DNA from: a virus
Direction: 5' to 3' (one strand)
IMG/VR virus record: IMGVR_UViG_3300050343_000117
Span: 32,001 to 96,000 of that record
DNA: 64,000 bases
In this document: positions 1-64,000 of the stretch, in pieces
Position numbering within the stretch: the first letter of the stretch is position 1
How the letters are laid out: every line of letters starts with the position of its first letter
The notes under the pieces: model-generated
The model's input: the letters and a program-made list of their open reading frames with translations, nothing else
What the model was told of the DNA's origin: nothing
The model's database searches: none
Made by a program: the position numbers and the translations under genes

Positions 1-20
1 ACAGAATTCAGGGGGGTGTG

Positions 21-821
21 TCAATCAATTACCTTAAAAAAATTGTGTCGAGTCCACGGTTGTTCTTGCTTCTTATCTGAGTACCCATGATGGTCCTGAG
101 TTACCGCAAGACGTTTTGAAATCACCTGAGTAGTTGGCGTAGGTATCCCAGTGCGATGTCTGTCTCTCTTATTGAAGTAAATCCCAATGTCACGACCAAC
201 ACCTATTGTATCACATTCGTTCCAAGGATGCAAGGCGGTATTACGAATTCCATAATAATTAATATCTGGGCGATGTAGATAGGTTGTGGTATATGTTCTG
301 AAAAGACGTTGTAGAACACAGTAAGGTCCACAGTTAATCGGGAAATTGTTCTGAGTCATCATATGGTGGGACCAGTGTGCGAAACTCCTGTCCATGCAGT
401 ACATGCCCATGAACAGTCCTATATTCGCGTAGAGCGTGTTCTCTGCGTACTCAGATAGTAGTTTGAATGATTCGTATCTCTCTTCGAGTAACCAAGTGTC
501 ATGCTCCATAATCCAGAACTTTTCGTCTGACTGACCTTGTTGTCGCATGAGTTCCCAGTGAGAACACATCCCTGCCTTCTCTGTAGGTGAGTGGTCTTCC
601 TTTCCATTTCCTGAATTTAGGTCTAGAGTCATGAGACTTTTGGACCATGTGTAACTATCTACATGCTCTTCAAAATTTTCGGAATCTGGTGTGATGGCAT
701 CGAAGGTTTCTATGGAGTCAATGTAACCATCATCGATAGCACGTTGAAAGGAATATCGGGAGAGTGATGCGTACTCTTCTGATCGTTCATCACCTTTCAT
801 TACAATCTGTATCGCTTTCAT
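21..821 (-). CDS. Glycosyltransferase, GT25 (LPS biosynthesis)-like
   Basis: 'FDAITP...EKAGMCSHWELMRQ...FWIMEHD' matches the GT25 pattern (E-x-G-C-x-x-S-H...I-x-E-x-D); start overlaps the stop of the PhyH gene (818-821). Confidence 0.65.
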   Translation of the reverse strand: MKAIQIVMKGDERSEEYASLSRYSFQRAIDDGYIDSIETFDAITPDSENFEEHVDSYTWSKSLMTLDLNSGNGKEDHSPTEKAGMCSHWELMRQQGQSDEKFWIMEHDTWLLEERYESFKLLSEYAENTLYANIGLFMGMYCMDRSFAHWSHHMMTQNNFPINCGPYCVLQRLFRTYTTTYLHRPDINYYGIRNTALHPWNECDTIGVGRDIGIYFNKRDRHRTGIPTPTTQVISKRLAVTQDHHGYSDKKQEQPWTRHNFFKVID

Positions 822-1525
822 TCTACGGGTAACCTGTCCTGTGATTGATGATCATTATGTGTTTTGGGAACATGTTCTCTATGAATATACTCCCAAGCAA
901 TACTATAACGGTATCGATCGCTTCTGTTTCTATAACATCCATGCACTAAGTTAGGATGAAAAAACACTGCAAATGGTCGATCTAGTTCCACATCTACTAT
1001 ATCAAAATCTTCTTCGTCAACCCTCATCCAATTGAACACACCATGTGTCCGATGATTATGTTCATAATATTTGGTATGAGATTTAGGTACCACTCTGAGA
1101 CAACCATTCTCTTTATCAGCACCGTTAACAAAAACATCACAACTAACCAGACGGTTTGGATCAGCTTCAATATAATGATTGTCTTGATGCCATCCTACAG
1201 AAAACCCCTCATGGGGTACCATAGGGAAAAACTTTGAGATGTAAGTATCTATGTCTTCTTGATCTAATAAGAAACGAGCAGTGTCCACGAGCCTTTCGTT
1301 GTGTCCCAACTCGCCAAATACTTCACTGCGCATCATAGCCCCATCTAACTTACAGGGATTTCCTCTTTTGTTTATAACCCACCCGTTGCGATTATCGAAA
1401 AGTCTAACGGCATACTTTCGATACTTATCACACTCATCATTAAGTATTTGATGCTCATGAACTGTTAGGAAATCAGTAATGATCACGTAACCTAGTTCAT
1501 CAAATTTTGTTATATCGTAGTTCAT
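818..1525 (-). CDS. Phytanoyl-CoA dioxygenase (PhyH)-family 2OG-Fe(II) oxygenase
   Basis: 'FDELGYVII', 'GWHQDNHY', 'ENGCLRVVPKSH', 'LVHG...NRSDRYRYS'; ATG at 1525 preferred over the TTG inside the terminator U-tract. Confidence 0.85.
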   Translation of the reverse strand: MNYDITKFDELGYVIITDFLTVHEHQILNDECDKYRKYAVRLFDNRNGWVINKRGNPCKLDGAMMRSEVFGELGHNERLVDTARFLLDQEDIDTYISKFFPMVPHEGFSVGWHQDNHYIEADPNRLVSCDVFVNGADKENGCLRVVPKSHTKYYEHNHRTHGVFNWMRVDEEDFDIVDVELDRPFAVFFHPNLVHGCYRNRSDRYRYSIAWEYIHREHVPKTHNDHQSQDRLPVE

Positions 1526-1532
1526 AGAAACC

Positions 1533-1560
1533 AAAAAAAAGGGAGACCAATGTCTCCCTA
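1533..1560 (-). terminator. Rho-independent terminator downstream of hsp20
   Basis: minus strand GGGAGAC-ATTG-GTCTCCC followed by T8. Confidence 0.75.
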
Positions 1561-1659
1561 TTTATTTACATAATAGATGTTATACAAAATAACATCGTAG
1601 TCATACATAGTAGATTGATACTTATGAGACCAAATTTTTCTAGGTCTTCAGAATCACGT

Positions 1660-2142
1660 CTAGCCATGTAGTCCTTTATCTGCTGCATCTAAACTCTCCT
1701 CGTTTAAAAGTTGTGGTTCAAGTGTGTTTAAACCGTTAATTTCAACCTTACGAGGCCGCTGAGAATCAGGGATTATTACCTCCAGACGGATGGCAAGTAG
1801 CCCGTTCCTGAAATCAGCTCCCATTACTTCAACATACTCCGACATGCGGAATTGTCTTTCGAACTTCTTCGTTGAGATTCCTTTATGGATGTAATCTCGA
1901 TCCGAATCTTTTATCTGTCCTCTAATGGTCAGTGTTCGGTTCTTTACTTCGATTTCGAGTTCGTCTTCGGCGAAACCGGCGACGGCTAACTCGATTAGGT
2001 ATTGATCCTCTCCCGTCTTTAGAATATTGTGCGGGGGGAACGTATCACCAGAGTTGCGTGAGATTCGATCTAATTCATCGATCATGGTATCAAAACCAAC
2101 GAATGCTGAACGTGGGAACAATTGCTTTGCTGTTAATGTCAT
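1660..2142 (-). CDS. hsp20: Small heat-shock protein Hsp20 (IbpA-like)
   Basis: 'FPPHNILK...YLIELAVAGF...LTIRG...YIHKGISTKKFERQF...ADFRNGLLAIRL'. Confidence 0.93.
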   Translation of the reverse strand: MTLTAKQLFPRSAFVGFDTMIDELDRISRNSGDTFPPHNILKTGEDQYLIELAVAGFAEDELEIEVKNRTLTIRGQIKDSDRDYIHKGISTKKFERQFRMSEYVEVMGADFRNGLLAIRLEVIIPDSQRPRKVEINGLNTLEPQLLNEESLDAADKGLHG

Positions 2143-2248
2143 GTTGTGACTCCTAATTATATTAGCAAGTTTATTATGGATACCCGACCATTCGGCATAT
2201 CCGGTACTATATATACAAACTATGAGAATAAAAGTAACAAAAGTGTTA

Positions 2249-2491
2249 CTATTCTAAATTATCTTCGTCATCAATATTAATTATAGGCAACGAAGCATCA
2301 ACCAACACAACCTTCTCATTTTCAATCATGTCGATTATTTCTAACGTAACATTTATGTCCATCTGAATATAGGACATTTTTCTCTCGCACATTTCGAGAT
2401 GCTTACGATAAAATTCTAATTCTTGTTCTTTTTCTACTTTTCTTGCACTTATATTGGCAAGAGAAATTATATTGTTCTTTTTGCCAGACAT
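2249..2491 (-). CDS. Hypothetical coiled-coil protein
   Basis: 80-aa ORF in operon orientation with a plausible SD; no family recognised. Confidence 0.6.
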   Translation of the reverse strand: MSGKKNNIISLANISARKVEKEQELEFYRKHLEMCERKMSYIQMDINVTLEIIDMIENEKVVLVDASLPIINIDDEDNLE

Positions 2492-2500
2492 ACTTCGTCC

Positions 2501-3043
2501 TTAATAGTACATTGATGGGTCCGGAATTCCTTCTATTCCAAATGAAAAGGATACACGAGATTCTCTAGGGAATACTTGGTGATGAGTTGAACGAGGTAAG
2601 TAAACATACATACCCGGCTCAAAGTCAAACGGTTCATTATCGTTTATGCCTTCCACCTTTAGACCGACAGTACTAATAACCTGAACTAAGAACACATCCA
2701 TAGCATCTTTGTGCCATGGATAAGAACCACTTGCACGACCAAAACCACTAAACGCAATGTTAGTGATTTTGTTCTGGTGCAGCGTGAACACATCTTGTAA
2801 CTCTGTATAGATGTTCTTCGCAAACTCTGGTGAACTACCACGAGTATGGAAGTTGTTCAAACCTATACGCATCTTATCTGAGTTTCTGTCGTATAGGTCA
2901 TTTGGATGCGAGTCCATCATTTGCATGAACTCGTTCCAATTGTAAGTCTCTTTCATATCAAACGGAAGTTTGCCTACGAACGGAGTCTTGGTGCGAATAT
3001 TCTCTTCGCGATCTTCAAATATATCATAACAAGTATTTGACAT
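2501..3043 (-). CDS. JmjC/cupin-4-like 2OG-Fe(II) oxygenase
   Basis: 'YPWHKDAMDVFLVQV...FEPGMYVYLPRSTHHQV...RVSFSFG' resembles RoxA/YcfD-type cupins. Confidence 0.75.
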   Translation of the reverse strand: MSNTCYDIFEDREENIRTKTPFVGKLPFDMKETYNWNEFMQMMDSHPNDLYDRNSDKMRIGLNNFHTRGSSPEFAKNIYTELQDVFTLHQNKITNIAFSGFGRASGSYPWHKDAMDVFLVQVISTVGLKVEGINDNEPFDFEPGMYVYLPRSTHHQVFPRESRVSFSFGIEGIPDPSMYY

Positions 3044-3453
3044 CAGCTATTCCCAATGTTATATTTTGGTTGCAGTGTCCATTCAGACTTGTCCTTATAT
3101 GAGATTATCTTTATCTGTCTCATAGGAGCACAGTCACGAGCAACCTCTTTATTGACTATTGCGACTAGGCCCCAATCTTGCAATAGTGTTGCGATCGTAT
3201 TGCGTCTTTCAATATCAGACACTTCTAGATTTGATTTTTTGCCGTCCAGTAAAAACAACTCCTTGAAATGGACGATGAAGTACCTACCCTGCTTATGCAA
3301 GATATGGCACGATTGATATAAGGTGTTGTCTCTACGCGAAGCAACCCCTATACGCGTTAATGTTTCTCTGACTTTTAGGAAGTCATCTGGTTCTGATAGA
3401 CTGATTTCCAACATCATATCAGAATTCCACTGAACGAGATTATTCTCTTCCAC
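3043..3453 (-). CDS. regA: Translational repressor RegA
   Basis: 'PDDFLKVRETLTRIGVASR...LYQSCHILHKQGRYFIVHFKELF'. Confidence 0.97.
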   Translation of the reverse strand: MEENNLVQWNSDMMLEISLSEPDDFLKVRETLTRIGVASRRDNTLYQSCHILHKQGRYFIVHFKELFLLDGKKSNLEVSDIERRNTIATLLQDWGLVAIVNKEVARDCAPMRQIKIISYKDKSEWTLQPKYNIGNS

Positions 3454-3820
3454 CTTTGGTAACCTTTTGTTTGATAGTTTTTATTTGTGATTCCGTTAAG
3501 AGCCCTATGACTTGCTTTGCCTTCTGTTCACTGTAACCAAAATATTCCTTGATACATTCCATGTCAGCCCTTTCATCAGGTTTATCCCATTTAGAGAATC
3601 GTTTCTTTTTCCTTACAATATTTATAAGAAAGTCGTACTGCATCTTACCATCTAAGTGATGTAATCTATTCATTTCGTTGGACAAAAAAACCGTGTCCGG
3701 AAAGTATGACAGAGATCTATTAACTAGGAAACCATTGTATTTTTTTACGCACTCCGGATCTTTATCTACCAAGTTAATTTTAGAGGTGTTGATACTATTT
3801 AGGAAGTCAAATGGACTCAC
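3440..3820 (-). CDS. 62: Clamp loader small subunit (gp62)
   Basis: 'MSPFDFLNSIN...FLVNRSLSYFPDT...NEMN...RKKKRFSKW'; lies between gp44 and regA. Confidence 0.93.
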   Translation of the reverse strand: MSPFDFLNSINTSKINLVDKDPECVKKYNGFLVNRSLSYFPDTVFLSNEMNRLHHLDGKMQYDFLINIVRKKKRFSKWDKPDERADMECIKEYFGYSEQKAKQVIGLLTESQIKTIKQKVTKGGRE

Positions 3821-4761
3821 GCTTTAATCTCCACGTTCGCCATAACTTCGGTCATACATGCGACTAGATTCAGTTCGTGGTCAGCAACAAACGCATTCTT
3901 GTACTGGTAATCCGCGAGGATAAGAACCAACTGGGGAATACTGTTTGGTGCGACGTGGTCATACATTTTATCATAAATGCTACGGAAGATTGACGCCGGA
4001 TCAACGTCTATATTATTGACTACCCACGTCCTCATCTTCTTGAAGTTCTTGTCACGAATCGCACTGAATAGCTGGGTGTAAGTATCTGAGATATCCGCAC
4101 TCACGCTATTAGGGACATTGAGCGTTCCAGAGATTGATCCTCTCTGACACTCATTCAGTACGCGTCTCCAATCTGGTGCATGTTTCATGATGACGTTTGC
4201 CACCACGTTGTTATCGTACTCCACACCCTCCTCTTGCAAGATTCCTTGGAGACGCTGCATGAACCCACCACATAGCGAGGTCATAGTTTTCTTGTTGAAA
4301 TTGAAGGCGTACTTTGAACACCTTGAGTGTAACGGTTCAATAATCTTGTTCTCAAAGTTACACGTCATAATGAAACGACAATTCTTCGAGAACTCTTCGA
4401 TGAACCCACGGAGAGCAGGTTGCGTCGATTGGGGGTTTAGATAATCTGCCTCATCTAGGATGACAACCTTGTAACCACCGGACAAAGACACGGACGATGC
4501 GAACTGTTTGATCTTACCTCGCAGTGTGTCGATGTTGCCTTCTTCCGACCCATTGATGACGATATAGTCTAGGTCTAGTTCCTCACATATCGCACGTGCG
4601 ACTGTGGTCTTACCAGTACCGGCCGTGCCGGTGAACATCATGTTGAGGATTTCACCACCATCCACAATGTTCTGAAATGTTTGTTTTAAATCTTCCGGAA
4701 GAATTGTTTCGGAAACTTTCTTCGGACGATACTTTTCAACCCATAAAAACTCATTGCTCAT
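3817..4761 (-). CDS. 44: Clamp loader large subunit (gp44), AAA+ ATPase
   Basis: 'LWVEKYRP', Walker A 'GTAGTGKTT', 'ILDEADYL', 'SRC'; ATG 4761 with GGAG SD. Confidence 0.97.
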   Translation of the reverse strand: MSNEFLWVEKYRPKKVSETILPEDLKQTFQNIVDGGEILNMMFTGTAGTGKTTVARAICEELDLDYIVINGSEEGNIDTLRGKIKQFASSVSLSGGYKVVILDEADYLNPQSTQPALRGFIEEFSKNCRFIMTCNFENKIIEPLHSRCSKYAFNFNKKTMTSLCGGFMQRLQGILQEEGVEYDNNVVANVIMKHAPDWRRVLNECQRGSISGTLNVPNSVSADISDTYTQLFSAIRDKNFKKMRTWVVNNIDVDPASIFRSIYDKMYDHVAPNSIPQLVLILADYQYKNAFVADHELNLVACMTEVMANVEIKA

Positions 4762-4800
4762 TACAACTCCATAATATAAATTAACTTTCAATAGGGGGAT

Positions 4801-4830
4801 ATTATACTACAAAATCCCCCCTCATGTAAA
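4801..4830 (-). promoter_or_regulatory. Sigma70-like promoter upstream of gp44
   Basis: TTTACA-N18-TATAAT on the minus strand; the -10 sits between the arms of a GGGGGAT/ATCCCCC inverted repeat. Confidence 0.6.
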
Positions 4831-4875
4831 CCATCTGTAGACAATTATTTATAATAAATAACGCCCCATTGATCA

Positions 4876-5457
4876 CTATTCAGCGTATCTATGGTTCACT
4901 TTGGCGTGACGCATTTCATCTTGTCGAACATATTTTATCATATCAGACAATCTTGCATCGGATAGTAGTCCGTAGTACTCAATCGCAATCTGTGGCGCAG
5001 GGACGTTCTCAATCTCACCTGACTCAATAAGTTCCAGATAAGTGGTATAACTACGTACTGCCTCATCTTCGAAGTATCCTGTCATACGATGCGCTGTCTT
5101 GGGAAACAACATGTATAGCACCAGATAGTAATGCCAGAAGATAAATTGTGCGATGATGATTATTATACGTTCTAGTATAGATGGATGGACCACTTCCATA
5201 AAGAACATTAGATGTTTTCTTTCGTTGGTTGCTTCGTCTAGAAGCTCTTGTATCTTATGGCCGTTCCCGCGTTCCAATCGACGAAGGCTCACTAGGTGGG
5301 TAAGCATTCCTCCGACCATGCCGGGAACCCCTGCAACTGTTTCTAAAACAAGTGCACGATGACCGTACCGTTGACCGAAGAATGTGTCCGCAAAAAAGCG
5401 AAAGAATGCAGTTTGAGATCTGGCTAAAGTGTCAGATATTTTAGTAGTAAATTTCAC
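4876..5457 (-). CDS. aox: Alternative oxidase (AOX; di-iron ubiquinol oxidase)
   Basis: 'LETVAGVPGMVGGML.HL.SLR', 'EATNERKHLM', 'GYFEDEAVRSYT', 'APQIAIEYY', 'RQDEMRHAKVNH'; all di-iron ligands present; GTG start at 5457 after GGAGAG. Confidence 0.92.
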   Translation of the reverse strand: MKFTTKISDTLARSQTAFFRFFADTFFGQRYGHRALVLETVAGVPGMVGGMLTHLVSLRRLERGNGHKIQELLDEATNERKHLMFFMEVVHPSILERIIIIIAQFIFWHYYLVLYMLFPKTAHRMTGYFEDEAVRSYTTYLELIESGEIENVPAPQIAIEYYGLLSDARLSDMIKYVRQDEMRHAKVNHRYAE

Positions 5458-5472
5458 AGTGCTCTCCAAGAA

Positions 5473-5548
5473 TGGAGCTCGGAACAGGAGTCGAACCTGC
5501 GACCTGCTGATTACAAGTCAGCTGCTCTACCAACTGAGCTATCCGAGC
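5473..5548 (-). tRNA. tRNA-Thr(TGT)
   Basis: GCTCGGATAGCTCAGTTGGTAGAGCAGCTGACTTGTAATCAGCAGGTCGCAGGTTCGACTCCTGTTCCGAGCTCCA: 76 nt, cloverleaf, TTC loop, encoded CCA. Confidence 0.96.
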
Positions 5549-5777
5549 GCATTCGTTTCTTACGTTTTTCTGTAAGTGTACGTACTATGTATATCCGCGT
5601 GAAGGCCACGACTGAAATACCTGCTGTAAGTGTTGTGGATAAAACTATAGGATCTGTATTTCCCCACTGGACAATCACCAACCAAGTGAAGAAAATATTT
5701 AGTGGGTAGTTTATTAAAGTTCCTAAAGAAACGTGTATAAGGGTTTCTCTCGCAACTTCTCTATCGTACCATTTCAT
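5511..5777 (-). CDS. Small membrane protein (two hydrophobic helices); 3' end runs into the tRNA
   Basis: 'ETLIHVSLGTLINYPLNIFF...ISVVAFTRIYIVR' followed by a basic tail. Confidence 0.6.
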   Translation of the reverse strand: MKWYDREVARETLIHVSLGTLINYPLNIFFTWLVIVQWGNTDPIVLSTTLTAGISVVAFTRIYIVRTLTEKRKKRMRSDSSVGRAADL

Positions 5778-5882
5778 AAGGGTCGGCCTTTTGAATCAAA
5801 TAATTCATTATATAGTGTTTAATCAGTTCGAATCGCATCTCAGGGTAAAGACATAATGATTCAAAAGACCGAAAAGGGGGAT

Positions 5883-6119
5883 TTACTTTTTCTTAGATTT
5901 AGAAGTCTCTGCGGCAGCTGCTACTTCTTCTTCAGCAAATGCTTTTGCTACCTTCTCATAAAGAGCCACAACCTGAATTGCTTGGTCGCGTAGCTGTCCA
6001 ATAGTAGTAAGTTCTTCACCTTTGAAACCACCACGAGTCACAACGGTATCTACAACCGCGACACAGGAACGTGATACGCGGTTAGAAAGGTCGTTTAAGT
6101 TTTTTTGATCTTCAGTCAT
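5883..6119 (-). CDS. Hypothetical protein
   Basis: 'MTEDQKNLNDL...VVDTVVTRGGFKGEELTTIGQLRDQ'; ATG immediately after the gp45 stop. Confidence 0.65.
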   Translation of the reverse strand: MTEDQKNLNDLSNRVSRSCVAVVDTVVTRGGFKGEELTTIGQLRDQAIQVVALYEKVAKAFAEEEVAAAAETSKSKKK

Positions 6120-6120
6120 G

Positions 6121-6798
6121 TTATGCTCCGTAAGTAGATGACTTTTCAAGCGCAATAAAGTATTGCGTGCTAGAATTAATGGATCTGAAGTGTGAGATCA
6201 ATTTAGTTGAAATAGAAACCTCATAATCTTCACCCAACAACTTCATGTTATTCACACCCATGATGAAGTTGAAATCAGCACCTTCAGGGAATTGACCTTC
6301 AACTAACACAGAGAATGAGTTAGACGTAGAATCTTCTGTATCCACAACCGTAACTTCAATAGAGTTTCCGGATGGACGAATCGAGATATTTTCATAACCG
6401 AGCGCAGATGATGCACGTTTGATCTTACTTAGGGTTTCATTAGTGAGTAAGAATTTGACTTCACACTCAGGCATGACGATATCTTTCTTAGGTGCAGAGA
6501 GCATCTCAGGGTCGGAGTAGAAGTATTTCACCGATGATAAACCACTGCCGTCAGATACGGTACAGAAGCTTTCACCAAAAGTAATTGATGGGCGATCTAC
6601 CAATGTCAATACTGACAAGAACTCAGAGAGGTCATAAATACCGAACGTATTCGGGAAGCTCTCATCGATCTCAGCACGGGAGACAATGTTTTTTGCAATA
6701 GACATAGTCTTGAGAACGTTGCCGCCATTGACTACGATGTTTGGGTTAATAGTCGAAAAGTTTCTCAAGATCTCGACCGTTCGGTTAGATAGTTCCAT
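6121..6798 (-). CDS. 45: DNA polymerase sliding clamp (gp45)
   Basis: 'MELSNRTVEILRNFSTINPNI...FGIYDLSEFLSVL...YFIALEK'. Confidence 0.95.
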   Translation of the reverse strand: MELSNRTVEILRNFSTINPNIVVNGGNVLKTMSIAKNIVSRAEIDESFPNTFGIYDLSEFLSVLTLVDRPSITFGESFCTVSDGSGLSSVKYFYSDPEMLSAPKKDIVMPECEVKFLLTNETLSKIKRASSALGYENISIRPSGNSIEVTVVDTEDSTSNSFSVLVEGQFPEGADFNFIMGVNNMKLLGEDYEVSISTKLISHFRSINSSTQYFIALEKSSTYGA

Positions 6799-6827
6799 TG
6801 ATTGATTCCTCAGTTAATATGTTACAC

Positions 6828-6856
6828 ATTATATAATATTTTGACGCGTCTGTCAA
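6828..6856 (-). promoter_or_regulatory. Consensus sigma70-type promoter for gp45
   Basis: TTGACA(GAC)-N17-TATAAT. Confidence 0.85.
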
Positions 6857-8576
6857 GTACTTTCTCGCATTCTGCTGAAATTCTTGTCCTTGACAAACGA
6901 CAACTTGCGTTCGAAGTGAGCATCTTCCAGTTCAGTCTTGTGAGAAATAACAAAGACATTAGTGTCTTCTTTCAACGTGTCAATAATCTTCATAAGGTTA
7001 TCAACACCTTCACCGTCCAACGAAGAGTCGAACGTTTCATCTAGTATCAACAGATTAGTAGATACCGAATTTTTCATCTTGGCTATTTGTCGCCAAGTAA
7101 ATAGTAGAGACAAATCTATACGTTGTTTCTCACCTTCGGAGAAAGAATCGTACGAGAACGTGTCGCGGTAACGTGACCGGATGGTCTCACTAAAACTATC
7201 GTCCAACTCAAAGTGGACAAAGAAATCTAGAATCTGTAAGTACTTGTTGGTCAACTCATTGATGACCGGCACGTACTGTCGAATGATTTTAGTCTTGATT
7301 CCAGTGTCTCGTAGTAACTCACTTGCAATGCGGTTATACGATGATTTCTCATTCAGAACAAACTTATCATCTGTCAGTCCGTGTAATTCGGAATCCAGCA
7401 TTGTTAGATCTGTATTTGCCTGGCCCATATCACCGTCGCTGTTAGTCATATCTTGCAAGTCTTGTTGTATCTTACCGATAGATCGTTGCAGACGACTAAT
7501 AGTCTGATTGTTATTGTTTAAAGTATTCTGATCTGCAAGACAGCTAGACATCTGTTCCTCTAGGGTCGTTATCTCTGTCTGGTACTGTTTCTGTTGTTCC
7601 TCTGCCTTATCCATTGCAGACTTTAGTTCTTTCGCCTTAGAGGTCGCAGCATCCTTCTTATTCTTTCGCAAGTCTTCTGCAATGTCTTGGTCGCACGTAG
7701 GACATACCTCATTATCATCAAAGAACTTTGCCTCTTTAACCACAGACTTTACCTGTGACTTAAACTGTGCATAATACTCATCCAACTTACTCTTATTGGC
7801 ACGAATACTGCATAAGTTATCTGTAATGGTAGGCATCAAATTATTGACAGTCTCAGATAAAGTAACATTCAGTTCATTGAGTTCCGCGATCTCTGACTGG
7901 AGCTCTGCGATATCTCCCTCTTTATCTTTACGATGCTGAGTGTTGATTGCAGTTAAATCACGGATGTACTTCTTCTGTGAATTTATCTTAGTTTTGATCA
8001 TCTCAATAGAATGGTTGTTGCCCTCGAGCTCGCTTTTGAGGAGAGAGATTTTCTCCTTGAGTATCACATTCATTTTGGAAAATATGTTAATATCAAGAAG
8101 GTCTTCTATCACGTCACGCCGAGAGGTTGAGTTGAGTTGCATGAACGGGACAAAAGACGACGAGCCGAGAACAACAATTTGGTGAAAACTCTTGTGAGAC
8201 ATCTGTAGGACGTTCTTCTCAAGAATCTCTTGATATTCTCTTGCGTGTGAACTCTGGTCGATCATAGTACCATCTTTCCAGATTTCAAACTTGGCGGGTT
8301 TGATTCCCCGCACTACACGGTACTGTATACCATTTACAACAAAGGTTACTTCAGTAACACATCCTTTGTTATTGATCGTGTTAACTAATTGGTTCTTGGT
8401 GATCTTACGGTGAGCCTTACCAAACAATGCAAACGACAACGCGTCAAGCATTGTAGACTTCCCTGCACCGTTTTCACCAACAATAAGATTGGTAGACTGT
8501 CTAGGAAGTTTATATCATTATAATAATCACCCGTCGAAAGAAAGTTCTTCCAACGTAGGGTTTCAAATTTAATCAT
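6853..8576 (-). CDS. 46: Recombination endonuclease ATPase subunit gp46 (Rad50/SbcC-like); one frameshift near 8490
   Basis: 'MIKFETLRWKNFLSTG', Walker A, zinc hook 'CPTCDQ', 'SFSEGEKQRIDL', 'LILDETFDSSLD'. Confidence 0.95.
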
Positions 8577-9632
8577 GCAATTTCTACGCTCTGTGCTTCA
8601 ATCATTAGTTCAGATACTACGTCGGTGATTCTTTCCTTATCTAAATCAGTCTCGACCTCTTGTATGTAATTATAGATTAAAGTTTCCGTGTCGTCAACCC
8701 TTAAATCCTCATCTGAGACATTTTCACCACGAAATTCTTTAAAATCTTCGGCAATCTTGAGCTCATGAATCTTCTGTCGCTGGATTCTCTCGACATATCT
8801 TTCAAACTTCTGCATATCTGAACGATTAGACACAATCAATTTGACAAACTTACCATCTAGATATGAGAGGATCCTCGAAGAAATTAATGGTGTTCTCATC
8901 ATAATAAATCTTATGAAACAGTGTGACCGTGTTCTGAATAGGCATCATCTCACGAGTCTCTGTATCAAAGACATGGAAGAACTTTCTATCATGTGCATCG
9001 TTCCAGAAGAATTCCATCTGTGCGCCAAGATAATGGATGTTACCTTTACTTGACTTAGTGTGGAAGTGTCCAGACAGCACGGTCTCGAAGCGTTGTAGAG
9101 GTTTAGGGTCCATACCCTCTTTACATACTAAACCCTTGTCCATTTCAAACCCTGCGAGTTCGAAGTGACCACCAATGACATCTGCACCACAATTCTCTAG
9201 GAACTTCAAGCACTCTTTCTCATTCTCAGGGCATATCCAAGGGACAAGACCAAACTTGACACCGCCATAATCACGCACAATAGGGTCCATGAGAATGTCC
9301 ACCTCATTGATATAGTGACCCATCAACTCCTTGAGAGAGTTCAACTCGATAGTGTTTTTGAAATAAACGTCGTGGTTGCCAGGAATGATATCCATGTGAA
9401 TATTATACTCACGGAGTTTATCCAAGAATATCTGGCGGTTGTGGTTCAACGCTTTGAGGTTGATAGTCTTACGGTTATCATAGTAGTCACCCAGATGTAA
9501 AATCTGAGTAATACCATTTTGTTTCAAATAAGGAAAGAACACCTCACTGTAGAAGCGTTCTTGGTAATCCATAAAGATATCCGAAGAATTACGACATCCG
9601 CAGTGGGTGTCGTTAAGTATTGCTATTTTCAT
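8573..9632 (-). CDS. 47: Recombination endonuclease nuclease subunit gp47 (Mre11/SbcD-like); frameshift near 8870
   Basis: 'MKIAILNDTHCG', 'LGDYYDNR', 'GNHD', 'SGHFH'; C-terminus continues in ORF 8573..8902. Confidence 0.95.
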
Positions 9633-9662
9633 AAATGACTCAACTCAATTTATATGACGACT

Positions 9663-9691
9663 ATTATACTACAAAAAAAGGTGTCTGTCAA
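9663..9691 (-). promoter_or_regulatory. Consensus sigma70-type promoter for gp47/46
   Basis: TTGACA(GAC)-N17-TATAAT. Confidence 0.85.
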
Positions 9692-9693
9692 GT

Positions 9694-9816
9694 TTAATCT
9701 GAAAATCTTCCGTCTTTTATGAGGTGGTGTAGTCGGTGTGTGAAGATAGTCCACAGCAAACAAAATAGGGAATCCTCTTTGTAGGTTCCTGCTTTGCACT
9801 CATAAGTCCACATCAT
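9694..9816 (-). CDS. Small hypothetical protein (~40 aa), fused to gp55 in the ORF track by an apparent indel
   Basis: 'MMWTYECKAGTYKEDSLFCLLWTIFTHRLHHLIKDGRFSD'; ATG overlaps the corrected gp55 stop. Confidence 0.45.
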   Translation of the reverse strand: MMWTYECKAGTYKEDSLFCLLWTIFTHRLHHLIKDGRFSD

Positions 9817-10404
9817 TCTATAAAGTCCGATAGGTCTGAGTCTACGTATACAGCACGTTTCTTTCTTTGCTTTTTCTTCTTTCACGTATTCTTTGAATTC
9901 TGAGTCTGCACTCTTTACTACATCAATACGTTGTCTGAGAGTGTCAACAAAGGGAGATGATTGTTGCTGATATACACCATCCTCATTGTCACCATCCATG
10001 AATGCGCTGATATCTGCCTCAGCAATATACTTCATTTTGATGTCTTGTTGTTTCTTTTCTTTTTGGATTCTCCGAAGAAAAGCATACCATGATATCTGTG
10101 TGAAGTATGAAAATGCATTAGGTTTACCGGATCGGGTAGCTGCTTCGATGTCATAATTCTCAATTGCTTTGAGACAATTCTCGACAGCATCCATAACCAT
10201 CTCTTCCCGATAAGTATATCGGACAAAGTTTGCTCTGTGAGAAAGGCCTTCTGCGATCTTTAGAAAACATGTAGCAATATAATTAGTTACTACAGGATGA
10301 TCCTTACCGTTTTCTTTTGCTTCTTTTACAGTGGTACAATATTCGACAACTGCATTTGAGAAGTCTTTGTTACTTACGTAGTGCGGTTTTTCTTTAGGCT
10401 TCAT
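9813..10404 (-). CDS. 55: Late-transcription sigma factor gp55
   Basis: 'HYVSNKDF...CFLKIAEGLSHRANFVRYTYREEMVMDAVENCL...NAFSYFTQISWYAFLRRIQKEKKQ'; true C-terminus '...DSDLSDFIE*' lies in a shifted frame. Confidence 0.95.
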
Positions 10405-10432
10405 AATATATAACTCGTTTAATTTAGTACGT

Positions 10433-10461
10433 ATTATACCAAAATATTACTGGTCTGTCAA
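10433..10461 (-). promoter_or_regulatory. Consensus sigma70-type promoter for gp55
   Basis: TTGACA(GAC)-N17-TATAAT. Confidence 0.85.
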
Positions 10462-10896
10462 TCGGTTACTATCAACTACTCTATTTCTTAGGTCGCTAGA
10501 TGAGAACCTATGAGACCTTTCATTGAAGTATAACTGTATGCCGCGTTTACGACAAATATCCTTTCCTGTAAAATCTAAATCTCGATACTCTTCACCCATG
10601 ATACGCAAGTCTATTTGGTACATGGCAAGAATATCTTCTAAGTCTTGTTCAGTTACATAAGGGATGATTTCATCAACATAGCCCACAGCATTCAACTGAG
10701 TGTATCTCTCGACAATAGATTGTACAGGGGGGTTTTTAAAAGATCGGTCTAATGAGGGGTCTACTTGTAATCCACATATGAGATAGTCACAGTGTGCTTT
10801 CGCATCTCGTAACATAGCGACATGACCCGCATGAAGAAGGTCGAATGACGAACATGTAAATCCAATTACCATTAATTTCTCACTTGCCCTTGACAT
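10447..10896 (-). CDS. Cytidylyltransferase (TagD / glycerol-3-phosphate CTase-like)
   Basis: 'GFTCSSFDLLHAGHV' (HxGH motif), 'CDYLICGLQVDP', 'YVDEIIPY', 'RFSSSDLR'. Confidence 0.88.
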   Translation of the reverse strand: MSRASEKLMVIGFTCSSFDLLHAGHVAMLRDAKAHCDYLICGLQVDPSLDRSFKNPPVQSIVERYTQLNAVGYVDEIIPYVTEQDLEDILAMYQIDLRIMGEEYRDLDFTGKDICRKRGIQLYFNERSHRFSSSDLRNRVVDSNRLTDQ

Positions 10897-10918
10897 ATCT
10901 CATTTTATAGTGTATAAT
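10890..10918 (+). promoter_or_regulatory. Perfect sigma70 consensus promoter on the plus (antisense) strand
   Basis: TTGACA-tatctcattttatagtg(17)-TATAAT. Confidence 0.6.
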
Positions 10919-10950
10919 CTAGCCTTGTCCCCGCCGGGTAATATAGCAGA

Positions 10951-11395
10951 TTAATTCATCAACATTCCGTCGACATCGGAGTCCAATTCTTCGTCTTCGG
11001 TTGATTCTTCCTTCATTTCATCTAACCAATCATCTAATGATTTAGGTTCTTCATCAAAATCATTTTCTAAAGACTTGAAACTCTTCTTCTTCAAGATAAT
11101 GAGCAAGTTCCTTAATAGCAGTCCGGTACTGTTGAACCATTTCTTTAGCAGGAACCGCAAGAGACATAATTTTATCAGTAAATATTAAAATACAATTGGT
11201 TGGAGTATCTTGATATACCATGTATGTCTTAAACGTGAAGAATTTTTCACCATTCTTCAGTGTGTTCTGCATCAAACTCATTGCGTTATTAACTACAATA
11301 GACTCTGGGGCCTCATCTAATACTTCACAGATAAGTTCCTCACCCGTTATTAATTTCAAATGTCTAACCGAAGAACTCATCTTCATCATTATCAT
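10951..11395 (-). CDS. Conserved T4-like hypothetical (Sm-like fold) downstream of uvsW; frameshift near 11070
   Basis: 'HLKLITGEELICEV' N-terminus; acidic C-terminus in the adjacent frame. Confidence 0.6.
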
Positions 11396-12898
11396 TCTAC
11401 TCTTATAGGTTTTAGGTCAATAGGGTAAATCTTATATTTAAACCCTTCTTTAGTATATATCTTTATTCTTTCGGCACTATGTTTCAAAGTAAAATTCTTA
11501 TGAGATTTGACATGGAGATCGTCAGCGATATCAATAAGCTTAGTAGTCCTACCATCGTCAGACTGGCGCAAGCCACGACCAATTGACTGGAGCACTTTAA
11601 CTTGAGATTTCGATGGAGTCGCAAATACAATATTATGCAAATTGCGGATGTTGATGCCAGTGCTGAAAGTGCCAAGAGAGGCAACAATAATAGCGTCATT
11701 TTCTTTTTCTACGATACCTCGTATCTGTTCACGATCAGTGGCATCCACCTCACCCGACACATAGAATACTTTGCGTCCTTCTGGTGAAAGATCCTTTGAT
11801 CATTTCATACAACACCTTTCCGTGTTTCTCTACAAACTGAAACATAACTAAGGTATTGCCCTTTTGATCCAACGCAATCTTACTTATAAACTTATTACGT
11901 GGTTCATATGTGACAATGTAATCAAGTTCATCTTGATACTTCTTGTCTTTCATCATGTTACATATATCATTGTGGTACCGCAATAACAGATATTGAGATA
12001 TCCAACTCTGCAAGTTCTTTTGTTCTTCTGTAAGTTCCACGGTGCGTGTCACCGTAAACGTCGGACCAAATAAACCTTCTAGCACCAGTTTGTTTGTTTC
12101 AGTACCATCCAGAGTACCTGTGAGACCAAATCTGTATTTGTGCTTCTGTGCACTTGTCCATCATAGTGGACAATGACTTTGCTTTGAAAAGATGTACTTC
12201 ATCACCAAAGATAGTGTCGAACTGTGCTCGAACCATTCTTTACCGAACTTGTAGATTGATTGCCATGTAGAAATTATGACACGCGTTTGTCCGTAACCTT
12301 TTCTTTACCGGAGTAGATCTTATGGCAGAACTCATCGACATCGTACCCATAGTCTGCAAAGTCTTTGTACATCTGTTCCACTAAAGAAGTAGTAGGGACT
12401 ACAACCAGAATTTTCCCGTCAGTGACCTCATAGCAGTACCGAAGCAAGTTATAAATGATAAATGATTTCCCGCTACCAGTAGGACTAAGTAGTATACAGC
12501 GTCGATGCTCAACTCCGTGAGAAATAGCTCTGTACTGATAGTCCCTAGGCTTGAAGGGAGCATCAAGAACAGATAAAAACTCAACCAGAGCAGGGTGATC
12601 GATGTCGTCTCTAAACGACGGTATTCCATAGATTTCATGTTCGAGTATCTCAAGTTGATAAAAACGATCCGCACAAAAACGACGTAGGTGTTGATATAAA
12701 CCTACGTTCATTTGTTTAGACACCATATTGTAAAGTTTTACTTTACCGTCCCAGTGCCTAGACTTGTACGCTGGCATAAACTTGTAGCCAGGTACAAAGA
12801 AGGAGAAGTACTCCCTCAATTCATTTTCTTGTGCTGGATGTGCCTCTACCATAAAGTGGGAATGGTCTTTCATCCGTGATTCGTATCTTATTATCCAC
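11392..12898 (-). CDS. uvsW: DNA helicase UvsW (several frameshifts)
   Basis: 'FSFFVPGYKFMPAYK...WDGK', 'PRDYQ', 'SPTGSGKS', 'FSTGINIRNLHN', 'LQSIGRGLR' across ORF fragments. Confidence 0.93.
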
Positions 12899-13338
12899 CG
12901 GCTTCGAACTTTCTCCAATCAATCATGTTCTTGATGGTCTGGTGTCTCCACTTCAAAGTGTCAACAATTTGCACCAAGGTATCTATCAGAGTCTTATGGT
13001 ATAAAACCTTTTCCTCAGACTTCTGAATTTCTGGGTCACTATCGTAGTAGTAATCCATCTCACCTTTCAATATTCGTAGTCCACCAAATGGGTCTAAGTC
13101 CCAACCCTTCTCACGAAGAGTCTGTTCGTCCATCTTCCCATTATAGTACAACCACTTATCTTTCAATAATGTTTTCTGGTTGTTCTCAGCACGTTTCAAT
13201 TGCAATTTTGCAAGAGCAAGATACTGTAAGTACTTTGCATGTAACTTAGGTGTCTGCCGCGACACCTCATCTAACTGGTGTTGCGGTATATTACTGTCCT
13301 CATCCCATTCGGAATAGGACACTCTCCAAATCAATCAT
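12891..13338 (-). CDS. uvsY: Recombination mediator UvsY
   Basis: 'TPKLHAKYL...KWLYYNGK...IKNMIDWRKFEAGG'; 5' end frameshifted. Confidence 0.9.
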
Positions 13339-13375
13339 ATAGAAACCTTAATCATATAAGGTATATAGTATAACA

Positions 13376-14021
13376 CTAAGTCGTTATAAAGTCAACACAA
13401 TCTTGCCAATAATCTTCGTCATGACCTAGCACATAACTCAAGGTCATCCTGTAACAGTTGGTCCTTGCGGCATGGTAGACCACATCACCAGAACCATATG
13501 CGCCAAAGTGTCCCGCCTTTAGATTCCAACCTTGTTCGTCCTGAACAGTGATGACTTCTTGGGTCTTTGGGTCTACATATTTAAACCACCCATCTCCTCT
13601 TTCTGACCAAGTAAAGATGAGGTTATATGCGGAGGCGTTTGCATTATTATGCCAACCGATAAACCCTTGGGGTGGGTATAGCGTGGAAAGGGCACTATGT
13701 TGTACACCCAGTTCTTCGGTCAAAGACGCATTTAAATTATGCCAAGTCTTTGCGTACTCTTCTGGGTGTGTACCCTTGTAGTGGTCGGGTTTGATAGGAT
13801 AACATACCGAAGTGGATGCGGCACCGTCATGGTTTTCTCCCATGTCGATGATTCTCCACATTTCATCTTCACCAGTATAGTGATCCGCCATACCCTCCAT
13901 CTCCGGAAACATGCATCGATTGGTTTCCTCCGGTTGATATAGTTCACGGTAAGTATACCGGAAGTCTTCGAGAATACTCAAAACACCCGCATTCTTGATT
14001 TGAGTATTTCTTGAGGCTCAT
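13376..14021 (-). CDS. Uncharacterised double-stranded beta-helix / 2OG-oxygenase-like protein (H-N-N variant), paralog 1
   Basis: 'YPPQGFIGWHNNANA...VVYHAA...YRMTLSY'; clear paralog of 40714..41421; ATG overlaps the gp3 stop, with one indel near 13997. Confidence 0.6.
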
Positions 14022-14485
14022 GACAGAACAAATTCACTAAATCTGAATCCCGCATCAAAGTTAACATAGGTGACATCACCAGTTGTTGATGCTAGCTCAA
14101 CTGACCCCAATGATGTAGGAATGCAGTTTTTATATAGTATTTGTGCACAGAAGTTATTATGACTAGTTAACACAATGACTCGAATATCGTGGTATGGATC
14201 TCCTTCTCCATATACGGAACCCTCCAACCACTTCTGCATTTCTTTGTATGCGGTTAAGTCTTCGTCTAGTATTAGTGTCAACGTTAATTCACCATAATCA
14301 ATAGAGTCGCCGGGAACAGGTAATCCACCCGAAAGTCTTGGATTAGCCATAACAGCAGCACCCACTGTAGAGCCTGGATGTTGTACCGACTGCGCAAAGA
14401 ACTCTAAGTTACCATAGTTTTCTCGTTCGATGACAACACGGAATCCGGTAGGTTGCAAGAAGTTTTTATTTTCTGTAAGTGCCAT
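14018..14485 (-). CDS. 3: Tail tube terminator / tail completion protein (gp3-like)
   Basis: 'NFLQPTGFR...FFAQSVQHPG...PGDSIDYGELTL...DEDLTAYKEMQKW...PTSLG'. Confidence 0.82.
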   Translation of the reverse strand: MALTENKNFLQPTGFRVVIERENYGNLEFFAQSVQHPGSTVGAAVMANPRLSGGLPVPGDSIDYGELTLTLILDEDLTAYKEMQKWLEGSVYGEGDPYHDIRVIVLTSHNNFCAQILYKNCIPTSLGSVELASTTGDVTYVNFDAGFRFSEFVLS

Positions 14486-14507
14486 AATATGTCCTCTGTA
14501 TGCATCT

Positions 14508-14515
14508 TATTTATA
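14508..14515 (-). promoter_or_regulatory. T4-type late promoter (gp3)
   Basis: TATAAATA ~22 nt upstream of the ATG. Confidence 0.8.
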
Positions 14516-14549
14516 CAGGTTGATAAGTGCCTTCCTTGGCGATCTTACT

Positions 14550-14756
14550 CTATTCCTCTTCTGGTGAAGTTGCATCTGTGCCAGTCTTGTCTGCAACATC
14601 TTTAATCAAATTAGATGTTACATCCAACACACCTGCGGTCACACCAAAGACATCGGAACCGACACCTTTAATAACACCACCAGTACCGTCAATGGTTGCA
14701 TCGACAGTTGAGCAAGCAGATAAAACTAATGCGAATGCAATTGCAATAAAACGCAT
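14550..14756 (-). CDS. Small lipoprotein (entericidin-like)
   Basis: Signal peptide with lipobox 'LSAC', followed by an amphipathic Gly-rich helix; SD CAGGAG. Confidence 0.7.
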   Translation of the reverse strand: MRFIAIAFALVLSACSTVDATIDGTGGVIKGVGSDVFGVTAGVLDVTSNLIKDVADKTGTDATSPEEE

Positions 14757-14857
14757 AGTATTCTCCTGTTTTCTAGATTACTGGATGACCAGATTCCGAA
14801 CGCTTACCCATATAGGGCATCCCCCCACTGTTACTTTGTTCAGTTCTTGAACACAGT

Positions 14858-14865
14858 TATTTATA
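14858..14865 (-). promoter_or_regulatory. T4-type late promoter (lipoprotein gene)
   Basis: TATAAATA just downstream of the gp23 terminator. Confidence 0.75.
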
Positions 14866-14867
14866 TA

Positions 14868-14896
14868 CAAAAAAAAGGGAGCCCGAAGACTCCCTA
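14868..14896 (-). terminator. Rho-independent terminator after gp23
   Basis: AGGGAGTC-TTCG-GGCTCCCT followed by a T-tract (UUCG tetraloop). Confidence 0.9.
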
Positions 14897-14941
14897 AAAA
14901 CGACTAGTAAACTAGTTCTAATTTTTATATGTTACTTAGAC

Positions 14942-16273
14942 TTACGATGTTACCATCAAGTTGTCTACGCGCATGATGCGGTAGTACGTGTTCTTACCAG
15001 CAGAACTCTGTACACCTGCTCCACCGTTAGCATCTGTAACGAATGGGTTTGCAGCCATGCCGTAACGAGTCTTGAAACCAATCTTAGGTTGGAAATCATT
15101 CTCGCCAACTGCCTTGACCATCTGTAGTGGTACGTATGGGCAGTAGAATACACCAGCGTCATAAGCGTTAGAACCCTTATATCCGACAGTAATGTAATCG
15201 ATTGATGCATATGGATCGATGTAAACTTTCATCTTACCGTTTAGAGTACCAGCAAAAGTATTACCAGTATCATCTACAGAAAGACCAGCGCCTACTTGAT
15301 AGTCCAACTGACCAGAAGCAGCAAGTGCAGTAGCAACGTCTGAAGAACAGATTACGATGTTACCCTTACCACGACGAGTTGACTTAGCAATCTCGTTCGC
15401 TTCACGATCTAATTGAATTACTAGACCTTTGAACTTCTCTGCTGACCATCGTCCGTCTGCATCAGCAGTTAGATCGAATACGCCTTTAGCAGCGATTGAT
15501 GCTTGTTGTGCACCTAGAACAGCTTGAGTGTTTACTGTACGAATCACTTCACGGTTGATTTCCGCTAGGATTTCAGTTGAAAGAATGTTCGCTAGTTCTG
15601 TTTCTGCGTCAAGACCGTGGATTGCTTTCAAGTCTTGTGCAAGTTCTAGAGAGTACTCTGCCTTCAATGCACGTGACTTAGCAACAACAGATTGCTTCTC
15701 GATTGAGAAACCCATTTCTGCGAAGTCTGGACCAGTGTTACCTAGAGATTCAGCAACAGAAGTGTTCATTGGTCGACCAGCAGCATCTAGTTCACGAGTT
15801 GATGCAGGGTCTAGGTCAGCTGGATTGAATCCAGACATACCTGATGAATCACTAGTCTGTGATGAACCAGTAGAACCAGAGAATGCTGAGTTTGGTTCGT
15901 TTAGACCTAGAGCTTCGTCACCAATCTGTGTATCGTAGTGCGACTTCATAGCAAAGATAAGACCAGTAGGTCCTGACATTGGCTGTACACCACATACGTC
16001 ATATGCCATTAGGTTTGGCATCGCACGACGTACTAGGGAAATCATTACTGGGTCCCAGTTACCGATTGGTGCAGCACCACCGTTCTGTGCGTTAGTTGGA
16101 GTTTCAGTTAGGAAACCAGCAGATGCAGCACGCTCTTCCATCATTGCTTTTTCTTGGTTTTCTAGGATTGCAGCAGTTACCGCTTTGCGGTGATGATCTT
16201 GGATCTTACCAGCAGATTCTTCATTTAGTACTGGTGACCACTTCTCGATCAATTGATCGTATGAATTGTTCAT
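14942..16273 (-). CDS. 23: Major capsid protein gp23
   Basis: 'LVRRAMPNLMAYDVCGVQPMSGPTGLIFAM', 'KSRALKAEYSLELAQDLKAIHGLDAE', 'FQPKIGFKTRYG'. Confidence 0.99.
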   Translation of the reverse strand: MNNSYDQLIEKWSPVLNEESAGKIQDHHRKAVTAAILENQEKAMMEERAASAGFLTETPTNAQNGGAAPIGNWDPVMISLVRRAMPNLMAYDVCGVQPMSGPTGLIFAMKSHYDTQIGDEALGLNEPNSAFSGSTGSSQTSDSSGMSGFNPADLDPASTRELDAAGRPMNTSVAESLGNTGPDFAEMGFSIEKQSVVAKSRALKAEYSLELAQDLKAIHGLDAETELANILSTEILAEINREVIRTVNTQAVLGAQQASIAAKGVFDLTADADGRWSAEKFKGLVIQLDREANEIAKSTRRGKGNIVICSSDVATALAASGQLDYQVGAGLSVDDTGNTFAGTLNGKMKVYIDPYASIDYITVGYKGSNAYDAGVFYCPYVPLQMVKAVGENDFQPKIGFKTRYGMAANPFVTDANGGAGVQSSAGKNTYYRIMRVDNLMVTS

Positions 16274-16285
16274 TTTTCTAATTCC

Positions 16286-17335
16286 TTATTTCTTAGAGGT
16301 TTTACGCAGAGCAGTAATGTAACCTTCCATCATAGAAGATACTTCAACTTCTTCTTCAGCTTCTTCTGAAACTGATTCTTCGATTTGCTCTGGGATTTCT
16401 TTTGAGAAGTATGACTCTTTGACAGTGTTTACTTTAGTTGTGAATGTTTCTTCACTATCAAAGTCTACGCTTTCTAGAAGGTCTTTTAACTTCTCCGCTT
16501 GAGTGTCTGCTAGGTCACGAGTTGCTTCAGCGATGATTGACTCACGCTTGTAAGTTTCTAGTTCTCCAGCAAGTGAAATTGCGTCACCAGTAGTAGCGTT
16601 CAAACGCTCTTCTAATTCTTCTACTTGTGATGCTAGATCGTCAACTAGGTCTACCTTAGACTCTGGGACTTCAATGTAAGACTCTACAAATACGTCTTTC
16701 ATTTTTGCCATGAACCCTTCAGCGATTTCGGTACGTAGACCGGATTGGATCGCTAACTTGTTCTCTTCCATCCAAGATTCAACAACATAGTTTAGGTAAG
16801 AATCGACTTTACCGACTAGGTCAGTTTTAATCGAATCGACTTCTTCAGCAAGTTCTTCAGTGTATTGCTCTTCAAGACGCGAAACTTCTTCAGACAGCTT
16901 TGACTTAACTGCTGCTTCAAAAATTACCGATGTCTTTTCCTTGAACTCTTCTGATAGAGTTGCTTCACCTTCAACGATTGCAGCTAGTTCAGACTGAGTC
17001 TCAACTTGTTCTGCAACTAAGTCTTCTGCGTCAACACCTTCACAGACTTTGTCGTATGCTGCCATTAGATCGCTCTTCTTCATTTTAGAAGCGGTCATAT
17101 ACATTGCATTCAACATGCCTGCTTTAGTTTTCGGCTTAGGCGGGGTTGCCTTAGAAGTTGCGTCCGCTGCTTTGTCTACAGATGCAATTGATTCTGGTTC
17201 AGAAACTTCCTGACCATCACCTTTTGCGCCTTTAGCCGACGGAGCTTGTGCTTCTTCGAGAGTTTCCTCCACGATTTCGTTAGACTCAATCTCAGTATCG
17301 CGGATTTCACTTTCTACTTGATTTAAATCAGTCAT
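16286..17335 (-). CDS. 22: Prohead core scaffold gp22
   Basis: Acidic helical protein, 'LSEEFKEK..VIFEAAV', 'YLNYVVESWMEEN'; lies between 21 and 23. Confidence 0.93.
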   Translation of the reverse strand: MTDLNQVESEIRDTEIESNEIVEETLEEAQAPSAKGAKGDGQEVSEPESIASVDKAADATSKATPPKPKTKAGMLNAMYMTASKMKKSDLMAAYDKVCEGVDAEDLVAEQVETQSELAAIVEGEATLSEEFKEKTSVIFEAAVKSKLSEEVSRLEEQYTEELAEEVDSIKTDLVGKVDSYLNYVVESWMEENKLAIQSGLRTEIAEGFMAKMKDVFVESYIEVPESKVDLVDDLASQVEELEERLNATTGDAISLAGELETYKRESIIAEATRDLADTQAEKLKDLLESVDFDSEETFTTKVNTVKESYFSKEIPEQIEESVSEEAEEEVEVSSMMEGYITALRKTSKK

Positions 17336-17345
17336 AGTGACTCCT

Positions 17346-18005
17346 TTATGTTTTAGATTTGATTAACGAGAGGAAATTCTTAAACTCACGAATTTGCACT
17401 TCTGGACGATGTGCAATCGGCGCTTGCTTGATTTCAGTCTCTATCTCTTCAATGACTTGAGGTTGAAGTATACCATTATTCCATACCCAGTCAACACCTT
17501 CCATAATCCCATTAACGAAAGCTTCAGGTGCACTAGGGTCCTGTACAATATCTACAGTATTCAGAATAAAGTCTTCTTTGACGTACATAATGCCGCCTTT
17601 ACTCTCAAGACTTCCCATACCACGAGTTGACACTCCTAATTGAACACCACCCTCTAAGAGACCTTTTACGATCTTTCCCATAGGGGTATCTAATATTTGT
17701 GCCTTTCCGACCACATCATTTCCCTCAAGTTTGAGGTCTGTGATGAGATGCGAAACTTTATCCAAGTTAACGGTTGGTCCTTCAGGGTGATTGAGTTCCC
17801 CTACAGCACGTTTCTTGCTAACTTGGTCTTCAACGTATTTATTTACCGCATTCTCCATAATGGCCTTTGGGTAAATACGTCCGTTACGATTCTTTTTGTC
17901 TGCTTGCGCAAATACACCTTCAATGACGAAATTTTTCTCACCATTCTCTTTAGCTTCGACGATACACTGAACGTCGTTTTCTACGTATTCGCTAATCAGT
18001 TTCAT
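17346..18005 (-). CDS. 21: Prohead protease gp21
   Basis: 'NRNGRIYP', 'GELNHP', 'GVSTRGMGSL', 'DIVQDPSAPEAFV'. Confidence 0.97.
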   Translation of the reverse strand: MKLISEYVENDVQCIVEAKENGEKNFVIEGVFAQADKKNRNGRIYPKAIMENAVNKYVEDQVSKKRAVGELNHPEGPTVNLDKVSHLITDLKLEGNDVVGKAQILDTPMGKIVKGLLEGGVQLGVSTRGMGSLESKGGIMYVKEDFILNTVDIVQDPSAPEAFVNGIMEGVDWVWNNGILQPQVIEEIETEIKQAPIAHRPEVQIREFKNFLSLIKSKT

Positions 18006-18006
18006 T

Positions 18007-18204
18007 TTATTTTCCTAAGTCTTTGAGGACTTGTTTCGCGGTTGACTCCGCTTCTTTTTGTGACTTAAACGTATCGACAGAATCACCATCGATAGTTAGG
18101 TGAAATCCTTTCGCAGTTTTTGTGATAACAACAGGATACTTGGACATCTTCTTGTTGAAGACTACCTTGTCCTTTGATTCACGAATTTGTTGAAAAGTTT
18201 TCAC
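18007..18204 (-). CDS. Small prohead-region protein (gp68 position)
   Basis: 'MKTFQQIRE' start typical of T4-like head proteins; late promoter upstream. Confidence 0.55.
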   Translation of the reverse strand: MKTFQQIRESKDKVVFNKKMSKYPVVITKTAKGFHLTIDGDSVDTFKSQKEAESTAKQVLKDLGK

Positions 18205-18223
18205 AATAAGTCCCCTTTAGGAG

Positions 18224-18247
18224 TATTTATACAAAAAAATATTTATA
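18224..18247 (-). promoter_or_regulatory. Tandem T4-type late promoters
   Basis: TATAAATA at 18224-18231 and 18240-18247. Confidence 0.75.
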
Positions 18248-18255
18248 ACTGAAAT

Positions 18256-18534
18256 TTATTCAACTTCTGACTCAGATTCATAAGAATCATCTGCATCTAG
18301 GACAGCTTCGATCTCTGAATCATCGACATCCAGTTCTTCAGGTTCAACACCATTGAAGATTTGATCTGCAACAGCAACCTTCTCAGCATTAAGAGATTGT
18401 TGAACTTTATCGCCTAGGATATCGTTGAATAGACTTTCTGCGTTACTGAAACTTCCCGTCTGTAATGCATTGACAAAATCCAATGCTGGGTTCACTTCAA
18501 CTTCTTGTTCTATTGTTTGCTCTACTTCACTCAT
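18256..18534 (-). CDS. Acidic prohead core protein (gp67 position)
   Basis: Small acidic ORF directly downstream of the portal gene. Confidence 0.6.
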   Translation of the reverse strand: MSEVEQTIEQEVEVNPALDFVNALQTGSFSNAESLFNDILGDKVQQSLNAEKVAVADQIFNGVEPEELDVDDSEIEAVLDADDSYESESEVE

Positions 18535-18536
18535 TA

Positions 18537-20041
18537 TTAAAAGTCCTCTTCTGTATCATCACTATTGGCATTTTCGGATTCGACCTGTTTTGCCATATCT
18601 TCGATGTCCTCATCATTGAACATCATTACATTTTTCATTACCCACTCACGTGAGAAGTATTCACCGACATAACTAGAGATTTGATCCATAGTCTGTAGAC
18701 GTTCACGCAGTAGTTCCGCGTCTTTCATCTCAGTGAAATGGTTGTCCCTAGAGAAGTCAACCTGAATTTGGTTCTTCCAAGCTTCCCAGTCCTGTTCAGT
18801 GCATATTCCTTTTAACAACAAGTTGCTTCTTTAGAATACCGATGAATAAACTGGGCAAACTTTTTACGCAGACGGTCAATGAACTTTTGGAACTTGACTT
18901 CGTCACGGTTGATCTCTGTTGTACGACCCAAAGAGAACTGAGACTCTTGCTCTAAACGCGATAGAGGTACGTTCAATGAACGATACAACTTCTTTTGAAA
19001 ATAAATGATATCGTCAATCTGACCTAGGTTTTCTCCGCCTGGTAATGTGCTTATCTCTGTGCCACGACCACCTTCTCGACGTGGTAACCAGAAGTCTTCG
19101 AGCATTGACATGTGCTTACGGTCATCTTTGATTTCACCATTGTTCGCATCATAAACAATCTTGTTACGATATCGAGACATGATGTCTTTAATATGTTGTT
19201 CCGCCTTACCCTTTGGTAAGTTACCCACGTCAATATAGAATATACGACGTTCGGGTGCACGTGCGAGACGATAGATGACCAATGAGTCTTCCATCATACG
19301 CAACTGGTTTACGGGTTTCATTGCCTTCTGTAGATACGACAGTACACGTTTCTTACTGGTGTCTAGAAGACCTGAAGTGACATACGAAACAGAATCCGAA
19401 GTTAACTTGATGCCGTTATTCGCACCGGCACGTTCCTGATAGATGTAGAAATCGTTAGTTTTGTCTACGACCTTTGCACCTGTCTTCGCATCCTTTTTAT
19501 ATTGCACCTCTTTTACTTTACGAATCTTAGTTGCATCAACAGGGCGTACCTCTTGAATACCTGCTTTTAGATTCGTGTCATTCACTACTAGGTGATGATA
19601 GATTCGTCCGTCGACATACCATGAACGGAACATATCGTGACCATACTCTTCGAAGTTCAACATGGAGACAACTCCATCGAACTCTTCTGTGATAGTCTTT
19701 TTGATTTTGTCTGAGTAGTATCAACCTTGTCTAGATTGATAGTGACGGAGCTTTCTAGTTCGGACGAAACGATTGCTTCGTTGATGATATCTTCGATTGC
19801 AGCATCACACTCTGGGTGTTCTGCCATACTGACGATATTTCTTGATTAATTCTTGGTTGTCCTTCGCAGCAGTGCCTTCCATGTCGACATACTGACCGAA
19901 GTACGAACCTGAGGCAGTGACGTATCCAGCGCCGTCCTCATCCACCTTCGGGACGATGGAAGGAGCTTTCTCGTTTTCTTGATTTAGTTTCTGAACCTTT
20001 TTTAGCTCAAACCCAAATGCTTGGAATACATTGTCTGCCAT
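18537..20041 (-). CDS. 20: Portal protein gp20 (frameshifted)
   Basis: 'NQLRMMEDSLVIYRLARAPERRIFYIDVGNLPKGKAEQ', 'EDFWLPRREGGRGTEISTLPGG'. Confidence 0.96.
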
Positions 20042-20103
20042 ATTAACCTCTTATAATAAATTGGGGGTGGAGAACCACCCCCGTCATATTACTTATAATA
20101 CCT

Positions 20104-20636
20104 TTAACTAGTGGTATTTGACTCCCAGTACTGAATTTGAGAATGCTACTTCGAACTCTTCGACAGCATCGTTAGTCTCGTATGACTTAGCTCAATCGAT
20201 GACCAACACTGTTAGGAAAACAACCACGGAACTTGTATGTCTTTAGTACACTGAACCATCCTTATCTAGTTGTTCTACAACTAGGTCCGCTTGATATCCG
20301 ACTGGATTAGTAATCCCCGAATTCGCACTATGACCGTTGATTCCGTTCATCCATCGTTCCATTGCGTCACGTACTTCAAAATCGGTATCGTTCAATATGT
20401 TACTGTCCATCGGTTCGAAAGTACGATCACCTGCGATCTTTAGAACTGACGACCACGGAAAGGTACATCAATTACCGCCATGTTGATGCTGGTAATTGTG
20501 CAGCTTTACACATGAAAGATGTTAGTTCAACATCACCACCGGCGTACGCTGGGAAGTTTACGGTTGCGCGGAATAAGTTAGCACGCGCACCACCACCTTT
20601 TAGTTTTGCTTTGAAATCATCTACTCTTAATGACAT
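20104..20636 (-). CDS. 19: Tail tube protein gp19 (several indels, so absent from the ORF track)
   Basis: Read by eye: 'MSLRVDDFKAKLKGGGARANLFR...FRGR...AGDRTFEPW...ERWMNGIN...VEQLDKDG...QYWESNTTS*'. Confidence 0.88.
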
Positions 20637-20648
20637 GATTATTTCCCC

Positions 20649-22211
20649 TTATACTGTGCCAACGACTTCTTCAAACTCAACACCAGTTCGAACAGCTACG
20701 AAGTTTAGAGTTACGTAGTTGATTGAACGTGCTGGTTTGATGAAGCAAGATGCAATAAATTCGTTGCGGTCAACAACTTCTGGAGTATTGTTTGTATCAT
20801 CACAAACAACACGGAAGTCAGTGATACCACGACGACCCTGAATTTCACGTAGGAATGGTTCTACGATGTTGACGAACTCTGCACGAGTAAACTCATCGTT
20901 GAATTCAAACATTACGTTTCTCCAGCGCGACTAATCGCTCGTTCGATGACTAGGAATAGTCGACGAACGTTGATTCGATCGAATGCAGATGGACGTGAAT
21001 AGGTGAGTCTTGTCACCATACAGCATAATGCCCTGGCCAGGCATGCTGACGATTGGGTTGATACGCCCGACTTGTACATAACATCACGTTCTGTTTTGCT
21101 TGGGTTAACTAGTACCTCTGTGACACCTACGTATTGACCGCGGCGTGAACCTGCTGGTGAGAACCAAGGAGCAGAGACTGCATCTGTTGCAGCCATAACA
21201 CCCGCTGTTGAAGATGCTGCTGGAATCCATTCATACTTATCTTCGTATTTGTTGTAAACTTTGATGTGGTTACCATCAACAATTAGATAAGAAGAATTTT
21301 CTGACAAAGCAGAAACATAACTTCCAATACCGGCCGAAATACTGTCATTTAAAAGATCTTGATATTTCACGGATGCTACCGCAACACAATCTTTTCGTTG
21401 CACTGCAATCGAGTTTAAGTATTTGTGGATACTTGGAGCATTGAACTGTGCACCAGCTGGAGCAATTAGGAAATCGATTTGAATGTTTTCTTTGTTTGCG
21501 AATGCGTCATATCCCGTAGTGTACTCACCTTGTGAGAGTTGTCCGTTGCTATCACCACCTGCCAATTGGTATTCACCTAAAATAGGTGCTGAGTCTATAT
21601 TACCCGCTCCGTCGTCGAAGTCTACTGTTGCAACAGTAACCCAAGATGATTGTGAATTGATAACGTCAAGTACAAAGTTGTTAGAACCGTTTTCTAGTCT
21701 AGCACCCTGTTCAACAGATAAAAATTCAAACTGTTCTAGAACCGTGTGTGGAGTAGTTGAACTGTCAACAACAATGACGTGAATCTCGTTTTTAGAATCG
21801 TCTGGAGCTGATGAGAATTGCGATTCGTAATCCCATCCTGAAAATTCCGCTCCACCAGCAACAGAGACAAGAATGTTATCTCCAAGTTTGCCTGGATTTC
21901 TTTGCGGTAAATAGACCGAACGAAGCATATGCTTGATCATCACTTCCGGCACGAACAACGTACAGAGAAGAAGAATATTTTAGGAAATACGAAGCGGAGA
22001 GAAAATCTCCGGAGTACGCATCACCCATGTCTGGAGTGCCAAAGACAGCAGCCAGTTCAGATTCGTTACCGACTAGAACAGGTGTGTTTACTGGTCCCCA
22101 ATTAAAGTCACCTACAATAGCGCCAGTTGTAGAAGTGACCGAAGGTACTGTGCCTGTTAGGTCAATTTCTTTTATCTGAACTGCTGGTGACTCGGAGAAT
22201 TTAAGAGTCAT
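20649..22211 (-). CDS. 18: Tail sheath protein gp18 (frameshifted)
   Basis: 'SPAVQIKEIDLT', 'PWFSPAG.RRG', 'SAFDRINVRRLF', 'FEFNDEFTR...IKPARSINYVTLNFVA'. Confidence 0.96.
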
Positions 22212-22275
22212 AATAGTGTCCTTTTAGTTAAGGTATAATAAGTTAAACATAATACGGAAAATAAATCAATGTATC

Positions 22276-22283
22276 TATTTATA
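22276..22283 (-). promoter_or_regulatory. T4-type late promoter (gp18)
   Basis: TATAAATA. Confidence 0.8.
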
Positions 22284-22295
22284 CTTTCCGGAAGT

Positions 22296-23903
22296 TTACC
22301 ATTCATTAGGGTTATAGTCAGTCCAATCCATGCTATATGGGTCGGACAAGTCTGAAAGAGGAACATAATCACTACCATCATCGATTATTCCGAACGGTGG
22401 TATATCATCCTCAATTTCTTTCATACGTTGATCAAATAACATCTGTTTGATATCCACGTCAGCAACATTACCAAATGATTGCGTCCCAACAAAGTATCCA
22501 AACATTACTAGATTCATCATTAAGTCATCATGATTACCATCACTGGCCTCAAATGATGTTCCTCTGGATACAAACGTAGATATCTCCATGATAGTATTCT
22601 CATCAACAATATCTAGTTTGTGGCCTTCGATAATATCCTTAATTGAAGAGCATCCTATTCTCTTTACCTTCCTGTCCATACGGATACCGATAGCATCTGC
22701 TTTGACCGCAGACTCTAGGTGAATATTCTCATATTCTAGATCCTGATAAAGACCTACGCACACTACCATACCTTGGTCATTATTCTCTACGACGACATAC
22801 GCCTCATTGTATATTGTTGCATACTTGTATATAATGTTAGGATATAGTATAGGTGATATTCTATTGTTACGATATACACAAACCTGTCTGAAAGGTTGTA
22901 CCGATACATCAATTATATTAAATGTAGAATAATCCTGACCCCGCCCTTGACAAACATCGACAGTCATGATATACTGGTGTTCTTCAATAGGTTCTTGATA
23001 CACTAAAAGATCTCCACCTTCATATCGATGGATAGGTTCTCTGGCACGTAAGTCAAGCAACACTTGACCCTCAATAAGAGTATTACCAGTACCAAAGAAA
23101 GTATTACCAAACTCTTGGTCAAACTGCAACTGGGAAGTGTTAGCAATAGTCTGTGCTTTCCACTTATCATCTCGGCCAGGAACATCCCACCAGTCAACAC
23201 GGAATGGTTTGTATTCATTGACCTTCTGTACCGCACCTTCCCATAGTTTCTGATACGTGTTACCTATACCGTTCGCAGTACTTGTTATGATAACTTTTGT
23301 ATCTTTACCAGATGAGATTACTGGATACGTAGATGTGTAGAACTCTGCGGCATTCTCTACAAACGCAAACTCATCTAGGAATAGAAGGTTGACCGACATA
23401 CCACGAATGGATGACCCAGAAGTTGCCGCAGCAATGATGCGAGAGTTGTTAGAGAACTCGATAGAACCTTTGTTCAGTGCTTTACACCCAGGCTGCAAGA
23501 AGAACGGAAGATTCTCTAACATGAGTGTTACACGAGATAACATCTCACGTGCGGTGGCACCTTTGTTTGCAAGGATTGCGATGGTCTTTTCAGGATGGAA
23601 TAGTGTATACCATAGAAGGTATCCTACAGAGGAAATTGATTTGCCTGACTGTCGACATGCTAGAACAATAGAGAATCGATTATCATTGAAGTGGTCAAAC
23701 ATCTTCTCCTGATAATCGTACAGTTTGAATGGCACTAGACCTTTATCTAGGTGCACGACCTTAACGTACTTCTTACAGAAATACGAAGGGTTCTCCATAC
23801 ATTTTTTATATTCGCGGAGTTTCTTTTTGTCCCACTCCTCTGCAACACCATCTCGTTTGACTTGTGGGTTACCTAGATAGGAATTCTTAGTATAGGATGT
23901 CAT
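22296..23903 (-). CDS. 17: Terminase large subunit gp17
   Basis: 'YLGNP', 'RQSGKS', 'LFLDEFAFV', 'STANG', 'GNHDDLMM'. Confidence 0.98.
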   Translation of the reverse strand: MTSYTKNSYLGNPQVKRDGVAEEWDKKKLREYKKCMENPSYFCKKYVKVVHLDKGLVPFKLYDYQEKMFDHFNDNRFSIVLACRQSGKSISSVGYLLWYTLFHPEKTIAILANKGATAREMLSRVTLMLENLPFFLQPGCKALNKGSIEFSNNSRIIAAATSGSSIRGMSVNLLFLDEFAFVENAAEFYTSTYPVISSGKDTKVIITSTANGIGNTYQKLWEGAVQKVNEYKPFRVDWWDVPGRDDKWKAQTIANTSQLQFDQEFGNTFFGTGNTLIEGQVLLDLRAREPIHRYEGGDLLVYQEPIEEHQYIMTVDVCQGRGQDYSTFNIIDVSVQPFRQVCVYRNNRISPILYPNIIYKYATIYNEAYVVVENNDQGMVVCVGLYQDLEYENIHLESAVKADAIGIRMDRKVKRIGCSSIKDIIEGHKLDIVDENTIMEISTFVSRGTSFEASDGNHDDLMMNLVMFGYFVGTQSFGNVADVDIKQMLFDQRMKEIEDDIPPFGIIDDGSDYVPLSDLSDPYSMDWTDYNPNEW

Positions 23904-24283
23904 TCATCTGAGTCTTGATCAATTACTTTCTCATCTCCCAACAGCATACGCTGAAGGTCTGTAGTGGAACCGACGAATAGATTATTATTAGTAGTAGTAG
24001 AATCGGCAGGTTTGTCTTCTTTGGTGAGTTCTTTCTGCTTTTTGTTGAGGTCCATCAACTTGTCATTGACATCTGCGATGCCTTTGATCATACCAGATAG
24101 AACCTCAAACGCACGAGGATGTTCACTCTCACGTGCGACTTCTATCATGAGTTCTAGAGACTCACGACCTTTTTCAATTAGGTCATAATAAGTATCACGA
24201 GAGTACTCATAGTCTTGTTCGTGGACGAAGTTCTTTTTCTGTTCTTCGTCAAATACAGCTGGCGGTTTACTGTTGTCTCTCAT
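23900..24283 (-). CDS. 16: Terminase small subunit gp16
   Basis: 'DYEYSR...LIEKG...ARESEHPRAFEV...NNNLFVGSTTDLQRML'. Confidence 0.95.
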   Translation of the reverse strand: MRDNSKPPAVFDEEQKKNFVHEQDYEYSRDTYYDLIEKGRESLELMIEVARESEHPRAFEVLSGMIKGIADVNDKLMDLNKKQKELTKEDKPADSTTTNNNLFVGSTTDLQRMLLGDEKVIDQDSDE

Positions 24284-24299
24284 AATATATATCTATGTC

Positions 24300-26336
24300 T
24301 TATATAAAGTTAGGCTTCGGTAACGTCCAACTCGACGCACCGTTATCAAACTGATCATATGAAGTCACACTAGACACGTCCCATCCACTCAAATCTTGGT
24401 TGAATGATGTTGCGTTCTCGAACATCTCACCCATATCTGTTACACTAGATGTGTCCCAGTTGGCGATGTCTGCGCTTCCGTTATTGCTGAACGAAGGACA
24501 GTCTTGGAACATTTCGTTCATAGTGTCCACGTTAGATACGTTCCAAGCACCGATGTTGATGTCAAAGTCTTCGTTCTCTTCAAACATCTCTGACATATCT
24601 TTGACATTAGAAACATCCCATCCACCGATATCTGCACCGAAAGGAGCTGGAACACCAGTCCACACAGAACCAGCAACGGCAAACATTCCTGACATATTGA
24701 CAGCACTTCCTGTGTTCCAACTAGAAATATCTGAGTTTGTTACTGTGGCATTGAAATAAGTATTTTTGAACGTGTCGTAGAAACTAATCACATTAGACAC
24801 ATCCCAACTACCGACACCTTGACCCGTAAATTCAGATGCATCAAACATATCTGCCATTGTTCTTGCGTTAGAAGTGTCCCATCCGCTTAGGTCTTGATCG
24901 AATGAAGATTCGGTGAAGGTTTGATCAAATCTGAATACAGCTGAGGTGTCCCAACTACCAATAGGTTGGTTGAAGACGTCATTGGCATAAAACATTGACT
25001 GTAAAATTACACCGTGGACACCAGCGCTGCTCAGTGGGTAACCACCTGTCGGAGCGTAATCGTCCCAATCATGCATGTAATCAAAGTCTGAGTAAGTGTT
25101 TTGATTGATTGTGACACCAGAGTCCGTCCAGTAAGACGCAACTACGTCAGTGATAGGTGTGGTTTTATCTGCACAAATAGTCCATCCACTAATGTCCTGA
25201 TTGAATACTGCTTCACGGAACATAGATGTGAAGTCTCTATTTTTAGAAACTTCCCACCCAGTAATATCACTCGTGTTAGATGCAAAGTTTGACTCTCTAA
25301 GCATCTCTCTTGCGGTTACGACTTCGGACATATCTAAATTGGTGATATTCGCACTACCCAAAGTAGATGACTGCGAAGACTCATCGAAGAACATCCAGTC
25401 GGTATGCATCAATGGCTCATCTGAAGTGAAACCTACGTTTGGAGTCCAAGTGTATCCCGGCGGAGCGTAATGAGTCCTCCAATCGATGGATGTCGGGTCG
25501 TTTGTTACACCTTCGATACTATATGAGTATACTGTTGGTGGTTCTGGTATATACCTAGGACCATCCGGTGAAAAACTTGTTACTTGTGTATTAAACCCAT
25601 AGTCTCCGTCTGGACTAACATCTATAGGATCTGGGGTTGTATTTACAATAGATCCCGCAGTATCTTCTGGATCATCTATAAGATTCAGGTTCGTGTTCAC
25701 CTCACGGATAATAGGTCCTGTGTTCTCTGGCCCATAGAAGTTGACTTTCATTTCAAACGTCAATGTGTATACGATCGTCCGTCTTTGCTCAATCGCACCT
25801 TCATAATCATCAGCAAAGTCTAGTCCTGATAATATGACAGGGACATCTTCCTTTATGTCTGGTTCATCAGCAAAAGGTTTTACGGTCAACGTGTATTGTG
25901 GTGCGAAGTATGGTATAATTTGCTCTACGACTTGTAGTGCATCATCCTGAGATTTGGCATATACTGATAGAGAGAATCCTACGGTGTAAGGAACTCCGAC
26001 ATAGATCTTTCTCTTAGATCCGGTCTCAGTAGATATAACAGATCCAAATCCATTAACTTTAGGCAACTGTCGTGTTGCATCATATGCGATAGAAGAAATT
26101 TCGAAAGACATACGAGGAAGCTTTACAGCAACTCTTCTTTCTGCACTTTCTCCGTTCTCCATTTCAGATAGACGTTCTAAGAATGACCTTTTAGGAGCAT
26201 AGGATAATGGTACTTTAACCTGTGACAATACTTTACCGTTCGAGTCTGTTCTCAAAACATGTATGTCATCGAACATTGAACCGAATACGGCAACGCATGT
26301 ACGAACGCGTTTGTGGTAGAAGTGTCCTCCCATCAT
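24300..26336 (-). CDS. 15: Tail sheath stabiliser gp15 with a C-terminal BspA/DUF285-type surface-repeat domain
   Basis: N-terminal ~250 aa 'HFYHKRVR...FGSMF...KVPLSYAPK...LPRMSFE...QIIPYFAP'; C-terminal repeats 'FNQDISGW', 'FNQPIGSWDTSAV', 'WDVSNVKDMSEMF'. Confidence 0.9.
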   Translation of the reverse strand: MMGGHFYHKRVRTCVAVFGSMFDDIHVLRTDSNGKVLSQVKVPLSYAPKRSFLERLSEMENGESAERRVAVKLPRMSFEISSIAYDATRQLPKVNGFGSVISTETGSKRKIYVGVPYTVGFSLSVYAKSQDDALQVVEQIIPYFAPQYTLTVKPFADEPDIKEDVPVILSGLDFADDYEGAIEQRRTIVYTLTFEMKVNFYGPENTGPIIREVNTNLNLIDDPEDTAGSIVNTTPDPIDVSPDGDYGFNTQVTSFSPDGPRYIPEPPTVYSYSIEGVTNDPTSIDWRTHYAPPGYTWTPNVGFTSDEPLMHTDWMFFDESSQSSTLGSANITNLDMSEVVTAREMLRESNFASNTSDITGWEVSKNRDFTSMFREAVFNQDISGWTICADKTTPITDVVASYWTDSGVTINQNTYSDFDYMHDWDDYAPTGGYPLSSAGVHGVILQSMFYANDVFNQPIGSWDTSAVFRFDQTFTESSFDQDLSGWDTSNARTMADMFDASEFTGQGVGSWDVSNVISFYDTFKNTYFNATVTNSDISSWNTGSAVNMSGMFAVAGSVWTGVPAPFGADIGGWDVSNVKDMSEMFEENEDFDINIGAWNVSNVDTMNEMFQDCPSFSNNGSADIANWDTSSVTDMGEMFENATSFNQDLSGWDVSSVTSYDQFDNGASSWTLPKPNFI

Positions 26337-27211
26337 TACGATATATCTCCAAATGGGTTGGTCTCAGTGAAATCGACAAAGTCATTTGCGAAGTCGTCAA
26401 ACACTTCATTCTGTGACAGTGGTTGAATTTCGTTTATACCTTCGTTTATGGTGACTAAATTAAATGAAGCATACATTCCGATAACTGGCATATCAGTTGT
26501 CCATAGATGGAATTTACCATCTGTAGCGCCAGTATGTGCTATAGTCAACAATCGAGTTTGACTGTTGAATGATGTGACCTCTCCTTCTATTCGATAATCA
26601 CCAAAGTCTTGATAAACCTTTTCGCCCGGATAGTAGTAGTTATCTTCACCTGTATTTTCCATAACCAATTCGTATTGGAATGCGTGTTCACGTTCAACAC
26701 GATCAATAGCATCGATACCAGTGTCAAAATCTTCATCCGAAAACTCGAACAACTCGCAAGTCATACGGAATTGTGGTAACTGGGATAATTGATAGAACGG
26801 TGATTCAGTCTCGACCTTCTTGACCTCAAATAGAGATTCAGACAATGGGAGATATATCACATCACCCTCTCTAGGGCGGAATTGCGCTTCTGATAGACGA
26901 TCACCAATGAGCTGTCTCCATCGACGACGTGCAATAACAAAGGTTGCTTGGTCTCTTAGTTCAATACCAAACTTGGTGAATAGGTCTCCGTCACCTTCAA
27001 ACGATTCACCGTTTTCGATGTAGACTTCGACTTTATATGCGTCAGAGAATTGAGACTCAATAGAATCTAGGAAGATCTCTTCTCTCTCAACAACTTCTCT
27101 CGGCAAGTAATATACGTCTTGACCATAGAATTGGATTGCTTCTATTAAAAGATCTTCGTAGAGGTTTTGTTCTTCTCTATGCTTTAAACTGATATATGGA
27201 TTAGTTGCCAT
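26336..27211 (-). CDS. 14: Neck protein gp14
   Basis: 'EQNLYEDLLIEAIQFYGQDVYYLPRE', 'RPREGDVIY', 'DFTETNPFG'. Confidence 0.95.
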   Translation of the reverse strand: MATNPYISLKHREEQNLYEDLLIEAIQFYGQDVYYLPREVVEREEIFLDSIESQFSDAYKVEVYIENGESFEGDGDLFTKFGIELRDQATFVIARRRWRQLIGDRLSEAQFRPREGDVIYLPLSESLFEVKKVETESPFYQLSQLPQFRMTCELFEFSDEDFDTGIDAIDRVEREHAFQYELVMENTGEDNYYYPGEKVYQDFGDYRIEGEVTSFNSQTRLLTIAHTGATDGKFHLWTTDMPVIGMYASFNLVTINEGINEIQPLSQNEVFDDFANDFVDFTETNPFGDIS

Positions 27212-27214
27212 GTC

Positions 27215-27985
27215 TTACCCCATGAAGAACATCGGACCTTCGTCTTCTTCGTTACGGAATTTTTCCATCATTCGTTCGATGTCTGCTAGCGCATCTTCAT
27301 ATATTAGACGAGCATTAACGGTCACCCCGCCAGGCAATGCCATACCATCAAATTTAATTAGGTTGGTGCCCCATTGACGCTTGATCAATGCGGTTGCATA
27401 TTCTTTTAGGAATCGGTGATTCCATAGCGAGTTATATTCGTTTACTGTTTCGTCTGGATTACGAATACCATAAACCTCAAAGATAACATAGTCATCTACT
27501 TTAAGGTTCGTTTTGGAAACATGTAAATTAACACGATTATATTGTCTGTCAAATGTAATCTGAGGTGTACCACCTAGTTTCATATCTAATAGTGCTAGAT
27601 TTTGTTGCATCTGTTCATAGTGCGCAAGGTCACCTAGCATACCCCCTTGACGGGTAAAGTCAGAAATGGTATATGCCATCAACTGCCATGCATCACTGAA
27701 CCATCCGGTATGAGCATTTCCAAATGTCATAGGGATCATACGAACGATGGCGGAAAGATCTAGATCGTCACTAAAATCCACATACTGATTATCGACATCG
27801 GTCTGAGTCAATTGGTGCTTTAGATAGTATCGTTTAGATCCATCTGGATGATGTTCACGGAACCACTGCAACGCCTCATCAATTCGGTCGTCGAGTTGTT
27901 CTTCGTCAATGTTGACTTCAACTACCGGATGCCCTAAGGCACGCAGGCAGTAATCAATCAATTCTTCTCTACTTGTTGAATACAT
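27215..27985 (-). CDS. 13: Neck protein gp13
   Basis: 'LIDYCLRALGHPVVEVNIDEEQLDDRIDEALQ', 'KRQWGTNLIKF.G..LPGGVT.N'. Confidence 0.95.
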   Translation of the reverse strand: MYSTSREELIDYCLRALGHPVVEVNIDEEQLDDRIDEALQWFREHHPDGSKRYYLKHQLTQTDVDNQYVDFSDDLDLSAIVRMIPMTFGNAHTGWFSDAWQLMAYTISDFTRQGGMLGDLAHYEQMQQNLALLDMKLGGTPQITFDRQYNRVNLHVSKTNLKVDDYVIFEVYGIRNPDETVNEYNSLWNHRFLKEYATALIKRQWGTNLIKFDGMALPGGVTVNARLIYEDALADIERMMEKFRNEEDEGPMFFMG

Positions 27986-28013
27986 TACTATAGTCCAGTA
28001 TTAGTTACCCTTC

Positions 28014-28033
28014 TATTTATACGTTTATTTATA
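28014..28033 (-). promoter_or_regulatory. Tandem T4-type late promoters (gp13)
   Basis: TATAAATA at 28014-28021 and 28026-28033. Confidence 0.8.
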
Positions 28034-28047
28034 CGTAAAATAAACAT

Positions 28048-28073
28048 AAAAAAAGGGGACCGAAGTCCCCTTT
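28048..28073 (-). terminator. Rho-independent terminator
   Basis: GGGGAC-TTCG-GTCCCC followed by a T-tract. Confidence 0.9.
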
Positions 28074-28095
28074 CATATCTTGGTCGAAACCTAGA

Positions 28096-31000
28096 TTAGT
28101 TTACAATAGTACCATTCACATCGTATACATCGATACGATAGTGAGATGGTGCCGCGCCACCTAGTTTGTCAGCGTCATCTGAAGCAACAGACTCAGCAAC
28201 ACGTAGTGAAGACTCAGCTTCTACTTCGTCAACCTTGATCTCACCAGTTACAGATGAGTAAGTGATGCACAGACCACCAGATAGACAATCTTTAGTACGT
28301 TGTTCTGTCCAGTACTTGTTGATTGATCCTTCTGAGACGTTATCAGTATTCCACGCTTCGATTGCAACTACACCAGATTCTAGTGCAGAGATGCGACCAG
28401 TGTTAGAGTTGACAACACCTGTGATCGAACCATCAGCAGATTGGAATGCAGCAACGATTTCTGTTAGAGAATCTAGTGACGCTGGGTCAGTGTTCTCTTT
28501 GATGAAATCGAGTTGCGTCTGAAGACCAGTGTCCGCGTTTTGACGATCAATGACTTCTTGTGCAAGGTCACTAGCGATTTGACCTTCTGCTTGAGTTGCA
28601 CGAGCAACTTCAGTCGAAAGGTCAGAAGTCAACTGAGTATCCGCTGCAGAACGAGTAGCCGCTTCTAAAGAAACTTCAGAAGAGTTTGCATTGTCACCAG
28701 CGATTCGAGCAGCAGTTTCGACAGCAAGAGCAGCCGAATGGTCTGAATCTGTTCCGATTCGAGTGGCCATTTGTGATTGTAGAGTATCGATCTCACCTTC
28801 AGCAGTAGTTAAACGACCATCGTGAGCAGTTACTTGGGTCTGTAGTGCAGCATCACCAGCACCACGTGCAGACTCTTCAGCAGACAAGTCTGTTTCAAGT
28901 GCAGTGATGTTGTTTTCAGCAGTAGTCAATCGACCACCGTTTGCAGTGATAACACCAGATAGATCTGAGTCAGCATTTTCAAACGCAGATACGATCTCAA
29001 CCAATGTGTCTAGAGATGCAGGGGAACCGGCAATAATAGTACCGACCTGATTCTGTAGACCAATGATGTCAGACTCTAGAGCAGCATCAGCAGAACTACG
29101 TGCAGATGTTTCTGACACGATGTTCGCAGCGTTGACTGCTTCCGCAGATGTTGCACGAGCAACTTCAGCAGTAATCTGTGACTGTAGACCAGATACGTCA
29201 CCGGACTGAAGTACTTCAAGAGCGTCTATCTCTGCTTGTAGAGCTGCGTCAGCAGAACTACGTGTACTTGCTTCCGAACTGACGGCCGCAATTCGAGCAG
29301 CAACTTCTGCGTCATGATCAGTTTGACTTGCTTTGGTTCCAATGGATGTTGCTACTGTCGCAGAGAAGTTCGCGTCGTCACCAAGTGCCGCAGCTAGTTC
29401 GTTCAACGTATCCAATGCCGCAGGGGCAGCGTCTACAGTTGCCGCAACAACACCATCAACATACCCTTTGTTAGCAGCTTGTCCAACGTCTGTCGGAGTA
29501 TCAACTCTAACATCCGAACCACTTAGCATGACAATACCGTCTTGGAAGTCGAATGTTCCGCCAGGACCAGTAGCAGTTATTGAACCACCAGATGCAATCT
29601 GAAGTTGATCTGTTGCCAAACGACCACTTACTAGATCAGTCCACTCGTAGTCTGTACCAGTCCACTTGACGAATTCGCCAGCATTAGCAGTAGGAATGTT
29701 TAAGTGTTGGTCGATCTCTGCCTTAGTGGCATTACCGAAACCACCACCAGTGATTGTTGACGAACCGAAGTTTACTATAGAACCTTCGAAATCGACAGTT
29801 CCTGTTTGAACTTTTAGGTCATTCGATTCAATGTGATCAATGAATCCACGAGCAGCATAAACATCATTAGCGTTCTTGATGTTGTTACTATCCATGTCAA
29901 GTTCAGCAGTCATCTGAATATCAGTTGAACCTGAAGATGTGCTGATACCAGAAGTACGTGAGTTTGCAGCAGCAATTGCCGCAGCGTTTGCGACTTCTGC
30001 CGCAGTCGCACGAGCGACTTCTGCGTCATGATCTACTTGACTTGCCTTAGTAGCAATTGAAGTAGTGACAGTTGATGCGAAGTTCGCGTCGTCACCAAGT
30101 GCCGCAGCTAGTTCGTTCAATGTGTCTAGTGCCGCAGGAGCAGCATCTACTGTAGCAGCAACAACCTGATCAGCATATGCCTTGGCATCTGCTTCAGCAG
30201 CGTCTGCTTTCGCGGTTGCGTCAGCGGATGCAGTTGAGATTGCTTCTGACTTAGCAGTAGCGATTGCAGTAGTTAGAGATGAAGTATCTCCAGACTGAGA
30301 TTGAGACAATGTGTCTAGTTCTGCGTGTACTTCGTTAACCGCACCTGCAACAGTCTGAGCAGTAGTGTCTAGTGCAATTATAGATGCACCCTGCTGGAAG
30401 ATTTTAAAGTCGTCGAATGCGACCGCAGTCCCATTGACACCAAAGTAAAAATCTACATATGCATAGGTGACGCCTGCTGGCTGAGGCCAACTGTGGGTTC
30501 TTTGGTGATAGTCTTCCCCAGTACCAGAATATAATAGATTAACCTGATACTCATGAGGATGATCAGCGGTTTCCCACTTGACATCAATACGGTGACCATG
30601 ATTCAAAGGACCAGCAACTTGTTGTACGAACGTATTCAGTTCGTACGTTGCACTTGGCTCTAATCCAGTTAAGACCATTCTTGCGACTGTTCCACCACCA
30701 TTCAGATTTCTGATTATGAAACTCTGACCAGTTTGTCCTTCTTCAATCCATGTCGGCCAAGTTGTATCACCAGTATACGGGCTATTTGACGCAAACTGCG
30801 TACCGTCTGGGTGTGCCGTGATAGTCACGTTCTGTGTTATTGGACTAGAAGAAGTCCAAACAGATGGTGAATATACACTAGGTATTTCTGTATTACCTTC
30901 ACCAACGAATGCGTCTAGTGTTGCAATTGCAGAAGTGTTTGCTCCGATAGATGCTGTCACTGTCGAAGCGAAGTTTGCGTCGTCACCTAGTGCAGCTGCC

Positions 31001-32923
31001 AACTCGTTAAGAGTATCCAGTGCAGCAGGAGCGGCGTCAACAGTTGCAGCGACAACTTGATCAGCATATGCTTTAGCACTTGTTTCTGCAGCATCTGCCT
31101 TAGTAGTTGCGTCTGCTGAAGCACTTGCTTCTGCCGCATCTGCCTTAGAAGTTGCGTCTGCTGAAGCAGTTGAGATTGCTTCTGACTTAGCAGTTGCAAC
31201 ATCATTAGAAAGGTCATTAAGTACATCGACAACTGACTTTTGCGCACCTAAAATTTCTACTGATGCATCATGCATAATTTCAGAGAAATGATAAAATCCA
31301 CTGGCAGTTCCAGAAATCTGATCATCGTTGAACGAAGATACTGGCGAAGAAGGGTTCTCTGCGTCATACGCATAAACCCATGACTTACCTTCATTAGGAT
31401 TAGTATCCCAATTATTCATCCACGCATCATCTCCGCGATCGCTCACATATACCTTATCGCCGATTTTTGTCATAGACCAAGTAAATCTGTTTGATAACGC
31501 ACCATTATAGTTGCCGCCTTGTGGTGCGGTAATTTCAAGAGGTGATGATGAAAGGTTATTCTTGTCGTATACGTAAAGAGAACCTTGCTGACTATCGTAA
31601 CTGGAACTACTCGTGCCAGGTGATGCAAATCGCGCACCAACAAACAACTTAGTGTCTGTTTCTACCATAGAATGGCCAAACGCGTCATCTTGAGGAGAAC
31701 CTAATTGGGTATTATACCAAGAATTTTCTGGCGACATAACTGATTCTAGATACGCCGATGAACCAGAGTTTAACGAAGATAATGAGTATACATACAAACC
31801 GCCAGTTTCAGAAGGACTACTTCCTGTTGCAACATACAACTTAGTCCCATCTTGAGATAACATTAAGTTTTCTGCATAACTATAAAAACCATTTCCAGAA
31901 ATAAGGTTTACAGGAGTTCCGGAAAAGCGTTTGTAAATCAAACACTGCAAGAGCACCACTACCATCTGAAGTGTCATTATTTCCATATTGCAATATGGAA
32001 GCATATAAGTGTGTATTTGTAGCAACCATTCCGGTATTTTGATAAGAAGTACCGCCTAGTCTTACCCCATTACCAGTTGAGAATAAAGATGCATCTGCAG
32101 CAACATAAGTAGGTGCTGAAGTTAAGTCATTAATATCATAGACATAGAATCCACCCACGGCCGAAATAATAACAGAGTTGTCATTTTTTCTTATTTGCTC
32201 GCCGAAAAATTCATCTTCTGTAGGAGTAGGCGCTTGAAGAACTGTAGGTGCTTTGTTGTAATCAGTAGTATCATACACAAAAACGACACCAGCATTTGAT
32301 ACGGTAGTGTCACCACCGAATGCGCCTACAAGAAGTTTGCCTGGTATAGTCAGTAGACTTCCACCATAAATGCTATAACTGCCCTCTGGGCTTTGTAAAG
32401 TGATATGCCCAGATGTCGGACTTAATGGATTTATCAAAAGTAATGATTCTACGCCAGACCCTGTTCTTGGACGTACGGCCAAGTAACTTTCATATATCGA
32501 AGGGTCGCGAGGAAATTGCGATGTATCTCCAACAGCTGTTTGCAAAGTTGTTAATTCTGCTTGAACAGACGTGTCAAGTGTATCCAGATCAGCAGGAGTC
32601 GCAACACCACTTGTTAAAGTAGCATTAATTGTAGCAATGTCGGATGAGTTAGACGCAACACTTGCCACTAGGTTTGTATCTGCATCTTGGAATGCAGTTA
32701 CGATTTCTTGTAATGTATCCAGAGTTTCTGGAGACGTACCTAGAATCGCGGTAACTTGCGACTGTAGGTCTGCGATGTCAGAAGCAGTTAAATCTGCTAC
32801 CGCATCAGCAATTGCGCCTGCGACAACCTTGCCGTCTGCGCCAATAACAGTAACGTCGTTGATTGATAGTTCTCCAACTATGTCAGCTCCGTTCTGAATT
32901 CTAAACTTTTTATTAGTACTCAT
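28096..32923 (-). CDS. Large fibre protein (~1600 aa; frameshift near 31930): coiled-coil segments, FG-GAP-like propeller and CBM-like insert
   Basis: 'AAPAALDTLNELAAALGDDANF' x3; 'LLVGAFG...AGVVFVYD', 'FGHSM...LFVGA...GSLYVYD'; ORFs 31880..32923 and 28096..32025 join into one. Confidence 0.75.
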
Positions 32924-32988
32924 TAGTTTATACCTTTTTAGAATGTATTAGATTTAGTGGGGGGAGACTGATGCTCCCCCCGATGTTA

Positions 32989-35900
32989 TTATGCGTCGAC
33001 GTATGTCGCAGATACAGATACTACCGCACCAGCGTCTACAGCCGTGTAAGTCAACTCAACACTTGAACCGTTAACCTGTACGTCTGTGTCGCCCAATAGT
33101 GAGGAACCAGTGTATAGGATACCATATTCAGTAATGAAGGCGTCTGTGCCATTGTGTATAACTAGACATTCGCGAGTCTCGAACTCACCGTTCAATTCTG
33201 TAGTAACTACGTACTTAGCAGAACGATAAGTTGTCTTATTGAATGCAGAAACTACTGTAGCAGAAGTTCCGGCAACAACATCATTACCCTGTTCGAATAC
33301 CTTGATGTTATCCGCAAGAGTCTCAAGACCGACAGACTTAGGATCAAGTACACCAACTGAGTTAGTAGACTGAGCGATAACAACCGCTTGTGTACCAACT
33401 GGAAGTGCAGCGTTGAACGTGATAGTCTGGTTAGCAGCATCAATCGAGTAGTGAACCGATGGATCCTGAATAACACCACCAACGAATACGATCGCGTTCT
33501 GATCTTGCGTGTAGAAGTTCAGAGCGAAAGTAGACTGCGCACCGTCACCAGACATAGTCTGACGTTGTGCGTTGTTGAATGCCAACTGAGTTGGATCTTG
33601 TAGAGACATTCCGTCTAGAGTGTTATTTACACGTAGTACATAACCGTTCTTACCGTCGTAATCAGAATCAGCAACGTCTGCAAGTTCCAGCATGGTCTTA
33701 GCAGTGTCGATTGAGAATACGCCAGTAGATTGGTCGTAAGATGCCTTACCTTCACCAGCAACATCTGTTAGAGATACTGAAGCGCGAGAAAGTGCATCGC
33801 TGAAGAACTTCTTAGTACCTTCTACTAGATCGTCTGTAGAGAACTGTGAGATGTGTTGTGCCGCAAGGCCTGCGTCCATCTGACCTTTGTTCACTGCATC
33901 AGCAGCGTCAGTACCAGTTGCAACACCGGAAACTTTGTTTCCACCCATTGCTAGGTCGCCAGTCATTGAATCGCCAGACTTCTGGACACGTCCATCAATC
34001 TGAGTTTGTAGTGCGGCATCAGCAGCAGCGAACTCACCACGGACCGCATTATCACCAGCGACTCGATCAGTAATTTCCTGAGCAAGACCTGAAGCGTTAG
34101 TTGCGATATCCGTCTGGTTCTGAGCAACTAGACCAGCAAGAGAACCGTCTGCGCTTTGGAAAGCTGCAACGATTTCTGTCAATGAATCTAGAGCGGCAGA
34201 GTCAGTGTTCGAAGTGATGAAATCGATTTGCGTCTGTAGTGAACCTTCAACACCTTGCGCACGGCTTGACTCGTCAGAGATAGCAGTTGCGTTAGTAGTG
34301 ATTAGTACACCTAGTGCAGTTTCAGCGTCTGTAGCACGAGTTACTTCAGTTGCTAGGTCAGATGTTAGTACACCTTCCGCAGCAGTAGCACGAGCAATTT
34401 CTGCGTCGATTTGTGATTGTAGGTTGTTGATACCAGAATTTCTTGTGTTATCAACGGCTTTGATTGCAGCGTCTAACTTCTTGTCTGCGTCTGCTAGAGA
34501 AGTAGATGCATCAATGTAGTTAGTAGTTGTTGGAGCGACGTAAGTACCGTCAGTTGCAAGACCTGCACCCAACTGTGTAGCAGACATCTCTGTCTCAAGT
34601 ACAGTAGTACGTGAGTCTAGAGCGTTATCAGCATTTGCACGAGCAGTTGCTTCTGTTGTGATCTTACCATCTAGAACGTCATCTGCGTTTTCACGTAGAG
34701 TTGCTTCGTTAGCAACGATTCCGTCTGCGTAAGTCTTAGCAGCAACTTCTGCGTCATCCGCTTCGTTTTCTGCGTAAGTCTGTGCAGATGCAAGAACAAC
34801 TGCGTCACGTGCGATGTAGTCTGTTTGATCAGTTACGCGATCAGCAGCTAGATCGATACGGATCTGACTATCAGCAGCGATGCGGTCAGCAATTTCAGAA
34901 ACAAGTGCGTCTGAATCTGCATCTGCACGAGCAACAGCAGCCGCAAGACCAGATGTATTAGTATCTGTCTCACCGTGTACTTCGTTGATTGCACCAACTA
35001 GAGTCTGTGAAACAGTATCTAGAGTTTCAGTTGAAGAACCAACCTTAGCTTCTAGTGCGTCAATGTCTGCTTCGTTAACTGTTAGACGACCACCTTGTAG
35101 AGTCTGTTCAGTCTCTAGTGCAGAAGCACGAGTTTCTAGAGAAGTTGCACGACCTTCGACAGCGTCCATTTCAACTTCTAGAGTACCAACACGACCTGTG
35201 TTAGAATCTGCTTGACCGTGTAATTCGTTTACGGCTGCAGTTACGTCTGTAGCAACTGTTAGAAGAGTTGAAGTACCCATCTGAGTCTGTAGTGTATCTA
35301 CGTGACCTTCTTCTGTAGTCATTCGTGACTCTAGGGAAGTTGCACGTCCTTCTACTGCGTCCATTTCAGACTGTAGAGTATCGACATTAGCTTCTTCTGT
35401 AGTAACACGAGCCTCTAGAGAAGTCAGATCAGCAGCTTCACCATCGATCTCTGCGTGTAATTCGTTAATCGCAGCAGATAGATCGGTTGCAACAGTTTGT
35501 AGTGCCGCAGAACCTTGCTTAGTTTCTAGTGCAGTTGCACGTCCTTCTAGAGTAGTTGCGCGACCTTCTAGTGAAGTTGCACGACCTTGGATTGCAGTGA
35601 AGTCTGAATCATGTCCGTCTAAACGACCTTCAGCGACATCCATTTCTGATTGTAATAGATCAACATTTCCTGCTTCGACATCCAACTCACCGTGGATTTC
35701 GTTAACAGCACCAACGACAGTTTGAGCAGTAGTATGGAAACCGCCTGTACCCTGCTTCGCTTGTAGTGAATCAATGTCTGCTTCGTTGACTGATAGTCGA
35801 CCGTTCTGAACAACCTGTCCTGCTTCTAGTGACGTTGCACGTCCTTCAACAGCAGTTGCACGTGCTTCTAGATCAGTTGCACGAACTTCTACAGCATCAA

Positions 35901-38900
35901 TATCATTTTCAGCAGTAGTTAGTCGACCAGAGTTAGCAGAGATAAGACCGTCTAGGTCTGAATCTGCACCTTGGAATGCACTAACGATTTCTGTCAATGA
36001 GTCTAGAGCAGCACCGTCTTCGTTAGATACGATGAAGTCAACACGAGTTTCTAGAGTTGTTAGGTCAGTAGTCAGTACGCCTTCAGCAGCTGTTGCACGT
36101 ACTACTTCCGCATCCAACTGTGATTGTAGATCAGCAACATCTGTTCCTTGTAGATTTTGCAGTGCAAGGATATCAGAATCGTTTGCAGTAACCTGTACCT
36201 GAACACTATCTACGTCTGTACGTAGACCTGCTTCAATACCTTCCGCACGGTTCTTTTCAGTAACAACAGCAGCGGCATTAACACCTTCTGCGGCAGTTGC
36301 ACGGTTGACTTCAGCAGTGATTTGTGCTTGGTTGTCTGAGTGATCAGCAGCTTGCAATACTTGTAAAGCAAGAATGTCTGAATCATTTGCAGTGATTTGT
36401 GATTGGTTAGAGTCGACATCTGTACGTAGACCAGCTTCGATACCAGTTGCACGTGTAGTCTCTGCAACAACAGCATTTGCGTTTACTACTTCAGCAGCAG
36501 AGGCGCGAACAACTTCTGCGTCCAACTGAGTTTGTAGGTCAGCAACATCTGTACCTTGCAAGTTCTGTAGAGCAAGAATGTCTGAGTCGTTACCAGTTAC
36601 TTGAGTTTGTAGAGAATCCACAGAAGTCTGTAGACCTGCTTCAACACCACCGGCTCTTGCAGTTTCAGCAAGAATCTGTGCTTGTAGGTCTGAGTCTACT
36701 GCGTTGAAGTCATCTTCAACAAGATCTAAACGAGTACTTAGAGCGCCTTCTGCAGCTAGTGCACGAGTACGTTCTACGTTGATATCACCTAGGTTAGAAG
36801 AGATGTTAGCGATGTTAGTGTTTACGTCTGCACGTAGACCCTGTTCTACCGCTTCTGCACGTTGCTTTTCAGTAACGACTGCGGCCGCGTTAACGACTTC
36901 TGCAGCTGATGCACGAGTAACTTCTGCCGTGATTTGATCCTGTAGATCATCAACGTCGATTGTAGTGTTTGCATTCAATGCATCGATCTGACCTTGTAGG
37001 TTAGTATCGCCTGATGCACGAGCAACTTCTTCTGCACGTAGGTCGGTTTCATTCTGTGAAGAAAGAACCTGAACTGCGTCCATCTCGCCTTCTAGTACAG
37101 TAGTACGTAGAGCGACTGCTTCTTCAGCTGCTTCAGCACGTGCTTTTTCAGTTGCAACTTCTGCATCTGTGTAAGCATATGATTGCGACTTAGCAGTTGC
37201 AATTCGAGAAGTAACGGTGTTTCCAGCAGTACCATCTACAGATGCGTCACCGATAAGTGCGGCGTCTTGTGCATCAGCGTGTGCAATTGCAACAGCCTGG
37301 TGCGAGTCAGCTTCTGAGTCAGTGTATGCTTTTGCTTCAGCAAGAACGTCGTCTTTTTCAACTTGAATGTCAACGTTGATTTGATCAATCTGAGACTGTA
37401 GACCAGTGTCAGCAGTTGAACGAGTTGATGCTTCAGTATTGATGTTAGTTTGTAGAACACCTTCCGCTGTTTCTGCACGTAACTTCTCAGTTGCGATTGC
37501 AGTAGTGTTAGACGAAATAAGTGCAGACATGTCTGAATCAGATGACTGGAATGCGCTAACGATTTCTGTTAGTGAGTCTAGAGCAGCTGGATCAGTGTTG
37601 TTTGTAATGAAGTCAACTTGTGATTGTAGGTTTGCGTCACCAGCAATACGAGCAGCTTCTTCTGTATCGATGTTACCCTGTAGAGTAGTATCACCCGCAG
37701 CACGGTCAATAAGTTCTTGATCGATACGTGCGTTGATGTCTGAGTCTTCATCTTTACGTTCTTGGTTTTCGATTGCTACAGAATTGCTTGCTTCAATGAT
37801 TGCTTCTGCTTTTGCAGTTGCGATGCGGTCAGTAACAGTATTAGATACAGTACCGTCAACACTTGCATCACCAATCATTAGTGCGTCTTGTGCTTCAGCG
37901 TGTGCCTTAGCAGCTGCTTCAGCAGTAACAATGTCAGCACCTAGATCAGCGCGAACCTGTGTATCTGCAACAGCACGTGCAAGAATTTCATCTGTGATGT
38001 TCTGCGCGTTTGCAGCTTCTGCACCAGTAGCACGAGTAACTTCAGAAGAAATTGCAGCTGTGTTAGCATTTTCTGCGTTAGTTGCGCGAGTGACTTCAGC
38101 AGTAATCTGTGACTGTAGAGAAGTCGATAGACCTTCTTCAGTAGAGATACGTGCAGAAAGTGCAGCCTCAGCACCAGTAGCGCGAGTTGTCTCTTGACCA
38201 ATCTGAACAGCAAGTGCTGATTCAGCAGATTGTGCACGAGTGATCTCGACACTAACACGGTCATTGATTTCTGTTTCTTTATTAGTTGCACGAGTAACTT
38301 CAGCAGTAATTGCGGAAGAGTTTGCAATAATTGAAGCAGATAATGCGTCATCTGCATCTTCAAACGCTGCGATGATTTCTGCAAATGAATCTATCGCGTC
38401 TGAGTCAGTATTGTTTAGTAGTAGATCAATACGACCAGACAATGCAGTATCAGCTGACTGATATGCAATTTCAATTGCGTTTTCACGAGCAGTTGCACGT
38501 GTTACTTCTGCGTCAATGTTAGATTGTAGTACAACATCCGCTGACGAACGAGTAGATGCTTCAGCGTCAATGTTAGTCTGTAGTAGTGTTTCTGCGACTG
38601 TTGCTCGATTAGTCTCTACTGCTACCGCACTTGCGATATCAGATGCAACAGCAGTCTTTGCTCTTTCAGGTGTGAAATATTGGTTAGCCCCTTCTTGCAA
38701 GTCGTCCGTAGTGAACGATGCGAAGAATGCGTCTGCACCAATCTTCTTTAATGAGTCTGAATTGACATCATAGAGAAGGGTGAAACAATCCGCTGGATTG
38801 ACCATACCTGTAAGGGTTGATTGTCCCTGTACTGCACTTTCATCTAGCTTGGTATTAAGTACCGCTTTATCAGCTAGTGCAGGGGATTTAATCTGCCTAA

Positions 38901-38907
38901 ATGCCAT
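32989..38907 (-). CDS. 1972-aa alpha-helical coiled-coil fibre (fibritin/whisker position)
   Basis: Many 'AEVTRATAAE', 'LQSQID' and 'LEGRATTLE' repeats, 'ALDSLTEIVSAF' nodes; globular C-terminus 'YRSAKYVV...ITEYGIL'. Confidence 0.8.
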   Translation of the reverse strand: MAFRQIKSPALADKAVLNTKLDESAVQGQSTLTGMVNPADCFTLLYDVNSDSLKKIGADAFFASFTTDDLQEGANQYFTPERAKTAVASDIASAVAVETNRATVAETLLQTNIDAEASTRSSADVVLQSNIDAEVTRATARENAIEIAYQSADTALSGRIDLLLNNTDSDAIDSFAEIIAAFEDADDALSASIIANSSAITAEVTRATNKETEINDRVSVEITRAQSAESALAVQIGQETTRATGAEAALSARISTEEGLSTSLQSQITAEVTRATNAENANTAAISSEVTRATGAEAANAQNITDEILARAVADTQVRADLGADIVTAEAAAKAHAEAQDALMIGDASVDGTVSNTVTDRIATAKAEAIIEASNSVAIENQERKDEDSDINARIDQELIDRAAGDTTLQGNIDTEEAARIAGDANLQSQVDFITNNTDPAALDSLTEIVSAFQSSDSDMSALISSNTTAIATEKLRAETAEGVLQTNINTEASTRSTADTGLQSQIDQINVDIQVEKDDVLAEAKAYTDSEADSHQAVAIAHADAQDAALIGDASVDGTAGNTVTSRIATAKSQSYAYTDAEVATEKARAEAAEEAVALRTTVLEGEMDAVQVLSSQNETDLRAEEVARASGDTNLQGQIDALNANTTIDVDDLQDQITAEVTRASAAEVVNAAAVVTEKQRAEAVEQGLRADVNTNIANISSNLGDINVERTRALAAEGALSTRLDLVEDDFNAVDSDLQAQILAETARAGGVEAGLQTSVDSLQTQVTGNDSDILALQNLQGTDVADLQTQLDAEVVRASAAEVVNANAVVAETTRATGIEAGLRTDVDSNQSQITANDSDILALQVLQAADHSDNQAQITAEVNRATAAEGVNAAAVVTEKNRAEGIEAGLRTDVDSVQVQVTANDSDILALQNLQGTDVADLQSQLDAEVVRATAAEGVLTTDLTTLETRVDFIVSNEDGAALDSLTEIVSAFQGADSDLDGLISANSGRLTTAENDIDAVEVRATDLEARATAVEGRATSLEAGQVVQNGRLSVNEADIDSLQAKQGTGGFHTTAQTVVGAVNEIHGELDVEAGNVDLLQSEMDVAEGRLDGHDSDFTAIQGRATSLEGRATTLEGRATALETKQGSAALQTVATDLSAAINELHAEIDGEAADLTSLEARVTTEEANVDTLQSEMDAVEGRATSLESRMTTEEGHVDTLQTQMGTSTLLTVATDVTAAVNELHGQADSNTGRVGTLEVEMDAVEGRATSLETRASALETEQTLQGGRLTVNEADIDALEAKVGSSTETLDTVSQTLVGAINEVHGETDTNTSGLAAAVARADADSDALVSEIADRIAADSQIRIDLAADRVTDQTDYIARDAVVLASAQTYAENEADDAEVAAKTYADGIVANEATLRENADDVLDGKITTEATARANADNALDSRTTVLETEMSATQLGAGLATDGTYVAPTTTNYIDASTSLADADKKLDAAIKAVDNTRNSGINNLQSQIDAEIARATAAEGVLTSDLATEVTRATDAETALGVLITTNATAISDESSRAQGVEGSLQTQIDFITSNTDSAALDSLTEIVAAFQSADGSLAGLVAQNQTDIATNASGLAQEITDRVAGDNAVRGEFAAADAALQTQIDGRVQKSGDSMTGDLAMGGNKVSGVATGTDAADAVNKGQMDAGLAAQHISQFSTDDLVEGTKKFFSDALSRASVSLTDVAGEGKASYDQSTGVFSIDTAKTMLELADVADSDYDGKNGYVLRVNNTLDGMSLQDPTQLAFNNAQRQTMSGDGAQSTFALNFYTQDQNAIVFVGGVIQDPSVHYSIDAANQTITFNAALPVGTQAVVIAQSTNSVGVLDPKSVGLETLADNIKVFEQGNDVVAGTSATVVSAFNKTTYRSAKYVVTTELNGEFETRECLVIHNGTDAFITEYGILYTGSSLLGDTDVQVNGSSVELTYTAVDAGAVVSVSATYVDA

Positions 38908-38968
38908 TAGGTTATCTCCTAGGTTGAGTTTATTGGTTTTGGGATATAATTAAACGTTTAATAATATA

Positions 38969-39328
38969 CTAACGAAATTTGATGTATATGTCCGTCCCTT
39001 GCGGGGGGATCTCAAAAAATTGTATAGTATCGTCGATGGTTTCATAGATTTCTTCAGGATGCTGAAGAACGTCGTTCACCCACACATCAATCAAATCATC
39101 ACGAGTTGGCGTACCGTTCAATTGAAATAGCGCAGTGTCGCCCTGAGCAGTGATCGATTGTGCTTCAGGAATCACTGTGCGGTCATTGGTTGATGAAGAG
39201 GTACCTTCGATATAATCGAATAGTGCAGTTTCTTGGCCAGGAGATGCTGAGACTTGATCTTGCTTTTGTTTCGCAAGATTAAATAAACTCTCTGCAAGTA
39301 CCCTGTTAAAGGACTTATTATTGATCAT
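38969..39328 (-). CDS. Putative virion structural protein
   Basis: 'GDTALFQL...IDVWVNDVLQHP..Y..TIQF...P' beta-rich baseplate/fibre-type repeat; late promoter at 39366-39373. Confidence 0.6.
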   Translation of the reverse strand: MINNKSFNRVLAESLFNLAKQKQDQVSASPGQETALFDYIEGTSSSTNDRTVIPEAQSITAQGDTALFQLNGTPTRDDLIDVWVNDVLQHPEEIYETIDDTIQFFEIPPQGTDIYIKFR

Positions 39329-39404
39329 ATTGATGAGATACTATAGAATGGTTAATATACCCATTTATTTATACGTGAAATGTTCTTCACTTTAGGGTTT
39401 TTTA

Positions 39405-40283
39405 CTATTGTCTGAATTGTAGTAATTCTTGTAACAGTTCATTAATTTCCTGTAGGTCACTATCTAACCCATTTATTCTAGCATGTAATGCATCTATTTC
39501 AACTTGAGTGGCGACATTGCTACCATTTAATGTATAAGGACCAGAGAGTTGAACTCCCGCGTCATCCATAACAAGTCGATCATCATTTTGATACTGCATT
39601 TTAAACTGACTATCATTGAAACCTAAATGTTTAATGATTGTGTCAGTACCATTATGATAAAAACGAGTTTCTTCGTTGGTGCCCACAATAAAGGCAAAGT
39701 GGTCATCTATGATGAGGTCGTTTCCAAAAGAAACGCCTGTGGAGTTGTATGCGGCAACTTGAACTACCTGTTCATCGTCTACCACATGGGTTAGGGAGAT
39801 AGTACTCCCGTCATCTGCAACGTAGTCTATTCCTTGATGGAGTAAGACACCGTTGAGATATACTTGAATTCTTGATGGACTGTTCGGATCTGGATCGTAT
39901 TGTAATACGTTGCCAGCGTCGTCTGCACCCGTTATGACTTCGAGTGTTCCATCTGAGGTGAATATATATGCGTTGAATGTAGTTGTCGCAGAGAGACTCT
40001 CATCTCCTACAGCGCCAATCTCTACAATTGTTTGAATACCGCCGTCATACTCTCGTTTGATATAGAGTTTGCCGTCCTGAGTATTTATACCAATTTCGCC
40101 TAGTTTTAGTTCTTCGATACTGGGAATATCACCAAGACCGTCAAATGTCTTGATGTTTGCACCAATGTTCTGAACAACATTACTAATAGGACGACCGACA
40201 GTAACTCGTTTGACCTTGGTTCCTGAACCAAACCCATTAATTGATGTTACTCCGGTTACACCACTGACTCTTCGTATAGGCAT
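39405..40283 (-). CDS. Putative virion structural/fibre protein
   Basis: 'LKLGEIGINTQDGKLYIK' (Mtd/hyaluronidase N-terminal-like motif), 'IQVYLNGVLL..GIDY'; C-terminal coiled coil. Confidence 0.6.
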   Translation of the reverse strand: MPIRRVSGVTGVTSINGFGSGTKVKRVTVGRPISNVVQNIGANIKTFDGLGDIPSIEELKLGEIGINTQDGKLYIKREYDGGIQTIVEIGAVGDESLSATTTFNAYIFTSDGTLEVITGADDAGNVLQYDPDPNSPSRIQVYLNGVLLHQGIDYVADDGSTISLTHVVDDEQVVQVAAYNSTGVSFGNDLIIDDHFAFIVGTNEETRFYHNGTDTIIKHLGFNDSQFKMQYQNDDRLVMDDAGVQLSGPYTLNGSNVATQVEIDALHARINGLDSDLQEINELLQELLQFRQ

Positions 40284-40287
40284 GGTA

Positions 40288-40638
40288 TTACCTTGTTACC
40301 GAAGGATTGACTTTGATCTTACCTTCTAGTATTCTTTCTATAATAGTATGTCCGTCCACATCGACGAAGCTTATTTCCACATCATAAACATATCTACCGC
40401 GAGTGGATAGAACGTCAGTCTGTAGATTGGTTAGGGATATTGTAACGATACCTTCTAGGGAAGGTGTAGGAATGACAGCAGTGAAGTCGATCGACTCAGC
40501 ACTTCTGTAAGTTTTTTTCATTTTGGCTGCTACTGAATAACCAGTAAGGTCTTTCTGTGAACCATCGGGATTCACCAACTCTATTTGTAGAGCTAGGTCT
40601 GCGCCTTGGTCAATTGTAAAATCTTCGTAAGTAGCCAT
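40288..40638 (-). CDS. Virion structural adaptor (BppU-like)
   Basis: 'TIDQGAD...DLTGYSVAAKMKK...GRYVYDVEI...RILEG.I.VNPSVT'. Confidence 0.7.
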   Translation of the reverse strand: MATYEDFTIDQGADLALQIELVNPDGSQKDLTGYSVAAKMKKTYRSAESIDFTAVIPTPSLEGIVTISLTNLQTDVLSTRGRYVYDVEISFVDVDGHTIIERILEGKIKVNPSVTR

Positions 40639-40678
40639 AATCCTCAAAACCCTGAACTGTTTATAAAACGTCTTCCTC

Positions 40679-40686
40679 TATTTATA
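40679..40686 (-). promoter_or_regulatory. T4-type late promoter embedded in an inverted repeat
   Basis: TATAAATA overlapping the arm/loop of the inverted repeat at ~40647-40699. Confidence 0.75.
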
Positions 40687-40713
40687 ACAGTTCAAGGTTA
40701 GAAGAAAATCTTT

Positions 40714-41421
40714 TTAGTCTTCAGATTCAATATCTGAAAGGACCATTGCACGGAAACCTTCAGATGCTTCTGAATGATCAAAAACATATGATACCGTGAC
40801 GCGCCAATCGTCTGTAGACGCAGCGTGATACATTACTTTATCTGTCTCACCATAGTGACCAAAGTATGCTGCCTTACAAGTCCATTTACCTGGCTTGTCT
40901 TGACTACGAATAACTTCTTTAGTCTCTGGGTGAATGTACTCAAAGTAACCTGAACCATCTTCTGAATAAGAGAAGATTAGGTTATAGCCTGGCGCATTTG
41001 CATTGTTGTGCCATGAGATGAATCCTCCTGGCGGGTATACTGCTGCAAGTGCATTATGTTTGACAGACAAAAAGTTCATCATTTTGTCGTTTAGGTCACG
41101 CAAGTGATGAGTCATATCGCGTTTGAAAATTGGATCAGCATCCTTCTCAAACATCATATGCGCTTTGTCAGAAAGTTTAAAGTTGTAACCAACTAGTTCG
41201 TCTGGGAACCCTTCGTGACCTTGACCTTGAGCAACAATCTCATCCATATGCTTAGGTCCAACAAAGTATGGACGCTGGCGAATGTGTTGTGCAGAGGATA
41301 GGTGACAGTTCTCTTCGAAACCTTTCATGGTATGCAACTTGGCGTATTCGTTTAGAATCTCTAGCAACTCAGGATTGTTTACCTGTACGTGCCTTAGATA
41401 TGAGTCGTTTACCTGTGTCAT
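40714..41421 (-). CDS. Uncharacterised DSBH / 2OG-oxygenase-like protein (H-N-N variant), paralog 2
   Basis: 'YPPGGFISWHNNANA...VMYHAA...WRVTVSY'. Confidence 0.6.
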   Translation of the reverse strand: MTQVNDSYLRHVQVNNPELLEILNEYAKLHTMKGFEENCHLSSAQHIRQRPYFVGPKHMDEIVAQGQGHEGFPDELVGYNFKLSDKAHMMFEKDADPIFKRDMTHHLRDLNDKMMNFLSVKHNALAAVYPPGGFISWHNNANAPGYNLIFSYSEDGSGYFEYIHPETKEVIRSQDKPGKWTCKAAYFGHYGETDKVMYHAASTDDWRVTVSYVFDHSEASEGFRAMVLSDIESED

Positions 41422-42155
41422 ACGATTGGAGTATCCTTGTTTAACCCTGCCGAGAAGTGACGCAAAATCACTGGACCCGTTTCAGGTTGTGTGATTGCCC
41501 AGTTCAGGGCGTTGTAATAATTCCACCTCAAGTCGTCATCAAAGATACCAACTTTGAGGTCCTTATATTTCTCTTCTTTCTCGACTAACCACCAGAGAGA
41601 AAATTGGTCCCAAGATTTGAGACTATCTACATACCCTTCCGGCCACCAAGAATCATTCATCTGTCTGAATGTTAAGTCCCACCAGTCATCCATAAATTCA
41701 CGAACAATTGGTTTAGACATATCATATAAACAAACACCACCGCATAGTGTGAACTTAGATTTACCTTCTGGCGTATCAAAGTCTCTTTCTGCGTAAATAT
41801 AATCACGATCATCTGTCAATGCTGAGAAGACCAAATCATGGTCTTTCATTTCATCCCAAACCTTGACGATGTCTTCGTGCTCACATTCCATATCAGCATC
41901 AATGTACATTGTCAAGTCATACGGAGATTTTGCCATCCCCCATAACTTAGCGCGATAGTGGTCGTCACAAAACATAATATCATCTGCAACATCTCTACCA
42001 CGATCATCAAGAAATCTTTCTTCTGTTACCAAACAAATCTTACATTCCTCTTCAGGTTCATAATAATCCCGAATAGACTCTGCAAGATTGATTGCGTACA
42101 AATAAAAGTTGCGTTTCTTGGACGCAACAATTATGAATCCTTTAGTCTTTTCCAT
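41418..42155 (-). CDS. GT-A fold glycosyltransferase (nucleotide-diphospho-sugar transferase)
   Basis: 'KGFIIVA...AINLAESIR', 'KLWGMAKSPYDLTMYIDADM' (DxD), 'GGVCLY', 'WDQFSLW', 'RWNY', 'ILRH'. Confidence 0.75.
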   Translation of the reverse strand: MEKTKGFIIVASKKRNFYLYAINLAESIRDYYEPEEECKICLVTEERFLDDRGRDVADDIMFCDDHYRAKLWGMAKSPYDLTMYIDADMECEHEDIVKVWDEMKDHDLVFSALTDDRDYIYAERDFDTPEGKSKFTLCGGVCLYDMSKPIVREFMDDWWDLTFRQMNDSWWPEGYVDSLKSWDQFSLWWLVEKEEKYKDLKVGIFDDDLRWNYYNALNWAITQPETGPVILRHFSAGLNKDTPIV

Positions 42156-42603
42156 TAGTCTCGGCCTCTAGTTGGTCTTGTAAAATCATAATTGAGTACA
42201 TATCGACTTCAATCTTAGACTTTGCACGACGCAATTTTGCCTTCAACTTACGGTTCTTAGAGTTCTTAATCTCTTCGACTTCGAACGCTTCCATCTTATA
42301 ATTGAAGAGTTTTTCTAGTTTACGTGCCTTGTTATGTTCTTCGTCACGCATCTTCTCTTCTTCTGCTTCTGCCTTCTTTCGTTCAACACGGTCAACAGTT
42401 TCCTTGTCAATCGAATCTTCACCTAGGGCATCAACAACTTCATTAAACAGTTCGTTCTCACTACCATCCTTATCATGACGGTGTAAAAACATTTGTTGTC
42501 GTGTGACACGACCCATATCATCTTCAAGTTCTAGAATACAGTTTAGTTCTTTCTTTTCTTCCGTTTCCCAGAACGCATTATCCATCCATTGTTTACGACT
42601 CAT
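42142..42603 (-). CDS. Hypothetical protein
   Basis: Charged helical ORF coupled to the GT gene; 'LFNYKMEAFEVEEIKNSKNRKLK..LRRAK'. Confidence 0.65.
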   Translation of the reverse strand: MSRKQWMDNAFWETEEKKELNCILELEDDMGRVTRQQMFLHRHDKDGSENELFNEVVDALGEDSIDKETVDRVERKKAEAEEEKMRDEEHNKARKLEKLFNYKMEAFEVEEIKNSKNRKLKAKLRRAKSKIEVDMYSIMILQDQLEAETNGKD

Positions 42604-42691
42604 TAAATATCTCCAGAGAGTTCAATTCAAATTATAATGTATATAGTGTTGAGATAAAGCGGGTCAAATGAATGACCCGCCTTGTTCTCAT

Positions 42692-42720
42692 ATTATACCA
42701 TACTTAGGTTGATTATGCAA
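42692..42720 (-). promoter_or_regulatory. Sigma70-like promoter for the hypothetical-GT-oxygenase cassette
   Basis: TTGCAT-N17-TATAAT. Confidence 0.6.
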
Positions 42721-45700
42721 CCCTACAGTATAGAGTATAAGTTTCTGGTGTATGTACTAGAGTGTCGCTAATCGTTGCACCAACATAGTTACCTAGGAAG
42801 GAACGTGAGTAGTTGCCACCGAAGTTACGTGAGTAATCACCTGTAAACGTACGTGAGTAGTTACCAGTGAAGTCACCTACGTATGTAGATACACGATCAC
42901 GTGAGTAAGTACCTGAGTATGCAGAACTACGGATTCTTGCGTAAGCAGAAACCCTTACACGTGAGTAGTTACCTACGAAGTCGCGTGAGTAGTTACCTAC
43001 GAAGTCACCAACAAAATCACGGGCATATGTACCAGTGTATTCACCAGCATATGCTCTTGAGTAGTTACCAGTGAAGTCACCAGCAAAGTCACGAGTGTAC
43101 TGACCGGAGAAATCACGTGAGTAGTTACCTGTGAATGTGTTAGAGTAAGTACCAGTGTACTCACCAACGAATCCACGAGCGTAGTTTCCTACGTAGTTTC
43201 CACCGAAGTTACGTGAGTAAGTTCCGGAGTAAGCGCCAGTGTACTCACCAACGAATCCACGTGAGTAAGTTCCAGCATATTCACCAGTGAAAGTACGTGC
43301 ATAGTTTCCTACGTAGTTTCCACCAAACTGTCGAGTGTAATTACCAACATAGTTACCAGTAAAGTCACCAACATAATCCCCAACAAAGTTACCCGCATAG
43401 TTACGAGAGTATTGTCCGGAGAATGTGCGTGAGTAGTTACCTGTAAAGTCACCAGCAAAGTTAGTTACACGATCACGAGTGTATGCAGATGAACGGTTAC
43501 GTGTGTAAACCGAAACACGAGTCCTTACATATGCAGAGTAACGAGTACGCGTTGAAGTACGAGTGTACTCACCAGTATAGTTACCAGCGTAATCGCCAGC
43601 GTATCCACGAGCGTAGTTGCCTACGAAGTCACCAGCATACCCACGTGCGTAGTTACCCACGAAGTTACCAGCGAAGTTAGTTACGCGATCTCTTGTGAAG
43701 TCACCAATATAGTTAGTCACACGTGTACGAGCGTAAGCAGAACCACGGTTACGAGTCGAAGTACGTGTTGAAGTACGAGTAAAGTCGCCAACATAGTTAG
43801 TGATACGAGTACGAGCATATGCAGAGTAACGAACGCGAGTAGAAGTTCGAGTTGAAGTTCTTGCGTAGTTACCTACGAAGTTACCAGCAAAGTTAGTTAC
43901 ACGGTTACGAGTAAAGTCGCCAACATAGTTAGTGATACGAGTACGAGCGTAAGCAGAGTAACGAGTACGTGTTGAAGTACGAGTACTAGTTCTTGCGTAG
44001 TTACCAACATAATCACCGGCATAACCTAGAGTACGTGTGTAGTCACCTACGTAATCACCAGCATAGTAACCAGTACGAGTGTAGTAACCAGTCTCAGTAC
44101 GAGTACGAGTACTAGTTCTTGCGTAGTTACCAGTATAGTGACCAGTGCGTGTACGACCATAGTTACCAGTGTAAGCACCAGTACGTGTACGAGAGTAATC
44201 TCCGGCATATGAGAACGCACGGTTACGTGAGTAATCTCCAGCAAAGTTACCTGTAAAGTTAGTTACACGATCACGTGAGTAGTTACCCGCATAAGATGCG
44301 TTACGTGTACGAGAGTAGTTTCCTACGAAATCACCGGCATAAGATGCAGCACGGTTACGTGAGTAATCTCCAGCATAAGATGCATTACGTGTACGTCCGT
44401 AGTTACCTACAAAGTTTCCGGTATAGTTAGTAGCACGAGTACGACCATAGTTACCAGTATATGTTACGCCACGAGTGTAGTTACCAGTATAGTAGAATGT
44501 TGAATTACGAGTACGTGTGTAGTTACCCGCGAAACTGGTTGTTCTGGAATATGTCAAGTTACCTACGAAGTTACCAGCGAAGTTACCAGCATAAGATGAA
44601 CCACCCGATTGGTAAGTAACACCATAATGTGATACGAATCCATTCGTGTTTCTCCAAACAGCACGATAATATGTTACACCGCCAGCAGTCAGAGATGTTC
44701 CGTTTCCTGTCATGCTTCCAACTATAGATCCATTAACATAAACGGTAACAAAATTGATTCCACCTTCATTATCCGAACGCCAACCTGTAGTTAACGACCA
44801 GTTATTTCCGGAATATGCGTTGGTTACGGTACCACCAGCACCAGTAGAAGTACGTGTGGAAGTACGCGTTGATGTTACTGTACGAGTATAGTTTGAAGTT
44901 GCTACACTGTTACGAGTATAGTTACCAACATATCCCGTTCCGTTAACAGAGGTTCTAGTATAGTCAAGTGTTGCAGCACGTCCTCTAGAGTAATCACCAA
45001 CAAAGTTACCTGTGAAGTTGGTTGCACGAGTACGTGAGTAGTTACCCGCATAAGATGCGGCACGAGTACGTCCATAGTTACCAGTATATGTTGCATTACG
45101 TGTACGTGTTGATGTACGAGCATAGTTACCGACATAAGATGCGGCACGAGTACGTCCATAGTTACCTACGAAGTTGCCTGCGTAGTTAGTAGCACGAGTA
45201 CGACCATAGTTACCAGTATAGTGACCAGTACGTGTACGTCCGTAGTTACCGACATATGAGAATGCACGGTTACGAGAGTAATCACCAGCGTATGAGAACG
45301 CACGGTTACGAGAGTAGTCACCTACGTAGTTTCCAGCATAGTACAATGTACGAGTATATGCTAGTGTACGTGTTGATGTACGTGTTGAAGTACGTGTATA
45401 GTTGTATGTTTGGTAGCGAGTACGTGTTGAAGTTCTTGCGTAATTTCCCACATAATCGCCAGCATAGTTACCAGCATATCCACGAGCATAGTTACCAACA
45501 AAATCACCTGTGAACGTTGTTGCATAGTTACCAACAAAATCACCAGCAAAGTTAGTTACACGATCACGTGAATAGTTACCTACGTAATCACCAGCATAGT
45601 TACCAGCGTATCCACGTGCGTAGTTACCAACAAAGTCGCCAGTAAATGTGGTTGCATAGTTACCTACGTAATCACCGGCATAGTTACCAGCAAAGTTACG

Positions 45701-47455
45701 TGCATAGTTTCCTACGAAGTTACCAACGAAGTCACGAGCATAGTTTCCTACGAAGTTACCGGCAAAGTTAGTGACACGGTCACGTGTATATGCAGAGTAG
45801 CGAGTACGAGTTGACGTACGAGCATATGCTGAATAACGTGTACGAGTAGATGTACGAGTAGAAACGCGAGCGTAGTTACCAACATAATCACCTGCATAAC
45901 CACGGGAATAGTTACCTACGAATCCACGTGAGTAGTTACCCACGAATCCACGAGCATAGTTTCCTACGAAGTTACCGGCAAAGTTAGTGACTCGATTGCG
46001 TGTGTAAGTAGAAACACGTGCACGAGAGTAAACGCCTGCAAAGTTAGTTACACGGTCACGTGTATAATTGGTAATACGAGTACGGGTGTAATCAGCAGAG
46101 TATGCTGAAGTACGAGTACGAGTATAAGTCCCTGCGTAAGCAGATACACGGTTGCGTGAATAGGTACCGGCATATGCAGATACACGGTTACGAGAATAAG
46201 TTCCAGCGTAAGTTCCAGTGTATGTTGATACGCGTGTACGAGTGTAGTCTGCTGAGTAAGAAGAACTACGTGTACGTGAGTAAGTACCTGAGTAAGTTGA
46301 AACACGACCACGAGTATATGCAGATGTGCGAGTACGTGAGAATGTTCCGGTAAATGGTGTGACGCGGTTTCGAACATATGTAGAAACACGTGAACGGTTG
46401 TAAGTACCGGCAAAGTATCCAGTAAATGCAGTTAGTCTATTACGTGTATATGAAGATACGCGTGTTCTTGCATAATTACCTACGTAATCACGTGAATAAT
46501 TACCTACGAAGTCACGGGAATATGCACCAGTGTAGTTACCAACAAACGTACGTGCAAATGTGTCCACACTGTTACGTGTGTAAGTAGAAACACGGTCACG
46601 TGAGTATGCAGAAACCCTAGTACGAGTGTAAGCTGAGTTACGTGTACGAGAGTATGCAACGTCGACAATAGTACGACGGGTGTTAGAGGCAGAACCTCGT
46701 GGTACCCATGTACCTGCCAAAGATGGTGCGCCTTGTGCAGATGAACGCAACTGGTATGAACCAATCGCACCTGCTGTAGATCGAAGTGATTTAGCACGTT
46801 GACCAAGTGTGTACTTGATTTCCGCGTCGGTCATAGACTTCAGACCATTGAATGATGTACCATCATAATCTGTTGCGACTGGACGTGTAGTAACTACACC
46901 AGCTGGTGGAGTTGCAAGTGCAGTTCGTTTCCAGATATGATATTGAGTTGTTGTACCATCACCATGTGTATCGGCAAACACATTCTCGATGTGCTTAGTC
47001 CAATCACTACCTGGCGAGGTAGTTGAAAGTTCGAATGCACCTTGAAGACCTAGAGTCTCCATGTTTTTTAGTGCACGGTTTGTCAGATTATCCAAATCCC
47101 CATCTACCATTTCGTAGAAGCCAGGATTTGCGTTATCTGCGTAATAACCGACAGGACGGGCAAAATCAGAACCAGATTCACTCGCGGAACCAGCAACCTG
47201 TTTCAAGGTTGTAGTTACACTTGTGCCAGTGATAGCAGACATTGGGTGTGTACCCGCTGGTTCATTGTAGTACGTATCTACAAAAGAACCGATGTTTGTA
47301 CCATTGGTTAGACTGATGTCACCGACATCACCAGCGGAGGCCTCCGCTAATGCTTCACCCACTTTTACAGCAAGATACATCTCTTCTGCTGGAGTGAATT
47401 CCTGTAGGTCACCATCGGTATTTTTAATTTTTAGTGGTATACTAGATGCTGACAC
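42713..47455 (-). CDS. 1580-aa Tyr/Arg/Gly/Thr tetrad-repeat protein with mirror-complementary arms (putative giant beta-hairpin fibre)
   Basis: Globular N-domain (aa 1-~267), ~600-aa repeat arm, ~85-aa non-repetitive centre, ~600-aa complementary arm, short C-tail; late promoter at 47508-47515. Confidence 0.85.
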   Translation of the reverse strand: MSASSIPLKIKNTDGDLQEFTPAEEMYLAVKVGEALAEASAGDVGDISLTNGTNIGSFVDTYYNEPAGTHPMSAITGTSVTTTLKQVAGSASESGSDFARPVGYYADNANPGFYEMVDGDLDNLTNRALKNMETLGLQGAFELSTTSPGSDWTKHIENVFADTHGDGTTTQYHIWKRTALATPPAGVVTTRPVATDYDGTSFNGLKSMTDAEIKYTLGQRAKSLRSTAGAIGSYQLRSSAQGAPSLAGTWVPRGSASNTRRTIVDVAYSRTRNSAYTRTRVSAYSRDRVSTYTRNSVDTFARTFVGNYTGAYSRDFVGNYSRDYVGNYARTRVSSYTRNRLTAFTGYFAGTYNRSRVSTYVRNRVTPFTGTFSRTRTSAYTRGRVSTYSGTYSRTRSSSYSADYTRTRVSTYTGTYAGTYSRNRVSAYAGTYSRNRVSAYAGTYTRTRTSAYSADYTRTRITNYTRDRVTNFAGVYSRARVSTYTRNRVTNFAGNFVGNYARGFVGNYSRGFVGNYSRGYAGDYVGNYARVSTRTSTRTRYSAYARTSTRTRYSAYTRDRVTNFAGNFVGNYARDFVGNFVGNYARNFAGNYAGDYVGNYATTFTGDFVGNYARGYAGNYAGDYVGNYSRDRVTNFAGDFVGNYATTFTGDFVGNYARGYAGNYAGDYVGNYARTSTRTRYQTYNYTRTSTRTSTRTLAYTRTLYYAGNYVGDYSRNRAFSYAGDYSRNRAFSYVGNYGRTRTGHYTGNYGRTRATNYAGNFVGNYGRTRAASYVGNYARTSTRTRNATYTGNYGRTRAASYAGNYSRTRATNFTGNFVGDYSRGRAATLDYTRTSVNGTGYVGNYTRNSVATSNYTRTVTSTRTSTRTSTGAGGTVTNAYSGNNWSLTTGWRSDNEGGINFVTVYVNGSIVGSMTGNGTSLTAGGVTYYRAVWRNTNGFVSHYGVTYQSGGSSYAGNFAGNFVGNLTYSRTTSFAGNYTRTRNSTFYYTGNYTRGVTYTGNYGRTRATNYTGNFVGNYGRTRNASYAGDYSRNRAASYAGDFVGNYSRTRNASYAGNYSRDRVTNFTGNFAGDYSRNRAFSYAGDYSRTRTGAYTGNYGRTRTGHYTGNYARTSTRTRTETGYYTRTGYYAGDYVGDYTRTLGYAGDYVGNYARTSTRTSTRTRYSAYARTRITNYVGDFTRNRVTNFAGNFVGNYARTSTRTSTRVRYSAYARTRITNYVGDFTRTSTRTSTRNRGSAYARTRVTNYIGDFTRDRVTNFAGNFVGNYARGYAGDFVGNYARGYAGDYAGNYTGEYTRTSTRTRYSAYVRTRVSVYTRNRSSAYTRDRVTNFAGDFTGNYSRTFSGQYSRNYAGNFVGDYVGDFTGNYVGNYTRQFGGNYVGNYARTFTGEYAGTYSRGFVGEYTGAYSGTYSRNFGGNYVGNYARGFVGEYTGTYSNTFTGNYSRDFSGQYTRDFAGDFTGNYSRAYAGEYTGTYARDFVGDFVGNYSRDFVGNYSRVRVSAYARIRSSAYSGTYSRDRVSTYVGDFTGNYSRTFTGDYSRNFGGNYSRSFLGNYVGATISDTLVHTPETYTLYCRVA
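42785..46654 (-). repeat. 12-nt / 4-aa period repeat array (xGNY, xRxR, xSxY, xRxF tetrads) interrupted by the central domain at ~44590-44845
   Basis: Dozens of GGTAACTA(C/T) and ACTCGTAC units. Confidence 0.95.
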
Positions 47456-47507
47456 GATATCGTCTCTCTTTAGCTAAAGTTAAAGTTTATTGGTTAATGA
47501 CGTAGTA

Positions 47508-47515
47508 TATTTATA
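47508..47515 (-). promoter_or_regulatory. T4-type late promoter for the 1580-aa protein
   Basis: TATAAATA. Confidence 0.75.
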
Positions 47516-47621
47516 ACAAAAAAAATGTGCATAAACGGAGTCTAGGCACATTTCTTAAAAAATATTTACTTTACTTATAAGATTCTCATTATACACTATA
47601 ATTTAAAAAATGCAAGTAAAA

Positions 47622-48062
47622 TTATTGTGGAGTTTCTGGCCAGTTGACCTGATCAATATTTGACATATTCGGATCAATAAAGTCTAAGTCCCTTAATTCC
47701 TGACGATACCCCGCCCACGCATTCTTCATATCAGTAGATAGTGGAGAGTCTGAGAGCTGAGTCCAGTCAGTGCTCGCTATCATGCGATTTCTCATAAATC
47801 TGACTTCATTCATTAGATCTTCTTGATCCCAGACCCATTCTCCATCTACCCAAGAAGAATGTCTATTTGGAGAAGATTCTCTTTCTTTCCAGTTACCATC
47901 CCAGTAATGGGTCTGTATAAACTCAGCTTTATCTGAGATTACAAAATCAATATGGACAATTGTTGTTCCATCTTCTCTTAAACCTTCAGGTTCATTAGAA
48001 CCAGATGCTAACTTTAATGTTTGTATTTCATTATTTCTAATGTATGCGATATAATAAATCAT
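47622..48062 (-). CDS. Tail fibre assembly chaperone-like protein
   Basis: 'VRFMRNRMIASTDWTQLSDSPL...WAGYRQELRDL...WPETP'. Confidence 0.8.
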   Translation of the reverse strand: MIYYIAYIRNNEIQTLKLASGSNEPEGLREDGTTIVHIDFVISDKAEFIQTHYWDGNWKERESSPNRHSSWVDGEWVWDQEDLMNEVRFMRNRMIASTDWTQLSDSPLSTDMKNAWAGYRQELRDLDFIDPNMSNIDQVNWPETPQ

Positions 48063-48075
48063 TTATTTTCTCTTT

Positions 48076-48822
48076 TTAAATTAATTCTGCCGAAAGAATC
48101 ATTCCTGTAATTGAATTGCCCCAGGTTTCGCTACTTGTAGTAGAACTACCCCCACCAAAGGGTCCTTCATCACCACCACCACCAAAACCACTTCCGGCAA
48201 GACTGTAGTAATTGATTGCGTATGGAGCTCCACTAAACATCAATCCTATTAATGAGGTATCTCCGCCATCTGGTCCTCCGAAACTGCTTAAAGTTCCACT
48301 TGTCCAGTTCGATATTTCCCAATAGTCAGAGTTGCTACCTAAGCTAATACCTCCATTTGTTGTAGACCAAGCATCTACACTTCGTGGCTCATGATATTCC
48401 GTAATTTGAAAATGCTGACCTAATTTTATAGATCGACTATCAAATTGTATTGTATTATCTTCGTTATACACAGTCAAACCATAATCATCGGTAGATGATA
48501 CCTTACTGGAGTGTTTTACTACAAAATAATCTAGAGTTACTGCTGTTGCATTAGCAAAAGATGAATCTCCACTGTTATTGAAAGTTCCAACTCTTCCGTA
48601 AAACTGGGCATTAAACCCCGCACCCATAAAAATTACTGTATTAGCAAAACTACTTGCTTGATTCGAAGGAATTTTTACAAAAAGAAAATCATCACTGGCT
48701 ACAGTAGTACTAGGACTAGTACCAGTTCCAATTTCTGTAATAATATAACTATTCATTTTGCGAGAAGAATCAAACATTAACCCGCCATTATCATTATATA
48801 CTGTAAGACCGTATTCGCTCAT
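48076..48822 (-). CDS. Putative tail-tip / fibre-associated protein
   Basis: Internal duplication of 'YGLTVYN..G/N...FDS'. Confidence 0.6.
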   Translation of the reverse strand: MSEYGLTVYNDNGGLMFDSSRKMNSYIITEIGTGTSPSTTVASDDFLFVKIPSNQASSFANTVIFMGAGFNAQFYGRVGTFNNSGDSSFANATAVTLDYFVVKHSSKVSSTDDYGLTVYNEDNTIQFDSRSIKLGQHFQITEYHEPRSVDAWSTTNGGISLGSNSDYWEISNWTSGTLSSFGGPDGGDTSLIGLMFSGAPYAINYYSLAGSGFGGGGDEGPFGGGSSTTSSETWGNSITGMILSAELI

Positions 48823-49112
48823 TATTGAAACCTAAATATTTTTGCAGAAAATGATTGAGATCCGCCACTTGTATTACTAATTACAATTCTATCATTAGTC
48901 GTATCTCTAGATACTGTAATGAAATTATTTGCTGACAAATGAATTCCTATAAGTGCTGGATTTCCAGCACCACTTGTTTGGATATTATATGTGCCTCCAG
49001 CAGATAGTGCCTGATCAGTCAATTCAAAATCATACTCTTCATTGAATACATTATTAGCATTTGTAATGACGCCACCATTAACACCGTCTGAAATATATAG
49101 TCCATAACTCAT
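48822..49112 (-). CDS. Small putative tail-tip protein
   Basis: 'MSYGLYISDG' start; coupled to both flanking genes. Confidence 0.55.
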   Translation of the reverse strand: MSYGLYISDGVNGGVITNANNVFNEEYDFELTDQALSAGGTYNIQTSGAGNPALIGIHLSANNFITVSRDTTNDRIVISNTSGGSQSFSAKIFRFQ

Positions 49113-52100
49113 GATAGATTCCCTAGCTTAACTCTAACTCTAGAGACTTCAACATTATTTTCAATAACAGTATCACTAATTGTGATAAGATCGTTAGTAA
49201 TTGACATACTACCTTGTCCGGCTACACTAGATGTTATATTTAGACCAGTGTCTCCCGCTTGGTAACTATCTGGATCAGTTGTAATAGCAACTAAACTTGC
49301 ATCGATTCTACCCGTGGTAATATGACCACCATCAATAGTTGTGATTAAAGCTGATTGCGGATTACCTAACTCTTGGTTCATGTTTTGGAAAGTAACCAAG
49401 CCATTGAAGTTGTAACTACGGAATGCAGCACTTACTGAGACTGTTGTAGCACCATTCTCTCCGGAGGCCTTTTCTGCAAAGTATCTAGCAGCCCATAACG
49501 TACCCGATAGATTAGTTCCCACTGTAGGATCCATTCCCCAGTTACCATTCAATCCGGTGATTGAACCGCCATCCGAATCATCCCAAGTAAATCCTAGTGC
49601 TGCGCCGGCTGCGTTGTAAGAAGGTTGTAGTCCCGCGGCTAGAGTATCTTGTTCCGCTTCAATTTCGGTGTAGTAATATACGTACCCACGAGATTCTCTA
49701 GGTAGATTTTCTAAGTCCGGAGTTCCTGAATCACCATCGATAGAGTGGATAACTGGACTTGTCCATGTTAAATCATCATCGATTCCTTGTAAGTCACCCT
49801 GAACTGTAGCTACCGCACGACTCATCCATAGTGCATTACCTAGTGTACGATCTTCTTGTGGAGTTTCTGACCAATCAGAAGGTAGTCCATACATTCCATC
49901 GTTATCAAAATCATAGTAAACACTCCCGCTTGGGTCATTGTTTGTAGGTAGAGTCCCTATAATGCTTGATACGGTCGCAGTAGAAGAATCTCTCTTAAAG
50001 ATCTGTACCTGATATGTCGAGAAACCGTCCGCACCGTTATTGTGATCTAGGTAAGGAGCAGACCATGTTGCAGTGTTGTCTGTACCCTCATCACCACTGA
50101 TAGAGAAGGTTGCTTCAGACGCCCATATAGTACCACCTACGCCTACGTTATATCCCGCAGCGTCCATAAGACCCACATCGTCATACCATGTATGATCGGT
50201 TGCAGTAGGCATTACTTTAGCGATACCACCCGTGAAGTTAACACTACCACCTGTAGGAGTATTTGGGGCACTAGCACTTGGTGTTCTGGTTACCGCAACA
50301 ACGTGCGCAGTAGATCGGCCAGGTGCACCATTACCGCCCGACTGAGTTGCATTTGGGAGATCCCATTCTATTTGAGTATCTTCTACCAGAGGAGTAGTTG
50401 CTGTTGGATAGTTGTCTGGTCGAGTTGACGCAACACCTGTAATGACGTATAATTGACTATCACCTGTTGGTACTGTTTTAGACCAATCTGCAGGCGGTGT
50501 AAATGTTTTAGTTTCGAAGTTAAATGATCCGCCAGACACGGCAGTGGATGTAGTCCAACTACCCGCACGACGGTATGCATTAACCTGTGTGACTTGATAT
50601 CCATCGATACCATCAATCGCAACATTAAGAATTAGTTTTGGTGTAGTAAATGTTAGAGTATTATCTGCACCGATCGCACCACGAAGAGTAGCGACTGTAC
50701 TGATCTCCCATAGTGGACCATTGCTTTCGTCGTTACTATCGAACAACGGCGGCATCTCTTCTGTCCAATTGATACCTTCACGTGAAGGTAAACTTGTAAA
50801 TCTGTTTAATGTAAAGTCATACACCGCACCATTTCCCGCATTGTTTGCTGGATTCGGTAGAATGTATTTAGCCTCTGTTAAGTCTTCATGTGATCGCGCA
50901 TACAAAGACTTGAAGTATGTTGATACTGGAACGATCGACTGAATCGTAGGTTCTGACCAATCAAGTGGCGTACCTGTAGATGTTCTGTCGTCTGTAGCCC
51001 AGTCTTCGCCGGTATCACCAAACTGTGTGAATAAGTGATATGACTGCCATAGAGTATCTGTACCAGATGGTGGTGTTGAGTACCATTGGTTACCCGAAGA
51101 ATCTGTAATAGGGAATCCTAGATGAACCCCTGCTGGAGTGGCTGCACCGAAATCGATACCACCACCACGTGGCTCATCTGGTACAACTAAATCGTTGTTG
51201 GCGTCTGCGGTATCTGGTACGCGACGATATGCAACCGCTAGGAACGTGGACCTACCATCTTGACCGTCTGTACCTGAAGATGTTGGTCGTGGATCTCCCC
51301 ATGTGATCGAAGTATCAACTGTATTACCTTCTGCAAGATCTACATCACTTGCAATACCTGTTACAACATACAGTTGAGGAGTTTCGTCGGTACGAGGTGG
51401 GGGTGTGCTTTCCCATCCAGCATCTACCGATGCAGTTACCTGTTCTTCATCTGGTGATAAGTAAATTCCTGTAGAGAAATCAAATGTACCACCCACTGGA
51501 GCATCAGCTGCGCCAAGTGTCGTATCGCTTGCAACTCTCTTATATGCAAATATCTGTGCATACTTAGCTCCCGCACTGTTATCTACTGGAGTTGACTGTG
51601 ATCCTACAAGTGATGGATCTGACCATGTGCCTGCGTTTACGGTTACGTCTGGGTCAAGCGTAATAAAGGTTGTAGTAGACGCGCCAGACATCTTCGTTTG
51701 CTGGAGTTGAAGGAATACTTCTGTACCAGTTTGGACCCGTAGGTTCTACAAAGTTTCCGGTCGAAAATGTATATGACCCATTGTTTGGTTTTGTAGGGGT
51801 AGTCTCTTTTGGAGAACGTGCGTATACTGTGACTGTGTAGACAGATGTACCACCACCGCCAGTGCCACCACCGGATTCATCATCCGATATCCAAATAGAC
51901 CCATTCCATTTTAATACCTGACCGATAGTTTTACCTGTGGTATTAACATCACCCATATCGTCCAAGTTGGATGGTATAAATGGTCTATTAGTTAGACTAT
52001 TATAGTCTCCATCAAAATCACTAGACCCAGAATCGCCTTTGTTCGCAAGTTCTACCCATGAATTATTGTGCGCAAAATATGCGGCTCCAGTATCATGAAC

Positions 52101-52397
52101 ATGGGCAAACATACCGTGATAGGTAGATGCATTTGGTAGGTCTGACACTGACTGGTACATGTTGCCAAACAAAACTTTATTGCCGGACATATCCAAGTCG
52201 GAACCTTCGATGATTGCACGGACTGCAGCGGCATCAAGACTCAAGTCTAGACTATCGATCGCAGCCTGAATCAATGCATTGACTTCGGCCTCTGTCATCT
52301 TAGACGTATCTATCTCAGCGAAGTTTTGATTGATCTTTAAAATCGCGGCGTTGATGTTGTCTGCAAGGTTGACTACTTGTATGTTATTGTTGCTCAT
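49109..52397 (-). CDS. Large tail fibre / host-specificity-like protein (~1090 aa; frameshift near 51690)
   Basis: Repeated 'P.GG.FDF.T...P..W...PP....LW/YV' modules; C-terminus 'ITTIDGGHITTGRIDA...RVKLGNLS'. Confidence 0.7.
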
Positions 52398-52623
52398 TTT
52401 TATCCTCTACTAAACGAAAAAGCAATTCTTTTATTTGTGTCATATCTTCCTTTAATCCTTTAACTTCTTTGGATAAATATTCAATATGATTTTGCTTTTC
52501 TTGATTTGATTTGCTTATCTTCCGTGCTTTATCTATCTCAGCCTTGTTGGTATTTAGTAACACTCCAGTGCGTCTATCTCGCACTAGATTATTATGTCCT
52601 TCTACTTTTATATGCGACTTCAT
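52384..52623 (-). CDS. Conserved small T4-like hypothetical protein
   Basis: 'IKVEGHNNLVRD..TG.LLN' plus a C-terminal coiled coil; typical position after vrlC. Confidence 0.7.
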   Translation of the reverse strand: MKSHIKVEGHNNLVRDRRTGVLLNTNKAEIDKARKISKSNQEKQNHIEYLSKEVKGLKEDMTQIKELLFRLVEDKNEQQ

Positions 52624-52632
52624 GTAAAACCT

Positions 52633-55600
52633 TTAGTAATGAAAGACTAGAGCATTATCTTCTGATTGCCAAGAAGGGGTTACTGATCCACCCGCATCTC
52701 TATATTCATCTGTGTATCGAATACCGATCGGTATATCCAACCAATCAAAAGTCTCACCACTGTGAGTAGTGGATAGGTTGACACTATAGTTACCTGAAGC
52801 TTCAGAAGTAATCGTGTTCACAAACTCTGTACCATAGTTCATAGTAACAGTACCCGTAGTAGACCATTCCGGACCAAATGTGTATGTTATTGGATAGTAG
52901 TGTGTGTTATGACCTTCTGGTCTTTCGATCCCGTAAGTTATGAATCTAACATCATGTTGAGTACCATTTACAGATGAATCCGTTTCAATATATATTGGTT
53001 GAACTGTTGCTTGACCTTCTGCTTCTGAGGTCATTTCTGGACTATATGGATAAATTGCGTGGAAGTCTCGACCACTTTCCCAATATACGCCATCATGAGC
53101 GACAGCTACAACGATGCCTTCGTCTGTATCGACCGTCATACGGTCTCCAACAGGCAAGTCATAATTGAACGTGAGTGTTTGGATGATATCGCCAGCTGGT
53201 TCATACAAATCACCACCAAATGCCTCACTAGTAGGTGGAGACAATCTAATGTCCATCTCTACAGTACCAGTATATGGTGTGGATTCACTAACACCCGACA
53301 TATCGGATTCAACTAGAATGAACCCTGTGCTACCCATTTCGCCCCTTTCAGAGACCGATAAATTAGTTGCAAAACTGTCACCGACATGATCGTAGGTTGT
53401 TTTGTTTCGAAGTACCGACACACCGTCACTTGTGTGAGACATGAGCGGATCATTCGGATCATTATCATTAGGTATTTCATAATCGTTGATTTTTTTCAGG
53501 GTGCTTGTAATTCCAAATCTTTCTAGATAGTCAAAGAAGTTATTATCTGGACCGTCAGTAAATTGTTGAATAGGTCTATCCAACCACTGACTAGTATGCA
53601 CTAGAGTTCGTGTTCCAACATCCGTAGCGTTTACTTGACTATAGACTTTCAACGATCCATCAAGGTGGAACTCAAGATTGAATCTGACTCCTCTAGGCTC
53701 CCAACCAGATGTACCTGACCACTCTCTACCCACATCGCGGCTACTTGCTGATATTGTTGGAACGGTCTCAGCGAAAAGCGAACTTATGTCTCTGACCTCA
53801 TTGGTCTCGCTTCCGGTGTCGGTATTAGTTTCGCCACCTGTATTAGTTTCGCCGCCGGTGTCTGTATTAGTTTCTCCGCCGGTGTCTGTGCTACTAGTAG
53901 TGTCTGTACTACCACTATTGTTACTTGAACTTGATGTGGTAGTAGTACCTGTGGAACCCGAACCTCCTGTTATCAGAGCGATTGCACGTAAGTCTTTAAT
54001 TAAAGGAGACTTAGAAGAGTTCTCTGAATGCATTACAATCTTAATCTGGAATGCGGTAAACTGTTCTGACTCATGAGTATACTCATACTCTGGGAAATTA
54101 GATGGGTTGTCGCTTGTAGGAATTGCTCTGTCTATATCAACCTTTACCCATTCGTGTATGGATTCTCCTTCTACAGCAGTAGATGCTACCAAGGTGTCTT
54201 CGTCTGGTGCTGTCTTAACATAGACTTCAAAGTCAGAACCAGATGGTCGGTTACCTGAAAATATTACCTTCAGACCAAGTGAGGACTCATCAACAACAAC
54301 TGGTGTTGTGATGTGTTGCGCAGCATATGCAAACGTGGTATAATCCGGTGTATCTGTATTAGGATCATATACATCGTGATCAATTACGTTTTCTAGTGTC
54401 ATAACCGCAACACGTTGAAGGTCAATTACAGGAGAAACTTTTGGATCTGCTGTGACCAATGATAGGTTCAATTTTAACGTTTCAGTAGATACGTTTTCAG
54501 AAGAAGCAACAATCTTTGGTAGAGAGTTCAAATTATATTCATTTACAAAGACCGGAACTTCGTCCTGTAACGTGTATACAAACTGATCTGTTGTACGACT
54601 GTCTGAAGAAGAACCATAGGATTTTGCGACAGGCGCAATCAACCCTGCATTTATTTTAGTAGTGTTAGGTACTACTGCTTGGATCTGTGGCACGAACGTA
54701 TCATAGTAGACTTGCTGTGAAGCGATAACCGCATTACCACCACCAGATGAACTAGCGCTTGCTACAGTAGGAACCTTAACATAATAACCGTCCCATGTTG
54801 GTTCATATACTTCAAGTAGACCGTTCATTTCTGAAGCGGGAACTCCACCAATATCATTGACAACGCCTGAGATAGAAACTATATCTTCGTCACTGAATCC
54901 GTGACCTTGATGATAAATCTTTACTATTCCGTTGTTAGCAATATCATCTGTATGAGTCAGACCGGCAACAGTTTCAATAGGATTAAATTCTAATGTGACT
55001 TTAGGTAAAGGTGCATTATCTAATACTAAATTACCTGATGTTTCAAAATTAGCTCGATGTAACTTGAACATCAAGTCTTTACTTTGATCTGGTGTCCATG
55101 TGCTAGAGTTTTGAGATAAGAATAATGAACCTAGAGTAGAAATTCTTGGAGCCTTATCTTGATTACTACCTATGACAAACTCTTCTGATTCCGAAATATA
55201 TACGTTATACTCTACGGATTCACTGAATAATATTATCGCATATTCTTTACCACCTGTCAAGTAAATCGGTTCGTCAAACTCAACAGCAGTTGCGCCAGTA
55301 GTCACTAGTGTATTCATTCCTTCGTTTTCACCTGAAATAGAATCATATGAAGTGACAGTAACATCATCGGAATTGACAAACACAACTGAGCCTGGAACGA
55401 CCTGATTGGTAGGAACTCCATTCTCTACCGTACGAATCTCAACCTGTAGTGGAGCAGTACTATCCTTAGACTCCATGAATACGTCTAGCTGAGTTAGGAA
55501 TATACCGTTAGGGTTTTCAATCTGGTCAACGAAGAATGTCTGCGCTAAAGGATCATTACGTCCTTCACTTCTGTAGATTCTTCTAGTAGTATCGATATTA

Positions 55601-58600
55601 CCCTGAGCGGTATCTAAAGCACCTTGTGATGAATAGAACGCAGATGTAGATATAGTAGACTCAGCGTCATACAGACTTACGTCTAACAACTCAAACTTTT
55701 GAGTTCCTGTTCTAAACTTCAAAGATTCTGTATTAGGTAAGAAGAATGATCCGATTAGCTCACCCTTATTATCTGTCTGCAAGAGAGTTGGTCCACCTAA
55801 GTCTGCTGGATATCCTGATTCGTTTGCATACTCACTACCAAATTCTTGTGGATTATCCGCAAATCTTTGTGTGGTTGATTCCTGTCGAACCCAATCACTT
55901 ACGTCTACACCGTCAAAGTATGCAAACATCTTAGTGTTAGGACGAAGTCCTTTGGCGACGAAGTTGATTCTACGAGAACGCATATACGGAATGATTTGCT
56001 GTCCACCAATAGTTTCACCAAGCAAGTCTTGTGCGTGAACCATATTTTCATATTTGTATTGATATTCAGCCAAAGGCATATGTAAGTTACTATTGAATGA
56101 CGTTACACTACCGTCGATCCAATTATAACTACCGCCGTACCACAAATCTTCTTGAGTGTGATAAATGCTTTGTATTACCGGAGGCAAATCTCTAGATTCT
56201 CTCCACTCATCCGATGATGGAGACAATTCTAAATTACCGATATACGATACTACAGTATGAGGATTAACATTAATAAAACTAGTAGCAAGTTCCTGTTCGG
56301 TGAATTCGACTTCAACATATGGTAGGGTAACCAAATCACCCTTCTTGCTTATTACGGTATCAACGTTATCTGCGCTATATGATAGTCGTACTGAATTTTC
56401 ACGAAAAGATGCCTGTAACAATCCACTTCTATCAACGGACGCTCTATAGTTCTCGTTATTAATGTCAGAGTAGTCGAATGTGCTAAAATTATCAGCGAAG
56501 AATCCTGACTTAACTCTTGACTGCCCTTGGTTATCAGTAATGACTAGGGACTGAGTATTAGTTTCCAAGAAACTCAATGCAGTCCTTTCATACAACTCAT
56601 CCAAACGTCGTTCTAATTTTGCGATATCTTTCATAGTATATCGCTTGTTTGGAATATAAGCTGTCGAAACGTCAGATGCACTGAATGTGTAAGGGCTCAA
56701 AGTAAACGTATATAGCGACAGTGAACCTACTGGAATCTCTGGTTCCTTTGGAGTTATACTAGGAACCCCCTGTATAACCTGTAGTTCACCAAACCCAATG
56801 CTGCTGTTTACTGCGTTCGCAACTAGAACGTCAATACGAGGTAAGTAGTATTCTATATCATTGATAGTGATGGCAGATGCATTCTGAGGTAACTCTGCGA
56901 CTACGTTGAATTCTCCGGTGTAACCAAATGTTCGGGAAGGTCGGAAGTCTAATACATCTCTTAAAGAGATGGACTGACCTGTCGCACTGGTATGGTTAGG
57001 GATATTTTCATAACTATCGTCTGCATAAGATGAAGCAGAGAAGAACGTGCTTCCGCTTGGTCCAGTATGTGTATAATGTGTGTATGTAACCTTTATCTCA
57101 GATTGGCCACCTGTAGGTAAAAGATATCCTGGCTTCAAGTACACGACAGCTTCGTCATAGAAGTTATCACGTTGACCGCCATCTAGATAAAACTGGTGAG
57201 TGATGTCTTCAGCAGCAGACCAATCTGTACCAGAACTATCTCTGAATAAAACCGATTGAAGAGAGATACCATCTACGGTATCTGTGAATACAGGACGTTT
57301 CTCCCAGTCTATCGATGGAAGAGTCTGTGTTTTTTCTGCAACCGTTATTGTTTTTGTGCGAGGTGTTGCGTTAGAGACCTCAACGTAATATGCAATATCA
57401 TGATTTTTGTTTGGCCTCAGACCCGAATATACACCCGCCATACTTGGTACTGATTCTGGACCAGTTAGAATAGAGGTTTCGGACTCTGCGATTATCCAAC
57501 GATTAGTTTCAACGCCAGACAAACTAATAACACCTTGACTATCAGACTGTATTCTAGTATATCTCTGTACAGTATAGTTTGCAGTAATCGAATCATCTTT
57601 TGGACTGGTTCTAGGTAGCGGGAACAGCAGACTATTGTTAGATGACTCATGTATTGTGCTATCTACTAATTGAATTCTTGGGGCTACCAGCGCCTGGAAT
57701 ATTATCCTGTAATGATACTGCATCAGCAAAACTATGATATCCTGTACCACCTTGTATTGAAGACATACGAATGTCAAAAATGTATAGTCGGTAACCAAAT
57801 GAGTCGGATTGTATACCACGGACGTTACAGAAACCTATTACAGATCCGCCTGATGCTGCGTTGTAGATAGCCAAATATCCAAATACATCTAATCTACCGA
57901 AACCTTCAGATGAGGTTGGGTCGATATAAACATAGTTACCATATGCAACTGGTACTGGTTCGTTAAATGTCTGAAGAGTTTGTCTTGCTTTTGGTACGGT
58001 AATATCCGTTTGACCAAATTCTAATCGATAACCATCTACATATGCTATACCTTCAGAAACATCTAGATTTAAATTAGTGTTATCCAGAGGTTCGAATATC
58101 GCAGTAAACTTATCTACAACATAGTCACCAGACTCTTCTTTTGTTCTTCGTGCAAGCAGATCATTAACTCGACTGTATGCATCGAATGTACTTACCTCGC
58201 GTGTGATAACACCGTTAACAACACGTGCGACAAATATAAAGTTTTGACTTATATCTACTTGATCACGAGTAGTAGGTGTTAGTTTGATCTGATATCGATG
58301 AGCGCCTGGCGCAGTGATATCTGGAACTTCGCCTTGGTTATCATATAGATTAGTATCTTCGCTCTCATCTACGATTGATTCTTCAATCACAAAACCGATA
58401 TCTGCCGTTGGTTCTGTGCTATACTTTGATAGGAAAGATTCTCCACCTTCCATGTAAACAAAGTGTCCCTGTACAAAGAACTCGCCTGGCGCAAAGTACG
58501 CTTTAGTGCCACGACCTGCTGCCGGAATTTCATCTTCACTGTCGTCGATTACAGTAAGAGTAGAATTATCTGGGCGAGTTAAAATGTCTCCTGATTCAAC

Positions 58601-59011
58601 ACGAGGTGCTTTCTCCGTGTCGGTTACATTTGAAGTATCTGTATATCTAACATAAAGAGTTGCTGGATCTTGATCTGGTACTGCACTATACACCTCAAGA
58701 ACAATAAACTGTATAGTGCCGTTAGTTAGAGTCTCACCAACTAAACTAGGATCTATAACACTATTAGCATCAAGACGAATATATTCTATCCTATTATCAA
58801 CTGTCGAACCACCTGGGCTGACTAGTGCACCTTCTGTAAATATGTTACGACCGAAACGTGCAATCTCTTCGTGTATTATTGTTTGTGATTCATTTAACTC
58901 ACGTGCTTGAAGAGCCCTACCTGAATTATAGAGTACACGATAATAACCATCTTTCGGATCGTAAAAATCGCGGTAAGTTTCTCTGAACGTCTTATCTGTA
59001 AAATCTGCCAT
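52633..59011 (-). CDS. VrlC-like / DUF4815 large baseplate structural protein (frameshift near 57675) with an extra C-terminal domain
   Basis: 'YRDFYD...YYRVLYNSGRALQARELNESQT', 'APGAHRY', 'NKRYTMKDIAKLERR', 'KSGFFADNF', 'DPLAQTFFV', 'PLIKDLRAIAL'. Confidence 0.85.
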
Positions 59012-59019
59012 GATTTATC

Positions 59020-60411
59020 CTAAACGGTTATTACGATCTTAATATCTTCTTGTTGTTCTTCGTCGCGTCTGATTCTTGTTCTTGTCTCAATATATAGGAC
59101 TTCACCAGAGAAGCGATCTATACCATTTACTGGAGACAATCCACCCGTTGCGATAACGCCCGCAACCTGACCTTCTTGAACTACGGCCTCATTTTCTTCA
59201 AACTCAACAAACCCCGTTGATTCATTTTGATGGTAATGAACAACGTTACCGTCGGACTGATCAACATATGCCTTGGCGGTACTAGTTCCGCCTGTTATAA
59301 GTTTTCCCGACACAAATGGTGAGGTATCTTCTAATGTTAATGTAGGTAATGCCTTTACCGAAGTTCCGGTGAACGGAGCAGATCCGTCTGGTAGTAAAGG
59401 TGATTTGATAAGACCCATTTCACGGAAAGTATTTTGTGTGATAAATGTTCCGTTGACATTACCGTCTGGTTTGATACCGGCTAGAATAGAACTTGTTTTC
59501 AAATCATCTATAGGGTTCTTACCCAAACCTTCTGAGGTAGTTACTACTGGTACTGCTGTACAGTTTTCGGTATCACCGTCGGTTATTGTAAGCGAAGCGT
59601 AAGTATATCCAGAACCGTAGTCAGTCATTTTAATTTCAGTAACCTTACCATCAACGTCAATAACGGCAGTAGCAGTTGCGCCTGATCCATCACCGACTAC
59701 TGTGACTGTAGGTTCAGTTATGTAACCAAGACCCTGTGTGATTACTTTTGCACGAGTGACTTGACCACCTACAGCAGCAAGATGAACATCACGTTGTAGA
59801 TCTTCGATTGAATCTCCACCGTGGTAATCTGGTTCCGTTTCTTGTATCGGAAAGTGATTGGATGATAAGAATTGATAGATGCGCTCTGGAGTTATGGAAT
59901 ATAAGAACTTCCATGTATATCCATCTCCAGTTTCAAAAACTTTGGTATGGTCCCATGTGTTGGTAGGATCTATTGAATCTAGAAGATCTTTATGGTAGCC
60001 GTAATTAGGCTCGACCATAGATTGCTTTGGACTACCGTCTATATTCTTACCGTAATCAATACAAACGTATACTTCTTTAGCATCGTTCAATACGTAAAAT
60101 GGCGTCCATGGCTCTACGATATCCGAAGGAGTTGCGTCATCCCATCCAGTGTATATCGATCCCGATGACCAATTTACTCTCTTGGCAACGAATGTTGAAC
60201 CCTCGATCTTCTTGATCGATTGTAGGTTATGTCGGAACTCTCTTTCATCACGTGGACAGTCTACAGGGTCTATAGTTGTTTCCGAATTCTCTGAAACTGG
60301 AAATTCGTCTGATTTACCGATACCAATATAGTAGCTGTCAGAAGATTGCATATCTATCAGCAGATCCTTCGCTAAGCTCCTACTTAATGTCTGTCTTACA
60401 ATTGCTGCCAT
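59020..60411 (-). CDS. 8: Baseplate wedge subunit gp8
   Basis: 'YYIGIGK', 'RVNWSSG..Y..WD', 'VYVCID', 'DGYTWKFLY', 'SGEVLYIE.R..I.R...Q.EDIKIVI'. Confidence 0.9.
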   Translation of the reverse strand: MAAIVRQTLSRSLAKDLLIDMQSSDSYYIGIGKSDEFPVSENSETTIDPVDCPRDEREFRHNLQSIKKIEGSTFVAKRVNWSSGSIYTGWDDATPSDIVEPWTPFYVLNDAKEVYVCIDYGKNIDGSPKQSMVEPNYGYHKDLLDSIDPTNTWDHTKVFETGDGYTWKFLYSITPERIYQFLSSNHFPIQETEPDYHGGDSIEDLQRDVHLAAVGGQVTRAKVITQGLGYITEPTVTVVGDGSGATATAVIDVDGKVTEIKMTDYGSGYTYASLTITDGDTENCTAVPVVTTSEGLGKNPIDDLKTSSILAGIKPDGNVNGTFITQNTFREMGLIKSPLLPDGSAPFTGTSVKALPTLTLEDTSPFVSGKLITGGTSTAKAYVDQSDGNVVHYHQNESTGFVEFEENEAVVQEGQVAGVIATGGLSPVNGIDRFSGEVLYIETRTRIRRDEEQQEDIKIVITV

Positions 60412-60447
60412 GTTCTTATCCTACGCATGTTAGAAATATTATTCTTA

Positions 60448-60455
60448 TATTTATA
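60448..60455 (-). promoter_or_regulatory. T4-type late promoter (gp8)
   Basis: TATAAATA. Confidence 0.75.
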
Positions 60456-60461
60456 ACGTTT

Positions 60462-61340
60462 TTATGAGTCATTTAAAAATTTGTTTAACCATGATTCTTT
60501 TTGATGATGATTCATCAATAAGTCTTTGTATATTACCGGAAGTTCATATGCACTACTTCTCCACTGGGAGACATGTTTAAGTGCTTCGTCCTTCAGCGGC
60601 TGTAGATATTCTTCGTAACTATGAACCTTCTGAGCACTTCCTTCAGTCGTCCTATCGATACAATATAAGTCGCTTGACATTGATAGGAAGTAACACAGAT
60701 TTCCCTTCTGGTGTTCTGCTAATAACTTGTAGGTGTATGCGTGATCTTCTCCGTTACCAATATCTTCGTTCATTTTTATTTGTGCAGACTTACGACTCTG
60801 CAACATAATGAAGTCAACCGACACTGGACGTTCATCAATAAACAAATGACTTTCTTGTGGTCCTAAGTTTTCGTGAGGAGCGCACATCGATGTTCCCCAT
60901 ACACTTGCAAAGTAAGTTTCATTAACTTGCCAGTAATGTCCCGAAACCAATTCCCAACTGCAAATAGAATCACATGGTACCACACCTAACACGTCAATAC
61001 AAGGATAATGCTTATAATGATTCCACAGCGACTGTAAGTACGACGGATATAAAAAATCATCTCCATCGATCTGAGATACAAAATCACAGTCACTTTCTAG
61101 AAATACATCTAGACATGCATTCTTACCGCGGCCGGGTTTGCCATTACTTTCCGTATTGACTACACGGAATGGTAGATTAAGTGCGCATACATCTTCGTAG
61201 TATCCTTCATGAATACTATTTACAACGATCACCACTTCCCATTCGATTGGTTCAATTTTGATGACTTGTTGGGCAGATTTAACTAATCGTGCTAACTTAG
61301 GAATGTCGTTGGAAGTCAACAACGTTGTCATCAATTTCAT
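60462..61340 (-). CDS. GT2-like glycosyltransferase
   Basis: 'EVVIVVNS', 'SNGKPGRGKNACL', 'FVSQIDGDDFLYP' (DxD), 'GEDH'. Confidence 0.78.
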   Translation of the reverse strand: MKLMTTLLTSNDIPKLARLVKSAQQVIKIEPIEWEVVIVVNSIHEGYYEDVCALNLPFRVVNTESNGKPGRGKNACLDVFLESDCDFVSQIDGDDFLYPSYLQSLWNHYKHYPCIDVLGVVPCDSICSWELVSGHYWQVNETYFASVWGTSMCAPHENLGPQESHLFIDERPVSVDFIMLQSRKSAQIKMNEDIGNGEDHAYTYKLLAEHQKGNLCYFLSMSSDLYCIDRTTEGSAQKVHSYEEYLQPLKDEALKHVSQWRSSAYELPVIYKDLLMNHHQKESWLNKFLNDS

Positions 61341-61894
61341 TATTCTGCCTCAAAGAAGAATGTCTGAAATAATCTACCGTCGTATTGGTTTGAACCAAAG
61401 CCGGGAACTACACTGCGATGATAGTACATCGCATCATATAATACCAGTCGGTTGTAAATATTTTTAGATTCTGCAACAATGTCCCAGTCACCTTCAACCA
61501 ACTGGAATTCATTAAAATCTACTGGACATGAATCTTCATGTTTCATAATTCCAGTCTGTCTATGTTTATAGATTGCAGTTCCGGAATCTAGAGGCGCGTC
61601 AGGCGTTAGATACACGACTCCCGCATAGGACATTTTATCGTGATGAATCCATGTCTTGCAGTTTTCGGTAGTGTATTGGAAGGAAGTGTTATAGTTGTCT
61701 AGTGGAAAGTATGTTATTGCTTTTCCTATGATCCCCTCTAAAGAGTTTTTCATAGAATCAACATATCCACCAGCATTGGTACATGGAGATGTTCTTAGGC
61801 CGGGATAGTTACCCGACACATTAAATTCTAGACTTAAAGCATAATCCCGAACTGAGTCGGGATCTGCATAAAAATTATCAATTACTGTAAACAT
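61340..61894 (-). CDS. 2OG-Fe(II) oxygenase (DUF6445 / prolyl-hydroxylase-like)
   Basis: 'VIDNFYADPDSVR', 'YPGLR', 'WIHHD', 'AGVVYLTP', 'SGTAIY', 'YNRLVLYD..YYH', 'RLFQTFF'. Confidence 0.82.
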   Translation of the reverse strand: MFTVIDNFYADPDSVRDYALSLEFNVSGNYPGLRTSPCTNAGGYVDSMKNSLEGIIGKAITYFPLDNYNTSFQYTTENCKTWIHHDKMSYAGVVYLTPDAPLDSGTAIYKHRQTGIMKHEDSCPVDFNEFQLVEGDWDIVAESKNIYNRLVLYDAMYYHRSVVPGFGSNQYDGRLFQTFFFEAE

Positions 61895-61936
61895 AATATA
61901 CCTGTATGTGGAACCCCCTTTCGGGGGTGTATTCAA

Positions 61937-64000
61937 TTACGATATTTTACCAATCTTGACTCTTAGATTATTGCTATTGTCAAAGATATCAATACTGTTA
62001 CTTGTGAACTCAATACGTTCATTGGGTGCTGTCCCTGTATTTAGTAGTCCACTCATATCCACAAATCCTTGGTTATTTGTCAACTCAGTAAAAGTGGAAT
62101 TCGTCGTAGTATTTATTCTGTCAACTGTTGCCCTGTAAACACGACCAGTTCCAATATGCCAATAAACATCCCCAGCATATATAGTGTTCACTGTACGGAA
62201 CTGTCTAATCATAGCTGATGCAGTTGAGTTAATGTTACTAGGTAGATTTGCGCTGGTATCAAACAATACTGCATTACCAAATCCGCCGACTGGACCCTGT
62301 GCACCTATTGAACCAGAAACTCCCTGTGGTCCCTGATCTCCAATAGCACCTTGAGCACCTTGGTCACCCTGCGCTCCAGTTTCACCTTGGGCACCTTTAT
62401 TACCTACAGATCCTTGAGCACCTTTATTACCTACCCCACCTTGAGGGCCTTGGTCACCTTGTGGTCCATCCTCACCTTGGGCACCTTTATTACCTACAGA
62501 TCCTTGAGCACCTTTATTACCTACGGCACCTTGAGCACCTTGGTCACCTACAGATCCTTGAGCACCTTTATTACCTACCCCACCTTGAGGGCCTTGGTCA
62601 CCTTGAGGACCATCTTCACCCTGAGCACCTTTATTACCTACGGCACCCTGAGCACCTTTATTACCTACGGCACCTTGAGCACCTTGGTCACCTACAGCAC
62701 CCTGATTACCTACTAGACCTTGAGCACCTTGGTAACCAACTGCTCCCTGACCACCTTGTTCACCCTGATTACCTACTAGACCTTGAGCACCTTGGTAGCC
62801 TACGGGACCTTGACCACCTTGTTCACCTTGTGGTCCGACTAGACCTTGAGCACCTTGGAATCCAACCGCACCTTGGGCACCCTGCTCACCTTGTGGTCCG
62901 ACTAGACCTTGAGCACCCTGATAACCAACTGCTCCCTGACCACCCTGTTCACCCTGTGGTCCGACTAGACCCTGTGCACCTTGGAAACCAACTGCACCCT
63001 GTGCACCCTGCTCACCTTGTGGTCCGACTAGACCTTGAGCACCTTGGTAACCAACTTCACCTTGGCCTCCCTGCTCACCTTGAGGACCAACTAGACCCTG
63101 TGCACCTCTGAATCCGACCGGACCTTGTTCGCCCTGTTCTCCTTGATTACCTACTAGTCCCTGTGCACCTTGGAAACCAACTGCACCCTGTGCACCCTGT
63201 TCTCCTTGTGGTCCAACTAGACCTTGAGCACCTTGGAATCCAACTTCACCCTGAGAACCTTGTTCTCCTTGTGGTCCAACTAGACCCTGTGCGCCTCTGA
63301 ATCCGACCGGACCTTGACCGCCTTGTTCACCTTGATTACCAACTAGACCCTGTGCCCCTTGGAATCCAACTTCACCTTGGGAACCTTGTTCACCCTGTGG
63401 TCCGACTAGACCCTGTGCACCTTGGAAACCTACAGCACCCTGACCACCCTGTTCTCCTTGAGGACCTACTAAACCTTGAGCTCCACGCTCGCCTTGATTT
63501 CCTTTATCCCCTTGTTCTCCTTGGTTACCTACTAGACCTTGAGCACCTTGAACACCGACAGCACCTTGGGAACCTTGCTCACCCTGTGGTCCAACTAGAC
63601 CTTGAGCACCTTGGAAACCAACTGCGCCTTGAGCACCTTGCTCTCCTTGATTACCTACTAGACCCTGTGCACCTTGGAAACCTACAGCACCTTGCGGTCC
63701 AGTGTCACCTTGAGCACCAGAATCACCTTGAGCACCCTGATCACCTACAGCACCTTGATTACCTACTAGACCCTGTGCACCCGCATTACCCTGCGCACCA
63801 GTATCACCTTGAGCACCCTGATCACCTACAGCACCTTGATTACCTACTAGACCCTGTGCACCTTGGAAACCTACAGCACCCTGTGCACCAGCTTGACCCT
63901 GTGCACCCGCACTACCCTGAGAACCAACTGTACCTTGCGGTCCTACAATACCCTGTGCGCCAGTTTCACCTTGTGCACCAGTATCACCTTCAGCACCTTG
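61937..64000 (-). CDS. Collagen-like fibre protein (5'-truncated by the window edge)
   Basis: The 2064-nt span fits a single frame of 688 codons; Gly-X-Y (GAQ, GNK, GPQ, GEQ, GLV, GFQ) from ~62285 to 64000; C-terminal ~115-aa globular domain ending 'RVKIGKIS'. Confidence 0.9.
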   Translation of the reverse strand, partial: QGAEGDTGAQGETGAQGIVGPQGTVGSQGSAGAQGQAGAQGAVGFQGAQGLVGNQGAVGDQGAQGDTGAQGNAGAQGLVGNQGAVGDQGAQGDSGAQGDTGPQGAVGFQGAQGLVGNQGEQGAQGAVGFQGAQGLVGPQGEQGSQGAVGVQGAQGLVGNQGEQGDKGNQGERGAQGLVGPQGEQGGQGAVGFQGAQGLVGPQGEQGSQGEVGFQGAQGLVGNQGEQGGQGPVGFRGAQGLVGPQGEQGSQGEVGFQGAQGLVGPQGEQGAQGAVGFQGAQGLVGNQGEQGEQGPVGFRGAQGLVGPQGEQGGQGEVGYQGAQGLVGPQGEQGAQGAVGFQGAQGLVGPQGEQGGQGAVGYQGAQGLVGPQGEQGAQGAVGFQGAQGLVGPQGEQGGQGPVGYQGAQGLVGNQGEQGGQGAVGYQGAQGLVGNQGAVGDQGAQGAVGNKGAQGAVGNKGAQGEDGPQGDQGPQGGVGNKGAQGSVGDQGAQGAVGNKGAQGSVGNKGAQGEDGPQGDQGPQGGVGNKGAQGSVGNKGAQGETGAQGDQGAQGAIGDQGPQGVSGSIGAQGPVGGFGNAVLFDTSANLPSNINSTASAMIRQFRTVNTIYAGDVYWHIGTGRVYRATVDRINTTTNSTFTELTNNQGFVDMSGLLNTGTAPNERIEFTSNSIDIFDNSNNLRVKIGKIS

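Follow-up and report, generated by a model that had tools for sequence, protein, structure and literature searches.

Gene organization and family

The window, that is, the whole stretch of 64,000 nucleotides that was analysed, comes from a marine T4-like myovirus and carries a gene for a protein of 1,580 residues, composed of two repetitive arms between a conserved N-domain and a short C-tail (Table 1). The gene is part of the structural module, near gp23, gp15, sheath and gp8, and is adjoined by fibre-like genes. A role of the upstream tail-fibre assembly chaperone as a dedicated chaperone of this protein is not supported, since the identity of the relatives' copies to the window's copy (31 to 92%) tracks neither the N-domain nor the knob.

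Table 1. Parts of the putative fold-back fibre gene, in positions of the window
Feature	Position	Strand	Description
Whole gene	42713..47455	-	1580 aa + stop, P0001, GTG start
N-domain	46652..47455	-	Residues 1-268; conserved, putative base domain
N-arm	44846..46651	-	Residues 269-870, 602 aa, tetrad repeats
Central non-repeat knob	44591..44845	-	Residues 871-955, 85 aa, 3 Trp; proposed distal tip
C-arm	42785..44590	-	Residues 956-1557, 602 aa, reverse-order complement of the N-arm
C-tail + stop codon	42713..42784	-	Residues 1558-1580 (23 aa); conserved T-Y-T-L-Y motif

The initial annotation, made from the sequence alone, had placed the arms at about 46654-44845 and 44590-42785, which is correct within 3 nt, and had described them as nearly equal; they are in fact exactly equal in residues, with the knob exactly between them. 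The arms contain 168 Arg versus 54 Asp and Glu. The N-domain ends in an invariant G-T-W motif, 21 residues ahead of the N-arm, and the family alignment of this domain shows the invariant W together with nearby G/P/T. Among 73 IMG/VR loci, 49 complete relatives have the same start and the C-terminal motif, the start codon (GTG or ATG) being found at the same place as in the 1,580-residue protein. The C-tail motif is present in most full-length family members.

The N-domain family comprises 360 representatives (50% identity) at E<=1e-3, whose members are unnamed or annotated just as "hypothetical protein", and a family match is found in only 1 of 50,697 deposited phage genomes. The search of the whole protein against Pfam-A (E<=0.01) and PHROGs (E<=0.001) yielded no family and no tail-fibre profile match, and the sequence search against PDB chains gave no hit at E<=1. 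The ESM Atlas searches with the knob and with a short homolog of 404 residues (P0023) returned just unnamed viral clusters or no usable match.

Complementarity of the two arms

The repeat region is organized in tetrads, with 151 of the 241 Tyr/Phe spacings being 4 residues and another 45 being 8. The N-arm read forward is complementary to the C-arm read backward, as the initial annotation had observed, and the effect is stronger than first reported. Using its tetrad split (N-arm residues 269-684, 104 tetrads; C-arm residues 1146-1557, 103 tetrads) and four tetrad classes, the mutual information at the antiparallel register is 0.88 bits, whereas 161 other antiparallel and parallel registers have a mean of 0.13 bits (sd 0.09), the best of them reaching 0.59 bits at an adjacent shift. 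The shuffled-tetrad control that had been proposed along with the observation gives a mean of 0.07 and a maximum of 0.26 bits in 20,000 shuffles (z=25). Parallel pairing of the arms, as direct repeats, was rejected, the best parallel register having 0.44 bits.

The antiparallel register, in which facing residues i and j obey i+j=1826, runs without a gap over the full length of both arms. The gap-free register of the initial annotation is real, but the "short irregular stretch" at which it was thought to pause is no break, as six-residue words face six-residue words there, with start and end adding up to 1826 in 7 of 7 cases. The frame changes of the repeat are likewise mirrored, their distances from the two ends being about 417-437 versus 418, and then 563, 573 and 587 versus 564, 570 and 588.

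The pairing code holds most strictly for the arginine tetrads, where xRx[R/S] faces xGx[Y/F] in 50 of 50 cases (28/28 in the N-arm and 22/22 in the C-arm). The pairing of xSxY with xRx[F/Y], given in the initial annotation as part of a consistent code, is looser, with 14 of 27 such tetrads following it and 12 of 27 facing xGxY. At the level of single residues, Arg-Arg oppositions are absent from antidiagonals 1825 and 1827, compared with 15 to 37 on ten other odd antidiagonals; all 168 arm Arg are opposite G, F, S, Y or L on the former and Y, G or F on the latter. Covariation is concentrated in tetrad positions 2 and 4 (N2-C2 0.72, N2-C4 0.66 and N4-C2 0.55 bits; z 17-21) and is weak for positions 1 and 3, which are occupied by Val/Ala/Thr/Ser and Asn/Asp/Thr, respectively. 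Per block of 60 rungs, a single arm contains 3 to 14 Arg and both arms summed 14 to 19. The avoidance of Arg opposite Arg would thus keep bulk and positive charge even along a paired ribbon, though each single arm is very uneven.

We considered whether the arms might not pair at all, the protein folding into an ordinary beta-helix or solenoid with local contacts and the mirror being a by-product of low complexity or gene growth. The repeat periods are 4 and 8 residues, any two period-8 patterns show some apparent pairing, and the adjacent shift retains much of the signal. However, one register stands far above all others and all shuffles, the irregularities and frame changes are mirrored, and a duplication is expected to yield identity rather than complementarity. 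Covariation just between neighbouring repeats, as in a beta-solenoid, is not what the protein exhibits; its strongest dependence follows one antidiagonal, connecting residues up to 1288 positions apart. A palindrome in the DNA or RNA was rejected as the cause, since no DNA inverted repeat was found and the reverse-complement identity of the arm DNAs at the register is only 31%, against a mean of 25%. Together with the persistence of the register through length changes of more than 1400 residues described below, these observations make the absence of physical pairing very improbable.

Register and length changes in relatives

The register is conserved in relatives through changes in length, and the two ends of the protein are conserved with it. 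When the two conserved ends alone set the register, it ranks first among 121 offsets for 593 of the 888 48-residue windows, and 32 of 38 complete relatives have 0 to 3 Arg-Arg oppositions at this end-anchored register, although their repeat spans range from 560 to 1996 residues. The initial annotation had raised the question of whether arm lengths co-vary in homologs, and insertions are indeed found at mirror positions of both arms. Of 23 sequences, 14 have 12 extra residues in the N-arm, about 66 residues from its start, and exactly the same 14 carry a 12-residue insertion in the C-arm, about 68 residues from its end; L047 has 32 additional residues in each arm. There are exceptions: L049 has an uncompensated register shift of 24 residues, the register is only partly retained by L060/L061, L066/L069 and L074, and the frame shifts of the Lys/Gln/Glu-type subfamily (P0003, P0004) do not show simple mirroring.

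Distant homologs keep the pairing rule, but each arm takes the role that the other has in the 1,580-residue protein. In P0005, the N-arm is of the glycine type and the C-arm of the arginine type, with 18 of 20 open tetrads opposite xGxY; the corresponding count for P0009 is 10 of 10. Across 105 representatives at <=50% identity, 202 of 421 open tetrads are opposite xGx[YFW] at the register, compared with 116 to 141 of 421 at shifts of 1 to 3, and for 15 of 101 proteins the Arg-Gly count is highest, among 163 offsets, at exactly the one predicted. Residue-level mutual information, computed for all antidiagonals, mainly reflects the four-residue period and does not discriminate in homologs. A Smith-Waterman comparison of each N-arm with every reversed C-arm gave a weak result, with the cognate arm among the top 10 in 30 of 101 proteins and first in 5, including the 1,580-residue protein itself, on which the matrix was learnt, and with long Arg/Gly-rich arms scoring well against anything.

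Structure prediction

The AlphaFold2 model of P0023, based on a 70-row alignment, has a pLDDT of 80 and a pTM of 0.71; most of residues 1-270 and 380-404 exceed a pLDDT of 90. The model supports the suggestion of the initial annotation that the N-domain and C-tail form a common anchor, as the C-tail strand is predicted, at a pLDDT above 90, to pair with the final strand of the N-domain in the same chain. For the two long strands of the model, 242-273 and 369-402, the end residues add up to 644 and 642, on either side of the anchored register of 643. Beyond about two tetrads, the hairpin falls below a pLDDT of 50.

For the 1,580-residue protein, AlphaFold2 without an alignment yielded no usable model of residues 739-1087 (mean pLDDT 40), the sole stretch near a pLDDT of 70 being a local meander of 10-residue strands. 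The model of residues 739-1087 has no long hairpin. As to the single antidiagonal of contacts, a test put forward in the initial annotation, the 40 top pairs of the column covariation in relatives include 8 on the two predicted antidiagonals, to which 4% of all pairs belong. The complex prediction for N-arm residues 269-428 and C-arm residues 1398-1557, with 22 rows of relatives each, scored 0.00 in a run without controls (mark 0.32).

A putative single-chain fold-back fibre

The protein is likely to form a fold-back fibre from a single chain, with a variable tip in the middle of its sequence. The N-domain and C-tail would form one compact base, from which the chain would exit as the N-arm, turn at the knob and come back as the C-arm, lying antiparallel on the N-arm, residue for residue. 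The arms, probably in beta conformation, would touch through positions 2 and 4 of their tetrads, which form one face in a beta strand. An Arg in one arm would meet an aromatic ring, Gly or Ser in the other, and never another Arg. Such a ribbon would lengthen or shorten only if the changes at mirror positions of the two arms match. The antiparallel arm pairing and giant hairpin at the core of the initial annotation are in this way supported by the relatives' register, the mirrored insertions, the swapped polarity and the P0023 model.

Covariation is blind to whether a contact lies within or between chains, and the N-arm of one subunit could instead pair with the C-arm of another, giving a head-to-tail or domain-swapped dimer or polymer without a fold-back. 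In the P0023 model, however, the strand pairing between C-tail and N-domain is predicted within a single chain. In addition, the shortest family members (362-404 residues) have arms of about 9 to 12 tetrads joined by a short turn, L066 has a turn of about 9 residues at its midpoint, and in most relatives the variable knob is exactly at the midpoint. The pairing is most likely intrachain, and the interchain arrangement appears improbable.

A fuller version of the fold-back fibre is a protein "stem-loop", in which a beta-ribbon of two strands, with about 600 rungs, a length of roughly 0.2 micrometre and a pairing rule on one face, has grown from a hairpin loop of the base domain by matched insertions and deletions on the arms. 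We hold this version tentatively, at somewhat less than even chances. The putative fibre on the virion could be up to about 200 nm long if fully extended. Given the net charge of the arms, a free two-stranded ribbon may need partners or counter-ions.

Comparison with known systems

The best fold matches for the P0023 base are MABP-type beta-prisms, namely Mp2Ba1 (8b6v, Z 7.2), Plu-MACPF (2qp2, Z 6.9) and MVB12B (3tow, Z 5.8), with 114 to 121 residues aligned over model range 40-404, C-tail included, and with Z below 8, a range in which the arrangement can arise by chance. To our knowledge, no MABP-type domain carries a 1300-residue hairpin. The model base consists of three strand-strand-helix-hairpin units, which are not reflected in a sequence repeat of the N-domain of the 1,580-residue protein (BLASTP, non-significant at E 18 and 0.5). 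The Foldseek search of the P0023 model against the PDB gave no match at E<=0.001, and the only T4 baseplate protein among the fold matches was gp11 (1el6), with a Z of 2.8 over 49 residues.

The arms of SMC and Rad50 proteins are alpha-helical coiled coils in ATPases, whose termini form one head and whose turn carries a small domain. The fold-back fibre would be analogous in that two halves of matched length fold back antiparallel over hundreds of residues, but its four-residue period is of the beta type, and there is neither an ATPase nor homology. Triple beta-helix and beta-spiral fibres, such as T4 gp5/gp12 and the adenovirus shaft, are parallel, run one way and are in register with identical chains. 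They resemble the arms in their short periodic repeats, Gly and alternating side chains, whereas they lack mirror complementarity between chain halves.

Phage fibres are generally trimers. The arms might accordingly pair as found while several hairpins assemble into the working unit, for example three in a six-stranded needle like a vastly extended T4 gp37 needle, or while a hairpin winds into a thicker solenoid, giving a shorter or stiffer fibre; we regard this as possible but doubtful. Tetrad positions 1 and 3 would provide a second, weakly covarying face to pack on other ribbons, and the high net charge also speaks against a naked ribbon. The gp37 needle has this hairpin topology (PMC6957217): collar D10 is formed by residues 811-881 and 1010-1026, the needle D11 between them being a fold-back of about 130 residues in all, and the trimer binds seven iron ions through His. 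On the other side, the P0023 model suggests a base formed by one chain with three internal repeats, for which trimerisation would be unneeded, and the 1,580-residue protein has no HxH metal motif and only one His per arm.

The gp37 needle is, even so, the nearest precedent for the single-chain fold-back fibre, although a short one. As in gp37, the product of a putative fibre gene of a T4-like phage would run out and back, with a receptor-binding tip in mid-sequence. The likeness is one of topology, to which the equal, complementary arms and the predicted pairing of the C-tail strand in the P0023 model point, and not of homology. The 1,580-residue protein differs in the 602-residue length of each arm and in its residue pairing rule. 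The initial annotation knew of no phage fibre built in this way. The literature agrees at the level of the accessible text, where no description of the fibre family was found, including the atlas paper (PMC12143355) and PMC6957217, but gp37 is a small-scale precedent for the fold-back. The proposed fold-back fibre design was not found described in the literature searched.

The long protein fibres known so far consist of parallel trimers, coiled coils or polymerised subunits, whereas the sequence evidence alone indicates a different design here, the self-pairing of one chain along 602 residue pairs by a rule readable by eye. If the stem-loop version is true, it would be a new principle for long thin fibres, and its pairing code could be used to design beta-ribbons of chosen length. 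If confirmed, it would also be a rare natural case of a protein-protein register that is predictable from sequence, similar to that of an RNA helix.

The central knob

In the fold-back reading, the variable knob would form the distal tip, which probably binds the host. If confirmed, this would represent a new fibre architecture for host recognition by ocean phages, with the receptor-binding tip in the middle of the gene instead of at the C-terminus, altering the annotation of such genes and the reading of tip exchange. Because the knob is unconserved, that of most relatives could not be located by alignment to the knob of the 1,580-residue protein; location by composition gives rough arm lengths only, with L060/L061 and L041 as outliers, and the resulting 13-protein correlation is meaningless. 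Divergence is faster in the knob than in the base, and how similar two knobs are does not follow the similarity of their bases, the knob being poorly conserved even in relatives with an N-domain identity of 93-96%.

Gene and anatomy

The gene of the putative fibre protein lies in the structural region of a T4-like myovirus, with genes for the gp23 major capsid protein, a scaffold protein, the large terminase, the tail sheath, gp15, and a gp8-like wedge protein, and several further very large fibre-like genes are found close to it. The start residues of its relatives fall at the same site, encoded by GTG or ATG. Profile searches matched the protein to no Pfam or PHROG family, and no PDB chain was matched. 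Ten residue types make up 97-99% of the arm composition, and the Tyr/Phe spacing in the repeats is 4 in 151 and 8 in 45 of 241 cases, placing an aromatic residue at every fourth position. The short open frames within the repeat region are shadows of the monotonous codon pattern, not genes.

Features of the fibre protein and of other open reading frames in the window
Feature	Position	Strand	Remarks
Fibre protein ORF	42713-47455	-	1580 residues, GTG start
N-domain	residues 1-268
N-arm	residues 269-870
Central non-repeat knob	residues 871-955
C-arm	residues 956-1557
C-tail	residues 1558-1580
Shadow ORFs of the repeat region	44902-45159, 45232-45513, 46048-46413, 46102-46353, 46504-46806		83-121 codons; other frames and opposite strand
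T4 gp15-like tail sheath stabiliser	24300-26336	-	678 residues
Very large protein	28096-32025	-	1309 aa
Very large protein	32989-38907	-	1972 aa
Tail-fibre assembly chaperone (Phage_tail_APC)	47622-48062	-	directly upstream of the fibre protein gene
DUF4815 ORF, first part	57659-59011	-	450 aa
DUF4815 ORF, second part	52633-57819	-	1728 aa; overlaps the 450-aa ORF by 161 nt
Collagen-like protein	61937-64000	-	extends past window end

Complementarity of the two arms

The initial annotation had proposed that the arms pair antiparallel, tetrad by tetrad (four-residue repeat words), as a giant beta-hairpin. Cut in the same way, the arms yield 104 (N-arm) and 103 (C-arm) in-frame tetrads, which we sorted into four classes. 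The mutual information at the proposed register is 0.88 bits, compared with 0.13 +/- 0.09 at 161 other antiparallel and parallel registers, where the best value, 0.59, belongs to the adjacent shift; 20,000 tetrad shuffles never exceeded 0.26. All tetrads without a terminal aromatic (xRxR, xRxS) lie opposite xGx[Y/F], 28 of 28 in the N-arm and 22 of 22 in the C-arm. The observation of complementary arms is confirmed and made sharper. Positions 2 and 4 of the tetrads carry the dependence in both arms (0.55-0.72 bits, z 17-21), and positions 1 and 3 add little; side chains at positions 2 and 4 would project from one side of a beta strand.

The register had been described as gap-free apart from a short irregular stretch. 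The first part stands, and the supposed break consists instead of mirrored six-residue words: seven in the N-arm lie opposite seven in the C-arm, and because start and end sum to 1826 for every pair, both arms are exactly 602 residues long and i+j=1826 runs through without a gap. The aromatic frame offers an objective check of this point: it changes at distances of 417-437, then 563, 573, and 587 from the N anchor and 418, then 564, 570, and 588 from the C anchor.

Along the full length of the arms, Arg never opposes Arg on the same-face antidiagonals 1825 and 1827, compared with 15-37 such oppositions on the ten other odd antidiagonals tested. On 1825, the partners of all 168 arm Arg residues are G, F, S, Y, or L; on 1827, they are Y, G, or F. 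The arms also exchange roles block by block, as first noted: each contributes 3 to 14 Arg per 60-rung block, while the sums over both arms stay at 14-19.

A mirror pattern could also originate in the DNA. No inverted repeat was found, and the arm DNAs are 31% reverse-complementary at the register, with a mean of 25% and a best value of 35% elsewhere, ruling out this explanation.

The register in relatives

A search with the N-domain gave 360 representatives at 50% identity (E<=1e-3), and most full-length ones carry a T-Y-T-L-Y tail and an invariant G-T-W motif 21 residues ahead of the arm. We set the register of each relative from these two motifs alone, leaving the repeats unused. Distant members, with N-domain identities of about 42-44%, follow the pairing rule at this anchored register. 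The representative P0005 has the opposite polarity to the fibre protein, with a glycine-type N-arm and an arginine-type C-arm, and 18 of its 20 open tetrads (those lacking a terminal aromatic) face xGxY, as do all 10 in the representative P0009. In 105 representatives, with the fibre protein and its close kin excluded, xGx[YFW] lies opposite the open tetrads in 202 of 421 cases at the register and in 116-141 at shifts 1 to 3, against a background of 23%. Of 101 proteins scanned over 163 offsets, 15 have their highest Arg-Gly count precisely where predicted. In a column covariation analysis of 145 proteins, 8 of the top 40 pairs fall on the two antidiagonals expected from the register, on which 4% of all pairs lie.

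The IMG/VR sample comprised 73 loci, and at 49 the gene is complete, coding for 453-2282 residues. Among relatives longer than 800 residues, 593 of 888 windows of 48 residues fit best at the end-anchored register when 121 offsets are compared, and the fit holds right up to the turn. Of 38 relatives, whose repeats span 560 to 1996 residues, 32 have 0-3 Arg-Arg oppositions at the anchored register, compared with means of 6-38 at non-anchored offsets. In most relatives, the midpoint between the anchors is a non-repeat knob or a tight turn.

Of 23 sequences aligned over the outermost 160 residues of both arms, 14 have an insertion of 12 residues in the N-arm, about 66 residues from its start, and the same 14, and no others, carry one of 12 residues about 68 residues from the C-arm end; the locus L047 has 32 additional residues in each arm. 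These alignments directly show the putative mechanism of matched insertion. Taken across relatives, the comparative evidence supports the proposed fold-back well, and intrachain antiparallel pairing of the arms is probable.

Several results do not fit. From about one third along, L049, a 1651-aa variant of a 1675-aa protein (compared with L047/L048/L052), has an uncompensated 24-residue register shift and shows 18 and 16 Arg-Arg oppositions when read at the anchored register; the shift reflects either faulty assembly or a looped-out segment that the protein tolerates. L060/L061 (2101 aa) lose the global register part-way and have an extra nonrepeat stretch of ~110 residues within the C-arm, and L041 (1800 aa) seemingly has two knob-like segments near the centre; such extra segments may be side domains on the hairpin. 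L066/L069 and L074 fit the anchored register partially, frame shifts in the Lys/Gln/Glu-type subfamily are not simply mirrored, and the test of cognate against non-cognate arms, with a matrix learnt on the fibre protein, was weak.

Among 50,697 records, the sole deposited phage genome matched was Phage C48C1 (L001, filed under Kyanoviridae), with a 'hypothetical protein' of 3347 residues, about twice the length of the fibre protein, in the same genomic place (record 141011-151054).

Structure prediction and the base

AlphaFold2 prediction, suggested initially as a check, recovered the strand register of C-tail and N-domain at the base in a natural homolog and left the arms unmodelled: residues 739-1087 of the fibre protein, run with no alignment, gave no usable model (pLDDT 40). 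The homolog P0023 (404 residues, 70-row alignment) reached a pLDDT of 80 and a pTM of 0.71, with residues 1-270 and 380-404 mostly above 90 and the hairpin middle below 50. Its model contains three strand-strand-helix-hairpin units; the end sums of the third hairpin, 644 and 642, bracket the anchor-predicted register of 643. Because the strands of this hairpin are 242-273 and 369-402, the C-tail seems to complete the base, and the fibre would be an outgrowth of one base hairpin, as modelled in P0023, the homolog tested. The best fold matches of this model are MABP-type beta-prisms (Z 5.8-7.2, not decisive); Foldseek gave no match, and BLASTP found no internal repeat within the fibre protein N-domain.

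Putative working of the fibre and comparison with known fibres

The chain would leave the base as the N-arm, turn at the knob, and come back as the C-arm along the N-arm. The face of positions 2 and 4 would act as a zipper, each Arg lying over Gly or Ser beside an aromatic of the opposite strand; in beta sheets, an aromatic ring can stabilise a cross-strand glycine. At full extension, a ribbon of 602 rungs would reach up to about 200 nm. With 168 Arg against 54 Asp+Glu in the arms, the fibre would be strongly cationic, which may, speculatively, favour initial contact with the anionic surfaces of cells or require partners or counter-ions.

The nearest precedent in the sources available is the T4 gp37 tip, which shares the out-and-back chain. 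According to the accessible text of PMC6957217, the tip collar consists of residues 811-881 and 1010-1026, so the needle, of about 130 residues, trimeric, and iron-bound, runs out and back. Unlike this iron-bound needle, the fibre protein has no HxH motif, and neither a PDB sequence search nor fold comparison of the P0023 model detected similarity to gp37. The ribbon may stand alone or be bundled, for example as three hairpins as in the gp37 needle. A recent tail-fibre fold atlas (PMC12143355) lists a T4-like needle tip, and no hairpin or antiparallel fibre class was found in the passages searched; a literature search covering abstracts and full-text passages found no description of the family.

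Divergence is much faster in the knob than in the base: relatives whose N-domains are 93-96% identical have knobs 38-40% identical over 58-80 aligned residues, and the best knob match, 56%, is in a relative with a 64% identical N-domain. This difference in divergence fits a host-binding tip exchanged as a cassette. As the distal hairpin is contiguous in the gene, a single exchange with crossovers in both arms would keep the arms matched.

Neighbouring genes

The chaperone gene is present in 57 of the 73 loci, and in 51 of these it sits immediately upstream of the fibre gene. Its product is 31 to 92% identical to the window copy, tracking neither fibre N-domain nor knob, and probably serves the fibre gene upstream of its own gene. 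The 1309-aa protein matches many tail-fibre PHROGs in three stretches; the phage has several distinct fibre systems side by side.

The gp15-like protein (similarity at residues 5-243) carries five stretches of DUF285 repeats, an unusual addition for a tail-completion protein. The DUF4815 profile is divided: the 450-aa ORF matches its positions 70-246 and the 1728-aa ORF its positions 372-567. The larger ORF also matches a 2056-position PHROG starting at position 577. The division could be a frameshift, programmed or in error, or a true split.

In the collagen-like protein, G-x-x triplets run for hundreds of residues and give way to a C-terminal domain of ~120 residues that lacks repeats; its gene explains why GC content jumps to 0.52, with strong GC skew, over the final 2 kb of the window.

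Follow-up and report, generated by a model that had tools for sequence, protein, structure and literature searches.

Mirror-complementary arms and matched length changes point to a probable fold-back beta ribbon in a putative marine phage fibre protein

We analyzed a 64,000-nucleotide stretch of viral DNA (positions 32,001 to 96,000 of IMG/VR virus record IMGVR_UViG_3300050343_000117; hereafter ‘the window’) and found that it encodes a protein, P0001, whose two long repeat arms are complementary to each other in mirror order and which differs from its relatives by equal insertions and deletions at mirror sites of the two arms. Taken as a whole, the explanation that we consider likely is that P0001 is a fibre protein whose arms pair as an antiparallel beta ribbon, folded back on itself and kept in register by selection. 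As part of that same explanation, a pair of 44-residue duplications, one in each arm, would represent a single old, matched insertion pair.

The P0001 gene sits in a tail/fibre module, adjoining a gene for a fibre assembly chaperone (Table 1). The order of chaperone and fibre gene is identical in Phage C48C1, and a further gene of the window (28096-32025) matches tail-fibre PHROGs. The two arms of P0001 are equal in length, with the knob between them centred on the mirror axis. The period of aromatic residues is 4 throughout the arms. The tetrad phase of the N arm is steady over residues 268-672 and shifts by two residues at 685-702; a two-residue shift at ~1120-1145 of the C arm mirrors this.

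Table 1. Positions in the window of the P0001 gene, its domains and repeat units, and the adjoining chaperone gene
Feature	Residues	Position	Strand	Remarks
P0001 gene		42713..47455	-	GTG start; 1580 aa + stop; proposed fold-back fibre protein
N-terminal globular domain	1-264	46664..47455	-	family-wide conservation; PLKxK start
N arm	265-870 (606 aa)	44846..46663	-	xxxY/F tetrads
Central knob	871-954 (84 aa)	44594..44845	-	mirror axis (913) at centre
C arm	955-1560 (606 aa)	42776..44593	-	tetrads
C-terminal tail	1561-1580 + stop	42713..42775	-	ends ETYTLYCRVA; motif kept across family
B16 block TRDR VTNF AGNF VGNY	557-572	45740..45787	-	faces B16 at 1254-1269 (43649-43696)
N-arm duplication, copy 1	597-640	45536..45667	-	TRF and alignment of copies
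B16 block SRDR VTNF AGDF VGNY	629-644	45524..45571	-	faces B16 at 1182-1197 (43865-43912)
N-arm duplication, copy 2	641-684	45404..45535	-	TRF and alignment of copies
C-arm duplication, copy 1 (A28 + B16)	1154-1197	43865..43996	-	faces N 629-672
C-arm duplication, copy 2	1198-1241	43733..43864	-	A28 part faces N 601-628
Third A28 unit	1226-1253	43697..43780	-	62/84 nt identical to second; faces N 573-600 (C28')
Tail fibre assembly chaperone gene	 	47622..48062	-	immediately upstream of P0001; PF16778 E=1.3e-14; phrog_4912

P0001 belongs to a family of 150 proteins at E<=1e-5, and most among the 120 matches listed carry both conserved termini. It has all of the family hallmarks – a PLKxK… N domain, tetrad arms, and an …ETYTLYVRxA end. 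Where members are named in their sources, they are a ‘hypothetical protein’ or bear a locus label only. At the thresholds used no Pfam or PHROG family matched P0001, and megablast of the neighbouring genes gave no match. In tblastn searches against cultured and deposited phages, Phage C48C1 was the only true relative; Synechococcus phage S-RIM2 (63 records listed) was rejected, the one record translated (NC_020859) matching via an unrelated TGNV-type low-complexity array. The ESM Atlas returned viral clusters without names, with scores <=0.84, and the available portions of the literature on cyanophage and Kyanoviridae fibres, C48C1, and phage fibre hairpins and repeats held nothing on the P0001 family. 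Residues 486-1319 were matched in seawater or marine data from 20 runs, spanning 15 studies. The family may represent an abundant, unannotated class of putative fibres in marine T4-like phages.

Setting a smoothed Gly-minus-Arg index of the N arm against that of the C arm, we found a correlation of r=-0.715 where residue numbers sum to a constant (i+j=1826), over 605 residues without a gap. This offset is the single sharp minimum among 613 (mean -0.005, sd 0.127), and the next-best value beyond the flanks of the main peak (1822-1831) is -0.30. Global correlation is noisy where overlaps are small, so autoconvolution of the window protein was used instead and gave z=-7.4 among 2185 offsets. We dropped a log-odds HSP scan at residue level, trained on P0001 itself, in favour of the smoothed index, since period-4 and pseudocount artefacts dominate the scan. 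At the mirror register there are 146 tetrad pairs, with Arg facing Gly in 42 (R|G), Gly facing Arg in 36 (G|R), Gly facing Gly in seven, and Arg facing Arg in none. Mutual information between residues peaks at axis offsets -1 and +1 and dips at 0, and mirrored changes of unit class co-occur (both sides 98, N only 105, C only 193, neither 2478). At the level of sequence, we thus show the arms to be mirror-complementary, with a pairing rule that sets xGxY/F opposite xRxR or xRxS, and xS/TxY/F opposite xR/GxF.

A preliminary description of this DNA had reported a 44-residue (132-nucleotide) tandem duplication in the N arm, a complementary duplication at the mirror position of the C arm, and self-complementary TRDR-VTNF-AGNF-VGNY blocks in both arms. 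We recovered all three. The N-arm copies are identical at 88 of 132 nucleotides, and TRF reports period 132, 2.0 copies and 81% matches at 45453-45716. Their 32-residue core (VGNY ATTF TGDF VGNY ARGY AGNY AGDY VGNY) is identical at 32/32 amino acids and 80/96 nucleotides, 16 codons differing despite the protein identity. The C-arm copies are identical at 96/132 nucleotides; their 28-residue core (ARTS TRTS TRTR YSAY ARTR ITNY VGDF) matches at 27/28 amino acids and 73/84 nucleotides, against a mean of 45% (sd 8.7%) for random in-phase 84-nt windows of the N arm. The C-arm layout is A28-B16-A28-A28-B16, not a clean 2 x 44 (the TRF period there is 84), and read outward from the knob it mirrors C28-B16-C28-C28'-B16 in the N arm.

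Under i+j=1826, N 645-672 lies opposite C 1154-1181 and N 601-628 opposite C 1198-1225, and the duplicated stretches 597-684 and 1154-1241 lie exactly opposite each other in the mirror register. The 16-residue self-complementary block, with its variants, occurs at N 485, 557 and 629 and at C 1326, 1254 and 1182, each copy facing its own kind. The copies are old and genuine. The suggestion that blocks are copied between arms was not supported: we found no inverted DNA repeats in the P0001 gene, B16 blocks of opposite arms share only 38-42 of 48 nucleotides, and the paired A and C units differ in sequence, so neither is a copy of the other.

We compared P0001 with 34 full-length genes from IMG/VR contigs, representing 29 distinct sequences of 879-2059 amino acids with an about fourfold range in arm length. 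For 28 of the 29 (z -4.5 to -8.8), as for the window protein, the sum of arm start and arm end plus 4 to 6 gives the best mirror offset. In the Phage C48C1 homologue (3347 aa), three independent segments each place the inner arms in register at offset 2665, and the landmark intervals differ from those of the window protein by +72/+72 and -16/-16. Across the wider family, the simple Gly/Arg index places the axis where expected in 13 of 76 full-length members only.

Length changes among the relatives are commonly matched between arms. Examples include +28 at both N810 and C1019 (L009), +2 at N732 and C1095 (L007), -16 at N609 and C1197 together with -4 at N755 and C1071 (L016), +12 at N332 and C1489 together with +6 at N805 and C1018 (L026), -12, -16 and -30 in each arm (L008), and -102 (L020) or -112 (L037) in each arm; relatives at least 90% identical differ by -32/-32 at 865 and 1021 and by +28/+28 at 871 and 991. 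In the nine closest relatives 17 of 21 changed zones are equal between arms, and the other four all adjoin the knob. The duplicated zone has the same length in both arms and agrees with the mirror register in 17 of 23 relatives, which fall into five length classes (116/116 residues in nine, 100/100 in five, and 128/128, 74/74 and 30/30 in one each); mapping of window landmarks was not mirror-consistent in the other 6 of 23. Over all 29 relatives, whose counts are not phylogenetically independent, the net change of the N arm exactly matches that of the C arm in 12 and comes within four residues of it in 20, and only 51 of 143 changed zones are equal – we judge much of the remaining inequality to be alignment ambiguity of repeats in distant relatives. 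An unpaired indel, a 24-residue C-arm deletion (L043), was found once among the 29. Arm gap lengths are multiples of 2 in nearly all cases (570 of 581 even, vs 181 of 430 elsewhere, in 64 pairs at least 70% identical). Like the mutual-information pattern, this is a signature of beta strands.

As a sequence pattern, equal indels at mirror sites of the two arms are therefore shown. The proposal of the preliminary description that fibre length changes by paired insertions at two mirror sites is borne out in the duplicated zone, and close alleles behave likewise all along the arms; frequent one-arm indels, for which it had proposed an allele comparison, did not emerge. Selection on register, which it had also put forward, is the most economical reading of the paired indels. 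Its further idea of a tunable molecular ruler gained no support.

Identity among the relatives varies along the protein. The knob is hypervariable, being 25-36% identical to relatives that are 71-87% identical elsewhere. In eight close relatives the N-terminal domain zones (1-129, 130-264) are 68-98% identical and the C tail 75-100%, with the knob at 25-36%. The profile is symmetric about the knob, with outer arms mostly above 85% and inner arms at 48-80%. The knob is a candidate host-recognition element.

This symmetric fall in identity toward the knob, together with the many paired indels near the knob among relatives at least 90% identical (-32/-32, +28/+28), would also be expected if paired differences mostly arose in one step, by exchange of the distal module between co-infecting phages and not by two compensating indels. 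We regard this as less probable than stepwise change, though as a serious contender. Exchange merely moves paired states around, and each pair first needs two events. The +12/+12 pair at N332 and C1489 lies far out with shared sequence between, the 44-residue duplications lie within a zone 85-95% identical to close relatives, and L043 is itself a single-arm slippage variant.

Under the fold-back reading, P0001 would serve a T4-like (Kyanoviridae-like) marine cyanophage as a fibre protein. The chain would leave the N domain, extend for 606 residues as a beta strand, turn in the variable knob, and come back antiparallel to the outgoing arm over another 606 residues, with residue i beside ~1826-i. 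Such a chain would run back along the first arm, and the C-terminal tail would therefore end up back at the N domain. Pairing unit by unit may leave one face of the ribbon with a roughly constant bulk, and the extended ribbon would be about 200 nm long. The arms would have to keep register, so that a length change survives only with an equal gain or loss, almost always of an even number of residues, at the mirror site of the opposite arm. The raw material probably comes from each arm's 12-nt-periodic DNA, through slippage or unequal crossing-over, with a change in one arm followed by selection for the matching change in the other. Recombinational exchange of the distal module – inner N arm, knob, and inner C arm, which are contiguous in the DNA – may provide a further route.

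Structure prediction was confident for the N domain and the knob. AlphaFold2 (AF2) gave pLDDT 88.3 and pTM 0.85 for the N domain (24-row alignment A2), and fold searches with this domain yielded no assignable match (best Foldseek PDB E 1.1, VIA Z 4.9, BFVD E 0.29); weak local matches to T4 gp11 (45 residues at Z 4.0) and to the baseplate cup of a Klebsiella phage (41 residues at Z 4.1) were set aside as within noise. The knob reached pLDDT 81-95 over residues 874-952, with a best VIA Z of 4.0 (PDB). In the arms, strands were predicted at pLDDT <50. A predicted complex between N 557-672 and C 1154-1269 (score 0.00, run without controls) counts neither for nor against contact between the arms.

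The lack of a confident monomer fold for the arms would fit pairing between molecules. Here the N arm of one chain would lie antiparallel to the C arm of a second chain, knob against knob, in a head-to-tail dimer or a larger assembly. All of the sequence statistics rest on a constant i+j, which an antiparallel homodimer fits equally. We nevertheless think such an arrangement unlikely. A compact knob, predicted with confidence, lies exactly on the axis; the conservation of both termini and the hypervariability of the tip suit one attachment end and one distal end; and the family-wide C-terminal motif would adjoin the N domain in a fold-back. To our knowledge, two-fold symmetry with attachment domains at both ends would be unusual in a virion fibre.

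In a further reading the arms make no contact, and the mirror pattern arises incidentally from repeat turnover, or from composition constraints on a fibre with separately folding arms, for instance a beta-solenoid or meander. This reading is already disfavoured, and we consider it very improbable. It draws on the form of the AF2 strands (10-14 residues long, with 2-residue breaks between) and on a weak VIA alignment (Z ~3) of the whole model, low-confidence parts included, to beta-solenoid ice-binding proteins, but the regions concerned are those with pLDDT <50. It gives no reason for a gapless Gly-vs-Arg register over 605 residues, for the absence of R|R pairs, or for equal mirror indels down to two residues, and there is no inverted DNA repeat able to create the mirror pattern.

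Finally, although the gene is highly repetitive and short-read unitigs break up across it, the concern that the duplications are assembly artefacts has next to no credibility: between copies, 17% of nucleotides differ in the N core and 13% in the C core with the protein sequence kept, nine other contigs carry the identical 116/116 arrangement, and Logan unitigs from two runs of different studies, one of which may be the source sample, span the N-arm copy junction (X1, 45414-45762, 0 differences; X2, 45414-45668, 1 difference). Logan contigs are too short to span both arms, and their many ‘joints’ with sides <30 nt are repeat noise.

Putting the favoured fold and mode of length change together, we lean modestly towards viewing P0001 as a protein analogue of a stem-loop: one chain forming a two-stranded beta ribbon of ~0.2 micrometres (up to ~0.35 in relatives), its register set by a tetrad code (xGxY vs xRxR/S etc.), with lectin-like globular modules insertable in one strand. 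Such a protein would evolve by compensatory, mirror-placed indels and unit-class swaps, and its reach could therefore be retuned in two-residue steps with the fold unchanged. If the arms do pair, P0001 would exceed in length, by a wide margin, every other two-stranded beta structure known to us, and would represent a fibre design whose pairing code can be read. It would also offer a natural system for long-range register keeping in proteins and for compensatory indel evolution within one protein, and possibly a programmable scaffold in which repeat number sets length.

The T4 long tail fibre protein gp37 has a needle and tip whose fold-back topology was reportedly described by Bartual et al. 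in 2010. As proposed for P0001, its chain runs out to a distal receptor-binding tip and back with strands antiparallel, and a variable tip and a nearby assembly chaperone gene are further likenesses. The gp37 needle is short, with tens of residues per strand, whereas the P0001 arms have ~600 residues each. [quoted passage not shown] While the gp37 needle is held by these HxH-iron sites, P0001 has no HxH motif in its 1580 residues, and its arms contain two His only, both within TGHY. P0001 also differs in its four-residue repeat with a Gly/Arg pairing rule, and showed no sequence similarity to any PDB chain at E<=1.

Beta-helices of the gp5 type comprise three parallel, in-register chains with 8-residue repeats, and triple beta-spiral shafts comprise parallel chains with repeats of about 15 residues. 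The period of P0001 is instead 4 (or 2) residues, and its N and C halves are mirror-complementary, whereas the halves of a gp5 chain need not match. T4 gp5 and related spikes, described as a triple-stranded beta-helix (PMC4576200), do resemble the proposed P0001 ribbon as long, slender, repeat-built beta structures of a phage tail organelle with glycine and small residues at fixed positions of the repeat.

RNA stems offer an analogy, not a family: there too distant segments obey a pairing rule and changes of class and length are matched, though P0001 pairs protein tetrads, not bases, and the DNAs of its arms are not reverse-complementary. Tandem-repeat phage fibre genes, such as those for collagen-like and other periodic shafts, undergo frequent slippage and unequal crossing-over and hence vary in length from strain to strain. 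In such ordinary repeat shafts one copy-number change suffices, whereas P0001 is proposed to need an equal change ~1.6 kb away.

From residue 268 to residue 1557 of the fibre protein, an aromatic residue occupies every fourth position, in one constant phase across 268-672. The phase slips by 2 residues near 685-702, with a matching slip near 1120-1145. When a smoothed Gly-minus-Arg index of the N arm was compared with that of the reversed C arm at 613 offsets, we found a single sharp minimum of r=-0.715 over 605 residues at offset 1826, where residue i faces residue 1826-i (mean of all offsets -0.005, sd 0.127); the next-best minimum beyond the flanks of the main peak was -0.30, and the best parallel offset gave -0.41. 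Among the 146 facing pairs of four-residue units, 42 were R|G and 36 G|R; Gly met Gly in 7 and Arg met Arg in 0, and the remainder involve xS/TxY/F units. The DNA of the fibre gene contains no inverted repeats of at least 30 nt, and the mirror pattern therefore belongs to the protein rather than to a DNA palindrome. Overlapping ORFs of 83-121 aa inside the gene (window 44902-45159, 45232-45513, 46048-46413, 46102-46353 and 46504-46806), in its own strand's other frames and on the opposite strand, are His/Leu/Val-rich read-throughs of periodic sequence and most likely not genes.

Features of the fibre gene, which holds the whole finding (residue i lies at window position 47455-3(i-1))
Feature	Residues	Window position	Strand	Remarks
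Fibre gene		42713-47455	-	1580 aa, GTG start
N domain	1-264		-	
N arm	265-870		-	606 residues
Knob	871-954		-	non-repeat; centre 913
C arm	955-1560		-	606 residues
C-terminal tail	after 1560		-	ends …ETYTLYCRVA
N-arm duplication	597-640 + 641-684	45536-45667 + 45404-45535	-	TRF period 132, 2.0 copies, 81% matches
C-arm duplication	1154-1197 + 1198-1241	43865-43996 + 43733-43864	-	

The preliminary description had proposed mirrored duplications in the two arms, and the block order bears this out. From the knob outward, the N arm runs C28-B16-C28-C28'-B16 and the C arm A28-B16-A28-A28-B16 (blocks of 28 or 16 aa); at i+j=1826 the blocks line up without exception, C opposite A and B opposite B. 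The C arm had been read as two 44-aa copies – the duplication itself stands, but the arm comprises three A units and two B spacers rather than dividing cleanly into 2 x 44. The copies share 32/32 aa and 80/96 nt in the core of the N-arm duplication and 27/28 aa and 73/84 nt in that of the C arm, against a background nucleotide identity of 45% (sd 8.7%) for random in-phase windows.

The fibre protein matched no Pfam or PHROG family and had no PDB relative by sequence, and the literature searched held nothing on its family. The 150 matches observed at E<=1e-5 make up a large family, whose members are unnamed and come from seawater and marine metagenomes; those among the matches listed have conserved termini, PLKxK… (N) and …ETYTLYVRxA (C). 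The deposited-phage collection contained only one relative, a 'hypothetical protein' of 3347 aa from Phage C48C1 (Kyanoviridae; L002:612-10655, OQ984149.1 CDS0201), which has the same neighbours, including an upstream tail assembly chaperone. Downstream, the fibre gene is followed by small genes (window 40288-42603) in synteny with C48C1 CDS0202-0205; one of those C48C1 genes is annotated 'L-shaped tail fiber protein assembly', and the three window genes that were scanned (40714-41421, 41418-42155 and 42142-42603) contain no Pfam family. A scan of IMG/VR yielded 53 loci, of which 48 were translated and 5 without an N terminus omitted. After dropping 8 that ran off their contig and 6 not beginning at the gene start, we retained 34 full-length proteins, representing 29 distinct sequences of 879-2059 aa. 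A 1798-aa metagenome relative (P0003), cut at its contig end, is a fibre bearing lectin-like or propeller modules: eight FG-GAP repeats and a Laminin_G_3 domain (residues 275-425) are inserted between its N domain and tetrad arm. We rejected a 1912-aa structural protein of Synechococcus phage S-RIM2 (L056:1417-7155) as a family member; its tblastn matches are spurious and stem from a different four-residue array, TGNV/TGNL/TGDL.

Pairwise alignments of close relatives with the window protein placed length changes in mirrored pairs. Relative to the window protein, L009 has 28 more residues at both N810 and C1019; L007 has 2 more at N732 and C1095; L016 lacks 16 at N609 and C1197 and 4 at N755 and C1071; and L026 has 12 more at N332 and C1489 and 6 more at N805 and C1018. 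Losses were likewise equal in L008 (12, 16 and 30 in each arm), L020 (102 in each) and L037 (112 in each). Across the nine closest relatives, 17 of 21 changed zones were equal between arms, and the 4 exceptions all adjoin the knob, where gaps can be assigned to knob or arm alike. Across all 29 relatives, the net changes of the two arms were equal in 12 and differed by no more than 4 residues in 20 (r=0.94), and equality held for 51 of the 143 zones that had changed; we attribute much of this looser agreement to ambiguous repeat alignment with distant sequences. Pairs at least 90% identical differed by -2/-2, +28/+28, +4/+4, -32/-32 and +28/+28, and landmark intervals between C48C1 and the window protein by +72/+72 and -16/-16.

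The duplicated zone (N 557-672, C 1154-1269) is itself a hotspot of paired length change. When the zone was mapped through the alignments, 17 of 23 relatives had equal lengths in the two arms at mirror-consistent places: nine had 116/116, five had 100/100, and single relatives had 128/128, 74/74 and 30/30. The other 6, all distant, mapped inconsistently. In L016, three copies of B16+ATTF TGDF VGNY lie opposite three of B16+GRTR VTNY VGDF; in L042, four tandem ATTF TGDF VGNY units lie opposite four xRTR xTxY VGDF units. A co-occurring strain variant with a shorter N arm is seen in contigs from two sequencing runs (X1 and X2). These contigs resemble the window at about 90-95% and lack 84 nt (28 aa) at window 45038-45123, the shorter flank of the gap measuring 112 nt; the mirror site (~44312-44398) lies beyond their reach.

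Equality of the arms is the rule among the full-length relatives. For 28 of the 29 distinct sequences, composition alone placed the best mirror offset at arm start + arm end + 4 to 6 (window protein, +4), with Z-scores of -4.5 to -8.8 among 783-3159 offsets; arms thus span ~260 to ~850 residues, N and C staying equal. In the C48C1 protein, three separate segments put the inner 435 residues of each arm in register at offset 2665. Its globular insertions, about five in number, all fall in the outer C arm, whose repeat segments total roughly the outer N-arm length (within about 15 residues; approximate). A 75-aa stretch of this protein (RKTRHRSYLYY…SGQY) is present as two tandem copies, which may have been duplicated by the assembly. 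Among more distant members, 13 of 76 had the Gly/Arg index axis no more than 8 residues from its expected place, with ~1 expected by chance.

Synonymous codon differences separate the copies at 16 of 32 codons in the identical N core and 7 of 27 in the C core. The copies are therefore old and maintained by protein-level selection, though selection against long exact DNA repeats could contribute as well as age. Twenty runs from 15 seawater or marine studies contain 70-92% of the words sampled from region 43500-46000, and unitigs bridge the N-arm copy junction in X1 (45414-45762, 0 differences) and X2 (45414-45668, one difference), one of which may be the source sample. Assembly error, which the preliminary description had allowed for, is excluded because the copies have diverged and nine other contigs show the same arrangement.

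Sequence identity to close relatives falls symmetrically from both ends towards the knob, from mostly >85% in the outer arms to 48-80% in the inner arms and 25-36% in the knob itself. This profile suggests exchange of a contiguous distal module, one route that could move matched pairs in a single event. The origin of a matched pair still requires two events, one in each arm. Frequent slippage is plausible because the DNA is periodic and because of a variant, L043 (10001-14959), which is 99.9% identical to L042, and also to L044-L046, and lacks 24 aa (72 nt) inside its tandem GTYSRGFVGEYT array in the C arm only. The DNA at this site has a 41-nt exact repeat of period 72. Whether it reflects recent slippage or a collapse during assembly, L043 exemplifies the single-arm change that has to come before a matched pair. 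Block copying between arms, also proposed earlier, left no sign: opposite-arm B blocks are identical at 38-42 of 48 nt, and paired A/C units are unrelated in sequence.

Several features bear on the proposed fold-back beta ribbon. Among 64 pairs at least 70% identical, which are not independent, 570 of 581 arm gaps were even in length (302 of these multiples of four), against only 181 of 430 in the N domain, knob and ends. Residue mutual information had maxima at axis offsets -1 and +1 and a dip at 0, the pattern expected if same-face cross-strand neighbours were to co-vary. Facing units changed class together (both, 98; N only, 105; C only, 193; neither, 2478; odds ratio about 12), a count to be read with the inner arms being more variable on both sides. 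AF2 (residues 743-1083, 24-row alignment) predicted a confident all-beta knob (pLDDT 81-95); it drew strands in the arms at pLDDT below 50, so the model neither supports nor opposes arm pairing. The N domain was also predicted confidently (pLDDT 88.3, pTM 0.85). Neither knob nor N domain had a convincing counterpart among solved structures or viral models. At the usual beta-strand rise per residue, an arm of 606 residues would extend for about 200 nm.

The nearest known counterpart is the needle of T4 gp37, which reportedly has a fold-back topology. The two proteins are unrelated in sequence, and the T4 needle is far shorter than the arms described here. It also uses HxH iron sites, which are absent from the window protein; these sites are described in PMC6116203, and coordinated irons along the needle in PMC6957217.
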